Virus record (IMG/VR): IMGVR_UViG_3300033121_000168
Coordinates: 1 to 64,000 of that record
Length of the DNA: 64,000 bases
Reading direction: 5' to 3' (one strand)
Source of the DNA: a virus
Lineage: Duplodnaviria; Heunggongvirae; Uroviricota; Caudoviricetes
Numbering within the stretch: position 1 is the stretch's first letter; every line of letters starts with the position of its first letter. The position numbers and the translations under genes are program-made. Below the pieces are notes generated by a model. It was not told the origin of the DNA. It did no database searches and was given only the letters and a program-made list of their open reading frames with translations. This document shows positions 1 to 64,000 of the stretch, piece after piece.

Positions 1-153
1 ACAACCCTTTCCTGATTGATTAGTATTCCAAAGGCCCTGCTCTTTACAGTACTTCTTAAACGTCTTAAAATTTATTGGAAGTTTTGAAGCTGCTTCAGCC
101 ATTGACTTAGATGTATTTACTGCTATAATTAATTCTTCGATTGAAACTTTCAT
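1..153 (-). CDS. hypothetical protein, N-terminal part only (gene runs off the left edge); HTH-like N-terminus
   Basis: Minus-strand ATG at 151-153 preceded by AGGAGA RBS (rc of catatgatctcctaa); translation MKVSIEELIIAVNTSKSMAEAASKLPINFKTFKKYCKEQG...; not in the ORF track because <60 aa inside the window. Confidence 0.4.
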   Translation of the reverse strand, partial: MKVSIEELIIAVNTSKSMAEAASKLPINFKTFKKYCKEQGLWNTNQSGKGC

Positions 154-175
154 ATGATCTCCTAATTTAACAAAC

Positions 176-262
176 GCGAGTGTGCTGGAACTGGTATACA
201 GAACAAGCTTAAACCTTGTTGCCCGTAAGGGATTGAGGGTTCGAATCCCTTCACTCGCACCA
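176..262 (+). tRNA. tRNA-Leu(TAA), type II with long variable arm
   Basis: Acceptor GCGAGTG/CACTCGC, anticodon stem-loop ACAAG-CTTAAAC-CTTGT, T-arm GAGGGTTCGAATCCCTT, CCA encoded; paralogous to the tRNA at 15039. Confidence 0.75.
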
Positions 263-266
263 ATAA

Positions 267-341
267 TGGTGTGAAACTTTTATGGTGAAGTAGAAAACTT
301 TTAATTTTCAAAACAGGGTTCAAGTCCCTGCACACCAACCA
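267..341 (+). tRNA. tRNA-Lys(TTT)
   Basis: Acceptor TGGTGTG/CACACCA perfectly paired, anticodon arm GAAAA-CTTTTAA-TTTTC, T-arm CAGGGTTCAAGTCCCTG, discriminator A + CCA. Confidence 0.7.
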
Positions 342-399
342 TATTAACATGCGATTTATTTAAATCAATACTAAGGAAACTAAATGTTTGTCTCCAGAT

Positions 400-504
400 A
401 TGATTAAGAAAATACTTCAACTTTGTCATCCTGATAAACATCAAGGTAAACAAATTGCTGTAGAAGTAACTCAAATGCTACTCAAAATGAAAGGTAAGAA
501 ATGA
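400..504 (+). CDS. 34-aa microprotein with J-domain-like HPD motif (MIKKILQLCHPDKHQGKQIAVEVTQMLLKMKGKK)
   Basis: Short ORF whose TGA overlaps the ATG of the next gene (ATGA); contains CHPDKHQG resembling the DnaJ J-domain HPD helix-II/III region; far shorter than a full J domain. Confidence 0.3.
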   Translation: MIKKILQLCHPDKHQGKQIAVEVTQMLLKMKGKK

Positions 505-842
505 CTCAAAACATGTTCCAATTTGGTGATCAAAATAAATGTGAAGTTGAAGTTATTTTGAAGTATTTGGAAAGTTACCAGAGTACTGGAATGTGCTCTT
601 ATTTGAATTATTATAAAACTGGTTATGATTTCCTGAAAAGTCAAGAAGTTTTTAATAAAGACGAAGACCTTCCAGTTGAGTATCATGTTCTTACTAGCAA
701 AGGGAATACCAAGGTTAGACATCTACTTCAGGATGAATATGAAGCCCAATGGAATAAATCAGATCCTGATACACCTTATGGACAACTTCGTCGTTGGTGG
801 TGTTATAATCTTGCAGTCGCAATGAGTCAAGGAATGTGCTGA
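501..842 (+). CDS. hypothetical protein
   Basis: 113-aa ORF, start overlaps the upstream stop, first of a tightly packed plus-strand series. Confidence 0.5.
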   Translation: MTQNMFQFGDQNKCEVEVILKYLESYQSTGMCSYLNYYKTGYDFLKSQEVFNKDEDLPVEYHVLTSKGNTKVRHLLQDEYEAQWNKSDPDTPYGQLRRWWCYNLAVAMSQGMC

Positions 843-1021
843 TGTTGAAGATCTGTTTTGCTTTATTTGTACTTTCAAGTCTGTGGTATTTTTTCCACGA
901 AACTTACAAACACATGTCCTTCTATGATAAGATGCTATTGTGGAAGGTTGTTAGGAACCTTGTAGCAATTGTCTTCTTCTCTACAATGGGAGTAGACCTT
1001 TATTTTTACTTTACAAATTAA
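836..1021 (+). CDS. small hydrophobic (membrane) protein
   Basis: 61 aa, two hydrophobic segments (ICFALFVLSSLWYFF, LVAIVFFSTMGV); overlaps the upstream stop. Confidence 0.4.
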   Translation: MLMLKICFALFVLSSLWYFFHETYKHMSFYDKMLLWKVVRNLVAIVFFSTMGVDLYFYFTN

Positions 1022-1029
1022 GGATTAAC

Positions 1030-1602
1030 ATGCAAAAACGTACATTTAAAATTGGTGAAGAAGTAACTATTCGTCAACTTCCAAAAATTCTGAATAAGGA
1101 ATATAGTAATCGTCAATTTGATCACTATACAATTAATATGCTAGAAGATTCTTATGAAAATAAGGTTTTTAAAGTAGTTGCTAAGATTAAAGATAAGTGG
1201 TATAAGATTAATGATGTATCCAATAAATTTGGGAATTCTTGGTATGTTCGATACAATTGGATTACACCTGTAGAAGTTGAAGAAGGTCCAATTACTAAAA
1301 TTATTTGGAAGGCTATTACATATCTTCAAGATTATGAAGATTATAATCCAGATCGTTTAGGTGAAAAGTATTCTTCTCAATCCACATGTGATTGCCTTGA
1401 ACGAGCATACAATGATATTGCTGAACAAAACGAATATCTTTCCAATGTAAAATATGATGACGTAATGGATTTTCTTAATTCACTTGGTTTTAAGTATGCT
1501 TTCAATTCTTTCAAGGAGTATGAAGAAGGTGAAGCCCGTCAAGGTGCAAGATTTCAATGGTTGCATTTTGCGTATTGGATTGCTAAAGAAGAAGGTATCT
1601 AA
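1030..1602 (+). CDS. hypothetical protein
   Basis: 190-aa ORF with AAGGAT RBS-like sequence upstream. Confidence 0.55.
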   Translation: MQKRTFKIGEEVTIRQLPKILNKEYSNRQFDHYTINMLEDSYENKVFKVVAKIKDKWYKINDVSNKFGNSWYVRYNWITPVEVEEGPITKIIWKAITYLQDYEDYNPDRLGEKYSSQSTCDCLERAYNDIAEQNEYLSNVKYDDVMDFLNSLGFKYAFNSFKEYEEGEARQGARFQWLHFAYWIAKEEGI

Positions 1603-1637
1603 AATATATCTAGTTTATTAAACAACGAAAGGAAATC

Positions 1638-2540
1638 ATGTTTAAAAAGTGTATTAAGTTTTGTTCTATTGCTTTGATTGCAGTTTCTGCAATGTCTATT
1701 ACTGGTTGTGGTGAACGTGTTGAAGTCCCACCAGCTAACATTGGTAAAATCATGACAAATGATGGTTATCAAAAGAATACAATTCCTACATCTAAATTCC
1801 GTTTGGATTACTGCTGGAGTGTTTGTGACAAGCTGGTAACTCTGGATCAGTCAGATAAAACAGTTGTTGAAAAGGTTGTAGTTTTTATGCCAACAGATAA
1901 GCTACAATTGACTGTTCCAGTTCAAACTACTCTTGCAGTTAATCCTACTAAGGTTGATTCTTTGTTCAATACTTTGCCACCTGAAGACGATAGTGATAAT
2001 AATAAGCAAACTGCACAGATTAAGTGGGCTACTATTTATTACACGTATGCACAAAGTATCATTGCTGCTGAGACAACAAGTTTTATCAGTAAATATTCAA
2101 TTGCTGAACTGTCGTCTAATTTGGAACAAATTAATGCTGAATTGCGCAAGCATTTGACTAATACCATTGCACAACGAACACCTTTTAATGCTCGATATGT
2201 TGGAATTTCTCAGATTCAATATCCTGAGATTATTACTAAGGCTCAAGAAGGGGCAGCACAAAGGCGAGAACAGATTCAAACAGAAGAAGCTCAACTTGAG
2301 ATTAGTAAAGTAAAGCTTGAACGTGAATTGCAAGAAGCACGTTTGACTCGTCAGATTGAAATTGAAAAGTCTCAAACTACTGCAGCAGCGAACCGCGTCC
2401 AAGCTGAAACTATTACTTCTGCTGTGCTAGAAAAGCAACGTCTTGACAATCAAGCAGCATGGATTGAAAAGTGGAATGGTATTCTCCCTGGCAATGTAAC
2501 TGCTGATGTTTTTGCTGGCTTTAATAAGGCTCCTAAGTAA
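1638..2540 (+). CDS. putative lipoprotein with coiled-coil, SPFH/band-7-like C-terminal region
   Basis: Signal peptide plus lipobox (AMSITGC), long Q/E/R-rich coiled coil, C-terminal WIEKWNGILP resembling the WDGKLP end of HflK/C-type SPFH proteins. Confidence 0.5.
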   Translation: MFKKCIKFCSIALIAVSAMSITGCGERVEVPPANIGKIMTNDGYQKNTIPTSKFRLDYCWSVCDKLVTLDQSDKTVVEKVVVFMPTDKLQLTVPVQTTLAVNPTKVDSLFNTLPPEDDSDNNKQTAQIKWATIYYTYAQSIIAAETTSFISKYSIAELSSNLEQINAELRKHLTNTIAQRTPFNARYVGISQIQYPEIITKAQEGAAQRREQIQTEEAQLEISKVKLERELQEARLTRQIEIEKSQTTAAANRVQAETITSAVLEKQRLDNQAAWIEKWNGILPGNVTADVFAGFNKAPK

Positions 2541-2884
2541 TGAATTACTTGATTGATTTTGTAATTGCATATCCAGCTTGGAATCTTGCACTTCTTTCTC
2601 TTTCACTTTATTCATATATTACATGCAAAAGTAAAGAAACAGAGAATTTTAGTAAATATGCAATGTTGGTAACTCTAATTGTAGGTATTTTAGTTACTTT
2701 CAACTCTGCATTGATTAAGCCTAAAACGCACGTAGAGCCTTTTAAGCCTTCAGAGGTAGTAACCCATCAGATGGATGAAGAAGTCGCTTCTAAGCCCTTT
2801 ACAGACCGTTTGAGCAAGCCTAAGGAATCAAAGCTGAATGAATCCTTGACCTTCAAACAAGAAGTGCAAAAATACAACAAATAA
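2540..2884 (+). CDS. membrane protein (2 TM)
   Basis: ATG overlaps upstream TAA (TAATGA); two hydrophobic helices. Confidence 0.5.
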   Translation: MNYLIDFVIAYPAWNLALLSLSLYSYITCKSKETENFSKYAMLVTLIVGILVTFNSALIKPKTHVEPFKPSEVVTHQMDEEVASKPFTDRLSKPKESKLNESLTFKQEVQKYNK

Positions 2885-2892
2885 CCAACTGA

Positions 2893-2933
2893 GGTCAAGG
2901 GTCTTTAAATAGTCTCTTGACCTTTTTCTTTTT
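2893..2933 (+). terminator. rho-independent terminator
   Basis: GGTCAAG...CTTGACC hairpin followed by TTTTTCTTTTT. Confidence 0.7.
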
Positions 2934-2973
2934 CTAAAGCATACTTCTTGCATCGAGTTAATAGGAGATACGA

Positions 2974-3285
2974 ATGGAAAAGAAACTTGAATTTTGGATC
3001 TACTCTCTTTACCGAAAAGAGTTTCAAGAAAACTGGAATAAGATTGATGATAATGGTAATCCTGAAATTGAAGCAGTAGATGTTCTTGTATACGAAAGAG
3101 TCATCAATGATCCATCGGATAACCTGTGTATTGGCGGTATTGGTATTGATGGTAAATATTATCAGTTTGATTCATATGAAGCGTATCATGCTGCAAACTG
3201 GTTTGCTGAACGTGAAAGTGTTCATGGACTTAGAGTTGAATCTGTAAAAGTTTCAGTAGACCGAAATAACCTAATAATTCTGTAA
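2974..3285 (+). CDS. hypothetical protein
   Basis: 103-aa ORF, GGAGATA RBS. Confidence 0.5.
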   Translation: MEKKLEFWIYSLYRKEFQENWNKIDDNGNPEIEAVDVLVYERVINDPSDNLCIGGIGIDGKYYQFDSYEAYHAANWFAERESVHGLRVESVKVSVDRNNLIIL

Positions 3286-3308
3286 AATTCAGATCTAGAG
3301 GAGTAAAT

Positions 3309-3512
3309 ATGAAGTCAGAACGTATTATTGAAAGTAAATACGAAATTGCTGAAGTTGATGGTAGATTCTGTCTACGAATTCAAGTATTAGCATATAATGT
3401 ACTTAGAGATGACACCTACTGGGTAACTGTGCATTGGAAATATTATCATACAATTGATAAAGCAAAACGAGTCCAAACTGAATTCTACAAAACACACAAC
3501 CTTACTGAATAA
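3309..3512 (+). CDS. hypothetical protein
   Basis: 67-aa ORF, GGAG RBS. Confidence 0.45.
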   Translation: MKSERIIESKYEIAEVDGRFCLRIQVLAYNVLRDDTYWVTVHWKYYHTIDKAKRVQTEFYKTHNLTE

Positions 3513-3546
3513 TTCTGTAAAATTCAGATCTAGATTTTGGAAATTT

Positions 3547-3723
3547 ATGCAATACAAAAAAGGTAAAGTACCAAAAGGTCATAATTTTTCTGGTAGACTT
3601 CTTTTAGGCAGATGGAGTTATTGTAAAAAATGTCTAATCGTAAACCTAAACAATAAAGCTAGTCGAAAGAAAGTAGAACAAGCTTGTAGAGGTGATAAAT
3701 ATGATGATTATGAATTGGATTAA
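3547..3723 (+). CDS. hypothetical small basic protein
   Basis: Internal ATG of the 3454-3723 ORF; the listed upstream part overlaps the intergenic repeat. Confidence 0.35.
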   Translation: MQYKKGKVPKGHNFSGRLLLGRWSYCKKCLIVNLNNKASRKKVEQACRGDKYDDYELD

Positions 3724-3725
3724 AC

Positions 3726-3941
3726 ATGAATATCCTAACTAGAAACGAAGTATTTGAATCATATTCTGAAGCTGAAAAATATGCTTCTGGGATGATGACA
3801 TTTGAGCAAATTGTTGAAGTCTATAGAGATTTATCTATTGCAGAAAAACAACAGTTTGCAGTCTATAAAGTACAAATCCTTGGTGGATATGATACAATGC
3901 TATTTACACGCTACGAAGTTGTTAAATCTGAAAGGAACTAA
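3726..3941 (+). CDS. hypothetical protein
   Basis: 71-aa ORF immediately after the previous stop. Confidence 0.45.
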   Translation: MNILTRNEVFESYSEAEKYASGMMTFEQIVEVYRDLSIAEKQQFAVYKVQILGGYDTMLFTRYEVVKSERN

Positions 3942-4081
3942 TACAATTACTGCAATTGACAATACACCAAAATCCGAACAATCCTGTCAAAAATCGTGTA
4001 GAATCCTAGAAATTATATAAGAAATTTCTACAGATTTATAGAATTAGATTAACAAGATATCAAATACTTAAAGGAATTAAG

Positions 4082-4681
4082 ATGCAAGAATATGTTCGTA
4101 AAGATCGTAATGGTAATGAGTTGAAGGTTGGGGATAAGGTTAACCAAATTGAAGATGAGGTAATTGTTGGTTCAGGTAAAGTAAAACCACCGCAATATAC
4201 TTACCCATGGGCACATGAAGGAGATATTGTCTGGATTGAATGGGAAACTGCTACTCATGAATTTGAAGATAACATTGGTCAAATTGTGCAATGGCGGCTC
4301 GATGACACTGAACACGTAGAGAAGATTGATACCAAACAAGAATTTAACAAGCCCACACCTCATCCTCATGCAGAACTGATTAAACTGTGGGCTGATGATT
4401 TCACTATCAAGTTTCAGTACAAGTTTAAAGATTCTGTTGTTTGGAATGATCTAAATGCAGACCCAGTTTGGAATAAAACTTTAGAATATCGAGTCAAACC
4501 AAAAGAAAAGAAGTTTGTTGATAAGTATTATTATACTTGTGAAAATCAACATGGAGTGGTTTTTGTAACTGATGACAAATATTCAGATAATGAATGGGAG
4601 TCTTTTATTAAAGAACAAAACATCACTCAATATGTCCGACTAGATTTCAGTCTTACCAAGGTAGAAGTTAAAGAAGATTAA
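4082..4681 (+). CDS. hypothetical protein
   Basis: 199-aa ORF, AAGGAAT RBS, preceded by a 140-bp intergenic region with inverted repeats. Confidence 0.55.
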   Translation: MQEYVRKDRNGNELKVGDKVNQIEDEVIVGSGKVKPPQYTYPWAHEGDIVWIEWETATHEFEDNIGQIVQWRLDDTEHVEKIDTKQEFNKPTPHPHAELIKLWADDFTIKFQYKFKDSVVWNDLNADPVWNKTLEYRVKPKEKKFVDKYYYTCENQHGVVFVTDDKYSDNEWESFIKEQNITQYVRLDFSLTKVEVKED

Positions 4682-4682
4682 T

Positions 4683-4883
4683 ATGTATCACAAAACTCAT
4701 CATGGAAATGCCATTGGTACAATTGAAGTAACTGCAAGTGAAGTTAGAACACTATTGAAATTGCTTGATGTGATCAAATCTAATCCTGACAATAAGTTTG
4801 AGGTTGATCATGTGATCTGGAATAGAACTGTTTGGGAGTTAAATGAAAATCTAATTGAACTTGAAAAACGGTTAATTGGTTGA
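4683..4883 (+). CDS. hypothetical protein
   Basis: 66 aa, start 2 nt after the upstream stop. Confidence 0.45.
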   Translation: MYHKTHHGNAIGTIEVTASEVRTLLKLLDVIKSNPDNKFEVDHVIWNRTVWELNENLIELEKRLIG

Positions 4884-4898
4884 AATAGAATTTAAATC

Positions 4899-4947
4899 AA
4901 AAGCCCAGATCTGGATTAAATATCTGGAATGGGCTTTATTCTTTTTC
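4899..4947 (+). terminator. rho-independent terminator (long hairpin)
   Basis: AAAAGCCCAGATCTGG...CCAGAATGGGCTTT hairpin followed by ATTCTTTTT. Confidence 0.7.
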
Positions 4948-5141
4948 AGAACTCAAAAGTAAAATTTCAAGCTTGAAAAGTTTTTTAACAAAAGCCCAGA
5001 TCGAAAATGCCCTATCCTCAAAACGTAAATAAGCCAGGAAATTGTTGATAACGCATTACGAATAACGGAGAGCGTTAACCGGATAAAATTAACCAGTAAT
5101 AAATAACCATTTAACGATAAATATTAAATAAGGGGAAATAA

Positions 5142-5366
5142 ATGCACTGTCGTATCACTAAACCAAAAGGGTTACAGACTAACCCGCAAAAGCGCAACTC
5201 AATTAATAAATGCTTTGAGATTAATAAGATATATTCACATCTGAACATTAATCATTATATATTAAATGGGAGTCCTTTTATTTGGACTGAATCCGAAATT
5301 GAACTTGTTACACCAGACCAATTTAACGTTTCACATTTAACATATGAATTTACAACTAGAGACTAA
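5142..5366 (+). CDS. hypothetical protein
   Basis: 74-aa ORF with GGGG RBS, inside an otherwise non-coding repeat-rich region. Confidence 0.3.
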   Translation: MHCRITKPKGLQTNPQKRNSINKCFEINKIYSHLNINHYILNGSPFIWTESEIELVTPDQFNVSHLTYEFTTRD

Positions 5367-5836
5367 GCAAGCTCTGTGCCTACATATGTAGGGTTTCTAC
5401 TCAGTTTTGATCAATCTAGGGTTTATCCTAACTTAGACTGAATTGTCACTAAATGACGAATCCTCAGGAATGCCCTTAAAACGCTCTACAATCGATTTTC
5501 ACCCCTTGCCTATAGTCTGGTCTCAAAAAATATAGTTCTCGCAACATGGAGCTATCCTCAGGTTCTAAACATGGGTTTACATAGACAAAAATCCAGACTT
5601 ATCCACATGTTGTAAAATAATAACAAAGTATTTTACTAGGGTTTGTGTTTTGTGTTACGCGTGCATGCGTGTCTAGATCTAGGGACGGGTTTTCAATAGC
5701 GTTACAAATTATTACAGTTTGTTGTAACAAAACAACGGAATTCTGTGCATAATGGGAACCAATGCAGCAATGCAGACGACACAGGAAAAACATGATACTA
5801 CGTCAAGCCCTCACACAAACCAAAGGAAGTGATTAA

Positions 5837-6049
5837 ATGGAATACCCTAAAGAATACGACATTATCAAAGTAAATGGTGTGGTTCCCGACTGGGTTGATG
5901 ATTTTGACAAAGCCCATTTCATCTCGCCCGATGACTACTGGGTAATTGACTTGACTGATGAAAACGTCAGTGTTCAATTTTTCAAGCTGATCGAAATCAA
6001 CCAGCCCCCGTTACTTTCAACCAACGCTAAACGGACCACATCATGCTGA
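5837..6049 (+). CDS. hypothetical protein (first gene of the higher-GC island)
   Basis: 70 aa, AAGGAAG RBS; local GC clearly above the window average. Confidence 0.45.
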   Translation: MEYPKEYDIIKVNGVVPDWVDDFDKAHFISPDDYWVIDLTDENVSVQFFKLIEINQPPLLSTNAKRTTSC

Positions 6050-6345
6050 CAATTGAACAATTGACTTCTGTCAAATCTCAAATGACCCTCAAAGGGGCTG
6101 CAATCACTGCTAAAATTGTAGCTGATGCGGTACGGCTCAAAATGCGGGCTGACATTGAGAACCCGGCGGGAACCTGCTCACTGTCCGGTTTTCTGCCCCT
6201 CGCCATAAATCTACATTTTAATGAACTAGCAGACAGCCTAGACAATAATTGTCCGCACTACCCCGACGACGTGGACACAATCGACACATTGCGCGATCAG
6301 GTGGCACAGAATATGCGTGAACTGGGTTTTGATTTTGAGGCATAA
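6043..6345 (+). CDS. hypothetical protein
   Basis: 100 aa, overlapping start. Confidence 0.45.
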   Translation: MLTIEQLTSVKSQMTLKGAAITAKIVADAVRLKMRADIENPAGTCSLSGFLPLAINLHFNELADSLDNNCPHYPDDVDTIDTLRDQVAQNMRELGFDFEA

Positions 6346-6346
6346 T

Positions 6347-6538
6347 ATGAAAAACGAACATGATGCAAACTTGGGCCTCACCCCTCAAACTGTCCCAAGC
6401 TGGATGCACCCCTCGAAACACGTTTACAAGCCCCTCAAGGCTCAAACAAAGGGCCGGGAATACTTGGGGGCTATCGTGATCGGTTTGATTATTGCAGCCC
6501 CTTTTATCGTTCAAACAATTACCGATTACACGAAGTAA
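6347..6538 (+). CDS. small membrane protein
   Basis: ATG at 6347 (internal to the listed 6317-6538 ORF), C-terminal TM segment GAIVIGLIIAAPFIV. Confidence 0.4.
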   Translation: MKNEHDANLGLTPQTVPSWMHPSKHVYKPLKAQTKGREYLGAIVIGLIIAAPFIVQTITDYTK

Positions 6539-6546
6539 GGATACAA

Positions 6547-6753
6547 ATGCCCAAAATCAATATGATGCAAAACGAAGCCGATTTTATGGCATCGGTTAAT
6601 CAAGCCTTGCAAAAGGTTCACAACAAGGCTTTGCAGCATCGCCGCAGTTTCGAGGAATTGTCACGCCCAGATTATTGGAAGGAACAACAAGCCAGAAAGA
6701 ATAACCCGCGTGTTAAATCATATGATGCGCTTGCAGATTATGTCCTCGTCTAA
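6547..6753 (+). CDS. hypothetical protein
   Basis: 68 aa, AAGGAT RBS. Confidence 0.4.
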   Translation: MPKINMMQNEADFMASVNQALQKVHNKALQHRRSFEELSRPDYWKEQQARKNNPRVKSYDALADYVLV

Positions 6754-6770
6754 TTGACCATATCGGAAAG

Positions 6771-7130
6771 GTGACAAAAGAAACCTATTCTGTCCGCATC
6801 AAATACTTGCAAGATAAAATCAAATTCTTTCAAGATCAACTGAACCAACAAAAGGAAACCAAAACAGTGCAAGAAGACAAAAAGACAAAACGTATCCCCA
6901 TTGGTCGAAAGTATCAAAAAACAATCGATACTAGTGGGTGGTCTAACGAACAATTCAATAGTTTACATCGTGGACAATGGGTCAAAAACTTTGGTGCAAC
7001 TGGGCAATTCTTGGGCATTACCGCAAGGGGCACAGTCACGGTCAACTACAAGCAAACCGAGGATAAGCGCAAGCAATATGCCGCGAATCAGCCCTTGCGC
7101 AAGTTCGTCATTTTACACGGGGGGAAGTAA
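6771..7130 (+). CDS. hypothetical basic protein (GTG start)
   Basis: 119 aa, Lys/Gln-rich. Confidence 0.4.
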   Translation: MTKETYSVRIKYLQDKIKFFQDQLNQQKETKTVQEDKKTKRIPIGRKYQKTIDTSGWSNEQFNSLHRGQWVKNFGATGQFLGITARGTVTVNYKQTEDKRKQYAANQPLRKFVILHGGK

Positions 7131-7135
7131 ATAAA

Positions 7136-7306
7136 TGAACCAACAGATCTACAGGGTTATCATGTTCTCAGTAACATGCCCTAGCGAAAAGTCTAATATG
7201 GGCGTTTATAAGACATACCATGATGCAGAAATGGCGATTCTAAAATTTAAACAGGATTACTCAGATAGCATGCTGTTTGAGATTGAAGAAGATTATTTCG
7301 GATAAT
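7136..7306 (+). CDS. hypothetical small protein (56 aa)
   Basis: ATG after TAAATAA, MNQQIYRVIMFSV...; below the ORF-track cutoff. Confidence 0.3.
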
Positions 7307-7382
7307 AAGGCTTTAACCCTTAGCCCCTGATAATATCGGGGGTTTTGGTTAGATTCTTTTGACCCTTAATTCAAGGTTATTT

Positions 7383-7835
7383 ATGTCACATTTTACAGAA
7401 TCCGAACTTCGTGCTATTACCAAAGCGAAAAATATCCTCTATCGTGCGATGAAATCAGGGCCCGTTTTCAATTCTCCTCAAGTCGTAAAAGATTATTTAC
7501 AATTGCAGATTGGGCACCTGGAGCGCGAGGTTTTCGGGGTGTTGTATCTTGATGCACAAAATAGACTAATTGATTTTGTGATTGAGTTTCACGGCACCCT
7601 CACGCAAACAAGCGTCTACCCGCGTGAGATTGTTAAACGGGCGATTGCTCTAAACGCAGCTAGCACAATCCTTACACACAATCACCCATCGGGTTTATTG
7701 GAGCCATCAAGGGCTGACGAACTATTGACTCAAACCCTAAAATCTAGCCTATCCCTTGTTGATGTTAGGGTTTTGGATCACATGATTGTCGGCGTTTCGG
7801 GGGCAGTATCTTTTGCTGAAAAGGGGTTAATTTAA
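7383..7835 (+). CDS. radC: RadC-like JAB/MPN domain protein
   Basis: Translation carries the RadC signature: ...[40 protein letters not shown]... (HNHPSG...PS..D JAB motif). Confidence 0.8.
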
Positions 7836-7836
7836 T

Positions 7837-8040
7837 ATGCAAGTCAAAGAGTACGAAACCGATTGTTTTGGTGTAACAGCTAGAATATCAACAATCGGCA
7901 ATTCTAAATATGTGGACATCTGCAGTCGCATCCATGTCAAAACAGAACATAGGCTCCCACATAGTTACGCCATAACATGGTCAGACTATCAGATTCTAAG
8001 GGATTCAGATTTTCTGAAATATCTGAGCCGCTACAGGTAA
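7837..8040 (+). CDS. hypothetical protein
   Basis: 67 aa, start 2 nt after the RadC stop. Confidence 0.45.
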   Translation: MQVKEYETDCFGVTARISTIGNSKYVDICSRIHVKTEHRLPHSYAITWSDYQILRDSDFLKYLSRYR

Positions 8041-8177
8041 ACCAAAATGCAATGTCGAATCAAAACCATCGAAACAGTGCTAGACCTAGTGAAAACAGGC
8101 ATCTAGCACCTACCCCTAACCCTATCCATTTCAATTGATCCTAGGCCCTTCCAGGGGCCTTACCGGAGGTTTAACCA

Positions 8178-8927
8178 ATGCCCGGATTTATCATTTATCA
8201 AGGCCCTAGCCTTATCGACGGAAAACCGATTGTTGTCATTTATTTGGCAGGATCGGATAACGTCAAAACTGGTAACATGGCTCAAACCTATATTCTCAGG
8301 GCTGATATTAACCCCCTCTCGGCGTCACGACATGGTGACGATTACTCAATATGTGGAGACTGCAAGCATAGGGGCACCCCTAACCCAGCAAAATCTAAGG
8401 GTTGGGCCGATAATAGGGCCTGCTATGTTAACCTGATACATGGCCCCAATCAGGTTTATAAGGCATTCAAGGCAGGCAAGTACCCCTCAGCACAAAGTCT
8501 AACTATTCTAGGGTGTGACCATATTATCCGGATAGGTTCATATGGTGATCCCCTTGCAGTGCCGCATTATGTATGGGCAAGCCTCACCCTTAAGGCTAAA
8601 ACATGGACAGGCTACACCCACCAATCAGAAACTAACCCCGATAATCGCACAATCAATTTGTGCATGATCTCAGTCGATAATAAGGACGAATATCATCGAG
8701 CACAGTCTAAGGGTTTTAGAACCTTCCGCATTATCCCTTATCAGGAATATCAGGATTTCGGACATAATAGCCTTATGCCAAACGAGATACTATGCCCGGC
8801 TAGTAAAGAGGCTAATATTGAAAAGAGTATCACATGCTCAGATTGTAGTTTGTGCAAGGGTCAAACTATTAAGGCGAAGTCGATAGCTATTGTGGCTCAC
8901 GGCACTGGACGCAAGCATATTACCTAA
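8178..8927 (+). CDS. cysteine-rich hypothetical protein
   Basis: 249 aa, GGAGG RBS; CGDCKHRG and CSDCSLCKG clusters suggest a metal-binding protein; last gene of the island. Confidence 0.5.
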   Translation: MPGFIIYQGPSLIDGKPIVVIYLAGSDNVKTGNMAQTYILRADINPLSASRHGDDYSICGDCKHRGTPNPAKSKGWADNRACYVNLIHGPNQVYKAFKAGKYPSAQSLTILGCDHIIRIGSYGDPLAVPHYVWASLTLKAKTWTGYTHQSETNPDNRTINLCMISVDNKDEYHRAQSKGFRTFRIIPYQEYQDFGHNSLMPNEILCPASKEANIEKSITCSDCSLCKGQTIKAKSIAIVAHGTGRKHIT

Positions 8928-9140
8928 GGCTGAAGCCATTATGTATATTGACTAATAAGGAGAATAATATATTCAATATTAAATATCTTCAATATAGAAA
9001 GAGATTCAAGGCGTATAGAAAGTTAATTAACCTATACTCCCTGCTGTTAGTCCATTGTCTGGTAATGGGTTTGATGCTCATGGGGTGGATATGGATCGCA
9101 GGGTGTGTGTTTAACGCTTCGCGTTAGGTGCAAAATGTTC

Positions 9141-9156
9141 GTGGTGTTGACACCAC
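9141..9156. promoter_or_regulatory. operator-like palindrome GTGGTGT-TG-ACACCAC (copy 1 of a 23-bp repeat)
   Basis: Perfect 7-bp inverted repeat with 2-nt spacer, embedded in TTCGTGGTGTTGACACCACAA which recurs at 9989. Confidence 0.5.
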
Positions 9157-9325
9157 AATGAAGCCTCCAGGTTAACAGCCTGGGGGCTTTTGTCTTTATG
9201 GATTGTTCTATTGTTATGGTTAAATTTGAAGGGTTTAATGCTTTGTGTTATGGGTTTGTGGGCAATGTTGATTGTTAATTGTTAGCTCAATCGCTGGAGG
9301 TGCTATGGTACTATAGTAAAATGTG

Positions 9326-9341
9326 TTAAATGCACATTTAA
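9326..9341. promoter_or_regulatory. palindrome TTAAATG-CA-CATTTAA
   Basis: Perfect 7-bp inverted repeat with 2-nt spacer in a 1.4-kb non-coding region. Confidence 0.4.
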
Positions 9342-9624
9342 CGCTTAACGTTATCCGTTATGGCTGCTATAAAATGTTTGCTTCGCAAATAAATAAACGA
9401 ACCAGAGGCATTAGACTGTAAGCTGGTGTGTTTGCAAGGTTTATAATTCGTGTGATATTTTAAAATTGTTGGAGTATATAGAAGGGGGTGGGGATTGTCC
9501 TATCAAGCAACTAAGCCATACTGCTATTAAAATCACTAAACCCTTATAAATCAACAACTTATCTAACTTAATTAAAACTGAAACCATTATAAAACTTTAA
9601 TTAAAATAGAACACAAAATCTTAC

Positions 9625-9650
9625 GGTGAAAGTCACCTTTATTCTTTTAA
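9625..9650 (+). terminator. rho-independent terminator
   Basis: GGTGAAAGTCACC hairpin followed by TTTATTCTTTT. Confidence 0.55.
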
Positions 9651-9988
9651 TATGACTAAAAATTTTTTTTATAAAAGGTAAATTTGTTAAAATTTAGAGA
9701 TCTCTTAAAACGGTCTATAATCGATTTAAAGGTCTTACCCTAGCACTGGTATTACTTTAGACTGAAAACCTCTTAGGAGTCGTTTAAAGAGGAAATAGAA
9801 CTATGTTAAGAACAGATTTCTTATGTTTAGTTATCAATAGATGATACAATTAAGTTTTGGATAGATAAACAATATGTTGTGCTGGCACAACGAGCTTATG
9901 AAGTATAGGGTGAAACCCTAACAGGAACACAAAAATAATGAATCAGATCATAAAGAAGTCTTCATAACTTGTTTCAAAACTAAGATTC

Positions 9989-10004
9989 GTGGTGTTGACA
10001 CCAC
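9989..10004. promoter_or_regulatory. operator-like palindrome GTGGTGT-TG-ACACCAC (copy 2)
   Basis: Identical 23-bp context to copy 1; overlaps a TTGACA hexamer. Confidence 0.5.
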
Positions 10005-10354
10005 AAGGAAGTTTTGACGACAATTCCTTGACTTTACACAAAAAATATGCTAAAATTAAAAATGTATGTTGATTCATTAACATTCATGTGCAGTTTGCAC
10101 ATAAAATTAATGTTTTAAAATATTTATATTTAATAAATAATTTATTTTCTTATTTATAAGATTTATTGTTTATAAGGAATTATTAGTTTTGATTTGATTT
10201 ATTTAAATTCTTTATAACTGTAATGTTTATTCCTTCGGAATTAAGTAATAAATATTTCTAGATATGTATATTTTGATAAGCTATTCAGCCTAAGGTCTTG
10301 ACTTCATCAAATTAATTTGATAAGATTAAGTTGTGTTTAATTTATGGAGGTGCT

Positions 10355-10615
10355 ATGGAGTACATGGAATTGAATGATAATAAGGTAAAGATTTCAGCTA
10401 TGGGAATTGCGGACTTTTTAGTTGGAGTTACTGAGAAGGTGAAAGAGGGGTATGAGTTGAATTATTTGAATAATGACATGTATCCTGTTGCTTATGGTGG
10501 ATATTTTGAAGTAGTTGTTCAAAAGGTTCAGGCTCAAAAGGTTCAGGCTGAAGAGGTTAAGGAAGATAAGGTTGAGGTTGAGGGTAAGAGGGGACGTAAG
10601 GCTAAGGTTGATTAA
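10355..10615 (+). CDS. hypothetical protein with Lys/Glu/Val-rich repetitive C-terminus
   Basis: ATG at 10355 with GGAGG RBS 4 nt upstream (the listed 10331 start is probably too early); imperfect 15-nt tandem DNA repeats (AAGGTTCAGGCTCAA-like) encode KVQAQKVQAEEVKEDKVEVEG. Confidence 0.45.
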   Translation: MEYMELNDNKVKISAMGIADFLVGVTEKVKEGYELNYLNNDMYPVAYGGYFEVVVQKVQAQKVQAEEVKEDKVEVEGKRGRKAKVD

Positions 10616-10678
10616 CTAGATTAGATATACTATAGGTTACAGTGAGTGGTGATACGACGATAAAGGAGGTTACTTAAT

Positions 10679-11437
10679 ATGCGACAATCTAAACAGGTAC
10701 AGCGTACCAAGGGTTCTTCACGCGATAGTTCGAAGATTAAACCTAAGTTTCAATCGCAACGGGAAGAGGCTGTGAAGGCAAATCCTTTAAGACCAATGAA
10801 CGACAAACAGGCTGAGTATATTAAGTTAATTGAGAACTTTCCTGTTATTGTTGCTACTGGGTTCGCAGGAACATCTAAGACGTACATTCCTACTGTTATG
10901 GCTGCGGACTCTTTTAAAGTGGGTCGGGTAAATAAAATCATAATCACACGTCCAGCAATCAGTTCTAGTCAATCTGTTGGGTTTACTGTCGGCAGTTTTC
11001 AGCAAAAAATGACTATGTGGCTTGGTTCTGTCATACCTATCCTGAAAGAACGACTTGGTTCTGCAATGCTGGAGATTGCTTTGGAGCAAGGCGACATTGA
11101 GTTTGTTCCTTTAGAAGTTCTGAAGGGTATGAGTATAAATAACGCCTTCATGATTATTGAGGAATCTTCAGATCTGACAAAGGAAGAGGTTATTAAGATT
11201 GTTACTCGTATGGGTAAAAATTCTACATTAATTCTTGCTGGGGATGTTCGACAGTCTGAATTGAAAGGTGATTCTGGCCTTGTTTGGTTGACTGGTTTTA
11301 TTGAGCGTCATAAGATGCAAGACATTTTTGGTTGGATTGATTTTGATAGTACAGATGATATTGTGCGATCCGATGCTGTAAAACGCTTTATCATAAATCT
11401 TGTCAGGGACGAGAAGAAAGCATTCAATAAATCTTGA
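10679..11437 (+). CDS. phoH: PhoH-like ATPase
   Basis: Walker A GFAGTSKTY, PhoH-like downstream motifs (LILAGDVRQSE), GGAGG RBS. Confidence 0.8.
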   Translation: MRQSKQVQRTKGSSRDSSKIKPKFQSQREEAVKANPLRPMNDKQAEYIKLIENFPVIVATGFAGTSKTYIPTVMAADSFKVGRVNKIIITRPAISSSQSVGFTVGSFQQKMTMWLGSVIPILKERLGSAMLEIALEQGDIEFVPLEVLKGMSINNAFMIIEESSDLTKEEVIKIVTRMGKNSTLILAGDVRQSELKGDSGLVWLTGFIERHKMQDIFGWIDFDSTDDIVRSDAVKRFIINLVRDEKKAFNKS

Positions 11438-11490
11438 ATTCTTGTTCATTGGTGTTATAATTAAATACCCAATAACACAAAGGAGTAAAC

Positions 11491-12114
11491 ATGAAACAAA
11501 CTATAGGTTCTTCCTTAAAACTTAATGAATTTGATGAAGATGACTTAGGTTCAAGTAAAGGTGAACTTCCTTTCTGTGTTAATTCTACAGTGTCAAATGA
11601 GATTATCATCCCCATTGATGAAGTTGTGCAGGAGGCGTCTTATTACAGAAACGTGGCACACGCAGTTTCTAGTGCAACCGGGGATGATGTAGTCAGGTAC
11701 AGAATTAACTCGCCTGGAGGCCGTTTAGATGGCTTGATAGCCCTTTTGCATGCAACTGTAGGTACTCAGGCAACTGTAGTAGCTGAGATTGTTGGAGAGT
11801 GTCATAGTGCAGCTAGTATTTTAGCTTTACATTGTGATGAGATTTTTGTAGGGCCTTATGCCAGTATGTTGTGTCATTCTGTTAGATATGGATATGCTGG
11901 CAAATGTGCAGATGTAGAGGCTTATGTTAAACACACAACTAAAACTACAGAAAAGCTTATGCGAGAAACTTATACAGGATTCCTTTCAGAAGAAGAAATT
12001 GATGACTTACTTAAGGGTAGGGAACTATATTTAGATTCTGCTGAAATTATTGAGAGGTTAAAACTTAGGGAAGAACTTTTCAATCAATTAGAGGAAGATA
12101 ATTCATTAGATTGA
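11491..12114 (+). CDS. ClpP-family (S14) serine peptidase-like protein
   Basis: INSPGG motif, Ser candidate in GECHSAAS, His in MLCHSV, matching the ClpP layout. Confidence 0.6.
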   Translation: MKQTIGSSLKLNEFDEDDLGSSKGELPFCVNSTVSNEIIIPIDEVVQEASYYRNVAHAVSSATGDDVVRYRINSPGGRLDGLIALLHATVGTQATVVAEIVGECHSAASILALHCDEIFVGPYASMLCHSVRYGYAGKCADVEAYVKHTTKTTEKLMRETYTGFLSEEEIDDLLKGRELYLDSAEIIERLKLREELFNQLEEDNSLD

Positions 12115-12115
12115 G

Positions 12116-12604
12116 GTGAATATGAAAGAAATTTTGGAAATACTTGACTATGATAAAAATAGTGGTAAAATTAAAAATAAAGTAACAAAGAAATTTCTTT
12201 CTGTTCAAGAAGATGGTTATGCTGTAGTTGTATTTGGGAATGGTAAGTCTAAAAAAATTAAGTTTAATAAGTTATGTTTGATTCTTGGTTATGGGGTTGA
12301 TTTAATTCCTGACTTCAAGATTATTCATAGGAATTTAAACACAAAGGATTTTAGACTTTCCAATCTAATGCAGATTTCGAAAGAAGACTACAAGAATCTT
12401 AAGGAAGCACTTAAAAATATCCAGGGAGGAATTACTGTGCTTCCGCATCCTACTGATGTATTTACTTACAAAGTAAGTTGGTATTCTGGAAACATAAAGA
12501 AAACTAGAGTTATACAGGACTTAGTTGTTGCTAAGAGGTTAGAGATTAGATTGAAGCTTAAATATAGTAAAATAATAAGTAAATTCTGTTTATTTGAAGA
12601 ATAA
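12116..12604 (+). CDS. hypothetical protein
   Basis: 162 aa, GAGGTGA RBS. Confidence 0.5.
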   Translation: MNMKEILEILDYDKNSGKIKNKVTKKFLSVQEDGYAVVVFGNGKSKKIKFNKLCLILGYGVDLIPDFKIIHRNLNTKDFRLSNLMQISKEDYKNLKEALKNIQGGITVLPHPTDVFTYKVSWYSGNIKKTRVIQDLVVAKRLEIRLKLKYSKIISKFCLFEE

Positions 12605-12852
12605 ACTAAATAATACTTGTTTATACAGATATTAAATGATATAATTCACTAATTAAAGATTAATTTTGTTGTAAACATTCTTTTCTGGAAGCAAATAAAA
12701 GCTATTTTAATTTCCTTTCGTAGTTATCTGTTGCTTTGATAGAGTGAGATTAGGTTACAACAATGTAATCGGACATCGTTTGTGTTTTAACTCCTTTTAG
12801 CACTTGCAGTTGTCGCTGGAGCCGTAACCAGCATTATGATTAAGGACAACAT

Positions 12853-13056
12853 ATGATTTGTATTTCTTGTGGTGCATATTTTAAGCAGAATAGATTTAAT
12901 GAAACTTTGACATGTGAAATGTGTCTAGATGGTTTGAATGAACCAGTTTTGTATGAATCCGTGTATGAAGCTGATGTTCAAACAATTACAAATCCTTCTG
13001 GGAAGACAAAGCCTGTTTTCTTAGATGAAGTGCAAGAACCTCTTGACAGGGTTTAA
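12853..13056 (+). CDS. zinc-ribbon small protein
   Basis: CISCG ... CEMC double CxxC. Confidence 0.45.
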   Translation: MICISCGAYFKQNRFNETLTCEMCLDGLNEPVLYESVYEADVQTITNPSGKTKPVFLDEVQEPLDRV

Positions 13057-13070
13057 TTTTCTGCTACAAT
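13043..13070 (+). promoter_or_regulatory. near-consensus sigma70 promoter (TTGACA-16 nt-TGcTACAAT) for the small ORF and tRNA operon
   Basis: TTGACA at 13043-13048, 16-nt spacer, extended -10 TGCTACAAT at 13062-13070. Confidence 0.7.
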
Positions 13071-13100
13071 AGCTTCATTGATTCACAAAAAGGAGATTTT

Positions 13101-13235
13101 ATGTACTTTAAGGATATTGAAACAAGTCGTGCTGGGAAGTTGACTCATGATAAGAATCAGAAGTCAAACGCACGTAAACGTTTAGATGATGTTGCTGCAA
13201 AGCTTAAGTTGAAGCATCAACGTCAGAACAGTTAA
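13101..13235 (+). CDS. small basic protein (44 aa)
   Basis: AAGGAG RBS, MYFKDIETSRAGKLTHDKNQKSNARKRLDDVAAKLKLKHQRQNS; directly upstream of the tRNA block. Confidence 0.4.
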   Translation: MYFKDIETSRAGKLTHDKNQKSNARKRLDDVAAKLKLKHQRQNS

Positions 13236-13242
13236 GAATTTA

Positions 13243-13317
13243 GGGTAATTCGTATAGAGGTTATTACGGTGGATTGTCGATCCATTTACAGGAGTTCAAT
13301 TCTCCTATTGCCCGCCA
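13243..13317 (+). tRNA. tRNA-Asp(GTC)
   Basis: Acceptor GGGTAAT/ATTGCCC (one G-U), anticodon loop TTGTCGA, T-arm GGAGTTCAATTCTCC, CCA. Confidence 0.6.
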
Positions 13318-13322
13318 AACTT

Positions 13323-13398
13323 GCCTGAATAGCTCAGATGGTAGAGCGATTCCCTGAAGAGGAATGCGTCGGAGGTTCGAATCCTTCTTCTGGCACCA
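13323..13398 (+). tRNA. tRNA-Phe(GAA)
   Basis: D-arm AGCTCAGATGGTAGAGCG, anticodon arm ATTCC-CTGAAGA-GGAAT, T-arm GGAGGTTCGAATCCTTC; one acceptor mismatch. Confidence 0.75.
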
Positions 13399-13483
13399 AA
13401 GAAAATGCATGTTGTTTGGCTACAACAAACACTAATCAAGAATGATGACGATACTTGACATTGAAGTGGAAAGCTTCTATAAT

Positions 13484-13555
13484 AGAGACTTAGCACAGAG
13501 GTAGTGCGGCTCCTTTACACGGAGTAGGTCATAGGTTCGATCCCTATAGTCTCTA
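13484..13555 (+). tRNA. tRNA-Val(TAC)
   Basis: Acceptor AGAGACT/AGTCTCT, anticodon loop TTTACAC, T-arm ATAGGTTCGATCCCTAT; CCA not encoded. Confidence 0.7.
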
Positions 13556-13559
13556 CAAT

Positions 13560-13635
13560 GTCGATATAGTTTAGTTGGTTAGAACAGGAGACTTTCAATC
13601 TCCAAAGTCGGGTTCGATCCCCGATATCGACTCCA
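13560..13635 (+). tRNA. tRNA-Glu(TTC)
   Basis: Acceptor GTCGATA/TATCGAC, anticodon arm GGAGA-CTTTCAA-TCTCC, T-arm TCGGGTTCGATCCCCGA, CCA. Confidence 0.8.
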
Positions 13636-13647
13636 GAATTTTTAGGT

Positions 13648-13720
13648 GTGACTATAACTCAACTGGTTAGAGTTTCAGGTTGTGACCCTGAATGTGAGAG
13701 TTCAAGTCTCTCTAGTCACC
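13648..13720 (+). tRNA. tRNA-His(GTG)
   Basis: Acceptor GTGACTA/TAGTCAC, anticodon arm TCAGG-TTGTGAC-CCTGA, T-arm GAGAGTTCAAGTCTCTC. Confidence 0.75.
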
Positions 13721-13733
13721 CCTAAGAGTTTAA

Positions 13734-13809
13734 TGCGGGATAACTCAGTTGGTAGAGTGCGAGGCTCATAACCTTGATGTCGTCGGTTCGAATCCGGCTC
13801 CCGCAACCA
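13734..13809 (+). tRNA. tRNA-Met(CAT), elongator-type (or Ile2 via lysidine)
   Basis: Acceptor TGCGGGA/TCCCGCA fully paired, anticodon loop CTCATAA, T-arm GTCGGTTCGAATCCGGC, CCA. Confidence 0.75.
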
Positions 13810-13816
13810 GAATTGA

Positions 13817-13892
13817 TGCCGGTTAGCTCAGTTGTTAGAGCACTCGCTTGATAAGCGATAGGTCGTTGGTTAGAGTCCAACACTGGCAACCA
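13817..13892 (+). tRNA. tRNA-Ile(GAT)
   Basis: Acceptor TGCCGGT/ACTGGCA, D-arm GCTCAGTTGTTAGAGC, anticodon loop TTGATAA, CCA. Confidence 0.7.
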
Positions 13893-13922
13893 TTTGATGG
13901 GTCTTTATTTAAAAGATCTTGT

Positions 13923-14000
13923 TGGCGAGTAGAATAGTTTGGCCTAATTCAAGCGGCTTTGACCCGCTGATCGTTGGTTCGAATCCAACCTCGTCTGCCA
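13923..14000 (+). tRNA. tRNA-Gln(TTG), acceptor first pair U1-U72 mismatch
   Basis: Anticodon arm AGCGG-CTTTGAC-CCGCT, T-arm GTTGGTTCGAATCCAAC, acceptor TGGCGAG/CTCGTCT (6/7 pairs), CCA. Confidence 0.55.
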
Positions 14001-14007
14001 AATTTGT

Positions 14008-14093
14008 TCCGTTGTAGGAGAATTGGTAAATCCAGCACACTGTTAATGTGCCACTTAATTGTACTGTAGGTTCGAAGCCTACCAACGGAGCCA
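14008..14093 (+). tRNA. tRNA with anticodon GTT (Asn) but type-II length (86 nt, 14-nt variable region)
   Basis: Acceptor TCCGTTG/CAACGGA perfect, anticodon arm GCACA-CTGTTAA-TGTGC, extra CACTTAATTGTACT before T-arm GTAGGTTCGAAGCCTAC, CCA. Confidence 0.55.
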
Positions 14094-14095
14094 AA

Positions 14096-14317
14096 ATTTC
14101 AATACAGCTAGACCGGCCAGTCGAAAAGAATCAATTTTCAAATACAATTCCTCTTGAAGTTGAACATATTGATGGTAATAGTCAAAATAATGTAGAATCA
14201 AATTTAACCTTACTTTGTCCAAATTGTCACTCATTGACTAAAACTTATAAATCTTTGAATAAAGGTAATGGGGGATATAGTAGAATGAAAAGGTATAGAG
14301 AAGGTAAAAGTTATTAA
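14096..14317 (+). pseudogene. HNH homing-endonuclease remnant (C-terminal HNH motif only, no canonical start)
   Basis: In-frame translation ...EVEHIDGNSQNNVESNLTLLCPNCHSLTKTYKS... carries the HNH core; the frame opens inside the upstream tRNA with no ATG/GTG/TTG, only a possible ATT at 14096 after a GGAG. Confidence 0.5.
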
Positions 14318-14401
14318 GCTGGGTTAGCATAGTGGGAGTGCAACGGTTTTGTAATCCGTCGAAGAAATTCAAAGGGTGTTCGATTCACCCACTCAGCACC
14401 A
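14318..14401 (+). tRNA. tRNA with anticodon TGT (Thr) but 84 nt long (14-nt variable hairpin, U31-U39 mismatch)
   Basis: Acceptor GCTGGGT/ACTCAGC, anticodon arm ACGGT-TTTGTAA-TCCGT, variable CGAAGAAATTCAAA (GAA/TTC hairpin), T-arm GGGTGTTCGATTCACCC, CCA. Confidence 0.5.
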
Positions 14402-14410
14402 ATTTATAAT

Positions 14411-14487
14411 GCGTGTATGGTGTTTAACGGCTAACATCTCTGGCTTCCACCCAGAAGTTCTCGGTTCGAATCCGAGTACCCGCACCA
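14411..14487 (+). tRNA. tRNA-Gly(TCC)
   Basis: Anticodon arm TCTGG-CTTCCAC-CCAGA, T-arm CTCGGTTCGAATCCGAG, acceptor GCGTGTA/TACCCGC (one mismatch), CCA. Confidence 0.7.
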
Positions 14488-14491
14488 GAAT

Positions 14492-14588
14492 TACAGTATG
14501 GCCGAGTGACTAGGCAGCGAATTGCTCCTACATAAGTAGGAAAAGTCAAACTCGCTTCAGGCTGGTTAAAATCCAGTTACTGTATCCA
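14492..14588 (+). tRNA. tRNA-like gene (Ser-type TGGCCGAG D-arm) with a 31-nt insertion in the anticodon arm; possibly interrupted or pseudo
   Basis: Acceptor TACAGTA/TACTGTA perfect, D-arm GCCGAGTGACTAGGC, T-arm GCTGGTTAAAATCCAGT, CCA. The only 5-bp anticodon-stem pairing (AGCGA/TCGCT) encloses 31 nt (ATTGCTCCTACATAAGTAGGAAAAGTCAAAC) with an internal hairpin, not a 7-nt loop. Confidence 0.4.
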
Positions 14589-14593
14589 AATTA

Positions 14594-14679
14594 GGAGTAA
14601 TGGCGAAATGGTAGCCGCAAGAGTTTGCTAAACTCTCGTTAGAAATGGCGTGTAGGTTCAAGTCCTACTTACTCCGCCA
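14594..14679 (+). tRNA. tRNA-Ser(GCT), type II
   Basis: Acceptor GGAGTAA/TTACTCC perfect, anticodon arm AGAGT-TTGCTAA-ACTCT, long variable arm, T-arm GTAGGTTCAAGTCCTAC, CCA. Confidence 0.75.
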
Positions 14680-14688
14680 ATATGAATT

Positions 14689-14777
14689 AGAGTGTAGCTA
14701 CAAAGGGTACAAACAGGACTTGAAATCCTGGCTACTGTAGAGATACGGTAAGGGTTCGATTCCTTTACACTCTGCCA
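14689..14777 (+). tRNA. tRNA-Ser(TGA), type II
   Basis: Acceptor AGAGTGT/ACACTCT perfect, anticodon arm CAGGA-CTTGAAA-TCCTG, long variable arm, T-arm AAGGGTTCGATTCCTTT, CCA. Confidence 0.75.
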
Positions 14778-14784
14778 TAAATTA

Positions 14785-14870
14785 GGATGAGTAGACTCGT
14801 AAGGAGCGAGGACAGCCTGTAAAGCTGTTGTCTATCGGCCAGCTTGGATCGTTACCAAGGTCATCCACCA
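14785..14870 (+). tRNA. tRNA-Tyr(GTA), type II
   Basis: Anticodon arm ACAGC-CTGTAAA-GCTGT, long variable arm, T-arm CTTGGATCGTTACCAAG, acceptor GGATGAG/GTCATCC, CCA. Confidence 0.65.
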
Positions 14871-14876
14871 ATAAAT

Positions 14877-14953
14877 GGGGTCGCATGTACCAAGGGCGGC
14901 GAAGGAGGTTTGCACCTTTCTTGTGGTGAGTTCGATTCTCACTGGCTCCACCA
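14877..14953 (+). tRNA. tRNA-Ala(TGC) with G3-U70 identity pair
   Basis: Acceptor GGGGTCG/TGGCTCC including the G3-U70 wobble, anticodon loop TTTGCAC, T-arm GTGAGTTCGATTCTCAC, CCA. Confidence 0.7.
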
Positions 14954-14955
14954 AT

Positions 14956-15031
14956 CTTCATATAGCGCAGTTGGTAGCGCGTTTGCTTTGGGAGCATAAG
15001 GTCGAAGGTTCGAATCCTTCTATGAAGACCA
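14956..15031 (+). tRNA. tRNA-Pro(TGG)
   Basis: Acceptor CTTCATA/TATGAAG perfect, D-arm GCGCAGTTGGTAGCGC, anticodon loop TTTGGGA (G37), T-arm GAAGGTTCGAATCCTTC, CCA. Confidence 0.75.
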
Positions 15032-15038
15032 AATTAAA

Positions 15039-15122
15039 GCCTCGGTGGTGGAATGGTATACACACTGCGCTAAGAACGCAGCGCCGAAGGGATTGAGGGT
15101 TCGACTCCCTCCTGAGGCACCA
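15039..15122 (+). tRNA. tRNA-Leu, type II, anticodon read as AAG (unusual A34)
   Basis: Acceptor GCCTCGG/CTGAGGC, anticodon arm CTGCG-CTAAGAA-CGCAG, variable arm GCCGAAGGGATTG, T-arm GAGGGTTCGACTCCCTC, CCA; paralog of the tRNA at 176. Confidence 0.65.
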
Positions 15123-15138
15123 ATAAGATTTAATTTTT

Positions 15139-15170
15139 ACCCTGTGTATATTACACGGGGTTTTTGCGTT
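15139..15170 (+). terminator. rho-independent terminator closing the tRNA operon
   Basis: 10-bp stem ACCCTGTGTA/TACACGGGGT with 3-nt loop followed by TTTTTGCGTTT. Confidence 0.8.
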
Positions 15171-15181
15171 TGGAGAATATA

Positions 15182-15544
15182 ATGCCTTTTGTTCCTGGTA
15201 AATCTGGTAATCCGAATGGAAGACCAACTAAAGATCGAATTTTGGAAAAAGCAGCAGGCGATTCTAAATCAAATAGAAAGCTTAGGGAAAAAGCTTTACT
15301 TGAGTTAGCTCGTAAGGTTAAACCACATACTGGAAAAGCAATTGTTACTGCCATGAACATCATGGAAAATGATAAATCTTCTGAAGCAGGAAGACTTAAA
15401 GCAGCAGCCTTACTTATTCAGACGTATAAGTCTTTAATCAATGAATTATATGATTATAGATATGATGAAGAGATTGCTGAAGAAATGCAAGAGACTGACA
15501 AAGCTCCTGTATTCTCTTTAAAGATGGTTAATAAGGATGAATAA
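15182..15544 (+). CDS. putative terminase small subunit (GNPNGRP-motif family)
   Basis: ATG at 15182 with GGAG RBS; N-terminal MPFVPGKSGNPNGRPTKD matches the G-x-SGNP-x-GRP motif of one terminase small-subunit family; sits directly upstream of the large subunit. Confidence 0.5.
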   Translation: MPFVPGKSGNPNGRPTKDRILEKAAGDSKSNRKLREKALLELARKVKPHTGKAIVTAMNIMENDKSSEAGRLKAAALLIQTYKSLINELYDYRYDEEIAEEMQETDKAPVFSLKMVNKDE

Positions 15545-15559
15545 ACATAAGGAGGTTGA

Positions 15560-17108
15560 ATGAGTTCTAATACTGTATTTGCACCAGCGTCAAAAGCACA
15601 AGAGCAATTCTTGAATAGTGATGCAGATATTACTTTCTATGGTGGTAAAGTTGTGCCTCCATTCAAAACCTATTTAATTCGGTGAAACCCTAACGTAAAA
15701 TCGAGGGCAATACCGAGCCAAGCAGGGGGTATTTTTAATATCCCCGGGCGTGTGTAGAGACTATGGGAAACCAGTAAGGTTCAAGCGAATCTGAAACAGT
15801 AGGATGCTTTATAGCATAAGATATAGTCCGACACCCAAGGAAACTTGGGAGTACTCTAGCGAAGTACATAACTTTCTGGCAGCGGGCAGTGGAAAGAGCC
15901 ATTGCTTACTTATGTCGTTCCTAAAGTTTTGTCATCATCCACGTACTCGTGGTGTGATATTTAGGCGAACAACAAAGCAGATCACAAACCCTGGTGGTTT
16001 ATTTGACTCTGCAGTTAATTTATACAAATTAGTAGATCCTAAACTAAGAGTAAGAATGAGAGAGTTAGAACTTGTTTTTAGTTCTGGAGCTGTTCTCAAA
16101 TTTGCTTACCTTGACAATGCTTCTGATAAATATAACTTCCAAGGTGCGGAACTTACTTTCATTGGTTTTGATGAGATTCAACAATTAAGTGAAGACAATG
16201 TAACTTATTTGTTTTCTCGTTTGCGTTCAACCTCAGTTGATTATAAGAAGCAGATTGTAGCTACAGGTAATCCTGACTACGATAGTTTCATTCGACATTG
16301 GGTTGAATTTGCACTTGATGAGCGTGGCATTCCAATTAGAAAAGATGTTTACCCTACTCGATATATGTGTCAAGCGATGGGTGGCTCTATTGAGTGGGCA
16401 GATACTAGAGAAGAACTAGAGAAGAAATATGGTACTGGGGATGACTCTGGTATTCTATCCTTTACATTCATTCCAGGGACTATTTATGATAATCCACCTT
16501 TGATGAAGGCTGATCCGACTTACGTTAGTAAGTTAAAGAAACTTCCTCGCGTTGAGATGGAACGTCTTCTATTGGGGTCTTGGTATGCAAGACAAGAGGC
16601 TGCAGGACTATGGAAGAGAGAGTGGATTACTCTTGTAGATCATCCTAATCCTAAAGCAACAAAAAGGATTAGAGCCTGGGATTTTGCGTTTAGTCTACCC
16701 TCCGAACAATATCCAAATCCTGACTGGACTCGTGGTGTCCTTATGTCAAAGGATAAGAACAGTGTTTACACAGTTGAAAATGTCGTTTCTATGCGAGACA
16801 GAGTACACGAAGTTGAGAAGTTAGTATTTGAGACTGCAATTCGGGATGGACAAGAGGTTATTATTTCTATACCTATTGACCCTGCAGCAGCAGCAGGAGC
16901 ATATGCTAGAGACTTCCAACGGAGGCTTTCTGAATATGGTTTCAATGTGAAACTATCGAAGCCTGTAAAGTCCAAGGTAACTAGATTTGCTCCATTTTCG
17001 AGTGTAACTCAGGCTGGATTTGTTAATGTAGTAAAGGGTGATTGGAATACTCCTTTCTTTGATGAATTGGAGATATTCGATGGAGATCCTAAGAAAAAAG
17101 ACGATTAA
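15560..17108 (+). CDS. terminase large subunit, split gene: exon 1 15560-15646 (29 aa) + exon 2 15879-17108, joined by group I intron splicing
   Basis: Exon 1 (GGAGG RBS) encodes MSSNTVFAPASKAQEQFLNSDADITFYGG; exon 2 continues AAGSGKSHCLL... (Walker A), FDEIQ Walker B and a C-terminal nuclease domain. The Walker A motif YGG|AAGSGKS is regenerated only when 15647-15878 is removed; exon 2 is in frame 0 with the long ORF 15804-17108. Confidence 0.8.
15647..15878 (+). ncRNA. group I self-splicing intron (232 nt, no ORF) in the terminase large subunit gene
   Basis: 5' exon ends in U (..ATGGTGGT); internal guide sequence GCCTCCAT at 15655-15662 pairs 7/8 with the exon end; P7 strands AGAGACTATGG / AAGATATAGTCC (canonical S element); P9 hairpin CCCAAG-GAAA-CTTGGG; terminal G at 15878 precedes GCAGCGGGC of exon 2. 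Confidence 0.7.
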
Positions 17109-17314
17109 ATTGGGTCGTCTATAAACTCATTGAATTCGGTGGACACCTACTTGGAATCAAGTAGACAATACCGAGCGAAGCTGGTGTAATACCAGAACGT
17201 GTAACGACTAGCCGAAAGGCGTAGGGGCAAGTGCTCCGAAGCGGTGAGAAACCTAATAACTTAGGTTTAAGATATAGTCTCATCTGCATGGTGACATGCA
17301 GCATTTTAATATAG
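17106..17314 (+). ncRNA. second group I intron-like element inserted exactly after the last sense codon of the terminase large subunit (3' boundary uncertain)
   Basis: Exon end AGACGAT (17099-17105, last nt U) pairs perfectly with GTCGTCT at 17114-17120 (P1 with terminal U-G). Shares AATTCGGTG, CAATACCGAGCGAAGC, ACGACTAG (P7 5') and AAGATATAGTCT (P7 3') with the intron at 15647. P9-like hairpin CTGCATG-GTGA-CATGCAG. The terminase TAA stop is the first 3 nt of the element. Confidence 0.5.
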
Positions 17315-17324
17315 GAGAATTTCT

Positions 17325-17852
17325 ATGATTTATAATTCAAACTCTACAGGCCCTTTTAAAATTCTGCAAAGGAATGGTGATGCTTGTTTAATTCAGTTTA
17401 TAGACACCGGCACCACCAAAACTGCTTGTATTTCTAATATATTAGCTGGTAAAGTAAAAGACCAATATTTCCCTACTGTGTATGGTAAGGGGTATTATGG
17501 GGATTACGACAAGACCACGACTTATTACAAGCAGGCTAAACAGCTTTGGCAAAATATGCTAAAAAGATGTTATTGCGAAAAAGACTTAAAAGGTTACTAT
17601 GGTAAAGCAACAGTATCACAAAGATGGCTGAACTTTAGCAATTTCCTAGAGGATTTACCTAGCCTTGTAAACTTTAAGCAGTGGCTTGCTGGACAACAAA
17701 AAACAGGCGGGAAATATAATCTGGATAAAGATTTAAAGGTAAAAGGTAATACCTGTTACTGTAAAGAAGCCTGTATGTTCGTAACTGAGTTTGAAAATAA
17801 ATCAGAGGGCGCTAAAAATGGCAAACCTTATACTAAAATGGGCAAGAGTTAA
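17325..17852 (+). CDS. hypothetical protein next to the second intron-like element; possible intron-associated endonuclease/DNA-binding protein
   Basis: 175 aa with its own GGAG RBS; W-x2-M-x2-RC-Y motif (LWQNMLKRCY) and Tyr/Lys-rich regions reminiscent of DNA-binding modules in homing endonucleases; the position mirrors intron-encoded ORFs. Confidence 0.4.
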   Translation: MIYNSNSTGPFKILQRNGDACLIQFIDTGTTKTACISNILAGKVKDQYFPTVYGKGYYGDYDKTTTYYKQAKQLWQNMLKRCYCEKDLKGYYGKATVSQRWLNFSNFLEDLPSLVNFKQWLAGQQKTGGKYNLDKDLKVKGNTCYCKEACMFVTEFENKSEGAKNGKPYTKMGKS

Positions 17853-18056
17853 CGCCTCTTGTTTAAGGTAATGCAAGCTGATTGTTGTTCAGACGCTTTC
17901 TTGCTTTTGAACAGAGAGTTGATCATACCTGAGATGACTATAACAGAGTTGTCTTCATCAAACCCCTTCAATTTTAACACAAGTCTAGGTCACACAGGAT
18001 TATCTGCTCCACCTTTACCTACAAATTTACCTTCTTTTAATTTTTAAAGGATAATT

Positions 18057-19505
18057 ATGGAAACAAAAGTAGAAAAAGGATTAGATGATCCTAATCGTTT
18101 TAAGCTTTCTGAGATGGGATACATTGGATTAAATATCTTTGATGGTATTACTTCGGATGAACTAAAGAAGGAATTGAATTTCCCTTATAATCTAAAGACA
18201 TATAAACAAATGTCAGTTCATTCTACAATTAATTCAGCTTTAACTTTATATGACAACATTATCAGTAAAGCTAATTGGGTTGTAAGACCTCCAGAATCAC
18301 CTACTCAGGAAGAAAAAGATCAGACTAAATTCATTGAAGAATGTATGCAAGATATGGAACATTCTTGGTCTGAATTTATTCAAGAAGCTTTAAGTATGAC
18401 CACTTTTGGTTTTTCTGTGCATGAAAAAGTCTACCGTAGACGATTTTCTTCTAATGGTAGTAAATATAATGATGGTAAAATTGGTTGGAAAAAGATTCCA
18501 ATTCGTTGCCAGGAAAGTATTACTAGATTTATTTATTCAGAAGATGGAAATGACTTAGTTGGTGTTAAACAGAATGTTTCTGCTTTACAAGATCCAATGA
18601 ATCGCTACAAGAATAAGACTGAAGTTGCTTTTCCAATTTCTAAAGTTCTTCTCTTTAGAACTGGTCGTCATAGAGGTGATCCATTTGGTAAGAGTCCCTT
18701 GCGTGATGCTTATCTAGCATGGAGATACTTGATGGCTTTGGAAGAAATTGAAGCTACTGGAGTTACTAAGGATTTGCAAGGATTTCCGGTTCTGTACCTG
18801 CCACCTCAGTACTTAGCATCAGATGCCACACCAGAACAGAAGACTATTCGTACATACTATGAGCAGTCTATGGCTAATCTTCAAATGAATCAGCAGTCTG
18901 CTATGATTCTTCCACAAGCATTCGATCCTGATACAAAGCAGCCTTTGTTCAAGATGGAGCTTTTAAGCGTCTCTGGTCAAAAGGGCTTTGACACAGTAAA
19001 AATTAAAGAATACTATAAAAATTTAATCCTTACTTCATTATTCGCGGATATTCTAATCATGGGTCAAAGTACTACAGGTAGTTTTGCACTTGGTCAGATT
19101 AAAAATAGTCTTACAGGTACTGCTGCTGAATCTTTTATTTCCACTATTAGGGATGTAATCAATAAAGATCTGATCCGCCAGACTTACGAATTGAATGGTT
19201 GGGATGCTTCAAGAGCTTGTGTAATTGATTATGAAAACATTGATAGTGTAGATGCTGAAACATTCTCTAAGGCAATTCAACGTATTGCTTCAGTAGGATT
19301 CTTGACGAAAGACCTTGACACTATTAATAAGATTAGAAATGTATTAGGTACAGATGAACTTCCTGAGGGGACAGATTTTGAATCTTTACTTAGTGATATC
19401 ACATCCAGGTCTGGTGATGGGATGAGTAAAGGGTCAGGAAATGGAACAAGCGATGTAGTTGCTTCAACTGATACCTCTTCCAATAATGCAAATAATGCGA
19501 GTTAA
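18057..19505 (+). CDS. portal protein
   Basis: 482 aa, AAGGAT RBS, downstream of terminase; size and composition typical of siphovirus portals, acidic C-terminus. Confidence 0.65.
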   Translation: METKVEKGLDDPNRFKLSEMGYIGLNIFDGITSDELKKELNFPYNLKTYKQMSVHSTINSALTLYDNIISKANWVVRPPESPTQEEKDQTKFIEECMQDMEHSWSEFIQEALSMTTFGFSVHEKVYRRRFSSNGSKYNDGKIGWKKIPIRCQESITRFIYSEDGNDLVGVKQNVSALQDPMNRYKNKTEVAFPISKVLLFRTGRHRGDPFGKSPLRDAYLAWRYLMALEEIEATGVTKDLQGFPVLYLPPQYLASDATPEQKTIRTYYEQSMANLQMNQQSAMILPQAFDPDTKQPLFKMELLSVSGQKGFDTVKIKEYYKNLILTSLFADILIMGQSTTGSFALGQIKNSLTGTAAESFISTIRDVINKDLIRQTYELNGWDASRACVIDYENIDSVDAETFSKAIQRIASVGFLTKDLDTINKIRNVLGTDELPEGTDFESLLSDITSRSGDGMSKGSGNGTSDVVASTDTSSNNANNAS

Positions 19506-19507
19506 TT

Positions 19508-20062
19508 ATGAAATGTCCAAAAGCACTTTTAGATAATGATTTAAATGTAAAAAATCATTTATCTACAATAAAAAATAATGGTCTTGGTCCAGCAGATCCT
19601 ACTGTTTCAAATGATGATTTTTGGAATAATAAATCTAAGATTTGGAGCATATCAACTGGTGATGCTAGGTCAAGACTATGCATGAATTGTGAACACTATT
19701 TGAATACTTCTTTTATTAAAGAATGTATAGATAGTGGTCCGGCTAAAACAATAAAAGCTTCTGATCTTCCACTTACTCCAAAATGGAAAGATATTGAATC
19801 AAAACCAGTTGCATTTTGTACATTATATGAAATTACTTGTAGTCCACTTAGAACTTGTGATTCTCAAGAAGAAGGTGGACCCATAGATGATTTAAAATTG
19901 AAAGCAATTCAGTTTGGTAAATTTATTGAAGAACTTGGATTGGATTTAAATGAAATTGATGACACAGAAGTAGTGAAATCAGTTAAACTTTTAAAAAGTT
20001 GCAAATCTGTTAAAACTAAAGTATCTGATATGATTAAAAAGAAGTACTCAGATAATAAATAA
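19508..20062 (+). CDS. hypothetical Cys-rich protein
   Basis: 184 aa, start 3 nt after the portal stop. Confidence 0.5.
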   Translation: MKCPKALLDNDLNVKNHLSTIKNNGLGPADPTVSNDDFWNNKSKIWSISTGDARSRLCMNCEHYLNTSFIKECIDSGPAKTIKASDLPLTPKWKDIESKPVAFCTLYEITCSPLRTCDSQEEGGPIDDLKLKAIQFGKFIEELGLDLNEIDDTEVVKSVKLLKSCKSVKTKVSDMIKKKYSDNK

Positions 20063-20073
20063 GGAAAAATAAT

Positions 20074-23000
20074 ATGCCTAATGTAAGTGAAACTAGACTT
20101 GGTATTGATGGTAAATTAAGTGTAGAATTTTCAGGAGGTACTTCTGATGTTATTGATTTATCTCGTGCAGTAGCTGGAGTTTATGATCCAGTTACTGATA
20201 AAGTAAATCTGAATTCTAATTCAGTATCTGTTCTTTCTACAGCAGTTCCTACTCGTACTCCAAAAGCTCCTAGTAGTGGAGATTGGTATGTTCAGGAAGA
20301 TCAACAACTTCATGTTATTGCAGGAAGCCCTCTTGATTTCTCATCATATGTAAAAACTGCAATTCCTGCTGGGAGTAAAGGTTATGTAACCGCATCGGGT
20401 GATAACTTAATTGAGAATGGTGTAGTTGTCAAATTTAATGTAGCCACCTGGGCACCTGATAGTGGATTTTATTGGATTCCAGCTTCTAATTCTGAAGTTA
20501 CTGCTGCATTAGAACATCTTGTTCGTTCAGGATATAATGCTTTACGAATTCATGGAGTTGAAAATTTACTTCTTTCAGGAACTGATGGTGAATGGAATGT
20601 AAATACATCTATTCTTGATCGATTTGATTTTGTATTGTCAGAAGCAAAACGAGTTGGTCTTTATTGGATTCATAATCCAATGAATTGGTGGTTAGGTAAA
20701 GATATGGATGGTGCCACTGATCGATTTGCACCTAGCCATTCTGATGGTGGATATAAAACTCGTATTTATACTCATCAAAATATTAGAGATCACTGGTTAT
20801 CTGGATTGAATATTATTTACAATCGAATTAATCCATATACGGGTCTTAATATTTTAACTGATCCAGCAACATTGATGATTGAGTTATTTAATGAAACTGA
20901 TATCAATTATCTTGCTACAGTAAATAATGCAAGTAATAAATTTCCAGTAGCATTTCTTACTAGAGATTCAGGTGCAACTGCTGCTGCAAAGACATGGAGT
21001 GAATGGATTTCAGATACTTCTCAATTGCATGGTTATACTGATATTGCTGCATTGAATACTTCTTGGGGTACTGCATATGCTGATTTTGCTGCTGCTGGAG
21101 CTGCTGTACTTCCTAATAATTGTTTGACAGGTTCAGCACCATCAACTAACATTGGTATTGATATTTCAATGTACTCTACATATCTTGATGATCATTTGGC
21201 AAGTTTTTATGTATCAGTAGCTAACTCACTCGGTTTGAAATGTTTATTATCTCAGTATACAACAGCAATTCATTCATTACTTGCATATAGAGGTATTTCA
21301 AGTCAAGCATCTAATAGTGTAGTTAATTTACATGCATATCCTGTTTTGGCAGATGCTGGTTTAGATGTTGGATCTGTTATCAATAAGGGCGGTACTCCCG
21401 CAAATATTCCTTTATGGCATTCTACAAACAGAAATGGATTTGCTTCTACTCTTTGGCAAGCTGGCGGAAAACCTCTTTGGTTTGGTGAATATGGTTTCCC
21501 AAGTTGGGCTAAATATCGAGCACAATTTCCTATTTGGGTAGCTGCTATGATTCAAAATAATGCGGCTGGCGTCAGTTATTTTTGTCAAGGAAGGTTCTGG
21601 GAAAAAGATTACAAGCTTCTTTCAAATGGTACTACAGCTCAAAGATTTGGTAGAGTATATCCTTATGCTGGTCATGGTGATCCCTGTGCTCACTATAATG
21701 CTGTAATGATTGCTATTCTTCAACAAGGTGGAGTTATGACAAGTCAAACTTCAAAAGTTGATTATATAATTAACCCAAGATCTTTTGGATGGTATTCATC
21801 AGGTGGTGTAATTACTCGTACAGCAGGACGAAATGCAAGACTTCATGGCGGATTATATCGTCCAATGATGTATAATTCTCTTGTAAATCGTTGCAATATT
21901 CAATATGATCCAAGTATTACTTCAACAGATGATAATTATGCATCTGTAAACCTTGCTAGATCTTGGAAACAGTTCTTAGGTGATTTTACTCCTGTTAAAG
22001 CTATTTCTGGAGTACTAATTTCTGGATCATACGGCGGTGTTACAGCATCAGCAACTGCTCCAATCTTAACATTATCTTCTCCATTGTATTCAAATACAGT
22101 TACTGGAGATAAGATTCTTATTACTAATTTGACTGGTTCTGGTGGAACATGGCCTGGAACAACTTTAGCTCAAACTGCATGCACAATTACTGTTATTGAT
22201 TCTCAACACGTACAGGTTACGTCTGGTTTAAATCTTACAGGTACATCTGGATTTACTTCTGGTACATATTGTGAAGCTGCTGAACACTTCACATCTATGT
22301 ATAATAATAGTGGTAATATCCTTACAGTTTCAACAACTGGAACATTCTTTGGAGCTACTGCAACCACTACAAGTCCAGTTCTTACTCTTGGTGCAAATGG
22401 TGGCAGTACAGGAACTACTTCATTAGTCACTGGTGACGAATTCTTTATCACTAACTTAACTGGAACTGGGGGAACAGGTGGTTCATGGCCAGGAACAGGA
22501 TTTAAAAATTCAACACTCACTGTTACTGTTTTAGATACTGCAACTAATACTGTACAAGTTACTATTTCTTCTGCACTTCCATCTGGATTATCTAGTGTTG
22601 TCCCAACTGCTGGAACATGGAATGAAGGTTTGAACATTGTTGAAGGACGATTTAGAGAATGGGGTATTTCTAGTAGAAAACAATGTGCTTGGATTAATAC
22701 TCCAAAACTTGTTGCATTTTCACATGCTTCTGCTACAACTTTCCCAGTGACTTATCAAAATGTTACATTCTCAGCATTGACGAATGATTCTAATATTTTT
22801 GTTGCTTCTCTTGATGGACTTCCATTAACTACTTCTAAAAAGATTTTAGTTGGAATGGTAAATGATGCACAAAATAGTGGAATGAAATTTAGTGATGGTT
22901 CAGCAAGAACGACTATTGCCTCAGGTGGACAATATCCAATTCAGTTGAGTGATAGTTATTCAAAGTTTACTCTTGCAAGAACTTCTTATGGTAATCCAAA

Positions 23001-23130
23001 GATTACTCCACTTGGAATTTCTGGTGCAAGGTTGTCTAAACCAAGTAAACTTGTAGTTGACGCAACCAATATTACTGTTGAAGTACAGAATTCAGTTGCT
23101 GATTCTATTTTCTGGTTAATTGAAATCTAA
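20074..23130 (+). CDS. large tail spike/fiber-like protein with glycoside-hydrolase-like central domain and conserved N-terminal anchor
   Basis: 1018 aa. N-terminal MPNVSETRLGIDGKLSVEFSGGTSDVIDL is homologous to the N-terminus of the ORF at 43215. Central region resembles a (beta/alpha)8 glycosidase (..IHGVENLL..WIHNPMNWW..LFNETD). C-terminal Gly/Thr-rich beta repeats. Confidence 0.55.
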   Translation: MPNVSETRLGIDGKLSVEFSGGTSDVIDLSRAVAGVYDPVTDKVNLNSNSVSVLSTAVPTRTPKAPSSGDWYVQEDQQLHVIAGSPLDFSSYVKTAIPAGSKGYVTASGDNLIENGVVVKFNVATWAPDSGFYWIPASNSEVTAALEHLVRSGYNALRIHGVENLLLSGTDGEWNVNTSILDRFDFVLSEAKRVGLYWIHNPMNWWLGKDMDGATDRFAPSHSDGGYKTRIYTHQNIRDHWLSGLNIIYNRINPYTGLNILTDPATLMIELFNETDINYLATVNNASNKFPVAFLTRDSGATAAAKTWSEWISDTSQLHGYTDIAALNTSWGTAYADFAAAGAAVLPNNCLTGSAPSTNIGIDISMYSTYLDDHLASFYVSVANSLGLKCLLSQYTTAIHSLLAYRGISSQASNSVVNLHAYPVLADAGLDVGSVINKGGTPANIPLWHSTNRNGFASTLWQAGGKPLWFGEYGFPSWAKYRAQFPIWVAAMIQNNAAGVSYFCQGRFWEKDYKLLSNGTTAQRFGRVYPYAGHGDPCAHYNAVMIAILQQGGVMTSQTSKVDYIINPRSFGWYSSGGVITRTAGRNARLHGGLYRPMMYNSLVNRCNIQYDPSITSTDDNYASVNLARSWKQFLGDFTPVKAISGVLISGSYGGVTASATAPILTLSSPLYSNTVTGDKILITNLTGSGGTWPGTTLAQTACTITVIDSQHVQVTSGLNLTGTSGFTSGTYCEAAEHFTSMYNNSGNILTVSTTGTFFGATATTTSPVLTLGANGGSTGTTSLVTGDEFFITNLTGTGGTGGSWPGTGFKNSTLTVTVLDTATNTVQVTISSALPSGLSSVVPTAGTWNEGLNIVEGRFREWGISSRKQCAWINTPKLVAFSHASATTFPVTYQNVTFSALTNDSNIFVASLDGLPLTTSKKILVGMVNDAQNSGMKFSDGSARTTIASGGQYPIQLSDSYSKFTLARTSYGNPKITPLGISGARLSKPSKLVVDATNITVEVQNSVADSIFWLIEI

Positions 23131-23131
23131 C

Positions 23132-23327
23132 ATGCCATACTCGAAAGATAATCCGCCACAGTGGTCATCTAAAAATCGAGTCATGTTCAAGAAGTGGCAA
23201 TCCGAGTTTTTAATCAGACCTTTAGTGATACTGGCTCTGAAGAAAAAGCAAGGATTGCTTCTTTGGCTGCAATGAAAAATGCAGAGGAATCTGACAAAAA
23301 GAAATCAGTCAAAAAGCTCTTAACTTG
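23132..23327 (+). pseudogene. possible small gene disrupted by a frameshift at a T5 run
   Basis: ATG 23132 opens MPYSKDNPPQWSSKNRVMFKKWQSEF.. and a second frame continues ..RVFNQTFSDTGSEEKARIASLAAMKNAEESDKKKSVKKLLT to 23327; the frames meet around GAGTTTTTAATC. Confidence 0.25.
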
Positions 23328-23331
23328 AAGT

Positions 23332-23691
23332 TTAATACACTTCAATTTGATATTGATTGATAAAATCTTTAAGCCAATCTGCTTCTTTTGTAGAAGAGGT
23401 TAATTGTTGTCGAACTTTGTATTTAGATTTTTTAACAGGAACTTGATCTGTTAATTGTTTCATGAATTGTTTCACCTCTTCATTATCTTCAATATAGATT
23501 GAGATTGAAGTTTGGACATTCATATCGTCAATATTTTTAAGTACTGGGATTAGTACATCTCCGAATGTAAAGGATGAGCAGTTTTCTTTAATTACTTCTT
23601 CACCATCCCAGTATTTAATCTTTACTCGATAATATGAAATATCAAGAAAAGAATCTGTTTTAATGAATACAAGTTTGATGTGATTAGACAT
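23332..23691 (-). CDS. hypothetical protein, lone minus-strand gene inside the plus-strand structural block
   Basis: 119 aa, strong RBS AGGAGA 4 nt upstream of the ATG on the minus strand; divergent from the 23815 gene. Confidence 0.55.
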   Translation of the reverse strand: MSNHIKLVFIKTDSFLDISYYRVKIKYWDGEEVIKENCSSFTFGDVLIPVLKNIDDMNVQTSISIYIEDNEEVKQFMKQLTDQVPVKKSKYKVRQQLTSSTKEADWLKDFINQYQIEVY

Positions 23692-23754
23692 TGGATCTCC
23701 TAGTGTTAAGAAGCTTTGATTGTACTAAATTTCAAATTTTCTGTCAATATGTTC

Positions 23755-23793
23755 AGAAAATACTGGATTATATTAGTACTTTATGATATAATT
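23755..23793 (+). promoter_or_regulatory. candidate promoter with extended -10 (TGATATAAT)
   Basis: TGATATAAT at 23784-23792, about 22 nt upstream of the 23815 start; divergent intergenic region. Confidence 0.4.
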
Positions 23794-23814
23794 TACATTA
23801 ATGTAAGGTATTAA

Positions 23815-24222
23815 ATGCAAGAAATTACAAATAATAAACAAGTTCAGATTATTAAATCATTGAACGAAGAAAAACGTTTAGCTACCTTTGTAGTATTAGA
23901 ACCTCAGGATAATGATGGTTTGACTACTGATTTACACGGTGATACTTACACTGCTGATGCAGTTGAACAAGCTTGTCATGACTTTAATACTCAATGTAGA
24001 AAAGCAAATCTTTTACATATGCTTGATACTGATTCATATGAATTTGTTGAGAGTTATATTCTTCCGGTTGAAGCTGAAATCAATGGAAAAGTTATTAAGG
24101 CTGGAAGTTGGTTAGCTGTTGTTAAAGCTAAAGAAGATTGGATTTGGCAGGGTATTAAAGATGGAACTTTTAACGGTCTTTCTATTCAGTGTAATGCTGT
24201 TTATGAAGATATAACGGAGTAA
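23815..24222 (+). CDS. head morphogenesis protein, possibly a small prohead protease (XkdF/DUF2213-like)
   Basis: 135 aa directly upstream of an acidic scaffold-like gene; ..FVVLEPQDNDGLTTDLHGDTYT.. resembles the N-terminal protease part of XkdF-type proteins; call is tentative. Confidence 0.35.
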   Translation: MQEITNNKQVQIIKSLNEEKRLATFVVLEPQDNDGLTTDLHGDTYTADAVEQACHDFNTQCRKANLLHMLDTDSYEFVESYILPVEAEINGKVIKAGSWLAVVKAKEDWIWQGIKDGTFNGLSIQCNAVYEDITE

Positions 24223-24225
24223 TTA

Positions 24226-25140
24226 ATGGAATCAAAAACTAAGACAAAAGCTACTAGAAAACTTAAATCATTTGACTTCTCTACTCCAGATTCTGCTGTA
24301 GCGTTAGTTGGACCATCTGTAGGTGGTGGTGCTAATGGTCATACTACTGTTTTATTTAAATCAGTTGGTACTAATCGTTCAGAAGATTTTATTAAAAAAG
24401 CACAACAAATTCAAGTAACTATGGAGATTCCTGAGTTTCTTCAGAAGTTTTTTGGGTTGTGGTATGAAGATGCTCATGTGTTAGCTAGTCTTATGGGTTA
24501 TGTTGAAAATACGCCCGATGATGAAAATATGAAAACATATGAGGATTATATTCAGGAAAAGATTGATTCTTTTAAGATTTTAAAGTCAGTTAATGAAGGT
24601 GCTAGTTTGGCAAAAGCATTGATGTCTTTATCTGAAGAAGAACATTTATCGTTACTTAAAGATCAAGAGTATCTTGAATCTATTATGAAACAATTAGAAA
24701 ATACTGAACCTGTTTCTGGTTCTGTTAACAATAAGGAAACTACTATGTCAGATAATGTAGAAACCGTTACTAAGAGTCAATTTGAAACAGTTCAAAAGGC
24801 ACTTGATGACAAGGAAGTTGCACTTCAGAAGGCTCTTGCGGATCTTGAAGTTCTGCAAGCTGCTCAGAAAGAAGCTGTGCGTAAATCTCGTTTTAATCAA
24901 GTTGTGACTGCTCTTAAGGATGAAAGTATTGCTACTGTAATCTTCAAGGCTGTTGGCTTGATTGAAAGTGAAGAAGATTTTGCTGAAGTTGTGAAGACTT
25001 TGGGTGATCTTCAAGAAAAGGTAGAGAAGTCTGCTCTGTTCCAAGAACAAGGTGCTTCTGGTGATGTTCAGGAAGAACCTGTTCAAGAATCTGCGGTAGC
25101 AAAGCTGGTTAAGGCTCGTGTTGCGGCTGGATCTAAATAA
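24226..25140 (+). CDS. putative scaffolding protein
   Basis: 304 aa, highly acidic and alpha-helical/coiled-coil (..EEEHLSLLKDQEYLESIMKQLEN.., ..ALADLEVLQAAQKEAV..), located between protease-like and decoration/capsid genes. Confidence 0.5.
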   Translation: MESKTKTKATRKLKSFDFSTPDSAVALVGPSVGGGANGHTTVLFKSVGTNRSEDFIKKAQQIQVTMEIPEFLQKFFGLWYEDAHVLASLMGYVENTPDDENMKTYEDYIQEKIDSFKILKSVNEGASLAKALMSLSEEEHLSLLKDQEYLESIMKQLENTEPVSGSVNNKETTMSDNVETVTKSQFETVQKALDDKEVALQKALADLEVLQAAQKEAVRKSRFNQVVTALKDESIATVIFKAVGLIESEEDFAEVVKTLGDLQEKVEKSALFQEQGASGDVQEEPVQESAVAKLVKARVAAGSK

Positions 25141-25160
25141 TTTTTAATTAGGAGAAAAAT

Positions 25161-25562
25161 ATGGCTGTAACTATTGGTACAGATACCTTCCGTAAGGGTC
25201 ATGTTGTGAAGCATGAATACGAACCTTCGATTGGTTATTGCGTGGATAATGTGACTGCTCTTGAATCTGGTGCTAAGACTTATGTCGTTGGTACGGTTCT
25301 GGGTAAGATTACTGCTTCGGGTAAGTTCAAGATTTGTGAAGCAACTGCTGTTGATGGTTCGCAGAATGCTGCTGCTGTCGTTGTTGAAGACAAGGCTGTT
25401 GCTGCTACTACTGACACTCCAGTTCTTGCTCTTGTGCGTGGCCCAGCTACTGTTGCAAAGCAAAACCTTACGCTTGGTTCTACCGTTGACACTGATGGCG
25501 AAAAGACTGCTGTTTATGACAGTCTCAAGGCTCTTGGTATTCTGGTACAAGACGTAATCTAA
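25161..25562 (+). CDS. putative head decoration protein
   Basis: 133 aa Ala/Val/Thr/Gly-rich beta protein immediately upstream of the major capsid gene, matching the lambda D-E arrangement. Confidence 0.5.
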   Translation: MAVTIGTDTFRKGHVVKHEYEPSIGYCVDNVTALESGAKTYVVGTVLGKITASGKFKICEATAVDGSQNAAAVVVEDKAVAATTDTPVLALVRGPATVAKQNLTLGSTVDTDGEKTAVYDSLKALGILVQDVI

Positions 25563-25578
25563 TAAGGGAGAATAATAA

Positions 25579-26595
25579 ATGACTGCAACTCGTAGTTTTT
25601 CTAATCAGTTTGAAGTTACTGATTTTACTCAAGAACTGAACATCATCCCTAATACATGGGGTCTTATTAATGAGCTTGGTATCTTCACCGAAGAAGGTAT
25701 TACTCAAAATACCGTAACCCTTGAGTCTAAGGGTGGTACAATCGCTGTGGTTGGTGACCAAAAGCGTGGTACTCGTGCTCAAGTTGGTAAGGATGAAGTT
25801 TCGACTCTTCGTGCTTTCACAACGACTCACCACCCATATGATGATGCTTTGTTTGCTCATGAGCTTCAAGGTCGTCGTGCATATGGTACAGCAGATCAGC
25901 CTGATACCGAAGCTCGTGCTATTGCTGACAAGCTTTCGCGTATTCGTATGGCTCATGCTCAAACCCTTGAACTGGCTCGTGCTAGTACTCTGGTGAATGG
26001 TACGCAATGGTCGCCTAATGGTACTGTGTCTGAAAACTTCTACACAACTTTCGGTATTACCCCTAAGGAAGTGGACTTTGTGCTTGGTACTGCAACTACT
26101 GAAGTGAATGAAAAGATTCAGGAAGGTGTTGCTCATATTCAAGACAACCTGCTTTCTGGTGAAGTTGTTTCTGGAGTGGTTGTGTTGTGTGGTACTAACT
26201 TCTTCAACAAGCTTGTTCGTCAAGCTAATGTGAAGGAAGCTTACAAGTTCTACTCTTCTACACAAGAAGGTCAACGTAATGGTTATCGTTCTGGTCGCTA
26301 TCAGATCTTTGATCATGCAGGTGTTCGTTTCATTGAATATCGTGGTTCTATTGGTGGAAATGCTCTTATCCCTACGGATGAAGCTCGCATGATTCCTACT
26401 GGAACTGTTGATACTTTCAAGACTCTGTTCAGCCCTGCTGCAAAGTTTGACCTTGTGAACACTATCGGTGAACAGGCTTATGTCTGGGCTTACCGTGATG
26501 CTAAGAACACAAAGATTGAACTTGAATCGGAATCGAATTTCATTAACATGGTTCGTCGTCCTCAAGCAATCGTTCGTCTTTACAGTTCGAACTAA
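25579..26595 (+). CDS. major capsid protein (lambda gpE-like family)
   Basis: 338 aa (lambda E is 341), strong RBS AGGGAGAATAA, strong terminator right after; high expression-type codon usage producing many spurious antisense ORFs. Confidence 0.85.
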   Translation: MTATRSFSNQFEVTDFTQELNIIPNTWGLINELGIFTEEGITQNTVTLESKGGTIAVVGDQKRGTRAQVGKDEVSTLRAFTTTHHPYDDALFAHELQGRRAYGTADQPDTEARAIADKLSRIRMAHAQTLELARASTLVNGTQWSPNGTVSENFYTTFGITPKEVDFVLGTATTEVNEKIQEGVAHIQDNLLSGEVVSGVVVLCGTNFFNKLVRQANVKEAYKFYSSTQEGQRNGYRSGRYQIFDHAGVRFIEYRGSIGGNALIPTDEARMIPTGTVDTFKTLFSPAAKFDLVNTIGEQAYVWAYRDAKNTKIELESESNFINMVRRPQAIVRLYSSN

Positions 26596-26597
26596 TA

Positions 26598-26624
26598 GAA
26601 AGCCCTTCGGGGCTTTCTTATTTA
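26598..26624 (+). terminator. rho-independent terminator after the capsid gene
   Basis: GAAAGCCC-TTCG-GGGCTTTC followed by TTATTT; a second 10-bp inverted repeat TTATTTAAGA/TCTTAAATAA follows. Confidence 0.85.
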
Positions 26625-26670
26625 AGAGTATTCATTTCGTGTATTCTTAAATAAGAGAAAGGTAACTAAT

Positions 26671-27081
26671 ATGGCATTAACTGATATTGAAAAAGTCAGA
26701 ATGGAAATTCAGGATGTCGATGTTACATTCCCAATTTTATCTGATGCAACTTATACTTATTTGCTTGAAAAGCATTCTAATATAATTACTAGAGCATCAA
26801 TGGATGCCGCCAGAATGGCTTTAATGCAGTTATCTCAAAGAGGGAATGAAACTGTAGATATTTTCACAATCAAAGGTTCTTCTGTTGCTGAACAGTATCG
26901 TCAGGCTTTACTTCTTTATATTAAAGACCCTTACAATAATCCTATTTTACAGAATTGTCAGGGATGGGTAGGAGGAGTATTTCTTGATGAATTTCAAGCT
27001 AATATTGATGATTTGAATACTAACAATATTCAGCCTCCAACTGAGTCTGAGCAGAAACCTTCAAGTTATTTTATTTTCTGA
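26671..27081 (+). CDS. head-tail connector/head completion protein (putative)
   Basis: 136 aa, first gene after the capsid terminator, AGGTAACTAAT RBS-like. Confidence 0.45.
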   Translation: MALTDIEKVRMEIQDVDVTFPILSDATYTYLLEKHSNIITRASMDAARMALMQLSQRGNETVDIFTIKGSSVAEQYRQALLLYIKDPYNNPILQNCQGWVGGVFLDEFQANIDDLNTNNIQPPTESEQKPSSYFIF

Positions 27082-27088
27082 GGTTGTC

Positions 27089-27442
27089 ATGAATCAGTTT
27101 GCTAAAGCATCTATTAGTGCAATAACCAGAAATGGAACTTCAGTAACTTATAAAACAGTTTCAACTGGAAGTTATAATCCAGCAACTGGTGCAGTTACTT
27201 CAACAGAGTCTTCAATTACTCTGAAGGCTTATCCTAAGCACATTAAGTTTACTGCATTTAACCATCCAGACTTAATTGGAAAAGAAGGGGTGCTGTTCTA
27301 CTTCACTGCTGAGAATTCCTTTGTCCCTAAGTTATCTGACATTGTTGTATATAACTCAGGTGAGTATATTGTGCAATCTATTCAAAGTCATTTTGCTCAA
27401 GGTGAAGTCATCCTTTACAGGGTTTTAACGATTAAAGGTTGA
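27089..27442 (+). CDS. head-tail joining protein (putative)
   Basis: 117 aa; position. Confidence 0.45.
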   Translation: MNQFAKASISAITRNGTSVTYKTVSTGSYNPATGAVTSTESSITLKAYPKHIKFTAFNHPDLIGKEGVLFYFTAENSFVPKLSDIVVYNSGEYIVQSIQSHFAQGEVILYRVLTIKG

Positions 27443-27975
27443 CTATGATTAAAGCAGACTTGTCAGCATTTAGATCTTCACTGGAAGAAGTTAAACTTAA
27501 GATGACAAGAGGTTTAGAATCTGTTGTTGAAGGTTTTATTTACAATATTACAGTACAGGCTATTGATAATACTCCATATGGTACAGATAATGAGTTATAC
27601 CATATGAAATCCAGATTGTACGCTGGATTATATCCTGAACCTGGACATGCTAAAGGTGGCTGGCAAGTTGTTACTGGTCAATTCCTAACAGGATCTTCTG
27701 CTGGTCTTAGAAAAACATATCCAGCAAGGTCTGAACAAGCTTTTGATGTTAAAGAATATGCTGATGTTGCAAGTTCTAAATATAGACTTGGAGAAACAGT
27801 CCTTGTTGTGAATAATATTCCGTACATGGCGAATGATGGATTTACATTACCTTGGATGGAATCAATCGAATCTGGATATTCAAAGAAAGCTTCAAAGGGT
27901 GTCATGGCTCCTACCATTTCTCAGATTGAAACAATTTATAAAAATAATCTTCTTGATTATTATGTTGAACAGTGA
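27439..27975 (+). CDS. tail completion/neck protein (putative)
   Basis: 178 aa, overlapping start (ATGA). Confidence 0.45.
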   Translation: MTMIKADLSAFRSSLEEVKLKMTRGLESVVEGFIYNITVQAIDNTPYGTDNELYHMKSRLYAGLYPEPGHAKGGWQVVTGQFLTGSSAGLRKTYPARSEQAFDVKEYADVASSKYRLGETVLVVNNIPYMANDGFTLPWMESIESGYSKKASKGVMAPTISQIETIYKNNLLDYYVEQ

Positions 27976-27982
27976 GGATTAA

Positions 27983-28390
27983 ATGCGATCATTAATTAAA
28001 AGTAAAAGAGCATGTGAAAAGCATTTATCTACTTTGACACCAACATTACCAATTGCGTATGAAGGGGTTGTATTTACACCTCCAACAGGTATGTATGAAA
28101 GTTGTCAGTTTGTCATTCAGTCTCCTGATGATCCTGTATTTGGTACAGGTTATTTTAGAGAAAGATTTGATTTTCAAGTCTTTGTAATTGGACCTTATAA
28201 CAAAGGGACTACGGATGCACTTGAACGTGCTGAATTAATTAGAGATCATTTTCATAAAGGTCTTACATTAACAGAAGAGGATGTAACTCTTCATTTTCTT
28301 AGAACTCCCAAGATTGCAGGATCGGTTATTTCTGAAGGTAGGATTATTATCCCTATTTTAATTTCTGTAATGTCAGAGGTGTACTCTTAA
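27983..28390 (+). CDS. tail terminator-like protein (putative)
   Basis: 135 aa upstream of the major tail gene. Confidence 0.45.
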   Translation: MRSLIKSKRACEKHLSTLTPTLPIAYEGVVFTPPTGMYESCQFVIQSPDDPVFGTGYFRERFDFQVFVIGPYNKGTTDALERAELIRDHFHKGLTLTEEDVTLHFLRTPKIAGSVISEGRIIIPILISVMSEVYS

Positions 28391-28449
28391 ACAAAGGCGC
28401 TTGTCCTTGATCAAGCTTACTTTATGTAATTTTATAATGGAGAAATAAT

Positions 28450-29661
28450 ATGGCTGTAGCAAAGGGTGTATCGAAAAAGGTTGCCTACAAAAAAGAAGGT
28501 AGTGGTTGGGGTACTCTTGCCGGTGCCGCAGGTGCTAAATATATTCGTCGTGTAACGTCGAACTTTAACCTTGTAAAAGACACTTACGAATCTGCTGAAA
28601 TTCGTACTGACTTCCAGACTGCTGACATGCGTCATGGTATTCGTAGTGTTAATGGAACTATCAATGGTGAATTGTCACCAGGATCTTATTCAGATTTTAT
28701 GCAATCAGTAGTAGCTCGTGATTTCACAGCAGTTACTGCAATTACAGGTCTTTCAGTAACTATTGCAGCATCTGGAAGTCTTTTCACTATTACTCGTAGT
28801 GCAGGGTCATGGTTGACTGACGGAATCATGGTTGGTATGGTTCTTCGTCTTACAGGCGCAGGTCTTAACGTAGCTAACCAAAGTAATAACGTTCTTGTTG
28901 CTTCTATGACTGCAACAGTACTTACAGTTAAAGTATTGTCATCAACTGCTCTTGTTGCAGAAGGTCCAATTGCTACTGTAACAGCAACAGTTCAAGGTAA
29001 GGTTACTTATGTTCCTCAATCTGGACATACTGATGACTCATATACTGTTGAAGAATGGTATTCTGATATTGCTCAATCCGAAGTATATACTGGTCTTAAA
29101 GTTGGTACAATGAATGTACAACTTCCTGCAACTGGTCTTGTTACTACAGATTTTACATTCCTTGGTAAGAACCTTGAACAAACTGGAACTTCTCAGTATT
29201 ACACAACTCCTACAGTTGCTGGTACTAACGGTATCTTCGCTGCTGTTCAGGGTGTAATGCTTGTTGGTGGTGTTCCTGTTGCTCTTATTACTTCAATGGA
29301 TTTCTCTGTTGAACGTGCTCTTGAATCAGCTAACGTTGTTGGTAGTAACTTTGCTGCTGACGTATTTACTGGTCGTATTAAGGTTACTGGTAATTTCAGT
29401 ACTTACTTCCAAGATGGAACATATCGTGATTATTTCAATGCTGAAACTCCAATTTCACTTGTAGTAGCTCTTACGACAGATAGTACTAAGACTGGTAGTG
29501 TTCTTTCGTTTGTTCTTCCTCGCGTGAAGATTGGATCTGCTGATAAGCAAGATGCCGAACTTGGTATTGTTCAACAACATAGTTTTGTTGCTTTACTTAA
29601 TTCTGACACTAGTGCAGGTCTTGTAAACAGTACAATTCTTATTAACGATACAACAATCTAA
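28450..29661 (+). CDS. major tail (tube) protein
   Basis: 403 aa, strong RBS GGAGAAATAAT, strong terminator downstream, followed by the chaperone pair and tape measure. Confidence 0.7.
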   Translation: MAVAKGVSKKVAYKKEGSGWGTLAGAAGAKYIRRVTSNFNLVKDTYESAEIRTDFQTADMRHGIRSVNGTINGELSPGSYSDFMQSVVARDFTAVTAITGLSVTIAASGSLFTITRSAGSWLTDGIMVGMVLRLTGAGLNVANQSNNVLVASMTATVLTVKVLSSTALVAEGPIATVTATVQGKVTYVPQSGHTDDSYTVEEWYSDIAQSEVYTGLKVGTMNVQLPATGLVTTDFTFLGKNLEQTGTSQYYTTPTVAGTNGIFAAVQGVMLVGGVPVALITSMDFSVERALESANVVGSNFAADVFTGRIKVTGNFSTYFQDGTYRDYFNAETPISLVVALTTDSTKTGSVLSFVLPRVKIGSADKQDAELGIVQQHSFVALLNSDTSAGLVNSTILINDTTI

Positions 29662-29666
29662 AAATA

Positions 29667-29703
29667 AACCTCCCTTGGATAATACCTTGGGAGGTTTTTA
29701 TTG
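29667..29703 (+). terminator. rho-independent terminator after the major tail gene
   Basis: AACCTCCC...GGGAGGTT hairpin followed by TTTATT. Confidence 0.8.
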
Positions 29704-29813
29704 CTTAAAATTTTCAGATAATCATTGACTTTATATATTTTTCATGGCATAATGACAATTATGGATGAGTAGTAGATCATACTACTTTTTATTAACTTGA
29801 AAAGGAGAAAACA

Positions 29814-30212
29814 ATGGGTTTTGATCTTAATAAGAAGAATCTTTCTGAAATTGCTGAAGCTGGGTATGAGTTTGAGCTTCGTCTTCCTGGTTCTAATGAA
29901 AAGACAGGTGCTTTTGTGACGGTTCGTGGTGATCAGTCTAAAGTTGTAAAGGCTTATATTCGTAAGAAGTTTGATGAGATTCAGACTCGGAATAACAGTA
30001 AGCGCAAGGGCAATGATGTGACTTTGGAAGAAGCAGAAGAAATGGCAGTTGAAGCAGCAGTGGTTCGTATCATTGACTGGAAGGGTATTGAAGAAGATGG
30101 TAAGCCAATTCCTTTTACAAAGGAAAATGCAAGTCGTATTCTTACTGAACATTCTTGGATTCGTGAACAGATTCAGGAGGAAGCTTCTGAGCAATTGAAC
30201 TTTCTTGGATGA
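29814..30212 (+). CDS. tail assembly chaperone (gpG-like)
   Basis: 132 aa acidic protein between the major tail and tape measure genes, AAGGAGAAAA RBS. Confidence 0.55.
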   Translation: MGFDLNKKNLSEIAEAGYEFELRLPGSNEKTGAFVTVRGDQSKVVKAYIRKKFDEIQTRNNSKRKGNDVTLEEAEEMAVEAAVVRIIDWKGIEEDGKPIPFTKENASRILTEHSWIREQIQEEASEQLNFLG

Positions 30213-30606
30213 AGATTTAGAAAAAGCAATTGAATTTGCTAAATATGAATTTTCAATGCAAGAAATACAAAAAGATGGTAAAACTTTAAGAGAACACTTA
30301 AAGAAAGCTGCAGAATTTGCAAACACATCATCTTGGTTTGATTCCTCTATTCCAAAAGAGTTAGAGGAAGCTCCTGAATTACCTTCTGTATTTGAATATT
30401 GTTGGCATGATTTTCTTCAATTGCATAATGCAAGACAAGCTGGATTTTCTATTAATTGTCTATCCTATACGGAAATCAAGAGTTATTTTGATTTAATGGG
30501 TGTAACTCCAGCACCTTGGCATATTTCTGTAATCAAGTTATTTGATAACTTATTTATGCAAGAACATGCTAAACAAGAAGAAAAGAAAAAACCAAAGAAT
30601 AAATAA
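30205..30606 (+). CDS. tail assembly chaperone second ORF (gpT-like); TTG start or produced by frameshift from the upstream ORF
   Basis: 133 aa in the +1 frame relative to the upstream ORF, overlapping its last 3 codons (CTT GGA TGA / TTG GAT GAA); no SD upstream. Confidence 0.45.
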   Translation: MDEDLEKAIEFAKYEFSMQEIQKDGKTLREHLKKAAEFANTSSWFDSSIPKELEEAPELPSVFEYCWHDFLQLHNARQAGFSINCLSYTEIKSYFDLMGVTPAPWHISVIKLFDNLFMQEHAKQEEKKKPKNK

Positions 30607-30702
30607 TGAGGTCCGGTATATAAATATATCGGATCTTTTGCATTGGATTATTCCTTTAGGGAATAAATATATTCTCTAAATGAATAACCTAAGGATAATA
30701 AT

Positions 30703-33700
30703 ATGACTCTAGAATTACAAAGTATTGGATTCAAAGCAGATACTAGTGATCTACTTAAAGTTATTGAAGTAATGGATAACATCGGTACTTCAGCAGAAAA
30801 GAATTCTAAAAGAGTTACTAATTCATTTTCTGATATTAAGAAAGCTACTGATTCTCTTTCAAGTGAAAAAGTTGATCTTGGTTTAGATGATAATGCAATC
30901 AGCAAAGCTAAAGCCTACGTAGACCAGCTTAATAAGGCCGTAGAGGCTGTAACGAAGATGCCTAAGGGGGTAGGTACTCCTATGTCTTCTGGGAGCGTTA
31001 CAGGGGCTTCTATTGATGCTGGAGAGACTAAGAAGTCTGTAGACTATACTGAAAGATTAGTCTTAGCTACCAAGATGTTGCGAGGTGAGTCAATTGCCCT
31101 TGCTGATGGTTTAAAGATTCAAGCAGATGGTTTTAGTAAATCCCAAGCAGCAGCTTTGGCTAATTTAATTCTGATGGGTAAATCTATTGATGAGATTAAC
31201 AAGGCTAAAGGAGCCTTTGAAGATCTTAACAGAATGTCCGGCGTAAATACTTTTGATAAGAGTACCTCGGGTGCATATAGATTAAAGAAGCAAGTTGAAG
31301 AACTTATTCTAGTTGAGAAGTTACAAGCTGAGAATATAGACCTCACTCGTAAAGAAGTTGTTGATTATGCTCGTGATCTTGAGCGTGTAAATCAACAAGA
31401 AAGAGATGGAGTTGTTACTGCTAAACAAGCTTTAGCAGATAGAACAAAACTAGCTGGGACTTATAAATCAAATGCTTCTATTCTTAGAAAAATTGAAGCA
31501 GAAGCTATTGCTAATGAGTCAGCATCTAAAGCTAGAGGTAATGCTGAAATTAAAAGAGCTAAGGAATTAGCTGCTGCTCAGGCATATGTGTATGGAACTC
31601 TTGAAAAATTAAATTATCAAGTATCTCTTGTTGAAGAAGGAATGGGTAAGGGTGCAACTAATGCAGCTTTCCGTTTTGAACAAAGTTTGAAGAAACTTGG
31701 TTTATCTGTATCTGAACAAGAAAGATTACTTAAGGAATTCGGTGATGCACAAACCACTTTAGCTGTAAAACAGACTAAAGATAAAATGGATTATGTAGCT
31801 CGTGCAGTTGCACCTCAAATTACAGACATTGTAGTTGGTTTGAGTACTGGACAATCTCCCATGACTGTCATGTTGCAACAAGGTGGTCAATTAAGAGACA
31901 TGTTTGGGAAAATGGGTGTTGAAGCTAAAGACATGTCTAAAGTAATGCGTGAAAGTATGGTTCAAATGGCTGGAAGTGTAAAAGGTACACTTATGGGTAT
32001 GTTTGGACTTGTTCAAGGTATTTTCTTAGATATGGGTAAAGCTGCAGGTGCATCGGTTGGTAAGTTAGTTGTTGGAATGAACACTGCAGTAATTGGATTT
32101 ACTCAAGGTAAAGCTGCTGCAGAATCTTTCAAAAATAGTTTAGAAGGTGTTTCATCAGAAGCAGGGCCTGTTATTCCTTTGATTAGTAAGTTTGGTGCAT
32201 ATTTAGCTGGACCTTTTGCTATAGCATTGGCAGGTGCAGCAGCATCATTAATTGCTATTGGAATTGCTTTTAAATCGGCTTTTGATCAGCAAGATGCTTT
32301 GGAAAAATCATTACGCACAACTGGTGCGAGTTTTGGATTTAACGCTGCACAGGCATATGATTATGCTAAATCACTCAATGGGATTTCTCAATCAAAAGCC
32401 ATTGATGTGATGATTGAAATGGCTAAAGTTGGTGGATTTACTCGTGAACAATTTGCTTTATCTGCTAAATCTATTTCTGAATATAGTAAGGTTACTGGAA
32501 CCTCGTTAAGTGATACTGTAAAAATGTTTAAGGATCTTGAAAAAGATCCAGTTGATACTCTTTATAAGTTAAACAAAGCAATGGGTAATATTCCTCTTGC
32601 TGCTATTGCTCAAGTAGATGCTTTAAAAGAAGCTGGTAAAGCTTCAGAGGCTCTTACTCTTGCTACTCAATTACTTGCAAAATCTCAGTCTGATGCTGTT
32701 GATGATATCAAAGGTGAATGGGGAACTCTGTTTACCATGTGGATGTCCATGAAGTCAGTATTCAGTTCTGTAGGAGATTGGATTAAAGAAGTTTTTGCTC
32801 CTGTTCCTACTTCAACTAAATTAGTTGAAACTCTTAAGGAACTTACTAGACTTAAACAAGATTGGATTCCTGATAACCTCCAAGCTGAAAAGATTGGACA
32901 ACTACAAGCTGAAGTCACCAAATTGACTGAAAAGTTAAATAAGGAACAAGCTGATTCTAAAATCAAAGCAGACGCATCAGCAACATCGAATTACATTCAG
33001 TTAGGGGATAAAGAACTTAAAAAGGCAAGAGATGTAGCTGAAGCTAAAAAACGTGAAACAATGTCTTTTAATGATTTCTTTAAAAGTAAAATTGAAGAAA
33101 CTTATGGTTTAGAATTTGACAAGATTGAATCTATGCCTGAAGTTTATGCTCAAGCTATGAAGCTTAAAGCAGGATATCTTGTTGAGTATAACAAGATTCA
33201 TGAAAAGCTTACTAGAAAACAATCTTCAAAAGATTCAGATGCAATCAAAACTTTGAAACAAGATTTTGATTCTCAATATCAGATTCTTGAAAAAGAACTA
33301 AGTTCTCAATTAGAATTGAACAAGAAGTATAAAGAAGCTGGTATTCTTGATGATCAGCAGTATTTTGAAAATCAGAATACTCTACTTAACGAGTACAACA
33401 CTGAAAGACTTCTTCTTATTGGAGAATACTCTAGAAAAGCTTCTGCTGTAGGATCTAAGAACAGTGGTTTCCTAACCCAATTAGATAAACAGAAACAACT
33501 TCTTGGTGTTGATGCACTTAAGAATTATGGTTCTCAGATTGCAGAATCAACTAAAGCCTTAAATGAATTCTATAAGGGTTTAGAGAAAGTTGTTTTAGAG
33601 AATAAGTTACTTGAAGATCAGTTGAGAGGTCAACAAGATCTTAATATATCAATGATTGGGATGACACCAGATCAACAAGCTGCTGCTAAGGCTCGGTTTG

Positions 33701-36423
33701 ATATGACTGAGAAACTTAATAAGCAGCAGGAAGAACAGAATCTTAAGTTTAAGGAAGCTAAGAAAGTCTATGAAGCTGCAGGTATTGCACGTTCCAAGGG
33801 AATGTTAGATCCAGCAACATCAGGTGATACACAAGTACAGTTAAATCAGGTATATACAGATGCTAAAGTTGTATATGATAATGCAGCTAAAGCTATGGAT
33901 GATCTGAAGGCTAAAAATACTGACTTAGTTAAAGTAGCTGGGGACACTGCTGGAATTAGTAATCAAATTGCTAGATTTAAAGAATTATCTGACACTGTAA
34001 ATAGTATCAATCTTGGTCAGACTTTAGCTAGTGGATTTGATTCTGCAAGTAATTCAATTGCTGGTTTAATCAATATGGTTGGAAAGCTCACTAAATCATA
34101 TGAAGATTATCAATCTGTACGTGGTAAAGCTAGTGATGATAAAGAACGTCAGAAGCTAGATCTTAAGTATGGTAAAAATATGATAAATACTCTTGGTGAT
34201 ATGGCAGGTGCTGCAAAGGGTTACTTTGCTGAACATACTGCTGGTTACAAAGTATTGAGTGCTTTTGAAGGTATTTTCAAAACCATGCAAATTGCAGAAG
34301 CTGCTTATACTGTTGCTAGTACAGCCGCGAGTGCATTACGTGCTGCTGCTGCTGGTGTAGAAGCATTGGCTGTGTCACTTACTGGGGCACCACCTCCTAT
34401 TTCATTTGGTATGTTTGCTGCAACAGCCGCTTTACTTGCTGGAATTGGGATTGCTGTTGCTGGGGCGGGTTCTGGAGGTGGTTCATTTGCTGCTACCAAT
34501 ACTGGAACAGGTACGGTAAAAGGTGATCCAATGGCTCAATCATTATCGATTAAAAACAGTATTGAGGATCTTTCTAAAATTGATACTATGACAATGAAAT
34601 ATTCTGCAAAGATGCTTGTTGCTCTTAATCAAATTGAATCTAATACTGCAGGATTAGCTGATCTTCTTGTATCGTCAGGAGTAATTCAAACAAATGCAAG
34701 TTCTGCTGGAATTCAAACTGGATTTAAGTCGGATTTAATCGGAAGCAAATTAATCAGTGGAAATAATATTGCATATGCATATGGTGGGTTAGCTGGATTA
34801 GGCGGATATAAAGTTCTTGATAAATTAACTGGTGGAGTAATGTCTGGTTTAGTTAATAAAGCTGTAAATTTTGTGTCTGGGTTATTTGGAACTAAAACAA
34901 GTATTCAAGGACAAGGGTTCAATATTGGATCTCAAGGACTTGGTAATGCTCTTTCTGGAGGATTATCTGCGCAATACTACACTGATGTTGAAAGTAAAAA
35001 GAAAGCTTTAGGTATTACTATTAGCACCTCAAGAGATACTTATTATACTGAAACAGATAAGTTATTTAAAGATCAGATTAGTTTGATTTTTACTAATTTT
35101 GCTGCCAGCATTAAATCTGCTGGACCTTTATTGGGGGCTTCTCTTGATGATATTACAAATAAGTTGAATTCTTTTGTCATCAATATTGGAAGAGTTGAAA
35201 CTTCAGGTCTTTCTCAAGAGGATCTTCAGAAGAGACTTAGCGCAGTATTCAGTGCATTTGGTGATAATTTAGCTTCTTCAATTTTACCTGGATTTGAAAA
35301 ATTCCAGAAAGTTGGTGAAGGTTACTATCAGACTATTGTACGTGTTGCGAGTGGTATTGAAGAGGCTAGAAATCTTTTAGATAACTTTGGAATTTCAATG
35401 ATAGGTGTTCAATCTGTCATGAATAAACAAGGAGAAGTTTCTTCTGAATTAGTTCGTGATAGTATTTTGACAGTTGAATCTTTGACTGGTATTAAAGATA
35501 TTATTTCAGCAATCAGTGGTTCAGCATCTGATATTATTCAAGCTTATTCAGCATTGAAAGATGTTCAGTATGCTTTAGTTTCGATGGGAGTATCTGCTGA
35601 GAATGTATCTAGTTCTTTATTAGCTGGTGCTGGGGGGCTTAGTAATCTTCAAGATTCTATTTCTTCTTACCAAGAAAACTTTATGACTGAATCTGAAAGA
35701 CTTGCAGCTAAAACTACAGTACTTAAGGATAAGTTCAAATCACTTGGTTTAACCATGCCGACAACTGCAGAAGGGTTTGTAGCTCTTGTCAAAACTCTTG
35801 GACAAGATACATCAGAAGCAGGTCAGAAGCTACTTGGGAGAGTTCTAGGTTTATCAGATGGATTCTCTCAGATTACTTCTTCAATTCAAGATGCAATTGA
35901 TGCCACTAAAGACTTTAATAAGACTATTATTGACTATGTTAATAACTTAGGATTGTCTGACTCGAATTCTTCAAGTAGTTACTCTGTTGCAAGACAGTTG
36001 TTCTCAGAACAACTTGGTTTAGCTAAAAATGGTAATTCAGATGCAAGAGGAAGTATTACTTCATATGCTGATAAATTGCTGGAAGCTGCTAAGAATCAAT
36101 CTTCTTCTGCTGTTGAGTATCAGACTATTCTTTCCAGTGTGAAATCTGAGTTACTTGGATTAACTACTGGAGTTTATGCTAATACAGCCTTGACTTCTGA
36201 TATTAGTAGTTTACAATCTAATAATACAGTGGTAACTGCTAATCAGATTGCAGATCAAGCTGAGACTACTCAGGAAATCTTAACTGATATTCTGAAGAAG
36301 TTAAGTGAAATGCAAACTGAAGATAGAGCAGAAGGTCAGTCAAGTATTGCGAAACTTAGTACAATTGAGAAGATCTTTAAGAGAATTGATAACGACGATT
36401 CTATTAGAGTTACTTCGGTATAA
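30703..36423 (+). CDS. tail tape measure protein
   Basis: 1906 aa, long alpha-helical/coiled-coil regions, Gly/Ala-rich hydrophobic segment (..AAALLAGIGIAVAGAGSGGG..), canonical position. Confidence 0.9.
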   Translation: MTLELQSIGFKADTSDLLKVIEVMDNIGTSAEKNSKRVTNSFSDIKKATDSLSSEKVDLGLDDNAISKAKAYVDQLNKAVEAVTKMPKGVGTPMSSGSVTGASIDAGETKKSVDYTERLVLATKMLRGESIALADGLKIQADGFSKSQAAALANLILMGKSIDEINKAKGAFEDLNRMSGVNTFDKSTSGAYRLKKQVEELILVEKLQAENIDLTRKEVVDYARDLERVNQQERDGVVTAKQALADRTKLAGTYKSNASILRKIEAEAIANESASKARGNAEIKRAKELAAAQAYVYGTLEKLNYQVSLVEEGMGKGATNAAFRFEQSLKKLGLSVSEQERLLKEFGDAQTTLAVKQTKDKMDYVARAVAPQITDIVVGLSTGQSPMTVMLQQGGQLRDMFGKMGVEAKDMSKVMRESMVQMAGSVKGTLMGMFGLVQGIFLDMGKAAGASVGKLVVGMNTAVIGFTQGKAAAESFKNSLEGVSSEAGPVIPLISKFGAYLAGPFAIALAGAAASLIAIGIAFKSAFDQQDALEKSLRTTGASFGFNAAQAYDYAKSLNGISQSKAIDVMIEMAKVGGFTREQFALSAKSISEYSKVTGTSLSDTVKMFKDLEKDPVDTLYKLNKAMGNIPLAAIAQVDALKEAGKASEALTLATQLLAKSQSDAVDDIKGEWGTLFTMWMSMKSVFSSVGDWIKEVFAPVPTSTKLVETLKELTRLKQDWIPDNLQAEKIGQLQAEVTKLTEKLNKEQADSKIKADASATSNYIQLGDKELKKARDVAEAKKRETMSFNDFFKSKIEETYGLEFDKIESMPEVYAQAMKLKAGYLVEYNKIHEKLTRKQSSKDSDAIKTLKQDFDSQYQILEKELSSQLELNKKYKEAGILDDQQYFENQNTLLNEYNTERLLLIGEYSRKASAVGSKNSGFLTQLDKQKQLLGVDALKNYGSQIAESTKALNEFYKGLEKVVLENKLLEDQLRGQQDLNISMIGMTPDQQAAAKARFDMTEKLNKQQEEQNLKFKEAKKVYEAAGIARSKGMLDPATSGDTQVQLNQVYTDAKVVYDNAAKAMDDLKAKNTDLVKVAGDTAGISNQIARFKELSDTVNSINLGQTLASGFDSASNSIAGLINMVGKLTKSYEDYQSVRGKASDDKERQKLDLKYGKNMINTLGDMAGAAKGYFAEHTAGYKVLSAFEGIFKTMQIAEAAYTVASTAASALRAAAAGVEALAVSLTGAPPPISFGMFAATAALLAGIGIAVAGAGSGGGSFAATNTGTGTVKGDPMAQSLSIKNSIEDLSKIDTMTMKYSAKMLVALNQIESNTAGLADLLVSSGVIQTNASSAGIQTGFKSDLIGSKLISGNNIAYAYGGLAGLGGYKVLDKLTGGVMSGLVNKAVNFVSGLFGTKTSIQGQGFNIGSQGLGNALSGGLSAQYYTDVESKKKALGITISTSRDTYYTETDKLFKDQISLIFTNFAASIKSAGPLLGASLDDITNKLNSFVINIGRVETSGLSQEDLQKRLSAVFSAFGDNLASSILPGFEKFQKVGEGYYQTIVRVASGIEEARNLLDNFGISMIGVQSVMNKQGEVSSELVRDSILTVESLTGIKDIISAISGSASDIIQAYSALKDVQYALVSMGVSAENVSSSLLAGAGGLSNLQDSISSYQENFMTESERLAAKTTVLKDKFKSLGLTMPTTAEGFVALVKTLGQDTSEAGQKLLGRVLGLSDGFSQITSSIQDAIDATKDFNKTIIDYVNNLGLSDSNSSSSYSVARQLFSEQLGLAKNGNSDARGSITSYADKLLEAAKNQSSSAVEYQTILSSVKSELLGLTTGVYANTALTSDISSLQSNNTVVTANQIADQAETTQEILTDILKKLSEMQTEDRAEGQSSIAKLSTIEKIFKRIDNDDSIRVTSV

Positions 36424-36427
36424 TTTA

Positions 36428-36458
36428 AAGGGGAAGGTTTTTCTCCCCTTTTTCTTTC
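36428..36458 (+). terminator. putative terminator after the tape measure gene
   Basis: AAGGGGA...TCCCCTT hairpin followed by a T-rich run. Confidence 0.55.
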
Positions 36459-36470
36459 ATAAGGATAAAT

Positions 36471-37397
36471 ATGACATCACCATTTACAGTTATTTTACCA
36501 AAAGTAATTGATGATTCAAATTTAGTTAGTTCAACAGTGAGTGAATCTGGTTCAGAAGCTGATCATGGGATTTGGAATTCAGGCACTAATTATTCATTGA
36601 ATGATATAGTCATAGTAACAACTGGTGTACATAAGAAATATAAATCATTAACTGGTTCTTCAAATATAAATCATTATCCTCCTACGAGTCCTACTCAGTG
36701 GGTTGAAATTGGACCAACAAATAGATATGCAATGTTTGATCAATCTGGAGGAACAATTTCTCAAGGTTCTTCTAGTGTTATAGAATTTGTATTTACTGCA
36801 GATAGAATTAATTCAATGGGATTTTTAGATGTTACAGCATCTAGTATCCGAATTAGAGCTACAGATGGTACTACAACATTTTATGATAGGACTTATGTAT
36901 TACCAGATAAAGCAATTCTTTCAAATTGGTATGATTATTTCTATAGTGAAATTTTTAGAACAACAGAATTGATTGTCAAAGATATACCGGCTATTACTGG
37001 TTCAATTTTTACCATTACTATTACAAATGACACAGCAAATGCTTCCATTGGAACTTTTGTTTATGGAAATTATTCAGAATTAGGTGGCACTCAATATGGT
37101 GCTAATATTGGGATAATTGATTATTCAAAGAAATCAGTCGATGAGTTTGGTCAAGCGACTCTTGTGAAAAGAACATTTAGTAAAAAAATGGATATTAGAA
37201 TTGCAGTAAAGAATGAATCATTGGATGCAGTTGTATATAAGATGAATAGTTTGCGATCAACAGTTTGTTTGTGGGCTGGTACTACTGGAACATATGAGTC
37301 ATTGACTATTTTAGGTTTTTATAGAGATTATTCAATTGATATTTCATATCCAACATATAGTATTTTATCATTACAAGTTGAAGGTTTAACACAATAA
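36471..37397 (+). CDS. distal tail/tail tip protein (putative)
   Basis: 308 aa immediately after the tape measure gene. Confidence 0.45.
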   Translation: MTSPFTVILPKVIDDSNLVSSTVSESGSEADHGIWNSGTNYSLNDIVIVTTGVHKKYKSLTGSSNINHYPPTSPTQWVEIGPTNRYAMFDQSGGTISQGSSSVIEFVFTADRINSMGFLDVTASSIRIRATDGTTTFYDRTYVLPDKAILSNWYDYFYSEIFRTTELIVKDIPAITGSIFTITITNDTANASIGTFVYGNYSELGGTQYGANIGIIDYSKKSVDEFGQATLVKRTFSKKMDIRIAVKNESLDAVVYKMNSLRSTVCLWAGTTGTYESLTILGFYRDYSIDISYPTYSILSLQVEGLTQ

Positions 37398-37406
37398 GGA
37401 GATTAA

Positions 37407-38483
37407 ATGCCTATCCCAATTTTACCACCAGCACCATCTAGAACTGATCCTGCTAATTTTGCAGTATTAGGTGATGCATGGGTTGCTGCATTACCAGCTT
37501 GGACTGATGCAGCTAATGCTCTCGAACAAAGTTTACAATTGACTGCAACAACAGGTACTTCCACAACCTCTTTAACTATTGGTGCGGGGAGTAAAACTCT
37601 TAATACTCAAACAGGGAAAGTTTGGTCTGTTGGGTCATATCTCTATGTTGTAAGTTCAGTCAGTGTATCTAATTTAATGATTGGGCAAGTAACTGCTTAT
37701 AACTCAGGTACTGGTTCATTAACTGTAAATGTTACTTCGACATCAGGAAGTGGAACAATTTCCAATTGGATACTTGGATTATCAGCACCTTTAGGAAGTT
37801 CAGCATCTTTCTCAGGTACGATATCAGCTTCTGTTTTTCAGCTAGATTCTACTTCTAGTTTATATTTAAGTTCGGGTAATCCTGTACTTCAGTTTGATAC
37901 TGATGATTATCTTAGTTACGATAGAACAAGTAATACTTTGAAAGTAAGAATAGCAACTGTAGAGAAGTTTACGGTAGATGGAACAGATGGTCCTCAACGT
38001 CCAAATGATGCTACAACTGCAAATGGTTTAGTTAGGAAATCACAATTACCAGTGGATGCTACAACTTCAGTTGCTGGTTTAATCAAGAAATCTACCAATA
38101 CAATTACTCAAACTGGTACTGCTACAGATTGTGCAGTTATGCCAGCAGATCTAGCTGCCTCTATGCTTGGTGGTGTTGGTCAAACATATCAGGATGTCAC
38201 GGCATCGCGTGCATTGGGCGTGACCTATACCAACAGCACTGGCCGAATGATCGAGGTTTCGGTATGGATCGGTGGTGGTGGGGCTTCAGGAGTCTACTCG
38301 TCCGTGACCGGAACAGTGGATGGTATCGATATGTACTTCGCGACAAACTCTGACCAAAATGGTGGCGCGTACAACAACCCACCCATGGGTATCACCATGC
38401 GGGTTAAGGCTGGCTCTACCTACAAGGCGTCAGCAGCCCTGACAGGTGGGCAATCTCTCGATAAGTGGGTGGAGTTGCGTTGA
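37407..38483 (+). CDS. tail fiber/receptor-binding protein with mosaic high-GC C-terminal domain
   Basis: 358 aa Ser/Thr/Gly-rich beta protein; the last ~320 nt (38160-38483) have much higher GC than the rest of the window; followed by a chaperone-like gene. Confidence 0.6.
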   Translation: MPIPILPPAPSRTDPANFAVLGDAWVAALPAWTDAANALEQSLQLTATTGTSTTSLTIGAGSKTLNTQTGKVWSVGSYLYVVSSVSVSNLMIGQVTAYNSGTGSLTVNVTSTSGSGTISNWILGLSAPLGSSASFSGTISASVFQLDSTSSLYLSSGNPVLQFDTDDYLSYDRTSNTLKVRIATVEKFTVDGTDGPQRPNDATTANGLVRKSQLPVDATTSVAGLIKKSTNTITQTGTATDCAVMPADLAASMLGGVGQTYQDVTASRALGVTYTNSTGRMIEVSVWIGGGGASGVYSSVTGTVDGIDMYFATNSDQNGGAYNNPPMGITMRVKAGSTYKASAALTGGQSLDKWVELR

Positions 38484-38529
38484 TGATTTCTAAAATTTTA
38501 AACAGATTACAACATATTGGGAACATAAG

Positions 38530-38937
38530 ATGAAACACTTTCGTACACACTCAGGAGAAATTTACGGGTTTGAAGAAGACGGATCTCAAGATCATTTAAT
38601 TACAGAAGATATGGTTTTACTTACAGGTAAAGCTCTTGAAGATGAATTTAAACCACCTGAATTGACCCCAGAACAAATCCAACAAAAATATGTAGATGCT
38701 ATTCAATTGTTCATGGATAGAAAAGCAGCAGAAAAGAAGTATGACAACATTAAGTCCGCAGCTTTACGTGCAGCATTACCAAACAGTCCTTTTCATGCTG
38801 AAGGTTTAGCAGCAGGTACATGGATGGATAATTGTTGGGCATTAAGTTATCAAGTTCTTGCTGAAGTAAAGAATGGAACTCGACCAATGCCCACAATTGA
38901 AGAACTTATTGACATGATGCCGGAGCTTGTATGGTAA
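38530..38937 (+). CDS. putative tail fiber assembly chaperone
   Basis: 135 aa directly downstream of the fiber gene, typical Tfa position. Confidence 0.45.
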   Translation: MKHFRTHSGEIYGFEEDGSQDHLITEDMVLLTGKALEDEFKPPELTPEQIQQKYVDAIQLFMDRKAAEKKYDNIKSAALRAALPNSPFHAEGLAAGTWMDNCWALSYQVLAEVKNGTRPMPTIEELIDMMPELVW

Positions 38938-39263
38938 TTTTAATTTTTATTTTATTTGTTTGGCTATTCTGGGGTTTATATGCTTTAGTAATGGCGTTAT
39001 ACCGAGCCAAACTAAATAATGAACTAACTCCAATGATAAAAATTCTTGGTTTTCCTTATTTATTTATTGGATATTTATTTGATGTGATTTGTAATCTAAC
39101 AATTGCGTGTATTCTATTTTTAGAATTTCCTCGTGAAATGTTAGTAACTGGAAGATTAATTCGTCATTTAGATTCTAAAGAAGGGTGGCGATATGATCTA
39201 GCCAAATGGATCTGTAACAACATGCTTGATCCTCTTGATCCTCGTGGAAAACATTGCGATTGA
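38931..39263 (+). CDS. membrane protein (3 TM)
   Basis: 110 aa, very hydrophobic N-terminal half. Confidence 0.45.
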   Translation: MVILIFILFVWLFWGLYALVMALYRAKLNNELTPMIKILGFPYLFIGYLFDVICNLTIACILFLEFPREMLVTGRLIRHLDSKEGWRYDLAKWICNNMLDPLDPRGKHCD

Positions 39264-39297
39264 TGTAATTTAAAAGTCTAAAAATCTAGGAAGTAAT

Positions 39298-39660
39298 ATG
39301 GACGAAAATACTAAAGAGAATATTCATCTTCAAATTGTAGCTGAAAGAATTACATCTTTGCATTCTGATGTGAATGATTTGAAGGATTCTGTGAGGGATT
39401 CTATGAAAGAAGTTGCTGCCGCTGTAACAAAATTAGTTCAAATGGAAGAAAGACAAATTCAAAGTAGTCAAGCTATTGAGCGTGCTTTTAAAGCATCTGA
39501 GGAAAATCAGAAAGATGTAAGAGAATTGAATAAACGTATCACTGATCTTGAGCGTGAAGTTCCTCGAAATAAGGAAACTTCAGAATGGATTAGGGGAATT
39601 ATGTATGGTGCTGTAGGTTTATGTGCAATGTTTATTGCTAAAAAAGTTGGTTTAATTTAA
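39298..39660 (+). CDS. coiled-coil protein with C-terminal transmembrane anchor
   Basis: 120 aa, GGAAGTAAT RBS, TM segment IMYGAVGLCAMFIAKKV. Confidence 0.45.
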   Translation: MDENTKENIHLQIVAERITSLHSDVNDLKDSVRDSMKEVAAAVTKLVQMEERQIQSSQAIERAFKASEENQKDVRELNKRITDLEREVPRNKETSEWIRGIMYGAVGLCAMFIAKKVGLI

Positions 39661-39760
39661 GGGGAACAATATGCCTTTTGAAAATTTAGGTACACAAAAT
39701 ACGATCACAAAAGATTTCTTTGATCGTTTACAATAATCTGTTACTTGTGTTGAAAAGTAT

Positions 39761-40417
39761 CATGGAATATTATGTATATGTTCATAGGAAGAAGACTGAT
39801 GGGACGATCTTCTATGTAGGAAAAGGATGTGGGAAAGAGCATGGTCAAAGGCTCGATCTGTACACTGGAAAAGAGTTGTTCAAAAACACGGGTTTACAGT
39901 TGAAATCATACGTTCAGGTTTACAGGAGTGGTATGCATTTGAACTCGAAAAAGAGATGATACTTCGTATTGGTAGATTGAATGATAAGACAGGTCCTTTG
40001 GTTAATCACTCGGAGGGAGGGTGTGGAGGATACAATTCATCCAGCAAAGAAGTCAGCACTAAGATTTCTGAAGCACTGAAAAATAGGTCAAAGACAAACG
40101 AGCACCGTGAAAATCTAAGACTCGGAGTATTAAGATATAATTCAATCCACGGAACACATCCTCGCAAACCACATTCAGAAGAGAGTAAACTGAAAATATC
40201 AAAAGCTAAAATAGGAACAAAGACAGAGGGAGAAAATCCTTTTGCAAAGAAAATAAGATGTATACAAACTGGTGAAATTTTCAATTCATTAAAAAGCGCC
40301 GAAAAGTGGATGATTTCTATCGGCTTCTACAAGGCCAGTTCAAATACAATCGGTTTAGTACTTAAAGGAATTTTTAAACAATACCATGGTTATTCGTGGG
40401 AGTATGTAAAGGATTAA
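39761..40417 (+). pseudogene. GIY-YIG homing endonuclease gene disrupted by a frameshift (free-standing)
   Basis: Frame 1 MEYYVYVHRKKTDGTIFYVGKG.. (GIY-YIG motif), then frame +1 from ~39830 ..HWKRVVQKHGFTVEII..EKEMILRIG.. plus NUMOD3-like repeats (KISEALKNRSK, SKLKISKAKIG) and a C-terminal DNA-binding region; shift lies in GGAAAAGGATGTGGGAAAGAGC. Confidence 0.7.
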
Positions 40418-40419
40418 AT

Positions 40420-40929
40420 ATGTTACCTATTATAGCAAACATTGTGTCTAGTTTAATTGCTGGAAATTTACCTTCTGTAGCTAAAGCTGTAGTTGACAAA
40501 GGAGTTGATTATGTTTCAGATAAATTAGGAGTAGAACTTAAACCTGATATGTCTAATGAAGATATTCAGAAGATTGCGGAAGCTGCTCAAAAGCACGAAG
40601 AATTTTGCATTGAACAATCTTATAAAGATACTGCAGATGCAAGAGATATGCAAAAGGAAGCTTTAAAGCAAACTGATGTTTGGTCTAAAAGATTTATTTA
40701 TATCTTTGCTGGTGCATGGTCAATCTTTGCAATGATCTTTATTTTTGCAATCTCATTTGGACATATTCAACCAGACTCAGTTCGATTTGTAGATACCATT
40801 TTAGGATTTCTTCTTGGTACTGTAGTTAGTACAGTGATTCAGTTCTTCTTTGGTAGTAGTGTTACTTCTAGAAAGAGAACAGATGAATTAGTAGAAGGAT
40901 TAAAAGATGCTCGAAAATCTAACAATTGA
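40420..40929 (+). CDS. holin-like membrane protein (putative)
   Basis: ATG at 40420 (the listed 40396 start overlaps the upstream gene); two C-terminal TM helices; immediately upstream of the endolysin with overlapping stop/start. Confidence 0.45.
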   Translation: MLPIIANIVSSLIAGNLPSVAKAVVDKGVDYVSDKLGVELKPDMSNEDIQKIAEAAQKHEEFCIEQSYKDTADARDMQKEALKQTDVWSKRFIYIFAGAWSIFAMIFIFAISFGHIQPDSVRFVDTILGFLLGTVVSTVIQFFFGSSVTSRKRTDELVEGLKDARKSNN

Positions 40930-41593
40930 ACAACTTCAAGTTTGTACTGGAGCAAATAAATCGAATGCTGAAGTATTCCTACCTTATATTAAAGAAGTTT
41001 GTAAGTCTTTTGGAATTAATACTCCTAAAAGGCTTGCAGCTTTTTTATCTCAAGTTGGGCATGAATCAGCAGGGTTATCTTGTTTACAAGAGAATTTGAA
41101 CTACAGCGCAGACGGATTAGCTAATACATGGCCTAACAGGTACGCTAAAACGCTGCAAAACGGCGTATACGCTAAAAATCCAGTTGGGAGATACCTACCC
41201 TCAGACCTAGCCTTAAAAATCGCTAGAAAGCCTGTTTTAATCGCTAACAACTGCTATGCAAATCGAATGGGTAATGGGAATGAGAGTTCAGGTGATGGTT
41301 GGAAGTTTAGAGGTAGAGGACTTAAGCAATTAACTGGAAAGTCTAATTATGTTCAACTTACTCTTGAAACGGGTATTAATTTTGTTTCTAATCCTGATCT
41401 TCTTTTACAACCTTCTTATGGAGTTATTTCTGCCTGTGTATTCTGGAAAATAAATAATCTTGAATATTATGCAGATAAAGAAGATATTGAAGGTTTGACT
41501 AAGAAGATCAATGGTGGATTAAATGGAATAAAAAATCGTAAAGCTTTATTTGATAAAGCTATTGAAATTTTACAGAAAGGTTATAATGAATAA
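40907..41593 (+). CDS. endolysin, glycoside hydrolase family 19 (chitinase-like lysozyme)
   Basis: ..LAAFLSQVGHESAGLSCLQENLNYSADGL.. matches the GH19 catalytic region (Q-x-x-H-E-S/T); 228 aa. Confidence 0.8.
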   Translation: MLENLTIEQLQVCTGANKSNAEVFLPYIKEVCKSFGINTPKRLAAFLSQVGHESAGLSCLQENLNYSADGLANTWPNRYAKTLQNGVYAKNPVGRYLPSDLALKIARKPVLIANNCYANRMGNGNESSGDGWKFRGRGLKQLTGKSNYVQLTLETGINFVSNPDLLLQPSYGVISACVFWKINNLEYYADKEDIEGLTKKINGGLNGIKNRKALFDKAIEILQKGYNE

Positions 41594-43205
41594 TTTAAGT
41601 AAATTTATAGCAGCTTTACTTTGTTCGATTTCGATCATTGCTATTGCTTGTGTTGATCCTGTTCCAGCTACGAATCCTTCAGTTCCTCCTGTCACAGTTG
41701 GAACAACTTATCATGTTCGTACTGATGGTGGTAATATTAATCAATGTAATGGTAAGGTGAATGCTGCATATATTCAAGGATCAACGAGTAAGGATTGTGC
41801 ATGGAGTAACCCTATGCAAGCTTTACCTGCTTATGGTACACCTAAAATCTCTGGCGGGGATACTCTAATCATTCATCAAGGCCAATACAAGGTTGGATAT
41901 GGGGCTACTTCTGGTGCTGAAAAGTGTAACATAGCTTATTCTTGGGACTGTCAGATGCTTGCAATTCCGTCAGGCCCTGATCAAGAACACCCTACTGTAA
42001 TAACAGGTCAGGATATGTCTGGGAGTTGTCAAAATAAACCAACTCTTTGGGGTTCTCAAAGAGCATACAGAATAATTGGACTTGAGAAGAGTAGCAATGT
42101 AAGAGTGCAATGTCTAGAAATAACAGACAAGAGTTCGTGTGTTGACGGTCATTCAAAACAAGATCAAAAATGCAACAGAACTTTATACCCTTACGGTGAT
42201 TGGTCCCCAAATGGGATTAATGCTTATGACAGTAGTAATGTAACCTTGAAAGATTTAGACATACATGGTCTTGCTATCAACGGTATCAATGCTGGAAGGC
42301 TTAAAGATTGGACATTGCAGTCTGTCAGGATTGCGGCCAATGGGTGGGCAGGTTGGAACGGAGATATTGGTAGTAGTAGTAGTAACTCTGGGACAATTAA
42401 ATTATCTAAGGTAATTATAGAATGGAATGGATGCGCCGAAACAGTTGGTTCTAACCCCTCTCCAACTGCTTGCTGGGGTCAATCTGCTGGTGGATATGGT
42501 GATGGTTTAGGTACAGCCGCTACAGGGGGTAATTGGATAATCGAAGACTCTAAGTTCCTACATAATACTTCTGATGGTTTAGATTTGTTGTATGCAAATG
42601 GAACTGGGTCAGTTACTTTGGATAGGGTTTGGGCTGAGGGGAATGCTGGGAATCAAATCAAGATTGGAGGACCATCCCTAGTTCAGAATACCGTGGTTGT
42701 AGGTAACTGTGGATTCTTTGATAAGCAATCCTTTACGTTCAATGTAGATAACTGTAGAGCGAATGGTGATAGTCTTGCGTTTTCTTTAAAGAATACAACT
42801 GATGTGGCTTCTTTAGTGAATTCTACATTTGTTAGTCAAGGTAATGTAGCGATCTTAGTTGTAGGGCCTGTGGGGTCTAAAGTTAATTCAATTAACAATA
42901 TACTGGTTGGAAAACCGTACTTTTTAGACAGTACTAAACTCTCTGCTGACAGCTATATTCAAGGACCATCGGTTATAGAATTAGGTAACATCAAATATAA
43001 TCTTAAAAGTATTCGATGTAACTCAACATCGGTACTATGTGTAGATCCAAAGTTAGTTAATGATTCTTTGGTTGGGTTTAATCCTAATCTGACATCAGAA
43101 AGTCCTGCTAAAGATTCAGGAGTATCTCATAGTCTTGTACCTCTGCAAGATTATTTCAATGCTGTAAGAATTGCACCAGATCGTGGTGCTGTAGAATTTA
43201 AATAA
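41586..43205 (+). CDS. secreted/lipoprotein right-handed beta-helix protein (pectate-lyase fold; putative polysaccharide depolymerase)
   Basis: ATG 41586 overlaps the endolysin stop (ATGAATAA); signal peptide with possible lipobox (IIAIAC); repeated beta-helix coil signatures (NTSDGLDLLYANGTGSVTLDRVWAEGNAGNQIKIGG, VVVGNCGFF). Confidence 0.65.
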   Translation: MNNLSKFIAALLCSISIIAIACVDPVPATNPSVPPVTVGTTYHVRTDGGNINQCNGKVNAAYIQGSTSKDCAWSNPMQALPAYGTPKISGGDTLIIHQGQYKVGYGATSGAEKCNIAYSWDCQMLAIPSGPDQEHPTVITGQDMSGSCQNKPTLWGSQRAYRIIGLEKSSNVRVQCLEITDKSSCVDGHSKQDQKCNRTLYPYGDWSPNGINAYDSSNVTLKDLDIHGLAINGINAGRLKDWTLQSVRIAANGWAGWNGDIGSSSSNSGTIKLSKVIIEWNGCAETVGSNPSPTACWGQSAGGYGDGLGTAATGGNWIIEDSKFLHNTSDGLDLLYANGTGSVTLDRVWAEGNAGNQIKIGGPSLVQNTVVVGNCGFFDKQSFTFNVDNCRANGDSLAFSLKNTTDVASLVNSTFVSQGNVAILVVGPVGSKVNSINNILVGKPYFLDSTKLSADSYIQGPSVIELGNIKYNLKSIRCNSTSVLCVDPKLVNDSLVGFNPNLTSESPAKDSGVSHSLVPLQDYFNAVRIAPDRGAVEFK

Positions 43206-43214
43206 GGAGCAATT

Positions 43215-44507
43215 ATGCCACAAATTAGCGAAGTAAAACAAGGTATTGATGGGAAACTGTATGTGGAGTATTCTGACGGTACTACATCAGTTAAAGATTT
43301 GACCTTGACTCAAGCAGATACTTATAAAAGAACAACTCTTTCTTTTGCTGGGGATAGCACATGCCTAACAACTGGCGCAGTATCTTCTGGGACATGGATG
43401 CACTCCTTGACAGTTCCATTTGCTTTTGATAGTGTTAGAGTTGGTTTTGTTTCTGTAGATACTGTTAATTCAGCATCAGGATTGAAGATCTCTGTTGCAT
43501 CTAGTGAAACAGCATTGAACAATGGTACACAATGGCCCATTATTTCTGGATCTAGAAATGATACGGTATGGAGCAATGCTACATTTAATGGTGCAGGAAC
43601 AGGTACTCCAGCAGTTGCTACTTCAACAGCAAATCCATCTATCACATGGACAGATTGGACCCCTTGTAAATCTCTTCCTCGTACAGATGGATTTGGAAAT
43701 TATATTCTATTGTGTCGCGCCTATTTGCCTTCCGCATGGGCTGTTCTACCAGGGTATTCTGCTGTGTGGTCAACTAAAACATCTTCAATTGCTTCAAATT
43801 CTGGTGAAATCTATGAAGTCAGGCAAGTTGGCGCTGATTACATTGCTACACCTTCAGGGTGGTCTAATACAAGTACAGCAGGTGCCTCTCCTGGGTTGAT
43901 CTTTCAGTTCAGAGTTAGACAACCAAACCATTCCCTGGCTTTCTATGGTGACTCAACTTTCCAAGGTTTTGCTGGGACAGCTACTTACTCTTGGGCAGAT
44001 ATGGCTTGTAGAGTACTAGGAGTAATGCATAAAAATGCAGGTTGGTCAGGTCAAACGACCGCACAAACTCTTACAAGACTGAAAGCAGATATCAGTCGTG
44101 GCGAGAAACCTACTTGTATTATGTTTGAATCAGCATCACCAAACGATGCTTCACAATCATATACAACTACAACTTTATATCAAAATAGAGCTTATGTCCT
44201 TGATGTCCTAGATCAGGCTCAGCAGATTGGTGCAGCAGTAATTTTAACTACTCCAATGCCTTACATGGGGACTAACCCAGATGCCAATAACCAAGCAGCG
44301 TATCTTGAGCACTATAGTTGGGTAAAATCACTAGAAACATCAGATGGCAGAGTACAGATTCTTGACTTTTCTTCATTGCATGACACAACTTATCCTGGCA
44401 AATGGAAGTCAGCATATAGTGCAGATGGCTTGCATCCCAATGATACTGCTAAGTCAATAATGAATACTCTAGCTCAAACTGCAATCCGCAACACTCTACA
44501 TGTTTAA
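43215..44507 (+). CDS. SGNH/GDSL hydrolase-domain tail spike-like protein with conserved N-terminal anchor
   Basis: N-terminal MPQISEVKQGIDGKLYVEYSDGTTSVKDL homologous to the 20074 ORF; C-terminal esterase domain with GDS block (AFYGDSTFQGFAG) and DGLHPND catalytic block. Confidence 0.7.
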   Translation: MPQISEVKQGIDGKLYVEYSDGTTSVKDLTLTQADTYKRTTLSFAGDSTCLTTGAVSSGTWMHSLTVPFAFDSVRVGFVSVDTVNSASGLKISVASSETALNNGTQWPIISGSRNDTVWSNATFNGAGTGTPAVATSTANPSITWTDWTPCKSLPRTDGFGNYILLCRAYLPSAWAVLPGYSAVWSTKTSSIASNSGEIYEVRQVGADYIATPSGWSNTSTAGASPGLIFQFRVRQPNHSLAFYGDSTFQGFAGTATYSWADMACRVLGVMHKNAGWSGQTTAQTLTRLKADISRGEKPTCIMFESASPNDASQSYTTTTLYQNRAYVLDVLDQAQQIGAAVILTTPMPYMGTNPDANNQAAYLEHYSWVKSLETSDGRVQILDFSSLHDTTYPGKWKSAYSADGLHPNDTAKSIMNTLAQTAIRNTLHV

Positions 44508-44520
44508 GTAGAGATATGAC

Positions 44521-44580
44521 AAAAGCCCCTAGTGGACCTCTTGGATTATTAGTCCTTGAAGCTCTCTAGGGGCTTTTTCT
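44521..44580. terminator. bidirectional rho-independent terminator between the convergent structural and replication blocks
   Basis: AAAAGCCCCTAG...CTAGGGGCTTTTT long hairpin; a second 9-bp inverted repeat TTAAATTGG/CCAATTAAA follows at 44583-44625. Confidence 0.8.
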
Positions 44581-44653
44581 TTGTTAAATTGGATTCAAGA
44601 AGAATAGACCAATTAAATTAAACCAAATAATAATCCATCCCATGCGTTACTCC

Positions 44654-45217
44654 TTATCGTTGTTTCTTAAGACCTTTTTGAATCAATCGAAGTTCACGAA
44701 GTTGTTGTTCAAGATCACGAATCTTAGTTGCATTTTTAGAAATCAAACTTTGAACAACTTGTTGATCTGTTGTTTGATTAATTTTCTTTGGAACTTCTTT
44801 AGGCTGCACTACATTTTCATTACTAAATGACTCGTTTTTGGTGTAATCAGTTCCAAATTTATTAATCCAGTACTTTGCACCATCAACCAAAAAATTGTTA
44901 GAAAGAGTTTCACTATCAATAAATTCTTTTACTCCTTTACTATCTTCAAGAGTATTGAAAGAGGCTACAGTCATTCGGTAGATTTTAGTAGAACTACCTT
45001 CGTCATGAAAAGGACTTCTGATGCTTGGACAGCCATCTAATGAACTTTCAATACATTTATTATCAGGTCCAAGGATACAACCTTTCCAGACATTACCAAT
45101 ACCCTTCTTCTTGTAATAAACATCATAGTATTCTACTTCAAGTACAATATGATATTTACCTTTAGGAAGATCTTCAGCCCAATATGTACCATATACATCT
45201 TTAAATTCTGTTTCCAT
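44654..45217 (-). CDS. hypothetical protein
   Basis: 187 aa, GGAGAAT RBS (minus strand). Confidence 0.5.
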   Translation of the reverse strand: METEFKDVYGTYWAEDLPKGKYHIVLEVEYYDVYYKKKGIGNVWKGCILGPDNKCIESSLDGCPSIRSPFHDEGSSTKIYRMTVASFNTLEDSKGVKEFIDSETLSNNFLVDGAKYWINKFGTDYTKNESFSNENVVQPKEVPKKINQTTDQQVVQSLISKNATKIRDLEQQLRELRLIQKGLKKQR

Positions 45218-45321
45218 TTCAATTCTCCTTTTTGAAATTCAGTTTGTCCATAAAATCTAACCAATACAAATGAAGTTTGATACAAATCTTCAGATATTCA
45301 GTTTTGATTTTTTCAATTACG

Positions 45322-45573
45322 TTAGTCATTTTCAATCCTTTCTTTGAGTTGTTGAAGTGTAGCAAGAGTTTGAGATCCTGTCAATCGTTGGATTTCAACT
45401 CCGTTGTTGTCTAACAACATCAATGTAGGAATATTTCGAATATTGTATTTTTTAAAATCTTCTAAATGTAAATCAGCATCGAGATCTATCGTATCTAATT
45501 TTATTTGTTGAATTGAGAGCTTTAAAGGTTTGCAGTTAGTACACCAAGTACTAGAGAAAAATAAGAGTTTCAT
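45322..45573 (-). CDS. nrdH: NrdH/thioredoxin-like redoxin
   Basis: 83 aa with CxxC active site (SSTWCTNCKP) next to the RNR gene. Confidence 0.65.
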   Translation of the reverse strand: MKLLFFSSTWCTNCKPLKLSIQQIKLDTIDLDADLHLEDFKKYNIRNIPTLMLLDNNGVEIQRLTGSQTLATLQQLKERIEND

Positions 45574-45574
45574 A

Positions 45575-45802
45575 TTATTTGTTCCATCTTGCGGAGTGCA
45601 ACACGTAAAGGTTAATTGGAGGAAAACTAAGATCAGGCCAACATACTTCAGTAAAAATCCTAGAATTGATTTTAACTTTTTCTGAATCTGATAGTTTATT
45701 CCAACTAACTATTTCATCCAGCGTTCTTTTACATCCTTGACATTTTCCATTGACAAGTTTACAAGATCTAACGCAAGGTGACTTTACCATATTGCACTCC
45801 AT
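45575..45802 (-). CDS. small Cys-rich protein (DUF1289-like)
   Basis: SPCVRSCKL..GKCQGCKRTLDEIVSWNKLSDSEK resembles the DUF1289 C-x4-C...C-x2-C pattern. Confidence 0.45.
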   Translation of the reverse strand: MECNMVKSPCVRSCKLVNGKCQGCKRTLDEIVSWNKLSDSEKVKINSRIFTEVCWPDLSFPPINLYVLHSARWNK

Positions 45803-45806
45803 TTAA

Positions 45807-48044
45807 TTAAAAGATTACTTCACAAGTTCCACCAGCACATGCTGCTCCTGCCATAGTATCAACATCAACAAATTGCTTCTTTTGTAACTCATTACTGAAG
45901 TCAATCTGTTTGAGATTATTAGAAATTGTACACCATTTATGAAGATTATAACAATCTTTCAAGCAGTTAGTCATTTCCAACAGATCTCCATTGAAATAAT
46001 TAAAGGCAAACTTATTTGCTCTACGAACCCAATCTCGTTTCAAAAGATCTTCTCTAGCTTCAGGATCAAGTTTTTCACCCCATCCATTTGCAGTATCACA
46101 TGCAACCCAAAGGTTTTCATTGAAAGCTTTAAGTCCATCCACAATTAAACCTGAAGCAAGTAAACTAGCATTACCATATTTGTTAAGAATTTGTTCTGCT
46201 GTAAATACTTCAGTAAATGGTGCCTGAGGATATGCTTTATCCCCCATAGCAGAAAGCAATGAAATACCAGCAAACCATTCTCGATTATTATAGATATATT
46301 CTTCAACTTCATCCCAATCATCAACTGTGATCGTGTTGCTTACATTGTGTCGAAGATTTTTATCTACACAAAGATCGATATTAGTACCATACTCAATCCA
46401 TACTTGTTGAGCTTTCTTAACGAAATCTAATTGTTTGACTCCAAGAAGATCGCTTTTATAAATGCTACCTTCTTTACTTACAACAGGAAAACTAACAACT
46501 TTATCTGTACCAGTTGATGACCATACACTATCTTCAATCATTTCAGGATTACTTTGTTTGATTAAAGCTAATACATCATCTTGATCATTCATTTGAACAT
46601 TTCTAAAATAAATTGGAGAATGTTCACCATGAATTCCTGAAGCTGTACCAAGTAATACACTTGCATTTCCTGAAGGTTTAACTGCAGTAGTTCTAGCAGC
46701 AGGATTAATATTGATTAATTTAGCAACAACTTTATTCCAATATCTAACACCTTCTGCTGCTTTTTGCATATTGGTTTCATCAAACAAAACATCTGGATTA
46801 TTCATCCATCCTGTAATACTTACTCCAATTAAGGCTTCACGTTCAATAATCTTTTTAGATGCTTCGGTAAGATATTTAAAGTTTGTGTATCCTGCTTGTA
46901 AAGTTCCAAGGATTGCACTAGCTTTACTTGCTCTCATCAAAGTTTCAAAATCAATGCATTTACCACCATTGGTTTCAGTAAGATTACAAACTTGAAAACC
47001 ACTTTCAGCATCTATTGATTTTGGAAGCATGCCAATTTCAACACAAGGATTATAACAGAATTCCAAATTATCAGTAAAGATAAATCCAGGTTCTCCAACT
47101 TGTCGAACTGATTTCATAATCTCATGCCATTCTTCACGAGTTACTTCATCACGTTTCAGCATAACAGAATTATTACTTCTACCACGTTGAGGATTAGTAA
47201 TGAACCAATCTCCGGTTTTGGCATTTAGCATTTCTCTGTCATCTTTACTGAACATACAAATTGTAGCACTGCGACGAACACCACCTGAAAGTACAGCATC
47301 AGACATATGCATTACAAAGTCATACGCAACAATACTTGGCATTCTAACAAAATTCGAATCACCTGTAAACAGACCTTCAATCAGAGCTTCACATTTTTGT
47401 AAAGATTGACGCAAACCATCAGGTCCAGGAGCCTTAAAACCACCTGAGATCAGTGCACCCTTTGGTCGAATTTTAGAATAATCAAAGTGTACTTGAACAC
47501 CTCTATATTCTTTAAATTCTCCATCATGATCAAAATAACTAGCTAACAAAACCCCAAATGAATCGGCCCATCCTTCAATAGTATCGGGAATTGTGAACAC
47601 CTTTGATTTCTTTAAACTACGTTTCTTAAGATCTGGAAGTTTGTTAATGTGTTGAGTTTGAACACTGAAACCAACACCACATCCACATAATAGCATATAC
47701 ATTGCTTCTTGGAAGAATCTAGGGCGATCTACATGAGAAACAGTGCAATTATACATTCTTGCTTCATGCTTGAATAATTGTTCACCACCAAATTGTAATG
47801 CTCGTTGTGCTCCAAGAATTAATTTCTCTTCATAAGCATCTTGAGCATATTGAATCAGTTCTTCAAGTTCAGGAGTCATTACATCTTTATATTTTTCTCG
47901 ATGCATGTCCATTACTCGCTTAACTGATTCCTCCCATGTTTCATATCTATTTTTAGAATCATCCCATCTACTATATCCCATATAGAATTTAGATTGAGAC
48001 AACATTCCTTTACCAATATTTCCAATTTCATTCAACCTTTGCAT
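45807..48044 (-). CDS. nrdJ: ribonucleotide reductase catalytic subunit (likely class II, B12-dependent; no small subunit gene seen)
   Basis: 745 aa; RNR-like active-site regions (..MLLCGCGVGFSV.., ..NPCVEIGM..), C-terminal Cys pair (ACAGGTCE); adjacent NrdH and ThyX; class assignment is inferred from the absence of nrdB. Confidence 0.7.
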   Translation of the reverse strand: MQRLNEIGNIGKGMLSQSKFYMGYSRWDDSKNRYETWEESVKRVMDMHREKYKDVMTPELEELIQYAQDAYEEKLILGAQRALQFGGEQLFKHEARMYNCTVSHVDRPRFFQEAMYMLLCGCGVGFSVQTQHINKLPDLKKRSLKKSKVFTIPDTIEGWADSFGVLLASYFDHDGEFKEYRGVQVHFDYSKIRPKGALISGGFKAPGPDGLRQSLQKCEALIEGLFTGDSNFVRMPSIVAYDFVMHMSDAVLSGGVRRSATICMFSKDDREMLNAKTGDWFITNPQRGRSNNSVMLKRDEVTREEWHEIMKSVRQVGEPGFIFTDNLEFCYNPCVEIGMLPKSIDAESGFQVCNLTETNGGKCIDFETLMRASKASAILGTLQAGYTNFKYLTEASKKIIEREALIGVSITGWMNNPDVLFDETNMQKAAEGVRYWNKVVAKLININPAARTTAVKPSGNASVLLGTASGIHGEHSPIYFRNVQMNDQDDVLALIKQSNPEMIEDSVWSSTGTDKVVSFPVVSKEGSIYKSDLLGVKQLDFVKKAQQVWIEYGTNIDLCVDKNLRHNVSNTITVDDWDEVEEYIYNNREWFAGISLLSAMGDKAYPQAPFTEVFTAEQILNKYGNASLLASGLIVDGLKAFNENLWVACDTANGWGEKLDPEAREDLLKRDWVRRANKFAFNYFNGDLLEMTNCLKDCYNLHKWCTISNNLKQIDFSNELQKKQFVDVDTMAGAACAGGTCEVIF

Positions 48045-48046
48045 TA

Positions 48047-48388
48047 TTACTCCACATCTACTTGACCTTTCAAACGGTAAAGATCAATAACCAATTTCAA
48101 CCCTTTACTCTTATCCTTAGCTTCGATACTTGCATGACCTGATTCTAACCAGTCTGCATCTTGACGTTCATTACCAACTACTCGATCTGAAATAACAACT
48201 TCATTAAAATAATTTCTATGTTGAAGATTTTCTTGATATTCATAAGGAACCGAAGTATCTACTCCGAGTTCAAATAGAATTTGATTGAATTCTTCTGGAT
48301 TTTTGTCAACCCAAATCTTATTTACTTCTGGACGGATCTTATTGATTTCAGAAAGAGAAATGTAACGCAGTGCTACGATATTAAGCAT
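48047..48388 (-). CDS. hypothetical protein
   Basis: 113 aa, start overlaps the RNR stop. Confidence 0.5.
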   Translation of the reverse strand: MLNIVALRYISLSEINKIRPEVNKIWVDKNPEEFNQILFELGVDTSVPYEYQENLQHRNYFNEVVISDRVVGNERQDADWLESGHASIEAKDKSKGLKLVIDLYRLKGQVDVE

Positions 48389-48470
48389 TTATAACTCCTT
48401 TATAGGAGACATGCTACTTTAAATACTCAAAGGAGTATCGATTATAGCATGTCATTGTATGTTTTTCTAG

Positions 48471-49160
48471 TTAAATCTTGAACACTGTAGATACTGCAGT
48501 AGCAATAGCTTTCGCGAGTTCTTGATGTTCTTTCTGTGTACCTTCTGCTGTGCGAAGTTCAATATAATGAATGAAACTACGAATAGTACCTTGAACATAT
48601 AATCGAGAAATAGTATTACCTTCAGGAAGGATAGATCTTGCTTGTTCTTTAGCAATTCCACAACCAATTGCCCAGTTATAATGTTCAGTAACTAAGTCTA
48701 AGACTTCTTGTTGTCTTCGATTCCATTCTGCAACAATGAACCTACTATCTTCAGAATCTTCATCAAGTTCGATACTATTCTGTCGATTCTTCAAATCCTG
48801 CATCCGTGCTTCACGAATAACAAATCCAAGATCTTTTGTAGGGTCAGCATAACGCTGACTAAATTCTTGAAATGAGAATGATCTGTGACGAAGCATCTGA
48901 CGTGCAATATCTCTGGTAGTAGTAATTTCAAGAGTTGCACTTGCCATTTCAAATGGGGACCAGTGTTTATGTTTAACAAGGTAGTTCAGTAACTTATCTG
49001 AAGTTTCGTTGTTCAACTGGTTAGAAGGATTACTTACTCGTGCGCAATAAGCAATTAGTTCTTTAACATCAGATCCATCGAACCATTCACTTGTGTCTGC
49101 ACTTGGTTGTGTATACCCAATTAACTTTGCTTTTGTATAATCCATCAAACTACCTCCCAA
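48471..49160 (-). CDS. thyX: flavin-dependent thymidylate synthase ThyX
   Basis: ThyX signature R-H-R-x7-S (MLRHRSFSFQEFSQRY) and overall size 229 aa. Confidence 0.85.
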   Translation of the reverse strand: MGGSLMDYTKAKLIGYTQPSADTSEWFDGSDVKELIAYCARVSNPSNQLNNETSDKLLNYLVKHKHWSPFEMASATLEITTTRDIARQMLRHRSFSFQEFSQRYADPTKDLGFVIREARMQDLKNRQNSIELDEDSEDSRFIVAEWNRRQQEVLDLVTEHYNWAIGCGIAKEQARSILPEGNTISRLYVQGTIRSFIHYIELRTAEGTQKEHQELAKAIATAVSTVFKI

Positions 49161-49435
49161 CTCTTTACTTCAATTACCTTAATCTTAGGTTCAACTTGAT
49201 AAATAAAGTAATTATCATAATTAGATTCACCACTACCATAGTGACTTTCATAAGAATCCCAGTCTAAAGCCCAATATGTGTCATCATCTTTATTTCTGAA
49301 GATTGTAGTTGCACTACACATATCTTTGTATAAGGTGTCATAATCTTTGTTTACTTCAATTTCTTCAAAGTTATCTGGATAACCTCCCCAAACCCATTCA
49401 CGAGGATTTTCAATTTCAATCTTATTCATTAACAA
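49145..49435 (-). CDS. hypothetical protein
   Basis: 96 aa, overlapping start. Confidence 0.45.
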   Translation of the reverse strand: MLMNKIEIENPREWVWGGYPDNFEEIEVNKDYDTLYKDMCSATTIFRNKDDDTYWALDWDSYESHYGSGESNYDNYFIYQVEPKIKVIEVKSWEVV

Positions 49436-49814
49436 TCTCCTTTAAATTTGGATTTAGATCAAATTCAACTAAAGCCATTAGGTTAAAAATCACACAAGTA
49501 AGTTCATGCAGATCAGGTTCAAGACCTTCAGGATCGTACTTATTACCCTTCATGAAGCTCTGAAAATGCCTGTGTGCTGCTTTTAAATACTCTAGCCTTG
49601 CGTTAGGTACTTTCTTCCAATTATCTCGATCTGGGTACTTCCTAAGACCTACAGTGTAGTGTCTAGCAAGTTCTTCAAGAGCGTAAGGAGGAATCAAAGT
49701 GTAATCAAGTTTATCTTTACTATACTTCTTTCCTATTTCTTTAGGTTCTAAGATTGAACCATGATCAGGAGTGTAATAAAAGTCACCAACGCAATGTGTA
49801 GGTGGTTTACTCAT
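49422..49814 (-). CDS. hypothetical protein
   Basis: 130 aa. Confidence 0.45.
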   Translation of the reverse strand: MSKPPTHCVGDFYYTPDHGSILEPKEIGKKYSKDKLDYTLIPPYALEELARHYTVGLRKYPDRDNWKKVPNARLEYLKAAHRHFQSFMKGNKYDPEGLEPDLHELTCVIFNLMALVEFDLNPNLKEIVNE

Positions 49815-49823
49815 ATACTCTCC

Positions 49824-50324
49824 TCAGTTTAATTTAGGAAAGCAAACAGAAAGATCTACAGGTTGGAATCCTACAGGTTTCTTAACCTTCCCTGTTAACT
49901 TATCACGAATAACATACACCTGATAATCTTCATTATAAGAATAACATGTTTCAACACCTTTGTCTGCATACATTTTTACAGTTTGTTCAGCAATTTCTTT
50001 AGTAGTTGGGTATTTACTCAAGTTATTTGCAGCAACCAAGTTCATAGCTTGGGCAATATCCGCACCGTAAGTATATTGCATTTTTTGCATATAACCCAAT
50101 ACAGTAACAAGAATATCTACACAAGCATCAAGAGCTTCTGCGTTGTCTGTGGCGTCCTTTAGTTCATAAAATTCTTCCTCAATAAAACTAAATTGATCGC
50201 CAAAAGATTTTCCTGAAGTTTCTTGGATTGATCCAGAGATTGAATTAAACGCATAAGTATCAGCATAAAGTTCTCCGGTAGCATATGTTGTTTCTCGGAT
50301 TTCGTAATATTCTTTTCCAGTCAT
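49824..50324 (-). CDS. MazG-like nucleoside triphosphate pyrophosphohydrolase (putative)
   Basis: E-E-x2-E...D metal-binding pattern (FIEEEFYELKDA...EALDACVD). Confidence 0.4.
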   Translation of the reverse strand: MTGKEYYEIRETTYATGELYADTYAFNSISGSIQETSGKSFGDQFSFIEEEFYELKDATDNAEALDACVDILVTVLGYMQKMQYTYGADIAQAMNLVAANNLSKYPTTKEIAEQTVKMYADKGVETCYSYNEDYQVYVIRDKLTGKVKKPVGFQPVDLSVCFPKLN

Positions 50325-50354
50325 ATATGTGCATTTCCTTTCTAACTGTTTTAA

Positions 50355-50543
50355 TTAAACTATTTCAGCATCTTCTTTTTTGACAAAATTAAGACATTGC
50401 CAGCCGCCTTTTTCTCTTGTCCAATAAACATCAGGGGATTCTTTAATTACCATAAAGATTTCCCCTATATGTTTTGAATACCAAAAAGTTTGATTTGAAG
50501 ATTTGATTATTTTAATCTTCTTTGGTGGATTTAGCAGTTGCAT
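50355..50543 (-). CDS. hypothetical protein
   Basis: 62 aa. Confidence 0.35.
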   Translation of the reverse strand: MQLLNPPKKIKIIKSSNQTFWYSKHIGEIFMVIKESPDVYWTREKGGWQCLNFVKKEDAEIV

Positions 50544-51060
50544 CTTGTTCCTTCAAGTTGGTTATCAACTCTTTTAGAAATTCATAAGAATAATTTCTGC
50601 TCATTACAAGTTTCTTAAAGATTTCCTTTCGTTGTTTTGAATTGGAACCTGTTTCTTGTAATGACTGCAGTATAGTTTCTTTTTGCTTTTCAGTCAAGCT
50701 GTTGAACATGGTTTGTATCTTTTTGATGTGGCCTGGATGTCTAAATCTAGAATCAGATTCTTTTTCTAAATATGAAGCACATTGTCGTAAGAAGTCTGAA
50801 AGTTTCCCAGGATACCAATAACTTAAATACCGTATATGTAAATTTTCAATCTTACCAAGGGCTGCATTAGCTTGCCTATGTGCTACCCCTCGGACGTATT
50901 GATTAGCGTCATGTGCGTGGTCCAAACAGTGTTGCTTAGGTGGAATTTCAAGACCAGTGATAGCACATCTGTTCTCTTGTTCTTCAGTCAGAAGATCTCT
51001 AACCCTCTTGACATCTTTAATTGTATATAAATCTTCAGTCATTTTTCTCCTTATAACCAC
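50512..51060 (-). CDS. HNH endonuclease, T4 endonuclease VII-like
   Basis: ..CAITGLEIPPKQHCLDHAHDANQYVRGVAHRQANAALGKIE.. matches the endo VII C..G...H.DH.H......RG..H..N core. Confidence 0.6.
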   Translation of the reverse strand: MVIRRKMTEDLYTIKDVKRVRDLLTEEQENRCAITGLEIPPKQHCLDHAHDANQYVRGVAHRQANAALGKIENLHIRYLSYWYPGKLSDFLRQCASYLEKESDSRFRHPGHIKKIQTMFNSLTEKQKETILQSLQETGSNSKQRKEIFKKLVMSRNYSYEFLKELITNLKEQDATAKSTKED

Positions 51061-51365
51061 GAGTAGTTATTGATTATCCAATCAGCAAAATTTAGTAGCT
51101 GTTCTGGAGTAGCATTAGACTTCATTGTATTAGCCAAATGACTAATAACTTGAACATTACCTTTGACATATCCTTTAGTTGGATCAATCCTGTCTAAACT
51201 AGGAGAGTTAGGACCAACCTTAACCCCCTGTTTATTTAATTCAATTTGTAAAACAGGACAGTAATATGGAATTTGTAAATCCTTATATGTAATGTCGAAA
51301 TCTAAACTCTTCTTTTCTGCTCTGTATTTTGCTTCCCTTACTAATTTCTTAAGATGTGCTGACAT
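51051..51365 (-). CDS. HNH-family nuclease-like protein
   Basis: ..SLDRIDPTKGYVKGNVQVISHLANTMKSN.. typical short HNH motif; adjacent to the endo VII-like gene. Confidence 0.45.
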   Translation of the reverse strand: MSAHLKKLVREAKYRAEKKSLDFDITYKDLQIPYYCPVLQIELNKQGVKVGPNSPSLDRIDPTKGYVKGNVQVISHLANTMKSNATPEQLLNFADWIINNYSWL

Positions 51366-51503
51366 TAGTATTCATGCCACTCATGTCCGCAATCAGGACA
51401 AATGAAATGTCTACATGACATCCATTCACCATTAGAATCTAAATAATCTTCTACAAATGTATACAGATTATTATGTTCACAGTAATCCTCATGTTGATCA
51501 TCT

Positions 51504-52496
51504 TCATTCATATGCTACTCCATATTTATCAAATAATTCTCTAGGGTCTGAAGGATCATCAATTCTTCGTTTCATCCAGCAGCACTTGAAATACAAATCA
51601 AGCATGAATTTCCAATCTGCTTTAATTACTTTTTCATCCCAAGAAATATATTCAAAAGGTTCGGGATACCATTCTTTATATTTTTGGATAACAATTTCAA
51701 GACATTCTTTTACAGATTCAACATCAACTAAAAGATCATACGCAGATTTAGCTCCAAATACTGTATCAGCTAATTGATAACCATGATAATTATCTGAAGA
51801 ATCTCCCCATAACCATTGGAAACACAAGAATTTAAGTCCATCACCTTTTACTGTAGGTGCCTTATATCTAAGTGAACCAAGTTCTGGAACTTCTACAACC
51901 TTAGGCTTATCATCATCAAAATTATAAATAAATAACTTATCCCCTTGATAAGCATCTTTGTCAATAGTACTTACAATTGGAATGTTACCTTTAGCTAATT
52001 CTTCATATCCTCTGATACTTAAAGTATCATCAGTTTCATGTCCATGTGATTTCTTAGATCCATGTACACGCTTCAAATAATCTTTAGCATCAGAAAGAAG
52101 TAAAGGGCGTAGCATGTTTTCACGTTGACCCTTATATCGACCTTTTGATGGAACATCCTTAGCACTTGGTAATGGTAAATCTAGTCTGAAGTTATTTTCA
52201 TCTTCAGCATAAATTTCAAATTCATCAGCTTTAGTTTCTTTTACAATCTTTTCGATTTTCTGTCGAATAACTTTGAAGCAGAATGCAGGAGATTCAGCTT
52301 CTTGTTGATCTTCAATTGTGTAATCTTCAGTAATCTCTTTATTCTTTTCTTGCATTACTTTTTTAAATGCTGTTCTAGTTTTGAAGCTTTTAGTGATCCC
52401 AGTTGGTTGATGAGTAACTAGGATACTTCTTTCTTCAGCAGCAGCAGCACATAAATAAGCAATAATATCTCCATCAATCAGTAATATTCTTTTCAT
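51504..52496 (-). CDS. 5'-3' exonuclease / flap endonuclease (RNase H, T5 D15 / T4 rnh type)
   Basis: N-terminal LLIDGDIIAY, acidic clusters (ETDDTL, IDKDAYQGD) and overall 330 aa, consistent with the FEN family. Confidence 0.8.
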   Translation of the reverse strand: MKRILLIDGDIIAYLCAAAAEERSILVTHQPTGITKSFKTRTAFKKVMQEKNKEITEDYTIEDQQEAESPAFCFKVIRQKIEKIVKETKADEFEIYAEDENNFRLDLPLPSAKDVPSKGRYKGQRENMLRPLLLSDAKDYLKRVHGSKKSHGHETDDTLSIRGYEELAKGNIPIVSTIDKDAYQGDKLFIYNFDDDKPKVVEVPELGSLRYKAPTVKGDGLKFLCFQWLWGDSSDNYHGYQLADTVFGAKSAYDLLVDVESVKECLEIVIQKYKEWYPEPFEYISWDEKVIKADWKFMLDLYFKCCWMKRRIDDPSDPRELFDKYGVAYE

Positions 52497-52815
52497 GAAT
52501 CATTCCTTGTTCTTTAGAGTATTCATAGTATTTATTGACCTTGACTCGTTTGAGATTACTTTTAACTGAGTCTATTTTAAACTCAAAGTTAAACTCATCA
52601 TTGAGCATTTCTATGATTCCAAATAAGTCATTTAATTCAGAATGAATTCTTTGTTTATTATTTTCAAGTAAACCAGGGCAAGTTTCTTCCATACCAAACT
52701 GGCTAGTTTTTAGGGCTATTTGAGAAACTTCGGAAGCTTCTTCAGCTAATTTAATTAGCAAATATTGTATTCTTTTCATTCTAAGTATTCCTTCCAATCT
52801 AAATGGAATCTGCAA
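52474..52815 (-). CDS. mazG: MazG-like NTP pyrophosphohydrolase
   Basis: Classic MazG motif KLAEEASEVSQ...GMEE; true start probably an internal Met (MKRIQY..). Confidence 0.6.
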   Translation of the reverse strand: MQIPFRLEGILRMKRIQYLLIKLAEEASEVSQIALKTSQFGMEETCPGLLENNKQRIHSELNDLFGIIEMLNDEFNFEFKIDSVKSNLKRVKVNKYYEYSKEQGMIHEKNITD

Positions 52816-53183
52816 TTATTCGGTGCATATTTAAATAATGGAGCAATTTCAGAATCGGAATATCCTGCTAATCCACATCCAATTTTAGTTACAACAAAAA
52901 TAAGATGAGGATTTGATTTAGCATAATGCAAAAACTCATCAATATAATCTGAGATTTTACCGATACCTAAAGTTTCAATATATCTATCTTTAGTTGGAAT
53001 AGCATAAGATTGCTTGCATCTTCCTACACTAACACCATATCGTGCCCCAAAATACCTAAGTGCAACCTTTGCTGCCCCTGCACCATGTCTTCCTGCTTCA
53101 TTAGATCCAAATACAAATATTTCATTTTCAGAAAGACTTGTAATATTTTCTTTATCGTAGTATTCAAACATTTGAACCTCCAA
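52776..53183 (-). CDS. Rossmann-fold SLOG/YpsA-like protein (putative nucleotide-processing)
   Basis: IFVFGSNEAGRHGAGAAKVALRYFG and KIGCGLAGY motifs typical of SLOG-type Rossmann proteins; tentative. Confidence 0.35.
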   Translation of the reverse strand: MEVQMFEYYDKENITSLSENEIFVFGSNEAGRHGAGAAKVALRYFGARYGVSVGRCKQSYAIPTKDRYIETLGIGKISDYIDEFLHYAKSNPHLIFVVTKIGCGLAGYSDSEIAPLFKYAPNNCRFHLDWKEYLE

Positions 53184-53185
53184 TG

Positions 53186-53210
53186 AGAAAAAGCCCCGAA
53201 GGGCTTTTAT
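53186..53210 (-). terminator. rho-independent terminator (symmetrical, functions on the minus strand)
   Basis: AAAAAGCCCC-GAA-GGGCTTTTT directly downstream of the minus-strand gene ending near 53210. Confidence 0.7.
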
Positions 53211-53461
53211 TAACCAGCAAGATCTTGAATCTTCTGTAGTTGTGCTTTAGCTTTATCCTCAAGATCAGAAATCTTGTTATAAGCCTTAGCTTTAGCAATT
53301 GTCTTGATCAAAGAAACATCTTCAACTTCATCTTCCTTAGCTTGATCAATCAAATCTTTAATATCTTGATCAAGTTCCCAAGTTTCATTAAAAATCTTCA
53401 CAAGCTTTTCAAACAATGTTTCTTCTGTTAGCTTTTCTTTAACTTCCGTAGTTTCTGTCAT
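53210..53461 (-). CDS. acidic hypothetical protein
   Basis: 83 aa. Confidence 0.5.
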   Translation of the reverse strand: MTETTEVKEKLTEETLFEKLVKIFNETWELDQDIKDLIDQAKEDEVEDVSLIKTIAKAKAYNKISDLEDKAKAQLQKIQDLAG

Positions 53462-53462
53462 A

Positions 53463-53657
53463 TTACTCCTTATTACTTTTCACATTATTTGCAAATACCC
53501 ACATCAGAAATGCAGCACTAAACCATTCAAACAAACCATACTTAATTGCCAAAGTTGGGAACAAAGTATTCAGACTTGCAATCAAAGCCAAAGGCCCTGC
53601 AACAATTAGAACAGCAAACAACAGAATAGTAATCAAACCAGCAATAAAATTTTGCAT
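53463..53657 (-). CDS. small membrane protein
   Basis: 64 aa, two TM segments. Confidence 0.45.
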   Translation of the reverse strand: MQNFIAGLITILLFAVLIVAGPLALIASLNTLFPTLAIKYGLFEWFSAAFLMWVFANNVKSNKE

Positions 53658-53737
53658 ATTTTCCTTTCAAATTTTAGGTTAGGTAGGGCTTGGTATTGCC
53701 CTACATTTTAAATCGATTCTAGAGCGTTTTAGAGGCC

Positions 53738-54685
53738 TTAGAAGGGGCTAGTATCATCTGAAGTATCCTCCGGAAGCTTTGCAGATTGAACAGGCTTAGA
53801 ACTCTTAGGAGTTTCTTCAGACTTTTCCTTCTTATCATCTTCTGTTTCAAGTTGCTTTTGAATTTCACTACCTTCGTAGTTCTTAGCACGCTTGATAGTA
53901 TTGATGATATGCCAACGAAGATTACCAAGAGCTTCTTCAGTGTTTTGCTGAGTAAACTGAACCAGGAAAGGAGGATTAGCAATTTCAGGAACTGCTTGGC
54001 CTCGCCCCAAACCACCATTAAACTTGATATATTCCGTCAGATACTTCTTACCCTTTACTTCTTTGAAGTAAATTTGAACTTCAAACTGAAAAGCTTTACC
54101 AAGCAGTTGATCAATATCTTGAGGTTTGAAAATCTCATCAGATTTAATCAGCTTACAGGCAACAGCCATCTTATGGAACAAGTGCTTCTTGTCGAAAGAC
54201 CATGCACCAAGAGAGGTATTTTCCTTAAGAGGTGTAGGACGACCAACAACCATACCCACATTAGGGATAAAGAATTGACCACCAAGCCACAGTCGAAGAG
54301 GTTGAGGATTGGATTCACCATAGAATTGACCCTTATCAATGATGATATCAGGGAAGTCAACTGCAACTGCAACCGATTGAATAGGCTTTTGAGGCCAGCA
54401 CTTCAGACGAACAGGTTTCTTAGTTTCTTCATCAATACCATCCTTGAAATAAGTCAAGGGATGCTTTTCAATTGCAGCAGCTTCATCATCTGCGTCACCA
54501 TTGAAAACAACTTCAGCATCATCTTGTTCTTGTTCACCAAGATCAACAATACCAGAAATATAACCAGCTAAAACTTCCTTAGTTTCCAAACCAGCAGTCT
54601 CAACAAGATACTGATTCATCTTTTCATAATCAACCTTAGGCTGATCTGATTCACTACGAGTTGCTGCTGTAACATTAAATGCCAT
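53738..54685 (-). CDS. putative single-stranded DNA-binding protein (acidic C-terminal ...DDTSPF tail)
   Basis: 315 aa, in the replication block; C-terminal acidic tail ending D-D-T-S-P-F resembles the DDDIPF protein-interaction tail of bacterial and phage SSBs. Confidence 0.45.
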   Translation of the reverse strand: MAFNVTAATRSESDQPKVDYEKMNQYLVETAGLETKEVLAGYISGIVDLGEQEQDDAEVVFNGDADDEAAAIEKHPLTYFKDGIDEETKKPVRLKCWPQKPIQSVAVAVDFPDIIIDKGQFYGESNPQPLRLWLGGQFFIPNVGMVVGRPTPLKENTSLGAWSFDKKHLFHKMAVACKLIKSDEIFKPQDIDQLLGKAFQFEVQIYFKEVKGKKYLTEYIKFNGGLGRGQAVPEIANPPFLVQFTQQNTEEALGNLRWHIINTIKRAKNYEGSEIQKQLETEDDKKEKSEETPKSSKPVQSAKLPEDTSDDTSPF

Positions 54686-54726
54686 ATAAATTTCCTTTCA
54701 AATAAATTAAGCTATCATCGGCTAGC

Positions 54727-55017
54727 TTAGGGCCAATCATGAAAGCCTCTTAATCGAGACATAATATAACTCATAATATCTGGAGATACACAAGTTAAAA
54801 ACTCAATTGAATTCAATTGCATTCCAGTTCCTCTAATATCTTCTAATTGTTTAAATACCCTGCACTTGATAAAACTATTTTCAAATCTTGCTTCTTTATT
54901 TCTAAAACTGATTTCCCAAGGTACATTAGAAGTCTCATTCAGATTCTGTAAGTATCTATCAGCTTGTTCATAATCTCTGCAAACTACAAGTTTGAGTAAA
55001 TACATAACATTCTCCAT
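54727..55017 (-). CDS. hypothetical protein, paralog 1 of a tandem pair
   Basis: Shares VVC..QA..YL...IRG...EFLT...SRLR with the next gene; preceded by a GCCCTAAGCTAGCC motif. Confidence 0.5.
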   Translation of the reverse strand: MENVMYLLKLVVCRDYEQADRYLQNLNETSNVPWEISFRNKEARFENSFIKCRVFKQLEDIRGTGMQLNSIEFLTCVSPDIMSYIMSRLRGFHDWP

Positions 55018-55043
55018 TAAAATTAATAAACTATTACGCTAGT

Positions 55044-55301
55044 TTAGGGCTTCAAACGTAATCTCGAAAGTATAAATTCGAAATCTTTATTAGAAATTTC
55101 ATTAGTTAAAAATTCAACTCCATTTACTTCAACACCTCTAATTCTGTCCAAGTAGTCAGGAGTACAACAAAATATTTTTTCATTAAGTTTTTGAGCAGTA
55201 AAATTACTGAAATAGACTTTCCAGTCTTCACCTAAAGAACTAAGATAAAGTTTTGCTTGAGTTGTATTTTTACAAACTACAATTTTGTGAATTTTAAACA
55301 T
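55044..55301 (-). CDS. hypothetical protein, paralog 2 of a tandem pair
   Basis: Homologous to 54727-55017; preceded by a CCCTGGACCTAGCC motif. Confidence 0.5.
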   Translation of the reverse strand: MFKIHKIVVCKNTTQAKLYLSSLGEDWKVYFSNFTAQKLNEKIFCCTPDYLDRIRGVEVNGVEFLTNEISNKDFEFILSRLRLKP

Positions 55302-55475
55302 AAATCTCCTTAAAATCCCAGCTTACTATACTACTGGGTCAGTGCCCCCTGGCTAGGTCCAGGGCTTAGTATATTTTCATACACTCTGACAGATCAAGCT
55401 AAATTATAACTTACTTTGGAAGATTAGACAATAGTTCATTACGAATATCATCTAGAGTGAACTTAGTTACTTTAA

Positions 55476-55661
55476 TCATTCTTGTACCTTTACCCAAATG
55501 ATCTTGTGTTTACAGCAATCTGTTTCTTCATGTTCAGCCGATGCTTCACAACCTTTACCTGTCATAAAGAAGTCACATCCTTCACAAGAAGGAAGATCAA
55601 GGTTACACATCTCAATAGGTTCTTTAGATTCATAAGTTTCACCTTCAAAAACAAAGTACAT
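55476..55661 (-). CDS. small Cys-rich protein
   Basis: 61 aa, 6 Cys (CNLDLPSCEGCDFF..CEAS..DCC). Confidence 0.4.
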   Translation of the reverse strand: MYFVFEGETYESKEPIEMCNLDLPSCEGCDFFMTGKGCEASAEHEETDCCKHKIIWVKVQE

Positions 55662-55813
55662 AAATTTCCTTTCCTTTACATTAATCGTCTAATTCTTCTA
55701 ACTCAACTAACTCAGTTAAATCTCCTTTAAGAGTCAGTTTATTAGCTTGTTCGATGTAGTATTCATAGTTGATATCTTGAAGTGTAGTAGGAACTTGATT
55801 ACATGTCAAGGGG

Positions 55814-57928
55814 TTAGTGAACTTCCTTCCAGTTTTTACCAACTTTACCTTCACCCTCTAGTGGGACTTTGATACCAAGAAACTCACCTGCCTTTTTAAT
55901 AGCCTTTTCAATAAGCTCAGACACCTCTTCAGCAATTTCATCTTGACACTCAAGCTCAACTTCATCGTGAAAATAACCAATCCTTTTTACAGAGTAACCT
56001 TTGTAAAAATAGTATGGCCTGCGCAAATCATCCCACTTCAATCCACCCAACCACACATCTAGGAAGCAACAAGCGTAGTCCATTGCAATACCGCCACAAC
56101 TCTGGAATATTGTGTTCAATAAAGCTGATTTCTTACGAGTCAAAAGAATTCTACCATCAATAGCTGGAAGATATTTCTTCTGTCCAGTATTTTCCCAATA
56201 GCTTTCAAGGTTCTTCTTGAGCAAGGCTGTTCCAGGGTTAGCATCCCAAAAAGATTCAAGAGCAATCTTACCATATTTCTCAGGAATACCCAATGTGCTT
56301 GCAACCTTCGGTGCTGCTGCACCATATAAAATTGCGTAGAATCCATTTTTACTTTTATTCCGATATGGTTTCCATTCAGGATCTTCCTTGTTGAAGTTTG
56401 GAGAAGCATACATTGTTGCAACTTTCTCATAGATACTCCCATAGAAAGCATTGGCATTTTTGGAGTGAACGTCACCTTTTAGTAGTTCTTCAGCAGTTGC
56501 CCCATTGTCATACTTGAAAGTGTAGTGCCCTTGGACCCGTCCCTCAAGTGCTGCTGCGTCACCTGCTGCAATTAGGTGATTATCTTCAGCAATCCATAAC
56601 TCTCTGAATTCATACCCGAGCAATACTTTAGGATCTGCTTTTGGTACGTTTACAACAACCCTGTGTTTTTGGCGATGTGTTGCAGCTATACCAGTTCTTC
56701 CTGCCCCAATACGACCATCATACTGCAGTCTTGGATTTTCAAGCCAACCAGTTAATACAGATAATCTATTACGGAGAGACAGCCACTTGACAACGTTCTT
56801 AACTAACTCACCTTCAAGCTTTTCAAGATTGGGACATAACTTACCTTGTTCTTGAAGTTTAGGTGTTGTAAGGATAAGTTGCCTAGTTTTTGGATCTCTC
56901 TCTGGTTTGCCGTTGGCATCTCTTTTAAAGTTAAACAAAGTTGGTTCCCAACCAATGGATAGGAACCAGTCTTTCATCTGATCCTGATTAGCCATTTCCA
57001 TTGGCAGAGTTATATCTAAAATTCTAGAGCTTTCAGGTGAATACTCTTTACCATAGAATTCCCATTTGCCATTATCCTTGACTACACCATTATGCTTAAG
57101 CACAAACTTATCCCAATGACTACTGTATTCACCAGATTTCTTAAAAGGTTTTGCTGGCATCCTGAAATTAGCTTCTTCAGTTTTCTTCAAAGGGCGCGGT
57201 GGGAGTTGAGGTTCAACAATAGCCCTAATCTCTTCCATCATGCCTTCAATACGGACTTGCAGTTTCAGCGCGGCCTGAATATCGAATTTCCAACCAGTTA
57301 GTTCCTGACAAGACATTAAATAGAAGGCTTTTTGACCAGCTTTAAAATGTGCAGGCCATGTATTATAATCCCAGGTCTTATAAACAGAAATCCATTCACG
57401 GATAAGATCAATAAAAGTGAGTTTACCAATGTAAGTATCTCGTTCACAGTACTCATCCATCAGAGGGTGAAAGTTTTTAAACTCATAACCCTCTGGTGAG
57501 TCGGCAGGGATAGCCCCAACATCAACAAGATTTTGACGGAAGTCTAGCTTAGGCATATTAAACTTATCACCAAAATACTCAATACCATGCCGTTCACGAT
57601 CTGGGTTTAGGTACATTGACAAATAAAAGGTATCTACAAAATTTACTTCTCTGTCTTCAATTTTGTCTGGCCCAACTGAGTATTCAATCCCTAGAAGAAA
57701 CATTAAGATAAAAATATCATAACCTAGGCCATTATGGAAAGAGATATTAGGCTTCTGATAACTGCCTACCCACTCTAGGAATTTATCCTTAGCATCTGGA
57801 TCTCTGAAGGGGTGGATTTGGAGTTTACGATCTGAATCAAGATCCTCTAGATTAATAACCCAGAGATTCTTAGCTTCAAAGACAAATCCATCTGCTTCAG
57901 TGTCAATTGAAAATCCATTATACTTCAT
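55814..57928 (-). CDS. DNA polymerase, family A (Pol I/T7-like) with 3'-5' exonuclease domain
   Basis: Exo I FSIDTEADG, Exo II HNGLGYD; polymerase motif A AAGDAAALEGRVQ, motif B RNKSKNGFYAILYG, motif C YFHDEVELE. Confidence 0.85.
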   Translation of the reverse strand: MKYNGFSIDTEADGFVFEAKNLWVINLEDLDSDRKLQIHPFRDPDAKDKFLEWVGSYQKPNISFHNGLGYDIFILMFLLGIEYSVGPDKIEDREVNFVDTFYLSMYLNPDRERHGIEYFGDKFNMPKLDFRQNLVDVGAIPADSPEGYEFKNFHPLMDEYCERDTYIGKLTFIDLIREWISVYKTWDYNTWPAHFKAGQKAFYLMSCQELTGWKFDIQAALKLQVRIEGMMEEIRAIVEPQLPPRPLKKTEEANFRMPAKPFKKSGEYSSHWDKFVLKHNGVVKDNGKWEFYGKEYSPESSRILDITLPMEMANQDQMKDWFLSIGWEPTLFNFKRDANGKPERDPKTRQLILTTPKLQEQGKLCPNLEKLEGELVKNVVKWLSLRNRLSVLTGWLENPRLQYDGRIGAGRTGIAATHRQKHRVVVNVPKADPKVLLGYEFRELWIAEDNHLIAAGDAAALEGRVQGHYTFKYDNGATAEELLKGDVHSKNANAFYGSIYEKVATMYASPNFNKEDPEWKPYRNKSKNGFYAILYGAAAPKVASTLGIPEKYGKIALESFWDANPGTALLKKNLESYWENTGQKKYLPAIDGRILLTRKKSALLNTIFQSCGGIAMDYACCFLDVWLGGLKWDDLRRPYYFYKGYSVKRIGYFHDEVELECQDEIAEEVSELIEKAIKKAGEFLGIKVPLEGEGKVGKNWKEVH

Positions 57929-57939
57929 CTTATCCTTTC

Positions 57940-59586
57940 TTAGAAATCCTCCCCTTCATTAGCAAGAAGAACTTCCCATGTATTATCATCCACTGTGAAT
58001 TCATCACAAGCACCTAAGTAGCCCCAAGGTCTATTCTTGAGAACTGTAAGTCTAACACGACCACGACTACGGTCAGGCTTAATTTCAGGTTCAAGACCAA
58101 TAATTACAAAAGATAGTTGTTCTAATGCTGCACTTCCTCGCATCATTTCTTTTGTAACTTTTACCCAGAAAGGTTCATCTTCTTTCCCCTTTGGAGGTTT
58201 AAATTGTTCAGCAGCAGTTCTATTGATGTGTGAAATAGCAATAATACAAACTTCATTAGCTGCACAGAAAGCAGCCAGTTCTGTCATGATCATATCTAGT
58301 TCTTTTCGTTCATTTTCTACAGCAGACCCACTCACTACAACTGAAAGATGGTCCAAGATAATGTACTTACACCCCTCAACCAAGTGCATGTGTTTAATCT
58401 TCGCCATAAGTTCAGTAATAGGTAAAGAACCGAAATGGCCTAACATGATCACTCTATCATTCTGACAAATTTCTTCATAAGCTCGCCTGATATCTTGTTC
58501 ACTAGCAACTGATAGAGGGTCATTCTTGAATCTCAAATAATTGACTTTAAGTTTTGATGCTACTGCTCGCTGAAGGGTTTCTTTATTGGTTTCTTCTAAA
58601 TAGATCTGACCGACTCGTTCACCATGCTCAATAAAGGCGTTTGCAATAATACTACTTACAGTACTCTTACCAACACCACTTGGCGCAGTTAATAAAACTA
58701 ACTCCCTAGTCCTAAACCCATGTAGTTTATCCATCAGTTTTGGGAAAGAATTTACATAAAGACCTTCAGGACGCTTAGTAATTAACTCTTCAAAACTAAT
58801 ATCACTGGCCTTCACAATCTTCTCAGCAGAGAATACACGCTTCCCAAATTGAACAAGCTTGCCAAGATCAGCAGACTTATTATTTTGAAGATAGTCTGAG
58901 GCATCTTTAAACCCATCGCAAGGCGTCAAAGTCATTAGGCTAACGCCTGACCCCACTAACGCATTTGCAACCTGTTCGCGTGCTTCATGACCCTTTACAA
59001 TCCCCTTCTTAGCTTCTGCTGGAGTGCAATGATCATCATCAAAGAAGATAGTAACTGCATCATAACTCTTTACAAATGTATCATTATGCAGAATAGCTTC
59101 GACTGCATTCTTAGTCCCCATTGGGATAGAAACTACTGTTGGTTCAATACCTTCATATTTTGTACCTTTGACACTATCAATACAGGCTTGGTAAACACTA
59201 AGCTGATCCCATTCGCCTTCTGTCAGAATAAGATTTGAACGCTTGCGGTTCATTTCCTCTACAGTATTTTGACCAAAGAGTTTATTCCCAATTGTAACTG
59301 CACCCACAGTAGTCCAATGATAGTCATGAGACTTGTCTACAGTAATATCTTGTCGCTTATAACCTGTAATCTTCCCTTTCTGGTTAAAGGATGGAAAGTA
59401 GAATGCTTCAATGGTCTTACCATCCTTCTCTGAGAGTCCCGCACGTACTCCAAATTTTTCACAGACCTCTTTACGAATACCTCGTTCTGGAAAATCTTTA
59501 AACGGATACTTCTGAACGTCTGCTACTGTCTCTACTTTTTTATTTGGATTTGTATTCATAAATACCTTTTGTTTTTTATCGTACAT
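57940..59586 (-). CDS. primase-helicase (T7 gp4-like: TOPRIM primase + DnaB-family helicase)
   Basis: TOPRIM (LTEGEWD, IFFDDD), helicase Walker A LLTAPSGVGKST, Walker B/H3 region IILDHLSVV. Confidence 0.85.
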   Translation of the reverse strand: MYDKKQKVFMNTNPNKKVETVADVQKYPFKDFPERGIRKEVCEKFGVRAGLSEKDGKTIEAFYFPSFNQKGKITGYKRQDITVDKSHDYHWTTVGAVTIGNKLFGQNTVEEMNRKRSNLILTEGEWDQLSVYQACIDSVKGTKYEGIEPTVVSIPMGTKNAVEAILHNDTFVKSYDAVTIFFDDDHCTPAEAKKGIVKGHEAREQVANALVGSGVSLMTLTPCDGFKDASDYLQNNKSADLGKLVQFGKRVFSAEKIVKASDISFEELITKRPEGLYVNSFPKLMDKLHGFRTRELVLLTAPSGVGKSTVSSIIANAFIEHGERVGQIYLEETNKETLQRAVASKLKVNYLRFKNDPLSVASEQDIRRAYEEICQNDRVIMLGHFGSLPITELMAKIKHMHLVEGCKYIILDHLSVVVSGSAVENERKELDMIMTELAAFCAANEVCIIAISHINRTAAEQFKPPKGKEDEPFWVKVTKEMMRGSAALEQLSFVIIGLEPEIKPDRSRGRVRLTVLKNRPWGYLGACDEFTVDDNTWEVLLANEGEDF

Positions 59587-59622
59587 TTAAACTCCTTTCA
59601 TACAAATCTGCCATAGTTCTCC

Positions 59623-60162
59623 TTATATTTCTCTAATTTGTCTTTCTATAATTTCCTTGGATAAACTATAATCTATACCGTCAGTAAATCTTTGAACATA
59701 TCCTTTTGGTAGAGTTACTTCAGTTTCAATACCTAATTTATAACCTGCTTTAGCTCCTGCTAAATCTGCACCAGTTTGTCCACCAGAATAAATCTTATCA
59801 AACTTCCAATATTCATGTACTTTAGAAATAATTCTAAATACTACTGAATCTACTTCAGGCTGAAAAATCATGTGCTTTGAAAAAGTATAAATACCATTTC
59901 CAGCAACATTAAGACTTTTAAGATTTACGTTTTTACAATGTCTCCATAATACTCTGGCGTGATTCAGTAAATATTCATCTGACATATCTTTCCAGATTTT
60001 CAGTTGAACAATATTAGCACCAGCAGCTTTATGCGTACAACGCTCTCCAGCAGTAGAAAAATCAACTGCAAAAGCTACAGTAAGATCTGCTGATTTAGCA
60101 TTGTAATATGTCCTTGGTGTGTACTTAGAAGAAGTTGATTCTTTAATGATCAGTTTATTCAT
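59623..60162 (-). CDS. Rossmann-fold SLOG/YpsA-like protein (second copy of this fold in the block)
   Basis: C-terminal half carries YSGGQTGADLAGAKAG (G-G-Q-T-G-A-D signature of YpsA/LOG-like SLOG proteins). Confidence 0.4.
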   Translation of the reverse strand: MNKLIIKESTSSKYTPRTYYNAKSADLTVAFAVDFSTAGERCTHKAAGANIVQLKIWKDMSDEYLLNHARVLWRHCKNVNLKSLNVAGNGIYTFSKHMIFQPEVDSVVFRIISKVHEYWKFDKIYSGGQTGADLAGAKAGYKLGIETEVTLPKGYVQRFTDGIDYSLSKEIIERQIREI

Positions 60163-60317
60163 TTACAAGCCTCAAATGACTTGAGCTACAAATAAAGCTG
60201 GAACAATAATAGGCCAGTAAAGAAATATAACAAATCTTGGAATAGTACGTTCAAGATAATCACTTAGTACACAACCAATGATCCCATACCATAAACCAAA
60301 CAAAATTAGACACCAAC

Positions 60318-60629
60318 TCATTCTTCCTCCAACTCATCTTCAAGCATTTCATCTTCACTGATATCAACATAATCAAAAGGATTATAACCAGAAATAGTGC
60401 CGTCACCAATAATTTCAATAAACTTTTGAATAAACTCTTGATCTTCTGTTTTGATAACAAAATCATCAGCAGAGATTGTACCAGAAATCTCAGAGTGCTT
60501 ACCAAGGATTTCTCCAAAGTATACTTCTTTTCCTTCGATCTTTTCTAAGTCTTGTTTATTACAAATGAATAAACCTGAAACATCCCCCATTCTTCCACAA
60601 TCCCAAAAGAACTCTACAATTACTTTCAT
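60318..60629 (-). CDS. acidic hypothetical protein
   Basis: 103 aa ending in EDELEEE; preferred over the overlapping low-complexity ORF 60260-60517. Confidence 0.5.
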   Translation of the reverse strand: MKVIVEFFWDCGRMGDVSGLFICNKQDLEKIEGKEVYFGEILGKHSEISGTISADDFVIKTEDQEFIQKFIEIIGDGTISGYNPFDYVDISEDEMLEDELEEE

Positions 60630-60638
60630 GTTTACTCC

Positions 60639-60950
60639 TTAGTGCCAATCCAAACAAAGATGGATTTCAGCTTGTTGACCTGTAATCTTTTCAAATTGAT
60701 CCTTAAGCTTTTGAATTTTGAAAACAATTAATCCATTATCTTCAATTACCTGATATCCCTTATACAACTTAAATCCAATAACTGGATTATCATCATTGTC
60801 TCCTTCCATAAAAGAAGTCAAAGTATCATTGTCAATAAGATCATCAATATCTTCTCTAGTAATTTCAGAACGAAGTAAACCTACAGCTAAAACTGGATAA
60901 TAATAACTAGACATCTTCCAAAATCTCCTTAATAGTTTCATCAACAACAT
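60639..60950 (-). CDS. hypothetical protein
   Basis: 103 aa. Confidence 0.5.
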   Translation of the reverse strand: MLLMKLLRRFWKMSSYYYPVLAVGLLRSEITREDIDDLIDNDTLTSFMEGDNDDNPVIGFKLYKGYQVIEDNGLIVFKIQKLKDQFEKITGQQAEIHLCLDWH

Positions 60951-61106
60951 CTTGATATTTCTTCAAAACAATATCAGCATTCTTTCATTGACTTGGATAC
61001 TCTGAATCAGAATACATCCAATGATTTTCTCCTAAACTAAAAACACGAGAGAAGGCATGTCTAAGTTTTTCTTCTTTAGTCATTACAAATTTAGTCATTT
61101 TGGTCC

Positions 61107-62069
61107 TTACATATCATTATCATTACGAATGCACTGAAACTGTGCAAACCTTGGTTTATCTTTAGTACCTTTTGGAAAGAGTTTAAACTTACCGATTTTC
61201 ATCAGGAGTTCATGTTGGTTCTCAAAGTAGTACTTACGTTCATCATGATTCATTTTACCAGGGGCAACATCAATTTTCAAACCTTCTTTTAACAAGACTT
61301 CTTCAGTCTGAGGGTCTACGATGTCTTTTAAGAGAGTTCCACGAAGAGTACCTACCATACCATTAGGCTGCATGTTTTCGGCGTTTGTAGAGCGTTCTGT
61401 GCGGCCCAAGAGGTTAACCTTAGCTTCATTTGCATTGTGCTTACCTTCAATGATCTCTTCAATCAAGAATTCACCATCAATAAATCGTTTGATACGCCAT
61501 GCACCCATGAAAGTTTTACCACATCGACCATACTTATACCCAGTCTTAGGATCACGAATAATAGCACCTTCATAACCAAGATTCAAATATCTATCTTCTT
61601 CTTCAAGAAGTTCTTCCATATTGTAAACAATCTTTGATTCAATAATGTGAAGTCTACTCCTAAGTTCATTATCATAAATGAATTCAAGCTTTTCACACAT
61701 ACTTGCAATTCGATACCCATATTCAAGATCCTTTGTAGAATCCGTACAGTAGTCAAACAACCACCAGTGAATATCTGGTTCACCTTCAATACGACGCAAA
61801 GCACCAGAACTAATACGACAAAGATCTGCAAGAGTTGGATCAGTACCAAGAATCTTTTCACCACAGAAACCATGTAATTCAGGAATACTAAACTTTTGTA
61901 CAGTATACAAATTATCATGTGCTCTTAGGCTTCGACCAACACAATTCCCATGTCTATTAAGACTATGAACACCGTCTATTTTTGCCTGAATAATACAAGG
62001 AAATTTTACCTTTTCCTGAATCCAGTCACAAGCCAACATTGGTTTAAATTTATCCATATGTTCTTTCAC
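61107..62069 (-). CDS. ATP-dependent DNA ligase
   Basis: Motif I QAKIDGVHS (KxDG), motif IV-like EGAIIRD; 320 aa typical of T7-type ligases. Confidence 0.85.
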   Translation of the reverse strand: MKEHMDKFKPMLACDWIQEKVKFPCIIQAKIDGVHSLNRHGNCVGRSLRAHDNLYTVQKFSIPELHGFCGEKILGTDPTLADLCRISSGALRRIEGEPDIHWWLFDYCTDSTKDLEYGYRIASMCEKLEFIYDNELRSRLHIIESKIVYNMEELLEEEDRYLNLGYEGAIIRDPKTGYKYGRCGKTFMGAWRIKRFIDGEFLIEEIIEGKHNANEAKVNLLGRTERSTNAENMQPNGMVGTLRGTLLKDIVDPQTEEVLLKEGLKIDVAPGKMNHDERKYYFENQHELLMKIGKFKLFPKGTKDKPRFAQFQCIRNDNDM

Positions 62070-62266
62070 AGAAAGATCACCTTATAACCAGCTTCTTCCA
62101 AAAGATATTCAATTGCATCTTTTGAAGAATCACAATTATCTCCATAAGGAACTTCAATACTCAAATCTTTAAAAGGTAGTTGAATGTCAACTTGATTCCC
62201 ATCGAGGCCAGATGTAACTCTAACTCTAGCATACTTTTGATCAAGTCTAGCATCAAACATGCTCAT
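62066..62266 (-). CDS. hypothetical protein
   Basis: 66 aa, overlapping start. Confidence 0.45.
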   Translation of the reverse strand: MSMFDARLDQKYARVRVTSGLDGNQVDIQLPFKDLSIEVPYGDNCDSSKDAIEYLLEEAGYKVIFL

Positions 62267-62516
62267 CAGGCTTCTCCTTATGTTCAGTATTCATTTCATG
62301 AATCTTATCTACACAATCTAAACAAATATGAATATTCTGTCCTCGATTTCTCCGAGAGTACATGCTAAGCATATATTCACCAACTTGAATTTTCTTATCA
62401 CAAGCTCTACAGAATGCTTGTCGTTGTGCTTTACGAATTTCCATGTTATTCCTTTTCAATATTAAGTTGATAACATAACCAATCCAAATCCTGCGCGATT
62501 CTTGCAAATTCACCAC
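62253..62516 (-). CDS. zinc-finger small protein
   Basis: CRACDKK...CLDC double CxxC. Confidence 0.45.
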   Translation of the reverse strand: MVNLQESRRIWIGYVINLILKRNNMEIRKAQRQAFCRACDKKIQVGEYMLSMYSRRNRGQNIHICLDCVDKIHEMNTEHKEKPDEHV

Positions 62517-62745
62517 ACTCAGGAATTCTAGCTTTAAGAGTATGAGTCATAGCAATGTCTCTGGCATCTAAAAGGGCTTTTGATTGTTGTTCATCCAACT
62601 TTGGTTTCAATAATTCAACTAACATCCAATACACAAGATTGTCACCAGTCAAATCTTTCCATTCTTCACCATATCTGAGAGCTTTCAATATTCCATTATT
62701 ATTTATAATTGTATATTTACCATCACACACTGTAACCGCTTCCAT
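62446..62745 (-). CDS. hypothetical protein
   Basis: 99 aa. Confidence 0.45.
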   Translation of the reverse strand: MEAVTVCDGKYTIINNNGILKALRYGEEWKDLTGDNLVYWMLVELLKPKLDEQQSKALLDARDIAMTHTLKARIPECGEFARIAQDLDWLCYQLNIEKE

Positions 62746-62983
62746 GTTAAATCATTCCATTCAAAACAGCAAGCAAGATATTTACAGATTGAATTACTGC
62801 AGATTGTTGCTGTAGGTTAAGATCATTCCAAGATCGTGTATCACCATAAGCTACACAAATCTTAGCCCAATATTTTTCAATATCACTCATCCTTTACTCC
62901 CTTATAAATTTTAAGTATATCAATAGCATACTCACCAATGATAACGAGGATAATCACAATACCAACAAAAGTCCAGAAGTCCA

Positions 62984-63328
62984 TCATGTCACCTTATTAA
63001 AGAAAGAGAAGTAAATCAGATCAGTAATAAACCCATAACCATCTTGGTTAAAAGATTCCAGATAAGATTCTTCATCAAGAAGCACATCACTGAATTTACC
63101 CTCAATAAATCCAGCTTGGACAAGAGGAATAATCAGATCATTTTCCCAACCTGAATTTCCAAATGGCCGCTTAGAACTAAAACCTTCTCCTTCAATCCAC
63201 AAAGTTTCAAGCAACTTATGTAAATATTCACGAACAGTAATAGTTTCATCTTCAAAATTAAATTTAACTCTTAAAGCTTTTCGTAATTGTTTTTCATATT
63301 CTGTCATACGAGTTCCTTTCTTGACCAC
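62984..63328 (-). CDS. hypothetical protein
   Basis: 114 aa. Confidence 0.5.
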   Translation of the reverse strand: MVKKGTRMTEYEKQLRKALRVKFNFEDETITVREYLHKLLETLWIEGEGFSSKRPFGNSGWENDLIIPLVQAGFIEGKFSDVLLDEESYLESFNQDGYGFITDLIYFSFFNKVT

Positions 63329-63687
63329 TTGTTAATCAATCTAGCATCTTCAACATCAAGCTGCATCAAATCTACATTCAATCGTTTGCAGTTTTCTGCA
63401 AGAGTCTTTAGACGGTTGTATGAACTCTTATGTGCATTTTCTGCATAGAAGAATGCGTAGTTATACACATCAAGAGAGTAGTAGTATTTCTTTACACCTT
63501 CATAAGAATCATCATATTTAGGGTAGCCAAAGATGTTACGCCACCAAGTCTTTTCATTCTTGTCTACCAACCATTTCTGATGAAGTTCTTTTTTCTTTTC
63601 TTCTCGATAAGAAATGATATTGTCAAGTGCATCAGAAGCAAGTTCAGATACTTTTCGTTCTTCTACATAGATGCAACTTTGATTCAT
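63304..63687 (-). CDS. hypothetical protein
   Basis: 127 aa. Confidence 0.5.
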   Translation of the reverse strand: MNQSCIYVEERKVSELASDALDNIISYREEKKKELHQKWLVDKNEKTWWRNIFGYPKYDDSYEGVKKYYYSLDVYNYAFFYAENAHKSSYNRLKTLAENCKRLNVDLMQLDVEDARLINKWSRKELV

Positions 63688-63962
63688 TTCACATCCTTTT
63701 CAATAATTTCAATAGAGATAATCTTACCATCCAAATAACTTGTCTTTGCGACTTTTCCTGTAAAAGTAATTAGTACAGATTCCGAATGAGTTTCGACATC
63801 AGACAAGAAATAGGAACCAGTTTTACTTACAAACTCCATACCTTCTTTGTGAGAAAAGATTGGAAAGAAATAGCATTCTTCCTCTGGTTTGATTCGGTAC
63901 TCAGTTTCATTATCCCAAAAAGGGCAATTTGTACTAGGGATATCTTTCCATTTGTTTGTCAA
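63684..63962 (-). CDS. hypothetical protein (TTG start)
   Basis: 92 aa, overlapping start with the downstream gene. Confidence 0.4.
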   Translation of the reverse strand: MTNKWKDIPSTNCPFWDNETEYRIKPEEECYFFPIFSHKEGMEFVSKTGSYFLSDVETHSESVLITFTGKVAKTSYLDGKIISIEIIEKDVK

Positions 63963-64000
63963 ACAATCTTTAAATTGAATTTGCGAACCATTAGCCCAAG

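Follow-up and report, generated by a model that had tools for sequence, protein, structure and literature searches.

An apparently composite junction in a lytic myophage, with replaceable palindromes and a 75-nt element found in at least 32 phage lineages

At oriF and oriG of phage T4 and at the primary origin of T7, replication is transcription activated or starts from an R-loop, and a promoter is followed by an A/T-rich non-coding stretch. PeSL cassettes of T4-type phages are said, in work of Arbiol et al. from 2010, to be intergenic units of an early promoter plus a stem-loop. Related Pseudomonas phages express abundant short untranslated intergenic transcripts that are conserved within the genus, and these phages include PAK_P3, with its 5'UTR-derived sRNA1 and sRNA2 (PMC4933390; bioRxiv 10.1101/2023.10.13.562163). 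In phage T5, the injection stop region is large and untranslated, with repeats, palindromes, and eight DnaA boxes (bioRxiv 10.1101/866236).

We analyzed a 1.4-kb region (8930-10330) within a 64,000-nt stretch of viral DNA, hereafter called the window. The genome is that of a lytic myophage, kin of Limnohabitans phage DC31 and of PaP1-like Pseudomonas phages. A first-pass annotation had described the region as non-coding DNA with duplicated operator-like palindromes and had proposed a regulatory hub, a replication origin, or a non-coding RNA locus. Judged by its sequence and by related lineages (L numbers below), the region appears to be a composite junction between two transcription units and no single element. 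It is mostly an ordinary finding, with one lead, a 75-nt element, that deserves follow-up.

Anatomy of the region

The features are listed in Table 1. Our preferred reading is that an upstream early-type operon would have as its last parts a small membrane-protein gene and a series of three stem-loops ending in a strong intrinsic terminator. The promoter-like element at 9454-9527 and the motif at 9707-9727 would each start a short untranslated transcript, and two near-consensus sigma-70-type promoters would start a small-protein/PhoH/ClpP-like operon.

Table 1. Features of the region, in window coordinates
Feature	Position	Strand	Remarks
Small membrane-protein gene	8969-9127	+	52 codons; stop TAG 9125-9127; RBS AAGGAG 8957-8962
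Hairpin 1 of the 3' end	9106-9132	+	Contains TAACGC-TTC-GCGTTA; overlaps stop codon
Palindrome copy 1	9138-9163	+	Stem-loop GTGGTG-TTGA-CACCAC 9141-9156; between stop codon and terminator
Intrinsic terminator	9160-9200	+	14-pair stem with 7 G-C pairs, then T run
GT-rich spacer	9191-9292	+	Poorly conserved; many insertions/deletions
Strong RBS GCTGGAGGTGCTAT and 3-codon mini-ORF	9293-9316	+	RBS conserved; mini-ORF ATG GTA CTA TAG 9305-9316
Palindrome TTAAATG-CA-CATTTAA	9326-9341	+	Different hairpin at same place in relatives
Heptad array TTAACGC TTAACGT TATCCGT TATGG	9338-9362	+	About 100 nt upstream of conserved element
Conserved element	9432-9527	+	75-nt part 9454-9527; -35-like TTGCAA 9432-9437; nhmmer and alignment A4
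Invariant GATATTTT	9454-9461	+	Extended -10-like TGnTATTTT or GATATT
Hypervariable G-rich tract	about 9478-9499	+	
Element core CTATCAAGCAACTAAGCCATACTGC	9500-9524	+	
A-rich, G-poor tail, then weak terminator-like hairpin GGTGAAAGTCACC	9528-9650	+	Hairpin 9625-9637 plus T run
Phage-specific promoter-like motif CTTAAAACGGTCTATAATCGATTT	9704-9727	+	TATAAT 9716-9721
Untranslated stretch, about 280 nt	9728-10011	+	Transcription from 9707 motif predicted; copy 2 at end
Hairpin CCTCTT/AAGAGG	9769-9774/9787-9792	+	Covers RBS of 13-codon mini-ORF 9803-9844
Palindrome P3 GTTGTGC-TG-GCACAAC	9876-9891	+	
Hairpin TAGGGT-GAA-ACCCTA	9906-9920	+	
Palindrome copy 2	9986-10011	+	Stem-loop 9989-10004; 24 nt upstream of next promoter's -35 hexamer
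Near-consensus sigma-70-type promoter	10028-10056	+	TTGACT, 17 nt, TG-n-TAAAAT; 10/12 matches plus TG
Leader with palindrome ATGTGCA-GTT-TGCACAT	10062-10131	+	Palindrome 10086-10102; 90-98% invariant columns
Very AT-rich spacer	10132-10297	+	GC 0.165-0.20; 59-nt insertion/deletion among close relatives
Second sigma-70-type promoter	10298-10326	+	TTGACT, 17 nt, TG-n-TAAGAT; 100% conserved in relatives
First gene of small-protein/PhoH/ClpP-like block	10345-10615	+	RBS GGAGGTG; ATG 10355

Seven distinct perfect palindromes (arms of at least 7 bp, spacers of 2 to 4 nt) lie in 8930-10330. Dinucleotide shuffles predicted 0.68 +/- 0.81 and reached seven in 0 of 500 cases; the other 62.6 kb of the window held 21 by the same criteria. 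A GenBank phage DNA search gave no match in near or distant modes, nor did exact-pattern scans of viral contigs with the repeated 21-mer and with a conserved 20-mer of the 9780 region. Viral-contig scans anchored on the PhoH protein found nothing, and those anchored on DUF7227 found two distant loci only. An exact look-up of the DUF7227-family protein of the window returned only an identical 3.7-kb contig.

The first-pass annotation had reported no open reading frame of 60 or more amino acids. This was literally correct, because the longest has 59 (8948-9127), but the frame at 8969-9127 behaves as a real small gene. It is open and conserved in L004, L005, and L006. Synonymous/non-synonymous codon changes relative to the window number 6/4 in L005, 9/4 in L006, and 8/12 in L004, and variable sites fall 11/6/16 at codon positions 1/2/3. 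At 9 nt after the RBS, where the window has TTC, a TTG start is present in L004, L076, and L077. Distant relatives also have a single-pass membrane mini-ORF and a terminator after the DUF7227-family gene. Therefore, the truly untranslated part runs from about 9128 to 10354.

The 3' end of this gene carries the described palindrome TAACGC-TTC-GCGTTA (9108-9122) within hairpin 1, whose predicted 12-pair stem is retained in L004. Directly 3' of copy 1 of the duplicated palindrome is a terminator stem (9160-9190) that had been missed earlier and is much stronger than the 9625 hairpin. It is retained in L004, L006, L076, and L077 with G-U wobble changes, which fit the + strand only. A G+C-rich stem followed by a U tract, the mark of an intrinsic terminator, was found at 9160-9200 and, in weak form, at 9625-9650. 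The latter is the terminator that had been called before, and its GGTGAAAGTCACC hairpin is invariant in seven close relatives.

The GT-rich + strand noted by the first-pass annotation was evident in the skews over 9000-9400 (GC skew +0.23 to +0.38, AT skew -0.17 to -0.31), as was the AT-rich DNA that follows (GC 0.23 at 9500-9699 and 0.165-0.20 at 10000-10299). The GT-rich spacer has 25-32% invariant columns (alignment A1) and short repeats (ATTGTT and TTATGG, four times each). Beyond it, a duplicated RBS and start, TGGAGGTGCTATGG, was found as described, with the 14 nt at 9295-9308 identical to the gene start region at 10345-10358, although the first copy had been placed at 9292, about 4 nt off. 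The RBS motif of 9293 is retained in L004, L005, and L077; the frame that follows varies in both its sequence and its length (L005 and L076, 13 codons; L077, 20). L004 has no ATG there, and in L076 the motif is altered to GTTGGATGTGCTAT. The palindrome at 9326 is present as claimed; its place is taken by ATGTGCA-GAA-TGCACAT in L077 and by AATGTG...CACATT in L006. Likewise, TTTAACGCTT, reported as a TTAACG(CTT) pair, occurs at 9110 and 9337. The three-heptad pattern of the adjacent array recurs in L077 (ATAACGC ATAACGT TAAACGA) and L079 (CTAACGC ATAACGC TAGACGT).

On the downstream side, the TATAAT that had been placed at about 9717 belongs to a phage-specific motif. The window has three copies of AAAACGNTCTANAATCGATTT (5478+, 9707+, and 53710-) against 0.03 expected, and L061 has it too. 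Looser versions of the 21-nt motif lie 150-250 nt downstream of the 75-nt element in L079, L024, L025, L048, and DC31. The 10028 promoter is invariant in relatives, and an 18-codon frame begins at ATG 10062, approximately at the predicted transcription start (placed by spacing only). The 10298 promoter is a 33-nt paralogue of the 10027/10028 promoter (repeat family D2). Among relatives, the PhoH-ClpP block occurs in either orientation relative to the DUF7227-family gene, which is consistent with a composite origin of the region.

In total, the stretch has two intrinsic terminators, one strong and one weak, together with four promoter-like sites: two are near-consensus sigma-70-type with an extended -10, and one is of the phage-specific 21-nt class. 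A regulatory hub is an apt description in that plain sense, but its other part, the palindrome pair as operators, is unsupported.

The 75-nt element and origin-like features

The 75-nt element is the sole deeply conserved piece of the stretch, and it is unclassified. It was found in at least 32 phage lineages (32 distinct versions), including cultured phage DC31, in a large clade of freshwater and marine myophages. There was a single nhmmer match per genome, and a pattern scan of viral contigs added 11 loci. It always lies downstream of the DUF7227-family gene, at 200-680 nt on the same strand. When seven other blocks of the region served as nhmmer queries, there were no matches outside the close clade. 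Over the 32 lineages, G content is 49% in the G tract, 11% at +75 to +200, and 20% in whole loci.

We found no sign of a conserved RNA fold. RNAalifold predicted no pairs for the element on 20 lineages, and its folding energy was about that of shuffles (mean z -0.3 to -0.5). An Rfam scan at gathering score in 12 other lineages gave no match overlapping it, and a permissive scan of 8800-10450, which bears on the earlier non-coding RNA proposal, gave no match with E <1. Coding was also rejected. One frame is open through the core in 20/20 lineages, yet 6/20 are without a start codon, and in DC31, L065, and L025 the frame stops right after the core while conservation continues beyond. A minus-strand frame (9441-9587) is broken by insertions/deletions in relatives. 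GATATTTT is not a general promoter word of the genome, as it was found 7 times with 7 expected. Contig ends were of no use as evidence for physical genome termini near the element, since the loci end at non-homologous places. The lone stand-out among these ends is a break inside the G tract that is common to L077 and L078.

These properties suggest that the element is either a small-RNA promoter/leader or an origin core. Both of the corresponding first-pass proposals, an origin or a non-coding RNA locus, are possible; the evidence for them is this element, which had not been singled out. Tentatively, and with more doubt than confidence, we propose that GATATTTT, the G tract, the ATCAAGCACC..CCAAnCTGC core, and the A-rich, G-poor tail may define a new widespread class, an unstructured small RNA or a transcription-primed origin core, with the surrounding palindromes as accessory hairpins. 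An unstructured small RNA could be, for example, a sponge or seed RNA. The Pseudomonas phage sRNAs, from related lytic myophages, are a precedent for the two short transcripts predicted here. Sequence kinship to sRNA1 and sRNA2 of PAK_P3 was rejected, as the published sequences of these RNAs contain neither GATATTTT nor the core motif.

A reading at the DNA level is that the region is a replication origin, binds DnaA, or pauses injection in the manner of the T5 injection stop signal. The 75-nt element would form the core, the upstream repeats would bind protein, the AT-rich stretches would open, and hairpins would be extruded from the palindromes when the DNA is single-stranded or supercoiled. 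We consider this unlikely, although several observations fit it. The element is non-coding, has no conserved RNA fold, and occurs once per genome in at least 32 lineages. Promoter, G-rich tract, and A/T-rich DNA come together; the T4 and T7 origins likewise have a promoter followed by A/T-rich non-coding DNA, and a G-rich transcript start here could favor an RNA-DNA hybrid. However, a hypervariable G tract is odd for an origin core, and GC skew tracks gene orientation, with no switch at the region. Lineage-specific tandem repeats lie 100-470 nt upstream of the element in L073 (11 bp x 10.5), L032 (13 bp x 8.2), L059 (14 bp x 4.4), L023, and DC31, but tandem repeats also occur in other intergenic regions of the same phages. 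Strong arrays were found in L073, L032, L059, and L023, whereas the window has only its three-heptad array, a pattern conserved in three lineages.

The T5 region offers a parallel, as another large untranslated region of a virulent phage with dense direct and inverted repeats and palindromes, and in L030 a 100-nt interval (-318 to -220) contains four perfect DnaA boxes (TTATCCACA). However, such a cluster was found in that lineage only, no DnaA boxes were found near the element in the window, and T5 is not a relative of this phage. Perfect palindromes and loop inversions are what results from template switching at hairpins in DNA, and the palindromes here, with their inverted loops, would fit that process. 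The adjacent DUF7227-family protein is not a likely initiator. It has no PDB sequence match and no initiator-like features, and its confident model (pLDDT 92) predicts an enzyme-like alpha/beta fold with conserved cysteines. Foldseek with this model gave no match below E 0.28; the weak top matches were enolase-superfamily, viperin, radical-SAM, and other barrel enzymes.

The duplicated palindrome

The first-pass annotation had described a 23-bp element that occurs twice. It does occur twice, but the string given, TTCGTGGTGTTGACACCACAA, has 21 nt, with exact matches at 9138-9158 and 9986-10006. We found no further match in the 64 kb at up to 3 mismatches (expected, 0). The repeat extends to 26 nt, of which 25/26 are identical, and each copy contains the palindrome GTGGTGT-TG-ACACCAC, as claimed. 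The sequence next to the repeat on its 3' side is AATGAAG for copy 1 and AAGGAAG for copy 2; as there is no U tract in either case, the repeat itself is not a terminator.

The two copies differ in conservation. Copy 2 is present in 7/7 close relatives, with a TG center in five and CA in L005 and L006. Copy 1 is missing from 3/5 close relatives, in which another palindrome occupies the same spot (ATGACG-TTAG/TTAA-CGTCAT in L004, L006, and L076). Compared with copy 1, three pairs are changed on both sides and none is broken. Outgroup L077 has ATCACG-GATGA-CGTGAT there, and in all relatives compared the stem-loop at this spot lies between the stop codon and the conserved terminator. MAFFT aligns the 3' arm of L077 to the 5' arm of the others, so the L077 hairpin is built from a shifted partner. 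Copies 1 and 2 have matching flanks (TTC..AA-GAAG), to which those of the alternative version are unrelated. The duplication is a patch common to the window and L005 only. A tandem duplication was rejected because extended homology between the two repeat neighborhoods was within the shuffle range of alignment score.

Other hairpins of the ~280-nt stretch, which has 78-98% invariant columns among four relatives, were also exchanged. The 9906 hairpin is replaced by the unrelated GTCAAGT-AAA-ACTTGAC in six relatives. P3 has a counterpart at equal relative position in L079 and L048 (GTAACGC-TG/TT-GCGTTAC), so that GT-TGT-GC/GC-ACA-AC of the window clade stands against GT-AAC-GC/GC-GTT-AC, three inner pairs being changed on both sides.

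These data are consistent with our preferred reading, a composite junction whose stem-loops are selected for pairing and whose copy 1 is a patch of copy 2, to which we give about an even chance. The 26-nt palindrome would be a stem-loop under selection for pairing, not for sequence. Copy 2 would be the resident version, at the end of the ~280-nt untranslated stretch. By parsimony, we infer that copy 1 is a recent patch copy of copy 2 that took the place of an older, different stem-loop just ahead of the terminator; recombination presumably spread this patch, which is otherwise found only in L005. RNA is the most likely level at which the stem-loops act, close to or at the 3' ends of transcripts, where they might affect stability, processing, or pausing. 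A C-to-T change in the 9769/9787 stem of L004 gives a G-U wobble on the + strand only. However, the palindrome pairs are Watson-Crick in 35/35 cases and the centers flip from TG to CA, which suits DNA-level symmetry (a dimer or cruciform) at least as well as RNA. The MFE z-score of 9728-10030 against shuffles was -1.8 on the + strand and -3.3 on the - strand, and the outer stem that is predicted to enclose copy 2 of the window is absent from L004 and L006. The covariation comes from few independent lineages, and part of it is patch replacement, not stepwise compensation.

The locus resembles the T4-type PeSL cassettes: in each case the phage is a lytic myophage, near-identical short stem-loops stand beside sigma-70-type early promoters in its intergenic DNA, and the copies move by recombination from site to site and from phage to related phage. 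Here, a near-consensus promoter follows copy 2 at 24 nt, and the patch is mosaically common to L005. However, there are two copies, not dozens; copy 1 is beside a terminator, not a promoter; and no gene shuffling bounded by the copies was seen.

It is improbable, more so than a DNA-level origin, that both copies and P3 are operators of a dimeric DNA-binding protein that controls early transcription. Each palindrome has perfect 7-bp arms, all Watson-Crick, around a 2-bp center, the three sites share the pattern GTnnnG(Y)-TG-(R)CnnnAC, and center flips would be neutral for a symmetric dimer. However, the inner triplets covary with pairing kept, and uncontacted operator positions would not need pairing. 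Copy 2 has its center about 66 bp ahead of the point where a strong promoter is predicted to start transcription, but no promoter is near copy 1, which a terminator follows at a distance of 3 nt. Copy 1 is also unconserved. Sister phages keep copy 2 and have another palindrome at site 1, so no regulator would be shared by both sites there. The first-pass proposal of an operator pair overlapping TTGACA fails on the same replacement and on the center flip, by which TTGACA shifts to the other strand in L005 and L006. In addition, there is no third copy within 64 kb, and a Pfam scan of ten flanking proteins found no recognizable DNA-binding domain. The sole classical operator position is held by a separate palindrome, ATCAAAT-TA-ATTTGAT (10306-10321), which fills the spacer between -35 and -10 of the 10298 promoter.

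Very improbably, the two stem-loops could be loading sites for a phage RNA-binding antiterminator, like lambda nutL/nutR, one per transcription unit and each upstream of a terminator: the hairpins are identical in two successive same-strand units, copy 1 is directly upstream of a strong terminator, and CGCTCTA of the promoter motif loosely resembles boxA (CGCTCTTA), but the duplication is limited to the window and L005, the loops are of 4 nt (UUGA or UCAA) with no purine-rich pentaloop, copy 1 is merely 3 nt from the terminator stem, the Pfam scan of ten flanking proteins identified no N-like protein, and the weak boxA likeness is inside a promoter-like motif, with no boxA seen on inspection within 20 nt upstream of either copy.

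Implications for related phages

Sister genomes should be checked before perfect palindromes that are duplicated in the intergenic DNA of a phage are called operators. Here, the palindromes would be interchangeable stem-loops and the duplication a local copy event. A by-product is a gene-level map of a 1.4-kb "empty" region, and the 21-nt promoter-like motif is usable for annotating the clade. In more than 30 lineages, the unclassified element is found at a constant genomic position, 3' of the DUF7227-family gene. Because DC31 is in culture, the choice between an origin and a small RNA is directly testable.

Genome setting and palindrome census

The window is part of the genome of a lytic myophage, and it contains 17 tRNA genes and a large terminase gene with two group I introns. 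The terminase is apparently split into three ORFs (15164-15544, 15804-17108, and 17325-17852; whole gene, 15164-17852), and the introns that separate them (15637-15850 and 17050-17301) pass the Rfam gathering scores for group I. The split is similar in the relatives' loci L004 and L007, and the gene is uninterrupted in L005 and L014. The portal protein shares 63% identity with its counterpart in Limnohabitans phage DC31 (placed under Pakpunavirus in GenBank) and 43 to 45% with portal proteins from the PaP1, KIL, and Otagovirus groups of Pseudomonas phages.

The flagged region is 8930-10330. No GenBank phage matched at the DNA level. Graded relatives were obtained by a protein search with PhoH, and their contigs were then fetched. 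The relatives compared comprised a close clade (L004 to L013; PhoH 99% identical, intergenic DNA 83 to 87% identical) and a more distant set (L014 to L022, 39 metagenome loci, 11 viral contigs, and phage DC31). Intermediate lineages (L076 to L079) were found via the DUF7227-family protein. The close clade retains the large gap, at 1434 to 1485 nt. The flanking genes and other features are collected in the table. We also noted that G+C content is 0.40 to 0.43 in 5000-9000 versus about 0.34 to 0.36 in adjacent stretches and that GC skew there is slightly negative despite + strand genes; this stretch may represent a module with another origin. Within the small gene to the right, an exact 15-nt tandem duplication (TCAAAAGGTTCAGGC twice, 10519-10548) gives a repeated QKVQA peptide.

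The first-pass annotation had reported a duplicated palindromic repeat, and this is real and unique. The 21-mer typed there occurs exactly twice in 64 kb, with no further copies at up to three mismatches (0 expected), and identity spans 26 nt with one mismatch (9138-9163 versus 9986-10011). The other repeats it listed were found in the region at slightly shifted coordinates, and composition computed along the region bore out its description. There are seven distinct perfect palindromes (arms of at least 7 bp, spacer of 2 to 4 nt), whereas dinucleotide shuffles predict 0.68 ± 0.81 and reached seven in 0 of 500. Their density is about 15 times that in the rest of the window. The observation is confirmed.

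Features of the region and its surroundings
Feature	Position	Strand	Description
DUF7227-family gene	8178-8927	+	249 aa; left neighbor of the region
Element, part 1	within 9454-9527	+	Invariant GATATTTT, usually preceded by T; reads as extended -10 (TGnTATTTT) or GATATT
Element, part 2		+	ARAAT-YGTA
Element, part 3		+	About 20 variable nt
Element, part 4		+	G-rich tract, mean 49% G
Element, part 5		+	Core (C)TATCAAGCACC-A---CCAAnCTGC
Element, part 6		+	About 125 nt, A-rich and G-poor (11% G versus 20% for the loci)
Promoter, near consensus, predicted	10028-10056	+	TTGACT-17-TGcTAAAAT, extended -10
Promoter, near consensus, predicted	10298-10326	+	TTGACT-17-TGaTAAGAT, extended -10
Small-protein gene	ATG at 10355	+	First of three-gene block right of the region
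PhoH-like gene	10679-11437	+	Second gene of block
ClpP-like gene	11491-12114	+	Third gene of block

A conserved element and origin-like features

An nhmmer search with the whole region found a single block outside the close clade, the 75-nt element at 9454-9527. There are at least 32 distinct versions, one per genome (counting DC31, the viral contigs, L076, and L079). The element shares its strand with the DUF7227-family gene and lies 200 to 680 nt downstream of it, and the PhoH-ClpP block follows in either orientation. One frame is open through it in 20 of 20 lineages tested. A coding function was rejected because a start codon is absent in 6 of the 20 and some lineages have a stop directly after the core, past which nucleotide conservation continues. 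We also rejected a stable structured RNA, since RNAalifold predicted no conserved pairs across 20 lineages and folding was unremarkable (mean z of -0.3 to -0.5). Variability is greatest in the G tract, also when only close relatives are compared. Independent ENA and JGI assemblies of one lineage (L077, 7219-7260, and L078, 5418-5459) both end inside it, and a Logan contig (L008) begins directly past it, which suggests either hypervariability at the population level or a problem in sequencing this tract.

Sequences upstream of the element suggest an origin-like or other protein-bound DNA element. Favoring this are tandem repeats that differ from lineage to lineage (L073, 11 bp x 10.5; L032, 13 bp x 8.2; L059, 14 bp x 4.4; and others), a three-heptad TAACG array common to the window, L077, and L079, and, in the marine metagenome relative L030, four perfect DnaA boxes within 100 nt (57-155, or -318 to -220 relative to the element; three TTATCCACA and one TGTGGATAA). 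The pattern resembles in kind the injection stop region of T5 (bioRxiv 10.1101/866236). However, tandem repeats are also present in other intergenic regions of these phages, the DnaA boxes are clustered in one lineage only, GC skew tracks gene orientation, and the neighboring DUF7227-family protein, judged from its predicted structure, looks like an enzyme. That protein (DUF7227/phrog_2554) has a confident AlphaFold model (pLDDT 91.9) and seven invariant cysteines, including C220-x2-C223-x2-C226. Its sequence matched nothing in the PDB, and Foldseek gave no significant hit (best E, 0.28); the weak top Foldseek matches included enolase-superfamily, viperin, radical-SAM, and other barrel enzymes. 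It occurs widely among phages of Mycobacterium, Klebsiella, Gordonia, and roseobacters. The origin and small-RNA readings, which the first-pass annotation had offered for the whole region, may still apply to the 75-nt element, and to it only. No Rfam family matched anywhere in the region; outside it, L018 has an int-alpA match (6520-6589, - strand; 37.4 bits versus a gathering score of 35.8). Long tandem arrays were seen in other intergenic regions of L066 (18 bp x 31, about 6.4 kb upstream of the element), L069 (11 bp x 7), L014, L070, and L075.

Proposed exchangeable hairpins and the duplicated palindrome

At its left end the region comprises a gene and a 3' end with three hairpins. Frame 8969-9127 lies 3' of an AAGGAG site and is open in four relatives, with 11/6/16 variable sites by codon position. 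Synonymous/nonsynonymous codon differences from the window are 6/4 in L005, 9/4 in L006, and 8/12 in L004. The product has a basic N terminus and then a single hydrophobic helix. This small membrane-protein gene starts with TTG in L004, L076, and L077; at 8972-8974, the window and L006 have TTC and L005 has TCG. Because the frame is intact despite the altered TTG codon and the changes are mostly synonymous, a noncanonical start (ATA at 8969 or ATT at 8978) or a recent loss of translation is suggested. Distant relatives also have a small one-helix ORF and then a terminator 3' of the DUF7227-family gene. Three stem-loops follow the stop codon: 9106-9132, copy 1 of the repeat (9141-9156), and an intrinsic terminator (9160-9190; a 14-pair stem and then a T run), which is the strongest signal beside copy 1 and was missed in the first pass.

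The copy 1 position reads GTGGTG-TTGA-CACCAC in the window and L005 and ATGACG-TTAG/TTAA-CGTCAT in L004, L006, and L076. Both bases differ at three of the six pairs, and every pair is preserved. The outgroup L077 has a different hairpin (ATCACG-GATGA-CGTGAT), made partly from a segment homologous to the L004-type 5' arm. Flanks differ between the two hairpin types, and those of the window and L005 match the flanks of copy 2, which is unchanged in 7 of 7 close relatives. By parsimony, copy 2 would be the resident and copy 1 a patch of 26 to 40 nt that overwrote an earlier hairpin. Downstream of the patch L005 resembles L004, so the patch would have moved by recombination. The copy 1 spot appears to require a hairpin, not this sequence, and the duplication appears to be young.

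A second palindrome, P3 (GTTGTGC-TG-GCACAAC, 9876-9891), has the same 7-2-7 design and is invariant in the close clade except for a CA center in L006 and L076. Its counterparts, GTAACGC-TG-GCGTTAC in L079 and GTAACGC-TT-GCGTTAC in L048, are at the same relative position, 360 to 490 nt 3' of the conserved element. The outer GT..GC is retained, and both bases of each of the three inner pairs differ. Such kept complementarity is expected of a stem, not of uncontacted operator positions. The hairpin at 9906-9920 is swapped for an unrelated hairpin in six relatives.

The proposal that the duplicated palindrome is an operator is not supported, because copy 1 is replaced in relatives and P3 pairing is kept through two-sided changes. 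The idea that it overlaps a TTGACA promoter hexamer is opposed by L005 and L006, where the copy 2 center is CA instead of TG and TTGACA is on the opposite strand.

G-U wobbles (in the terminator and in the 9769/9787 stem of L004) are compatible with the + strand only. However, the seven perfect palindromes have Watson-Crick pairs only, which counts against an RNA-only view, and loop inversion is a signature of template switching at DNA hairpins. Therefore, the hairpins probably form in DNA too. The best-supported reading is that the palindromes are interchangeable stem-loops, the duplicated one being a recent patch copy.

Predicted promoters and the fused gaps

The two predicted promoters are 33-nt paralogues and are invariant in relatives. 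The spacer of the second is filled by a perfect palindrome (ATCAAAT-TA-ATTTGAT, 10306-10321) that overlaps the extended -10 and does not vary among close relatives. No other palindrome of the region occupies a classical operator position, and this one is a stronger candidate operator than the flagged repeat, although this DNA is very AT-rich.

The TATAAT of the first-pass annotation belongs to a phage-specific, promoter-like 21-nt motif, AAAACGNTCTANAATCGATTT, with three exact copies in the window (5478+, 9707+, and 53710-; 0.03 expected) and another in L061. Looser forms lie 150 to 250 nt 3' of the conserved element in several lineages. One copy precedes a small membrane-protein gene on the - strand, and another (5478-5498) is inside a second untranslated gap (5367-5836; about 470 nt). 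Downstream in that gap, the leader CTTGCCTATAGTCTGG resembles CTTACCCTAGCACTGG at 9735, and the gap may encode a paralogous short transcript. We infer all transcription here from motifs. Stretch 9728-10011 is 78 to 98% invariant among close relatives and contains, in order, a stem over the ribosome-binding site of a 13-codon mini-ORF, P3, the 9906 hairpin, and copy 2. Its predicted folding is only modestly more stable than that of shuffled sequences (z of -1.8 for the + strand and -3.3 for the - strand).

The orientation of the small-protein/PhoH/ClpP block (10345-12114), taken relative to the DUF7227-family gene and terminase, varies among lineages. It is + in the window clade, L030, L040, L048, and L061 and - (inverted) in most others; the window was compared with L014, L016, L017, L018, and DC31 (L062, 15068-16848). 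Inversion places the conserved element in a convergent gap and gives the block's promoters a divergent gap of their own. The block of the window clade is co-oriented with its neighbors, so the two gaps are fused into one, making the region long. Copy 2 is near the seam, 24 nt before the block's first promoter. The region is best explained as a composite promoter/terminator junction.

Follow-up and report, generated by a model that had tools for sequence, protein, structure and literature searches.

Results

A tRNA array upstream of the terminase genes of an uncultured phage

The window analysed here, a stretch of 64,000 nucleotides (IMGVR_UViG_3300033121_000168:1-64000) with a GC content of 36%, belongs to an uncultured, freshwater-type phage in which sequence analysis found structural and replication modules and whose sister contigs reach up to ~76 kb. 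Among cultured phages, Limnohabitans phage DC31 comes closest (62% TerL identity), and two scans of genome collections yielded no host assignment. Directly upstream of the terminase genes lies an array of 18 tRNA or tRNA-like genes (Table 1), which was compared with some 85 loci of related phages. A second, independent assembly (Logan SRR32380191, L124) is 100% identical across 7.4 kb, including the 22-nt insertion in the tRNA-Cys gene.

Table 1. Features of the tRNA array and its surroundings, in window coordinates
Feature	Position	Strand	Basis or remark
tRNA-Leu(TAA) and tRNA-Lys(TTT), separate pair	176..341	+	13 kb upstream of the array; ARAGORN default: Leu-TAA 176-262, Lys-TTT 267-341
Promoter P1, sigma-70-like, TTGACA-16-TACAAT, extended TG	13043..13070	+	11/12 matches
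Small ORF, 44 codons, between P1 and tRNA-Asp	13101..13235	+	homologous ORF conserved in L001
tRNA-Asp(GTC)	13243..13317	+	ARAGORN; Rfam 57.9 bits
tRNA-Phe(GAA), U4·U69 mismatch	13323..13398	+	ARAGORN, Rfam
Promoter P2, TTGACA-17-TATAAT, perfect consensus	13455..13483	+	12/12 matches; ends 1 nt before tRNA-Val
tRNA-Val(TAC), CCA not encoded	13484..13556	+	ARAGORN, Rfam
tRNA-Glu(TTC)	13560..13635	+	ARAGORN, Rfam
tRNA-His(GTG), CCA not fully encoded	13648..13722	+	ARAGORN, Rfam
tRNA-Met(CAT)	13734..13809	+	ARAGORN, Rfam
tRNA-Ile(GAT), D-loop U19 and T-loop A56 replacing G19-C56	13817..13892	+	ARAGORN, Rfam, sequence reading
tRNA-Gln(TTG), U1·U72 and G3·U70	13923..14000	+	ARAGORN, Rfam, clade variants
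tRNA-Asn(GTT), 86 nt, 14-nt variable region without good hairpin	14008..14093	+	ARAGORN; Rfam 54.1 bits
Truncated HNH endonuclease gene remnant, C-terminal 73 codons	14096..14317	+	Pfam PF01844, 25.3 bits
tRNA-Thr(TGT), 84 nt, class I core with variable-arm hairpin GAA-GAAA-UUC, U31·U39	14318..14401	+	ARAGORN, Rfam, homologs
tRNA-Gly(TCC)	14411..14487	+	ARAGORN, Rfam
tRNA-Cys(GCA), U73, G15:G48, interrupted	14492..14588	+	homology to uninterrupted copies
22-nt hairpin insertion in the Cys anticodon, TCCTAC-ATAA-GTAGGA-AAAGTC	14526..14547	+	placement ambiguous by 1 nt
tRNA-Ser(GCT), GAAA-capped variable arm	14594..14679	+	ARAGORN, Rfam
tRNA-Ser(TGA), weak D-arm, 7-bp variable arm capped by GAGA	14689..14777	+	ARAGORN default
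tRNA-Tyr(GTA), non-canonical	14785..14870	+	ARAGORN at -ps95 only; homolog covariation
tRNA-Ala(TGC)-like, G3·U70, A73, poor D-stem	14877..14953	+	ARAGORN at -ps90 only
tRNA-Pro(TGG), canonical	14956..15031	+	ARAGORN; Rfam 70.3 bits
tRNA-Leu(AAG), A34	15039..15122	+	ARAGORN, Rfam, homologs
Intrinsic terminator, 10-bp stem then T-run	15139..15170	+	15139-15161 plus T-run

At default settings ARAGORN called 15 tRNAs within 13243-15122; relaxed settings added two and homology one, which bears out the 18 genes counted in an earlier note on this DNA. With the upstream pair the total comes to 20, in place of the 21 given there. We took a gene as a canonical tRNA when it scored at least 29 bits with Rfam model RF00005 and was called by ARAGORN at its default threshold. 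Fourteen of the 18 array genes (48-70 bits), including the 86-nt tRNA-Asn, the 84-nt tRNA-Thr, tRNA-Gln and tRNA-Leu(AAG), qualify as such, while Ser-TGA, the Tyr variant, the Ala-like gene and the interrupted Cys gene fell below the RF00005 threshold. Three genes (Tyr-GTA, Ala-TGC and Cys at 14492-14588) are real but sub-threshold. Together with Leu-TAA and Lys-TTT, the array provides a tRNA for each of 18 amino acids, Arg and Trp being absent. Every anticodon called by ARAGORN is a sense anticodon, and the identity elements checked by eye are cognate for Thr (G1-C72, C2-G71, A73, anticodon UGU), Asn (G73, GUU), Tyr (A73, GUA), Cys (U73, GCA, G15:G48), Leu (A73) and Ala, whose G3-U70 pair, reported before, is indeed seen in the sequence along with A73. 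Suppressors, one of the roles previously proposed, thus find no support. The strongest oddities of the locus, namely the Cys insertion, the Tyr and Ser-TGA scaffolds, the Gln G3·U70 pair and the HNH remnant, had gone unmentioned in the earlier note.

The near-consensus promoter and the terminator that had been described as bracketing one operon are both present, P1 with its extended TG before the array and a hairpin followed by a T-run behind it, but the perfect consensus of P2 places a second promoter inside. The array would be transcribed as polycistronic precursors from two sigma-70-type promoters to one terminator, and these precursors would be processed by host enzymes.

Unusual scaffolds among the Thr, Asn, Tyr, Ser and Ala genes

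ARAGORN at default agrees with the earlier description of an 86-nt tRNA-Asn(GTT) with a 14-nt variable region and, together with our reading of the sequence, of an 84-nt tRNA-Thr(TGT) with a variable hairpin and a U31-U39 mismatch. It had been stated beforehand that other boundaries or anticodons from standard predictors would overturn the readings of Asn, Thr and Leu-AAG; default ARAGORN returned the same ones for all three. The variable region of 14 nt in both Thr and Asn exceeds the 10 nt that delimit class II by length. The Thr D-stem has 4 bp (GCAU/GUGC), not the 3 bp of class II tRNAs of Leu, Ser or Tyr identity, and the identity elements of Asn are likewise not of that group. The acceptor/T geometry of Thr, Asn and Tyr is 7/5, as opposed to the 8/4 or 9/3 of allo-tRNAs. 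In five sequence variants the Thr variable arm keeps a 3-bp stem that covaries (GAA/UUC, AGA/UCU, UGA/UCA) beneath an invariant GAAA loop, and in each of the six listed carrier loci the variant is the sole Thr tRNA. The 86-nt Asn gene was found in this phage only, with no comparators among the related loci and a partial deletion in L001, L085 and L123.

The Tyr variant, for which there was no Rfam match, combines a purine-purine mismatch at 7:66, a 4-nt connector between acceptor and D-stem, and the T-loop AUCGUUA. Its cloverleaf is nevertheless strongly constrained: across nine homologs 95.4% of the cells are paired and 11 of the 22 pairs show double changes, a level reached in 0 of 500 shuffles, and sliding the partners lowers pairing to 34-50%. 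ARAGORN called no canonical tRNA-Tyr in the phages that carry the variant, and tRNA islands in Undibacterium and in MAGs of other phyla contain T-loops of this type. Since they are conserved and covarying, such scaffold features appear to be selected.

For Ser-TGA, which had no homologs, the best Rfam model was tRNA-Sec (34.7 bits, below threshold); A8 can pair with U65, so that 7/5 and 8/4 both fit, and the alignment to the Sec model is 9/4. The Ala-like gene has only near-identical comparators among the related loci, and its best Rfam match is the tmRNA model (23.4 bits). We rejected a tmRNA: the gene is 77 nt long, the alignment covers the acceptor and T-arm only with 318 model positions skipped, and ARAGORN finds no tmRNA.

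tRNA-Gln, tRNA-Leu(AAG) and codon usage

The U1-U72 mismatch noted earlier in tRNA-Gln is seen in the sequence within the ARAGORN boundaries and recurs in all five clade variants; G3·U70 is present in four of the five. ARAGORN at default and direct reading also uphold AAG (A34) as the anticodon of the last Leu gene, which has a 7-nt loop (CUAAGAA), a 5-bp stem (CUGCG/CGCAG), a Leu body and A73. Its three sequence variants include a compensatory change at 29-41, and the L046 homolog carries the anticodon UAG.

Codons of the NNT and NNA type prevail in all boxes of the phage's codon usage, and the four-codon boxes are served by U34 tRNAs. Of the Leu codons 35% are CTT, which supplies 65% of the CUN group, and 29% are TTA. 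The earlier suggestion of specialised decoders is reasonable for Leu-AAG, because it pairs with CUU, the commonest Leu codon of the phage. On this argument, which rests on phage codon usage with the host side not included, the array would supply tRNAs suited to A/U-ending codons, with Leu-AAG reading CUU. Bacteria too have a tRNA-Leu(AAG), which TadA converts to IAG in Streptococcus pyogenes, Oenococcus oeni and Lactobacillales (PMC11472039, PMC13249217); it has the anticodon, the CUAAGAA loop and the Leu class II body in common with the array gene. The latter differs in that a phage encodes it and in its descent from a UAG-type homolog. As the phage's relatives infect Proteobacteria and the TadA of E. 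coli leaves tRNA-Leu(AAG) unedited in vitro (PMC11472039), A34 of the phage tRNA may stay unmodified.

An interrupted tRNA-Cys in a mosaic array

The tRNA-Cys gene, for which neither ARAGORN nor Rfam gave a meaningful call, has uninterrupted homologs in L001 and L123 (ARAGORN -ps90) and in L078 (ARAGORN default). Its insertion is not a group I intron, as RF00028 has no match at 14492-14588 although it finds two introns in TerL, nor, on inspection, a bulge-helix-bulge intron, as we saw neither the motif nor an insert complementary to the exon ends. The gene is most likely a pseudogene.

Phages ~95% identical to one another show at least five array architectures. Sister phages have lost whole genes, deletion junctions fall at sequences shared between tRNA genes, and L001 and L085 carry a Gln/Asn chimeric tRNA. 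Endonuclease ORFs lie between tRNA genes: the HNH remnant of the window has no in-frame start downstream of tRNA-Asn, L001 has an intact ORF of 133 aa, bearing an HNH-like motif, between Ser-GCT and Tyr, and L123 a called gene of 133 aa at the matching position. As judged from these comparisons, recombination is concentrated in the array: tRNA genes are gained and lost, as are free-standing HNH genes.

Discussion

From the gene content, structures, conservation and covariation, codon match and mosaicism described above, we consider it probable that the array is a phage tRNA supply in which most odd shapes are lineage-specific, selectively maintained working variants and a minority are damaged, the whole being a recombination hot spot. 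Its tRNAs would be expressed and aminoacylated. The comparisons suggest that four variants are maintained: Thr, whose mini variable arm is capped by GAAA, the non-canonical Tyr, the A34 form of Leu and Gln with its U1·U72 mismatch. tRNA-Cys appears damaged, and the standing of Asn, Ser-TGA and the Ala-like gene is uncertain.

It is unlikely that the odd members are in general decaying pseudogenes of an array under relaxed selection. The interrupted Cys anticodon, the interrupted tRNA-Phe of L002/L003, the chimeras and gene losses of sister phages, the poor D-stem of the Ala-like gene and the want of conserved homologs for Asn and Ser-TGA would all fit. Compensatory substitutions that keep the Tyr cloverleaf, the Thr variable arm and the Leu-AAG anticodon stem argue otherwise, as does the position of the variant Thr and Tyr genes as the only ones for their amino acid in each carrier phage, and for Thr, Tyr and Leu decay is already refuted. 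The earlier idea of decaying copies accordingly fails for Thr, Leu-AAG and Gln, all three conserved, with compensatory changes in Thr and Leu, and survives for tRNA-Cys, which had not been singled out, and for the chimeric tRNAs of sister phages.

The reason for the maintained scaffolds could be sought in defence. Decoys, for example against host anticodon nucleases, had been among the roles suggested earlier, and the sequence by itself speaks neither for nor against them. Phage tRNAs are known that withstand or neutralise defences aimed at tRNAs (PMC10264068), among them T5 tRNA-Tyr against retron Eco7 (PMC11555353) and T5 tRNA-Lys against PARIS (PMC11464382), and they resemble the array genes in being isoacceptors unlike the host type that selection retains. 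The added variable-arm hairpin, the altered T-loop and D-arm placement and the acceptor mismatches might then be adaptations that protect the phage tRNAs from cleavage by host defences, or from a purge of tRNAs induced by the phage, with charging retained; the selection evident from conservation and covariation, and the recurrence of the Tyr variant in tRNA islands of unrelated taxa, are consistent with this. We hold it to be a doubtful explanation: the documented cases differ in the anticodon loop or anticodon stem, whereas the loops here are ordinary and the changes lie in the variable arm, T-loop, D-arm and acceptor stem, and a Pfam scan of 30 ORFs linked no nuclease, RNA-repair or defence gene to the array. 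A bolder version, that the clade re-engineered tRNA bodies (a GNRA-capped hairpin on class I tRNAs, a re-paired Tyr T-loop with shifted D-arm, acceptor mismatches) against host or phage-triggered tRNA cleavage while host synthetases still charge them, and that the two related 22-nt hairpins within tRNA genes are a new miniature insertion element targeting tRNA genes, strikes us as quite unlikely.

That the 22-nt hairpin is by itself a small mobile element, or a mini-intron that can be removed, and not a dead-end mutation, is improbable. Two tRNA genes of one phage species hold 22-nt insertions built around a CCTAC-N4-GTAGG hairpin, that of tRNA-Phe in L002/L003 lying in the 3' strand of the D-stem; read in opposite orientation, as reverse complement, the two match at 16 of 21 positions. 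A hairpin at 5379-5392 agrees with this type at 13 of 14, and the same genome harbours active group I introns. Against these points, the 29 IMG/VR matches to the consensus placed it in tRNA genes only in the two contigs already known, the others resembling chance matches in coding DNA at about the estimated chance number, and the insertions show on inspection neither target-site duplication nor bulge-helix-bulge, nor, for Cys, a group I signal.

Nematode class II tRNAs are a precedent for recoding. Even so, and despite the existence of allo-tRNAs that combine a long variable arm with a non-Ser anticodon (PMC5389517), and the G3·U70 pair of most Gln variants, we regard as very improbable that some members mistranslate codons, Thr and Asn as substrates of SerRS or LeuRS through the variable arm or Gln of AlaRS through G3·U70, given the retained Thr and Asn identity elements, a variable-arm stem of just 3 bp, a D-arm and acceptor/T geometry of class I 7/5 type, and the position of Thr and Asn as the sole such tRNAs in the phage.

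The working-variant reading places the array among known phage tRNA clusters. The tRNA regions of T4 (with SegB) and T5 are clusters with free-standing homing endonucleases, and they share with the array co-transcribed tandem tRNAs, interspersed endonuclease genes, variable content and non-consensus tRNAs; the array differs in its DC31-like lineage, in having only an endonuclease remnant in the window, and in structural additions rather than point deviations. The cluster of phage DC31 (PQ492658.1) occupies the same site, directly upstream of a DUF5681 gene and TerL, and shares Thr, Glu, Asn, Pro and Tyr, with five annotated tRNAs against 18 here. Among the irregular tRNAs described by Mukai et al. 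2017 (PMC5389517) are allo-tRNAs and, from phage tRNA clusters, tRNA-Ser and tRNA-His of 8/4 type. As in their study, non-canonical cloverleaves are missed by standard tools, and Ser-TGA is scored by the tRNA-Sec model, the route by which their tRNAs came to light; unlike theirs, Thr, Asn and Tyr are 7/5 with cognate anticodons and identity elements. For Ser-TGA, 8/4 is an ambiguous reading.

Whether phage tRNAs serve codon supply or escape from tRNA-targeting immunity is debated, and the array offers conserved variants of the tRNA body (the GAAA-capped class I Thr, the Tyr family, the A34 Leu) instead of variants of the anticodon loop. Default predictors undercount phage tRNAs, missing three of the 18 here and the Tyr family in eight related loci, and tRNA gene content can differ between phages that are ~95% identical, which matters for annotation and for the inference of hosts and codon usage from metagenomes.

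Gene content and signals of the tRNA array

At default settings, ARAGORN reported 17 tRNA genes in the window, 15 of them on the + strand within 13243-15122 and the other two, Leu-TAA and Lys-TTT, at 176-341; 14 genes of the array score 48-70 bits with the Rfam tRNA model. An earlier note, made from the sequence alone, had singled out Asn-GTT, Thr-TGT, Gln-TTG and Leu-AAG as non-canonical, and the default ARAGORN calls agree exactly with its coordinates and anticodons, so a standard predictor does not redraw any of the four. Three genes that the note counted as tRNA-like, the interrupted tRNA-Cys at 14492-14588 and the Tyr and Ala genes, received no call at default, and its total of 21 genes is a miscount, as 18 and 2 make 20. 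Consensus scanning bore out the proposed promoter at 13043-13070 (11 of 12 consensus matches, extended TG) and the terminator (15139-15161 plus a T-run), and revealed a second promoter of perfect consensus (TTGACA-17-TATAAT, 13455-13483) immediately 5' of tRNA-Val. Between the first promoter and tRNA-Asp sits a 44-codon ORF (13101-13235). A complete 3' CCA is encoded by 16 array genes, the exceptions being tRNA-Val (13484-13556) and tRNA-His (13648-13722). In tRNA-Ile(GAT) (13817-13892), which has the D-loop AGUUGUUA and the T-loop UUAGAGU, U19-A56 appears to stand in for the tertiary pair G19-C56.

Coordinates of unusual tRNA genes, terminase exons and related tRNA islands
Feature	Sequence	Position	Strand	Remarks
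tRNA-Gln(TTG)	window	13923-14000	+	ARAGORN default
tRNA-Asn(GTT)	window	14008-14093	+	86 nt; ARAGORN default
tRNA-Thr(TGT)	window	14318-14401	+	84 nt; ARAGORN default
Insertion TCCTAC-ATAA-GTAGGA-AAAGTC	window	14526-14547	+	within Cys anticodon
tRNA-Tyr(GTA)	window	14785-14870	+	ARAGORN only at relaxed score setting -ps95
tRNA-Ala(TGC)	window	14877-14953	+	ARAGORN only at -ps90
tRNA-Leu(AAG)	window	15039-15122	+	ARAGORN default
TerL exon 1	window	15560-15646		tblastn, DC31 terminase query
TerL exon 2	window	15879-17078		tblastn, DC31 terminase query
TerL exon 3	window	17874-18041		tblastn, DC31 terminase query
18-tRNA island	L116, Undibacterium amnicola NZ_JACOFU010000005.1, chromosome contig	1824-4166		contains non-canonical Tyr T-arm
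21-tRNA island	L120, Deltaproteobacteria MAG contig	152-7585		contains non-canonical Tyr T-arm

Conserved structural variants and genes of less certain status

The 84-nt form of tRNA-Thr recurs in the related loci L001 and L085, and forms of 85 nt (L046, L054 and L063), 87 nt (L083) and 91 nt (L078) were also found; in every case the extra nucleotides make up a short stem with a GAAA cap. The stems read GAA/UUC, AGA/UCU and UGA/UCA, and thus the arm stem covaries, as read by eye (MAFFT misaligns the variable arms of L083 and L078). The variable-arm gene is the only tRNA-Thr in all six carrier loci checked, and G1-C72, C2-G71, A73 and UGU, the ThrRS identity set in E. coli, are all intact. The U31·U39 mismatch listed in the earlier note is shared by most of the clade's Thr tRNAs of normal length. 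An exact-pattern scan of IMG/VR returned the variable-arm type from four contigs only, all of the same clade. Among Pro(TGG)-type sequences, one in L001 (2886-2993) has an added variable-arm hairpin, GGAGA-GAAA-UCUCC, and was not counted as a tRNA because ARAGORN does not call it even at -ps80; an 88-nt gene in L075 (7268-7355) with a GUAA-containing arm is called at default.

Homologs of the Tyr variant (14785-14871) were found by nhmmer in eight further loci, none of which has an ARAGORN call there. In the alignment of the nine sequences, 95.4% of cells are paired and 11 of the 22 pairs have changes on both sides; none of 500 shuffles reaches the observed pairing, and sliding the partners lowers it to 34-50%. 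The departures from the canonical form are constant in kind: positions 7/66 form no standard pair in any of the nine, three or four nucleotides, instead of the usual two, lie between acceptor stem and D-stem, and the T-loop is A-[G/U]-C-G-U-U-A in place of T-Ψ-C-R-A. Phages with the variant lack a canonical tRNA-Tyr called by ARAGORN. A pattern scan of GTDB found the same T-arm type in Undibacterium amnicola and an Undibacterium MAG, and in MAG contigs assigned to Planctomycetaceae, Pedobacter, Deltaproteobacteria and 'Ca. Scybalousia'. Five of these six regions, which have 36-46% GC, contain further tRNA genes nearby, and at least one has an HNH-like ORF. We conclude that the Tyr variant is a widespread tRNA-island type and not a decaying copy. 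Two ORFs lie between the tRNAs of the Deltaproteobacteria island, one HNH-like and the other release-factor-like in having a GGQ motif.

The U1·U72 mismatch of tRNA-Gln is present in all five clade variants, and G3·U70 in four of them. Since GlnRS, as described for E. coli, opens the 1-72 pair, a tRNA with this mismatch could still be charged normally. AlaRS recognises its substrates by G3·U70, and the presence of this pair raises the possibility of a dual Gln/Ala identity. Leu-AAG exists in three sequence variants (that of the window, that of L001, L002, L003 and L085, and that of L052), which differ by a compensatory change of G29-C41 to A29-U41; a clear homolog in L046 has the anticodon UAG. 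CTT is the commonest Leu codon of the phage, with a share of 35% among all Leu codons and of 65% among the CUN codons. In S. pyogenes, O. oeni and Lactobacillales, TadA edits tRNA-Leu(AAG) to IAG, and E. coli TadA showed no editing of tRNA-Leu(AAG) in vitro (PMC11472039, PMC13249217); an A34 that stays unmodified has U as its best pairing partner (PMC11066159).

Three other genes have a less certain status. The 14-nt variable region of the Asn gene forms no convincing hairpin, and no homolog with such a region was found among the related loci. The Ala-like gene keeps G3·U70 and A73 and has a weak D-stem; its copies in L001, L085 and L123 are 97-100% identical, and the comparison is therefore too close to be informative. 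A tmRNA reading of this gene was rejected by Rfam search. Ser-TGA has a D-arm that is weak and a variable arm of 7 bp with a GAGA cap, and its best-scoring model is that of tRNA-Sec; phage tRNA-Ser of 8/4 type has been described (PMC5389517), and an 8/4 fold is one possible reading of the sequence here, beside 7/5.

Hairpin insertions in tRNA genes

Alignment with L001 resolves 14492-14588 into a 75-nt tRNA and a 22-nt insertion. In its uninterrupted form the gene has anticodon GCA, U73, G15 and G48; ARAGORN calls that form tRNA-Cys at -ps90 in L001 and L123, and the L078 homolog at default. The anticodon stems of the window and L001 differ by a compensatory G29-C41 to A29-U41. Because the insertion splits the anticodon, the window copy cannot decode. 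Run over all loci in intron mode (-i1,60), ARAGORN missed the interrupted Cys and returned little besides spurious re-readings.

A second 22-nt hairpin insertion, ACTCCACCTACTTTTGTAGGTT, lies between G24 and C25, in the 3' strand of the D-stem, of tRNA-Phe in L002 (3381-3478) and L003 (158-255), contigs from two independent samples; ARAGORN reports the gene as a 98-nt 'tRNA-???'. Both insertions are built on the same CCTAC-N4-GTAGG hairpin; read by eye, 16 of 21 positions agree between the Phe insertion and the Cys insertion in reverse complement. Another hairpin, CCTACATATGTAGG at 5379-5392, follows directly on the stop of ORF 5142-5366 and matches the Cys-insertion hairpin at 13 of 14 positions; with up to two mismatches, the pattern occurs four times in the window against 0.62 expected. 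Scanning IMG/VR with the consensus shared by both insertions gave 29 matches, placed in tRNAs only in two already known contigs and at chance level outside these phages. Matches to CCTAC-N4-GTAGG in L073 and L075 were discarded as further insertions, the surrounding sequence reading as coding. In L001, about 70 nt absent from the window (1939-2011, complementary ends AAAGAG...CTCTTT) separate tRNA-Cys from tRNA-Ser-GCT and may represent another tRNA-like element in a degenerate state.

Array turnover and phage context

At least five gene orders occur among phages whose flanks are ~95% identical and whose terminases are 99-100% identical. The window has 18 genes; in L001, Gln and Asn are not intact, Trp stands where the window has Pro, and extra ORFs are present, one of them intact, 133 aa long and bearing an HNH-like motif; L085 and L123 show further permutations; and in L002/L003 Gln leads directly to Leu-AAG. 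A metagenome scan with the 5' half of tRNA-Cys returned one 1.7-kb contig (L085) with a further architecture, too short for population statistics. In L001 and L085 the 5' part of Gln is fused to the 3' end of Asn just past a shared T-loop sequence, and this chimera is dead. The deletion junction of L002 falls in CCAAATT, common to tRNA 3' ends. Between Asn and Thr, the window retains what is left of an HNH C-terminus (PF01844, 25.3 bits). We regard the array as a recombination hot spot. A 162-codon ORF immediately upstream of it (12116-12604) has a weak HNH_3 match, which makes it a candidate for a further free-standing endonuclease.

The window, a phage genome of 36% GC, carries its structural module on the + strand and its replication module on the - strand; the latter includes class II RNR and ThyX, together with a DNA polymerase of family A and a helicase of DnaB type. 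Its large terminase (TerL) shares 62% identity with the terminase of Limnohabitans phage DC31. This freshwater phage of 76 kb has five annotated tRNAs (Thr, Glu, Asn, Pro, Tyr) clustered at the same site, just upstream of the terminase genes. Two group I introns split the terminase gene (Rfam RF00028, 15637-15850, 62 bits, and 17050-17301, 74 bits), and with this exon and intron layout the apparent TerL ORF (15804-17108) begins and terminates within intron sequence. Inside the second intron, a 175-codon ORF (17325-17852) without a Pfam match is a candidate intron-encoded homing endonuclease. IMG/VR holds at least 80 related loci, and over 7.4 kb that take in all the oddities described, a Logan assembly (L124) matches the window at 100% identity. 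Against cultured phages, megablast with the array matched only 45 nt of tRNA-Met; TerL exon 2 had no relatives in the genome collection, so no host is assigned, and a look-up of the DUF5681 protein returned a single 1.8-kb contig.

Discussion

Of the explanations offered in the earlier note, decay into non-functional copies most probably holds for the interrupted Cys, which cannot decode, but not for Thr, Tyr, Leu-AAG and Gln, which are conserved. Suppression or recoding is unsupported: none of the anticodons reads a stop codon, identity elements are cognate, and the stem of the Thr variable arm has only 3 bp.

On the best-supported reading, most of the unusual members are structural variants under selection that keep their cognate identity, a few members are dead or of uncertain status, gene content turns over fast, and the array, judged from its sequence, would supply a near-complete tRNA set matched to AT codons. 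By analogy with other phage tRNAs, for which escape from tRNA-targeting defences has been shown (PMC10264068, PMC11555353, PMC11464382), it is reasonable to suppose that the unusual tRNA bodies may serve the same end here.

Follow-up and report, generated by a model that had tools for sequence, protein, structure and literature searches.

Genes of one tRNA-Cys(GCA) family are annotated in T5-like phages (Demerecviridae), for example in Providencia phage vB_PreS_PR1 (KY363465.1, 32337 to 32407). These genes have in common with the gene studied here the D loop GAGTGACTA, the T loop TTAAAAT, the A31.C39 apposition, the anticodon loop UUGCAAA, U73, and an encoded CCA. The GenBank homologues are 84% identical to our gene as reconstructed without its insert, and they are uninterrupted, unlike the copy in the window, by which we mean the whole 64,000-nt stretch of phage DNA that was analyzed. 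The window phage is not itself T5-like: the genomes of its relatives measure ~77 to 80 kb, its own terminase belongs to another family, and megablast and blastn searches of its tRNA array against GenBank phages returned generic tRNA similarity only, with no close relatives.

Several kinds of element that interrupt genes offer a comparison. Group I introns of bacterial and phage genes, including those in tRNA anticodon loops (PMC3984707, PMC4033280), resemble the insert described below in interrupting an anticodon loop, in their clean presence or absence, and possibly in a short co-conversion tract. Real group I introns, two in number, are also present in the window phage itself, as are several HNH genes. 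Group I introns are ~200 nt or more in length, however, whereas the insert has 22 nt and neither a ribozyme core, U/G boundaries, an ORF, nor an Rfam match. The protein-spliced tRNA introns of Archaea (Thermoproteales) come closer in size, being tens of nucleotides long; they form hairpins and occupy varied positions, among them the D arm and the anticodon region, with related sequences present in different tRNA species (PMC4033280). The insert departs from them in having no bulge-helix-bulge (BHB) motif, in its setting among bacterial promoters, in the opposite orientation of its two copies, and in that no splicing endonuclease was found among the window ORFs scanned.

In phage T4, SegB is located in the tRNA cluster, recognizes a conserved tRNA motif and targets tRNA genes (PMC2330249), and MobE mobilizes in trans a neighboring element without an endonuclease of its own (PMC2790892). 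Such trans mobilization is the route that we propose for an ORF-less 22-nt insert, with the difference that SegB and MobE systems spread an endonuclease gene and its flanks, whereas a dedicated 22-nt hairpin would spread here, for which the cognate nuclease is only a candidate. Elhai and colleagues reportedly described, in 2008, small dispersed repeats of 21 to 27 nt in cyanobacteria. Insertion of the IS200/IS605 type is seamless. Both of these, and the REP/REPIN sequences (RAYT transposases; PMC3116915), share with the insert a length of ~20 to 35 nt, a hairpin, precise presence or absence, the absence of a target duplication, and a short conserved flank adjoining the element. They are, however, multicopy within a genome and dependent on a Y1 (HUH) transposase, whereas one copy of the insert was found per phage genome and no such transposase was detected among the ~38 larger window ORFs scanned.

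The interrupted tRNA-Cys gene

The gene and its parts are as follows.

14492 to 14588, + strand: interrupted tRNA-Cys(GCA) gene, 97 nt with encoded CCA (sequence, and alignment to the uninterrupted alleles L001, L150, L153, L155, L082, L083, L085, L075, and L078)
14492 to 14498, + strand: 5' strand of the acceptor stem, TACAGTA, pairing with 14578 to 14584 (7/7 pairs kept in 8 alleles, with compensatory changes at each position)
14501 to 14515, + strand: D arm, 3-bp stem GCC/GGC and loop GAGTGACTA (stem covaries: G-C, A-T, C-G)
14517 to 14524, + strand: 5' strand of the anticodon stem, GCGAA (27 to 31), then U32, U33, and G34 (identical to the uninterrupted L150 arm; 27-43, 28-42, 29-41, and 30-40 covary)
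14525 to 14546, + strand: insertion of 22 nt, CTCCTACATAAGTAGGAAAAGT, splitting the anticodon between G34 and C35 (alignment to insert-free alleles)
14526 to 14541, + strand: hairpin in the insertion, 6-bp stem TCCTAC/GUAGGA and loop ATAA (sequence and folding)
14547 to 14555, + strand: C35, A36, A37, and A38, then 3' strand of the anticodon stem, CTCGC (39 to 43) (alignment to uninterrupted alleles)
14561 to 14577, + strand: T arm, GCTGG / TTAAAAT / CCAGT (stem covaries)
14578 to 14588, + strand: 3' strand of the acceptor stem, TACTGTA, discriminator U73, and encoded CCA (sequence and 8-allele alignment)

The borders of the insert are ambiguous by 1 nt, an equivalent placement being 14526 to 14547, between C35 and A36.

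Alignment of the eight alleles supports the cloverleaf: of the 20 stem pairs, all but 31-39 are standard in each of them, and every one of the four stems (acceptor, D, anticodon, and T) shows compensatory double changes. A31.C39 is itself conserved across the tRNA-Cys alleles. All eight have the loop UUGCAAA, U73, and CCA, with U73 found also in phage PR1; the D loop is the same in seven of the eight and in the PR1 tRNA-Cys, as is the T loop. The identity set of Escherichia coli CysRS consists of U73 and the GCA anticodon. U73 is present in the window gene, and its anticodon loop is not a contiguous 7 nt with GCA, the 22 nt separating UUG from CAAA. ARAGORN calls the uninterrupted homologues tRNA-Cys(gca), and one uninterrupted allele (L153, 2616 to 2687) scores 40.7 bits on Rfam RF00005, whose gathering threshold is 29 bits; the window copy yields no Rfam match even at an E value of ≤10 and no default ARAGORN call. 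Judged by these comparisons, the gene is a real member of the phage tRNA-Cys(GCA) family annotated in T5-like phages, and it is the sole tRNA-Cys in the window. The 97-mer folds better than 200/200 shuffled sequences (z = -3.3), and a cloverleaf-constrained fold keeps three arms while the anticodon region closes into a rod.

The sequence-only reading of this locus had seen a tRNA-like gene with foreign sequence in its anticodon arm, which alignment to uninterrupted alleles confirms as real, and the elements that it named (acceptor TACAGTA/TACTGTA, CCA, AGCGA/TCGCT around 31 nt, and the hairpin TCCTAC-ATAA-GTAGGA) are in the sequence as described. The size of 31 nt that it gave for the insertion needs revision, because AGCGA/TCGCT encloses the 22-nt insert together with 9 nt that belong to the native loop UUGCAAA and to positions A31 and C39; the window copy is an L150-type anticodon arm plus exactly 22 nt. 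That all the other arms are canonical holds for the acceptor and CCA but not for the D loop, which has no GG, or for the T loop TTAAAAT, both being conserved traits of the family. The assignment to tRNA-Ser from a Ser-type D arm was mistaken: a variable loop of only 4 to 5 nt speaks against tRNA-Ser or any other class II identity, and UUGCAAA with U73, ARAGORN, and GenBank annotation all place the family as tRNA-Cys(GCA). A predictor that found a normal 7-nt anticodon loop was to count against an interruption. Relaxed ARAGORN, which labels the gene Leu or "Pyl/Arg", is alone in doing so, and nominally, with a Leu-CAA loop that appears once a 24-nt "intron" is taken out at 29/30; alignment of homologues fixes the native loop as UUGCAAA and contradicts both this tRNA-Leu(CAA) and the alternative with a 4-base anticodon CCUA.

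Insert-bearing and insert-free alleles, and a homologue in tRNA-Phe

A normal tRNA-Cys gene of 74 to 75 nt with the loop UUGCAAA and no insert was found in at least nine contigs, through the comparison with related phages that had been recommended. The identical insert at the identical site is present in the window and in L148, L173, L175, L183, and L188. Between L173/L183, which bear the insert, and L153, which does not, the flanks agree at every position for 192 nt upstream and 509 nt downstream, a 701-nt match broken solely by the insert; precise presence or absence in otherwise identical DNA is a homing-type pattern. Local gene content is also the same in L173 and L153, and the A-type insert-bearing alleles equal L153 apart from the insert. 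Two types of anticodon arm carry it, type A in L173, L175, and L183 and type B in the window and L148, and each occurs without it as well (type A in L001, L110, L153, and L155; type B in L150), so that the insertion sits on different genetic backgrounds, again as in homing. The sites that distinguish the arm types lie 5 to 8 nt from the insert on both sides, and the distribution therefore requires a minimum of two events of precise gain or loss. The repeat flanking the insert is 1 nt only, making it unlikely that slippage created or deleted it precisely twice. These alignments show the insert to be a discrete unit, gained or lost precisely.

In the window allele, a B-type arm with the insert is set in an A-type body, an arrangement to be expected of a short co-conversion tract and possibly its trace. 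A comparison of the window with L001 alone was set aside for this purpose, since background divergence amounts to 5 to 7%, and L150, L153, and L173 were compared instead; the five differences between the window and L001 are compensatory or in the variable loop. Relaxed constraint of the pseudogene type is not apparent, all stem pairs being intact apart from the insert. There is no covariation within the insert, the Cys copies being all identical. Among close relatives, insert-bearing alleles are about as frequent as intact ones; relatives L002, L154, and L157 lack tRNA-Cys altogether, and the content of the tRNA array differs in nearly all relatives.

The surroundings of the gene include the following features.

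12116 to 12604: HNH ORF
13043 to 13070, + strand: second sigma-70-type site, 11/12 (consensus match)
13323 to 13398, + strand: intact tRNA-Phe(GAA), whose junction between G24 and C25 is the empty site of a homologous 22-nt insertion in L002, L003, and L181
13455 to 13483, + strand: sigma-70-type promoter TTGACA-17-TATAAT inside the tRNA array, 12/12 (consensus match)
14048 to 14317: HNH remnant
15139 to 15161, + strand: intrinsic terminator at the end of the tRNA array, 17 nt past the last tRNA
15637 to 15850 and 17050 to 17301: group I introns in the terminase gene (Rfam RF00028)
17325 to 17852: HNH ORF in the terminase gene

The sigma-70 promoters and the bacterial-type terminator argue for a bacterial host.

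In three sister phages, L002, L003, and L181 (three JGI samples), tRNA-Phe is interrupted by a 22-nt hairpin: the tRNA-Phe of L002, the sole one in that phage, equals that of L153 plus 22 nt. Set against the reverse complement of the Cys insert, the Phe insert is identical at 16 of 22 positions without gaps and has the same 6+14+2 layout, with a common core CCTAC-N4-GTAGG. It lies in the D stem and in the opposite orientation. Both sites of insertion have a G^C step and represent the two ends of tRNA positions 25 to 34; the similarity of the Cys and Phe target sites is only 6 to 8 of 10, depending on the allele. Split-BLAST and intron-mode ARAGORN revealed no interrupted tRNAs in ~100 related loci other than these Cys and Phe cases, apparent "inserts" of 82 to 426 nt being adjacent tRNAs.

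Where could the 22 nt have come from? In the window and 0.96 Mb of related loci, searches for a template (exact 10- to 14-nt k-mers and fuzzy 22-mers with ≤6 mismatches) gave chance-level matches only, and the related loci held no second copy with ≤5 mismatches. A pattern scan of IMG/VR produced 29 matches, among which only the Phe copies of L002 and L003 lie in a tRNA. A scan of 185,579 genomes gave nine scattered single matches, with no further copies of the element and no multicopy host genome, and a metagenome scan with a T-arm 18-mer recovered two uninterrupted alleles, the bulk of its matches being to a recurrent sequence that is unrelated.

A third palindrome, at 5379 to 5392, stands at an indel boundary relative to L152; its homology to the element is weak.

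Origin and fate of the insertion

We favor, with moderate confidence, the explanation that the insert is a homing-like mini-insertion in the anticodon of phage tRNA-Cys(GCA), precisely gained and lost and spread by conversion, which leaves a 97-nt non-decoding product. Present or absent in otherwise identical relatives, the insert behaves like a very small mobile insertion and not like a known kind of intron. One free-standing phage nuclease would cut the uninterrupted tRNA site, which the insert destroys, and the insert would pass between co-infecting relatives by break-induced gene conversion, that is, by homing in trans; seamless single-strand transposition would be an alternative route. 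The gene would be cotranscribed with the tRNA array and, because its acceptor, D, and T arms are undisturbed, would be released as a tRNA-like RNA. With its anticodon nucleotides separated and buried in an extended helix, this RNA would not decode and would probably be a poor substrate for CysRS; on this view, a stable RNA of 97 nt that is unable to decode is the probable product. The phage may tolerate the interruption because tRNA-Cys is dispensable in its lineage. The array lies among HNH genes and group I introns, and the HNH ORFs and the HNH remnant supply nuclease candidates that are circumstantial. Several points weigh against the homing part of this explanation: none of the phage's nucleases is linked to the insert, local gene content being alike with and without it; there are two target genes only, with target sites of limited similarity; and the scans of IMG/VR and of 185,579 genomes brought no further copies, when a true mobile family might be commoner. 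Against the non-decoding part stand the insert-bearing alleles themselves, which show no decay of the tRNA body at a frequency close to that of intact ones and would also fit an insert made harmless by its excision from the transcript, or else a new RNA that is of use.

The first of these possibilities corresponds to a genuine mini-intron, in which an endonuclease/ligase route or host RNA repair removes the 22 nt and restores a functional tRNA-Cys, the Phe insert likewise, so that the interruption is as neutral for the phenotype as a group I intron. It would account for the intact tRNA body of alleles found in two haplotypes and at least four sequencing runs and for the interrupted genes being the only tRNA-Cys of the window and the only tRNA-Phe of L002, and short archaeal introns of similar size do occupy many sites in tRNAs and move from one tRNA species to another (PMC4033280). 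We nevertheless hold this to be quite improbable, since no structural test supports the small intron that the sequence-only reading had put forward. That reading was right that the insertion is too short for a group I intron: 22 nt cannot hold the catalytic core (P3 to P9, ~100 nt or more), there is no RF00028 match at the insert, and the exon and insert ends are G/U or C/C in Cys and G/U in Phe instead of the U and G of group I introns. Neither the BHB motif nor its relaxed hBH/HBh' forms can be built, with central helices of 1/4, 2/4, and 2/4 pairs at the three junction options and no outer helix. Because the Cys and Phe inserts, compared as DNA, are reverse complements, they are not equivalently flanked in the two RNAs (2+6 nt versus 6+2 nt). 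No RNA ligase, RtcB, PNK, or splicing endonuclease was found among ~38 window ORFs scanned against Pfam and PHROGs, and the promoters are of bacterial type, group I introns being the only ones known in bacterial tRNAs (PMC4033280). The second possibility is a selected tRNA-like decoy or sponge for a tRNA-targeting defense nuclease, CysRS, or a modification enzyme, with an anticodon that is neither cleavable nor decoding. Phage tRNAs do counter anticodon nucleases and other tRNA-directed defenses (PMC10264068, PMC11464382, PMC11555353), the gene retains whole acceptor, D, and T arms together with U73 and CCA, and it persists in several lineages. A decoy is very doubtful all the same: the homologue placed elsewhere in tRNA-Phe and reversed points to a DNA-level element and not to a designed RNA, the 701-nt identical background implies a very recent event and not a long-selected RNA, and covariation is absent within the insert, whose Cys copies are all identical.

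Less far from the favored explanation is a one-off accident of replication or repair that left a tRNA pseudogene en route to deletion, its distribution being due to descent and general recombination. Of the three options in the sequence-only reading, an inactivated tRNA (though not a tRNA-Ser) comes closest. The anticodon is destroyed, tRNA genes are constantly gained and lost in these arrays, with tRNA-Cys missing from several relatives, and large scans disclosed no second copy. A single lesion is unlikely, however, to have left the same 22 nt at the same site in two arm haplotypes distinguished within 5 to 8 nt of it, or a homologous 22-nt unit in another tRNA; no template for it was found in the window or ~1 Mb of related loci, and with a flanking repeat of 1 nt only, slippage is an unlikely source of two precise changes. 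The contig of the window itself did not turn up in IMG/VR or in the JGI metagenome collection, which could hint at an artefact of assembly or sequencing. Such an artefact is hardly conceivable, for the SRR32380191 Logan assembly is 100% identical to the window over 7,128 nt with the insert included, the identical insert recurs in contigs from ERR14064715, ERR14064713, and ERR12387324, and the Phe insert comes from three JGI samples. Finally, we see a small chance that the hairpin stands for a new class of ultrasmall, ORF-less invader of phage tRNA genes, either removed by a route that is neither group I nor BHB or moving as an autonomous-looking homing or transposing unit that inserts in either orientation with a specificity of its own (the G^C step on either border of tRNA positions 25 to 34).

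If the homing-like mini-insertion does spread by nuclease-driven gene conversion, it would be an unusually small element, 22 nt with no ORF or ribozyme, whose persistence the destroyed cleavage site in the tRNA gene would explain; nuclease warfare between related phages would then shape tRNA arrays nucleotide by nucleotide and help to explain their fast turnover. Should the RNA instead be restored to a functional tRNA-Cys, the insert would count as a tRNA intron of a new type outside the Archaea and Eukarya, and if its removal took neither the group I nor the BHB route, no mini-intron processed by a protein or by the host would have preceded it in a bacterial system. Because standard tRNA finders silently miss such genes, phage tRNA repertoires are undercounted or mistyped. 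Since haplotypes with and without the insert match in everything else over 701 nt, crosses between them would put the question to a direct test.

The interrupted gene and its identity

The candidate gene, 97 nt with its encoded CCA, lies in a one-strand tRNA array, starting 4 nt past tRNA-Gly(UCC) and ending 5 nt before tRNA-Ser(GCU) begins. The array is bracketed by two sigma-70-type promoters, one of them a 12/12 consensus match, and by an intrinsic terminator, with the tailed-phage terminase genes (small and large) directly downstream.

13243-15122, tRNA gene array, one strand, containing the candidate
14492-14588 (+), candidate interrupted tRNA gene
15139-15161, intrinsic terminator at the array end

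The 5' half of the candidate reads TACAGTA TG GCC GAGTGACTA GGC A GCGAA TTG CTCCTACATAAGTAGGAAAAGT, in which CTCCTACATAAGTAGGAAAAGT is the insert, and the 3' half continues with CAAA CTCGC TTCAG GCTGG TTAAAAT CCAGT TACTGTA T CCA. A cloverleaf-constrained fold leaves the acceptor, D and T arms intact and folds the anticodon region into an extended rod with the TCCTAC-AUAA-GUAGGA hairpin at its tip; the predicted folding energy is better than that of 200/200 shuffles (z = -3.3). The physical description given by the sequence-only reading is thus correct. The gene is not called by default ARAGORN and has no Rfam match at E<=10, and relaxed ARAGORN returns two readings that exclude each other, one being Leu-CAA with an intron of 24 nt and the other an anticodon of 4 bases, so its identity is not decidable from sequence alone.

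Relatives were collected as 80 IMG/VR loci through the terminase, with more contigs from exact-protein look-ups and pattern scans (numbered with the prefix L). Uninterrupted copies of 74-75 nt occur in L001 (= L110, L185), L153 (= L182), L155 and L150, and further in L082, L085, L083 and L075, with L078 a cousin that has a canonical elbow. All uninterrupted copies carry the anticodon loop UUGCAAA, discriminator U73, an encoded CCA and the conserved A31.C39 position, and 7/8 alleles have the unusual D loop GAGTGACTA and T loop TTAAAAT. The other stem pairs are standard in all alleles, with compensatory double changes in 4/4 helices. ARAGORN calls these copies tRNA-Cys(gca) at the 95% threshold, and L153:2616-2687 scores 40.7 bits on Rfam (threshold 29). 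The reconstructed uninterrupted sequence matches 106 GenBank phage records, several of them annotated as tRNA-Cys in T5-like phages, and the tRNA-Cys of Providencia phage PR1 (T5-like) has the same D and T loops. Taken together, the loop and discriminator, the covariation, the ARAGORN and Rfam calls and the GenBank annotations place the candidate, by sequence comparison, in a widespread phage tRNA-Cys family, and the tRNA-Ser identity first proposed for it does not hold.

The window allele equals an L150-type anticodon arm (AGCGAATTG|CAAACTCGCT) plus CTCCTACATAAGTAGGAAAAGT after G34, with a 1-nt ambiguity (placement after C35 is equivalent), and alignment with this arm makes the insert exactly 22 nt. 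The earlier proposal of foreign DNA in the anticodon arm therefore stands, whereas its size of 31 nt had counted the 22 inserted nucleotides together with the native 7-nt loop, A31 and C39.

Recurrence of the 22-nt hairpin

Window positions 9987-17114, insert included, are matched at 100% identity by a Logan assembly of SRR32380191. The identical 22 nt at the identical site is also found in L173/L188, L175 and L183 (ERR14064715, ERR14064713, ERR12387324), whose anticodon arm is of the group's other type, GCAAA...CTTGT, with variable loop TCTAG. Both L173 and L183 agree with insert-free L153 at every flanking position, for 192 nt on the upstream side and 509 nt on the downstream side, and differ from it across this 701-nt block by the 22 nt alone; since background divergence among these phages is mosaic and amounts to 5-15%, such a block marks a very recent event. 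Each arm type occurs both with and without the insert, and the distinguishing positions (29, 41, 43, 45 and 46) lie within 5-8 nt of it on both sides, so the insert must have been precisely gained or lost at least twice. The window allele combines an A-type tRNA body (the type of L153 and L173) with a B-type arm (that of L150) plus the insert, the arrangement that a short conversion tract with the insert at its centre would leave. The Cys insert is not a one-off lesion.

A second tRNA gene is interrupted as well. In three JGI samples (L002:3381-3478, L003:158-255 and L181:3211-3308), tRNA-Phe(GAA) is 98 nt long instead of 76, with a 22-nt hairpin, ACTCCACCTACTTTTGTAGGTT, between G24 and C25; L153:1118-1193 carries the identical allele, uninterrupted. 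Reverse-complemented to ACTTTTCCTACTTATGTAGGAG, the Cys insert matches the Phe insert at 16/22 positions ungapped, and both are laid out as 6 nt, a 14-nt CCTAC-N4-GTAGG hairpin and 2 nt, indicating that the two are units of one kind. Taken as a single specified comparison, this match is far beyond chance, with an estimated probability of order 1e-5, derived from how often matches with <=6 mismatches occur per position (about 7 random hits per 1.9 Mb). With respect to the direction in which the tRNAs are transcribed, the inserts are oppositely oriented. On the "ACT..." strand both come after G and before C-R-R-T-T-C/T-S-C-T-G, a flank likeness of 6-8/10 depending on allele that is suggestive only, and the insertion sites mark both ends of tRNA positions 25-34. 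About 100 related loci yielded no further interrupted tRNA. The insert is a discrete hairpin unit that is precisely present or absent and is seen repeatedly, on different haplotypes as well as in two tRNA genes.

Nature and probable spread of the insert

Several known kinds of element do not account for the insert. At 22 nt, it is too small for a group I catalytic core, its boundary nucleotides are G/U or C/C and not U/G, and Rfam finds no group I match at the candidate, though it detects two real ones in the terminase gene. An archaeal-type intron fails on bulge-helix-bulge geometry at every junction option, and the expression signals at the array are bacterial; group I introns are the only tRNA introns known in bacteria (PMC4033280). 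There is one insert copy per genome, which excludes a multi-copy repeat, and neither the window nor related loci contain a template for the 22 nt. Scans of IMG/VR (Phe copies apart) and of 185,579 bacterial and archaeal species, one genome each, gave chance-level hits only. A scan of about 38 of the larger ORFs in the window turned up no RNA ligase, RtcB, kinase/phosphatase, splicing endonuclease or Y1 transposase.

The insert is best described as a homing-like mobile insertion in a phage tRNA gene, unusually small and with neither ribozyme nor ORF. It probably spreads by break-induced gene conversion in mixed infections, in which a nuclease would cut the uninterrupted tRNA site and the filled allele, being immune, would act as repair template. 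Close precedents exist in T4: SegB, whose gene lies in the tRNA cluster, recognises a conserved tRNA motif (PMC2330249), and MobE, a free-standing HNH enzyme, mobilises in trans a neighbouring element unable to move itself (PMC2790892). Seamless single-strand transposition, as in IS200/IS605 or REP-RAYT systems, would be compatible with the absence of target duplication and the one-sided flank similarity, but neither a transposase nor copy number speaks for it.

Insert-bearing alleles show no decay of the tRNA body, are about as frequent as intact ones among close relatives, and are the only Cys or Phe gene in their genome, a pattern that a recent, driven selfish insertion would produce. The same pattern would follow if the insert were spliced out of the RNA; the earlier reading was right about an insertion-interrupted tRNA, but there is no evidence that the insert is an intron, and we regard RNA removal as very improbable. 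A functional tRNA-like RNA, such as a selected decoy, would also give it, and phage tRNAs are known counter-defence tools (PMC10264068, PMC11464382, PMC11555353); even so, we give this reading little chance. A plain accidental pseudogene is unlikely.

The interrupted gene should be transcribed like its neighbours, and RNase P together with 3' processing should release from it, as from them, a tRNA-like RNA, here of 97 nt and unable to decode. This RNA would probably be poorly charged, because E. coli CysRS uses U73 and the GCA anticodon as identity elements. Its cost should be tolerable, since several relatives have no tRNA-Cys at all.

Array plasticity and neighbouring genes

The insert sits inside a highly plastic tRNA array. 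Compared with L001, L002, L150, L153-L157, L173, L183 and L184, gene content of the array differs almost everywhere, with Phe, Arg, Gln, Asn, Gly, Cys, Tyr, Ala, Trp and Pro genes coming and going. The 434-aa terminase exon product is identical in many of these contigs, indicating that array turnover is very fast. Two group I introns interrupt the large-subunit gene (15560-17301), for which L150 and L178 each have one unbroken call (496 and 817 aa).

12116-12604, intact HNH ORF, 162 aa, just upstream of the array, conserved in relatives
14048-14317, HNH-motif remnant ORF (...CPNCHSLT...) inside the array, between tRNA-Asn and tRNA-Thr
15560-15685 and 15804-17108, terminase exon calls (41 and 434 aa)
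15637-15850, group I intron 1 (RF00028, 62 bits)
17050-17301, group I intron 2 (RF00028, 74 bits)
17325-17852, HNH ORF after the second terminase intron

An 86-nt "tRNA-Val(aac)" repeatedly called by relaxed ARAGORN at the 3' end of the counterpart of this last ORF in relatives (L153:6020-6105, equivalent positions in L154-L158) is probably a false positive. Two weak tRNA-like genes, at window 14785-14870 and 14877-14953, are called only at the relaxed threshold: Tyr(GTA), with an odd T loop ATCGTTA, and Ala(UGC), with G3.U70, an aberrant D arm and a partial tmRNA-like Rfam match (23 bits). Both are kept in L153, L155 and L173. Class I tRNAs with long variable regions also occur (Asn 86 nt, Thr 84-91 nt, Ile 89 nt; window 14008-14093 and 14318-14401, L082 c1061-1149, L046:4081-4165, L078:580-670). 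The L082 tRNA-Ile and L046 tRNA-Thr share an AGA-GAAA-TCT variable-region mini-hairpin, and the window tRNA-Thr has GAA-GAAA-TTC, which looks like a second kind of small hairpin common to different tRNA species.

Outside the array, a palindrome with the same stem as the tRNA inserts (CCTACATATGTAGG, 5379-5392) sits precisely on the 3' boundary of a 346-nt segment (5044-5389, with ORF 5142-5366) that is missing from the homologous region of L152. The PhoH-like gene (10679-11437) encodes 252 aa, compared with 591-594 aa including a LAGLIDADG_3 domain in L178:817-2601 and L182 (start of locus), the extra length probably being an intein with a homing endonuclease. A nucleotide-metabolism block at 45807-49814 may bear on modified bases.

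45807-48044, class II RNR-like ORF
48471-49160, ThyX
49422-49814, ORF with the N-terminal domain of dATP/dGTP diphosphohydrolase, MazZ-like
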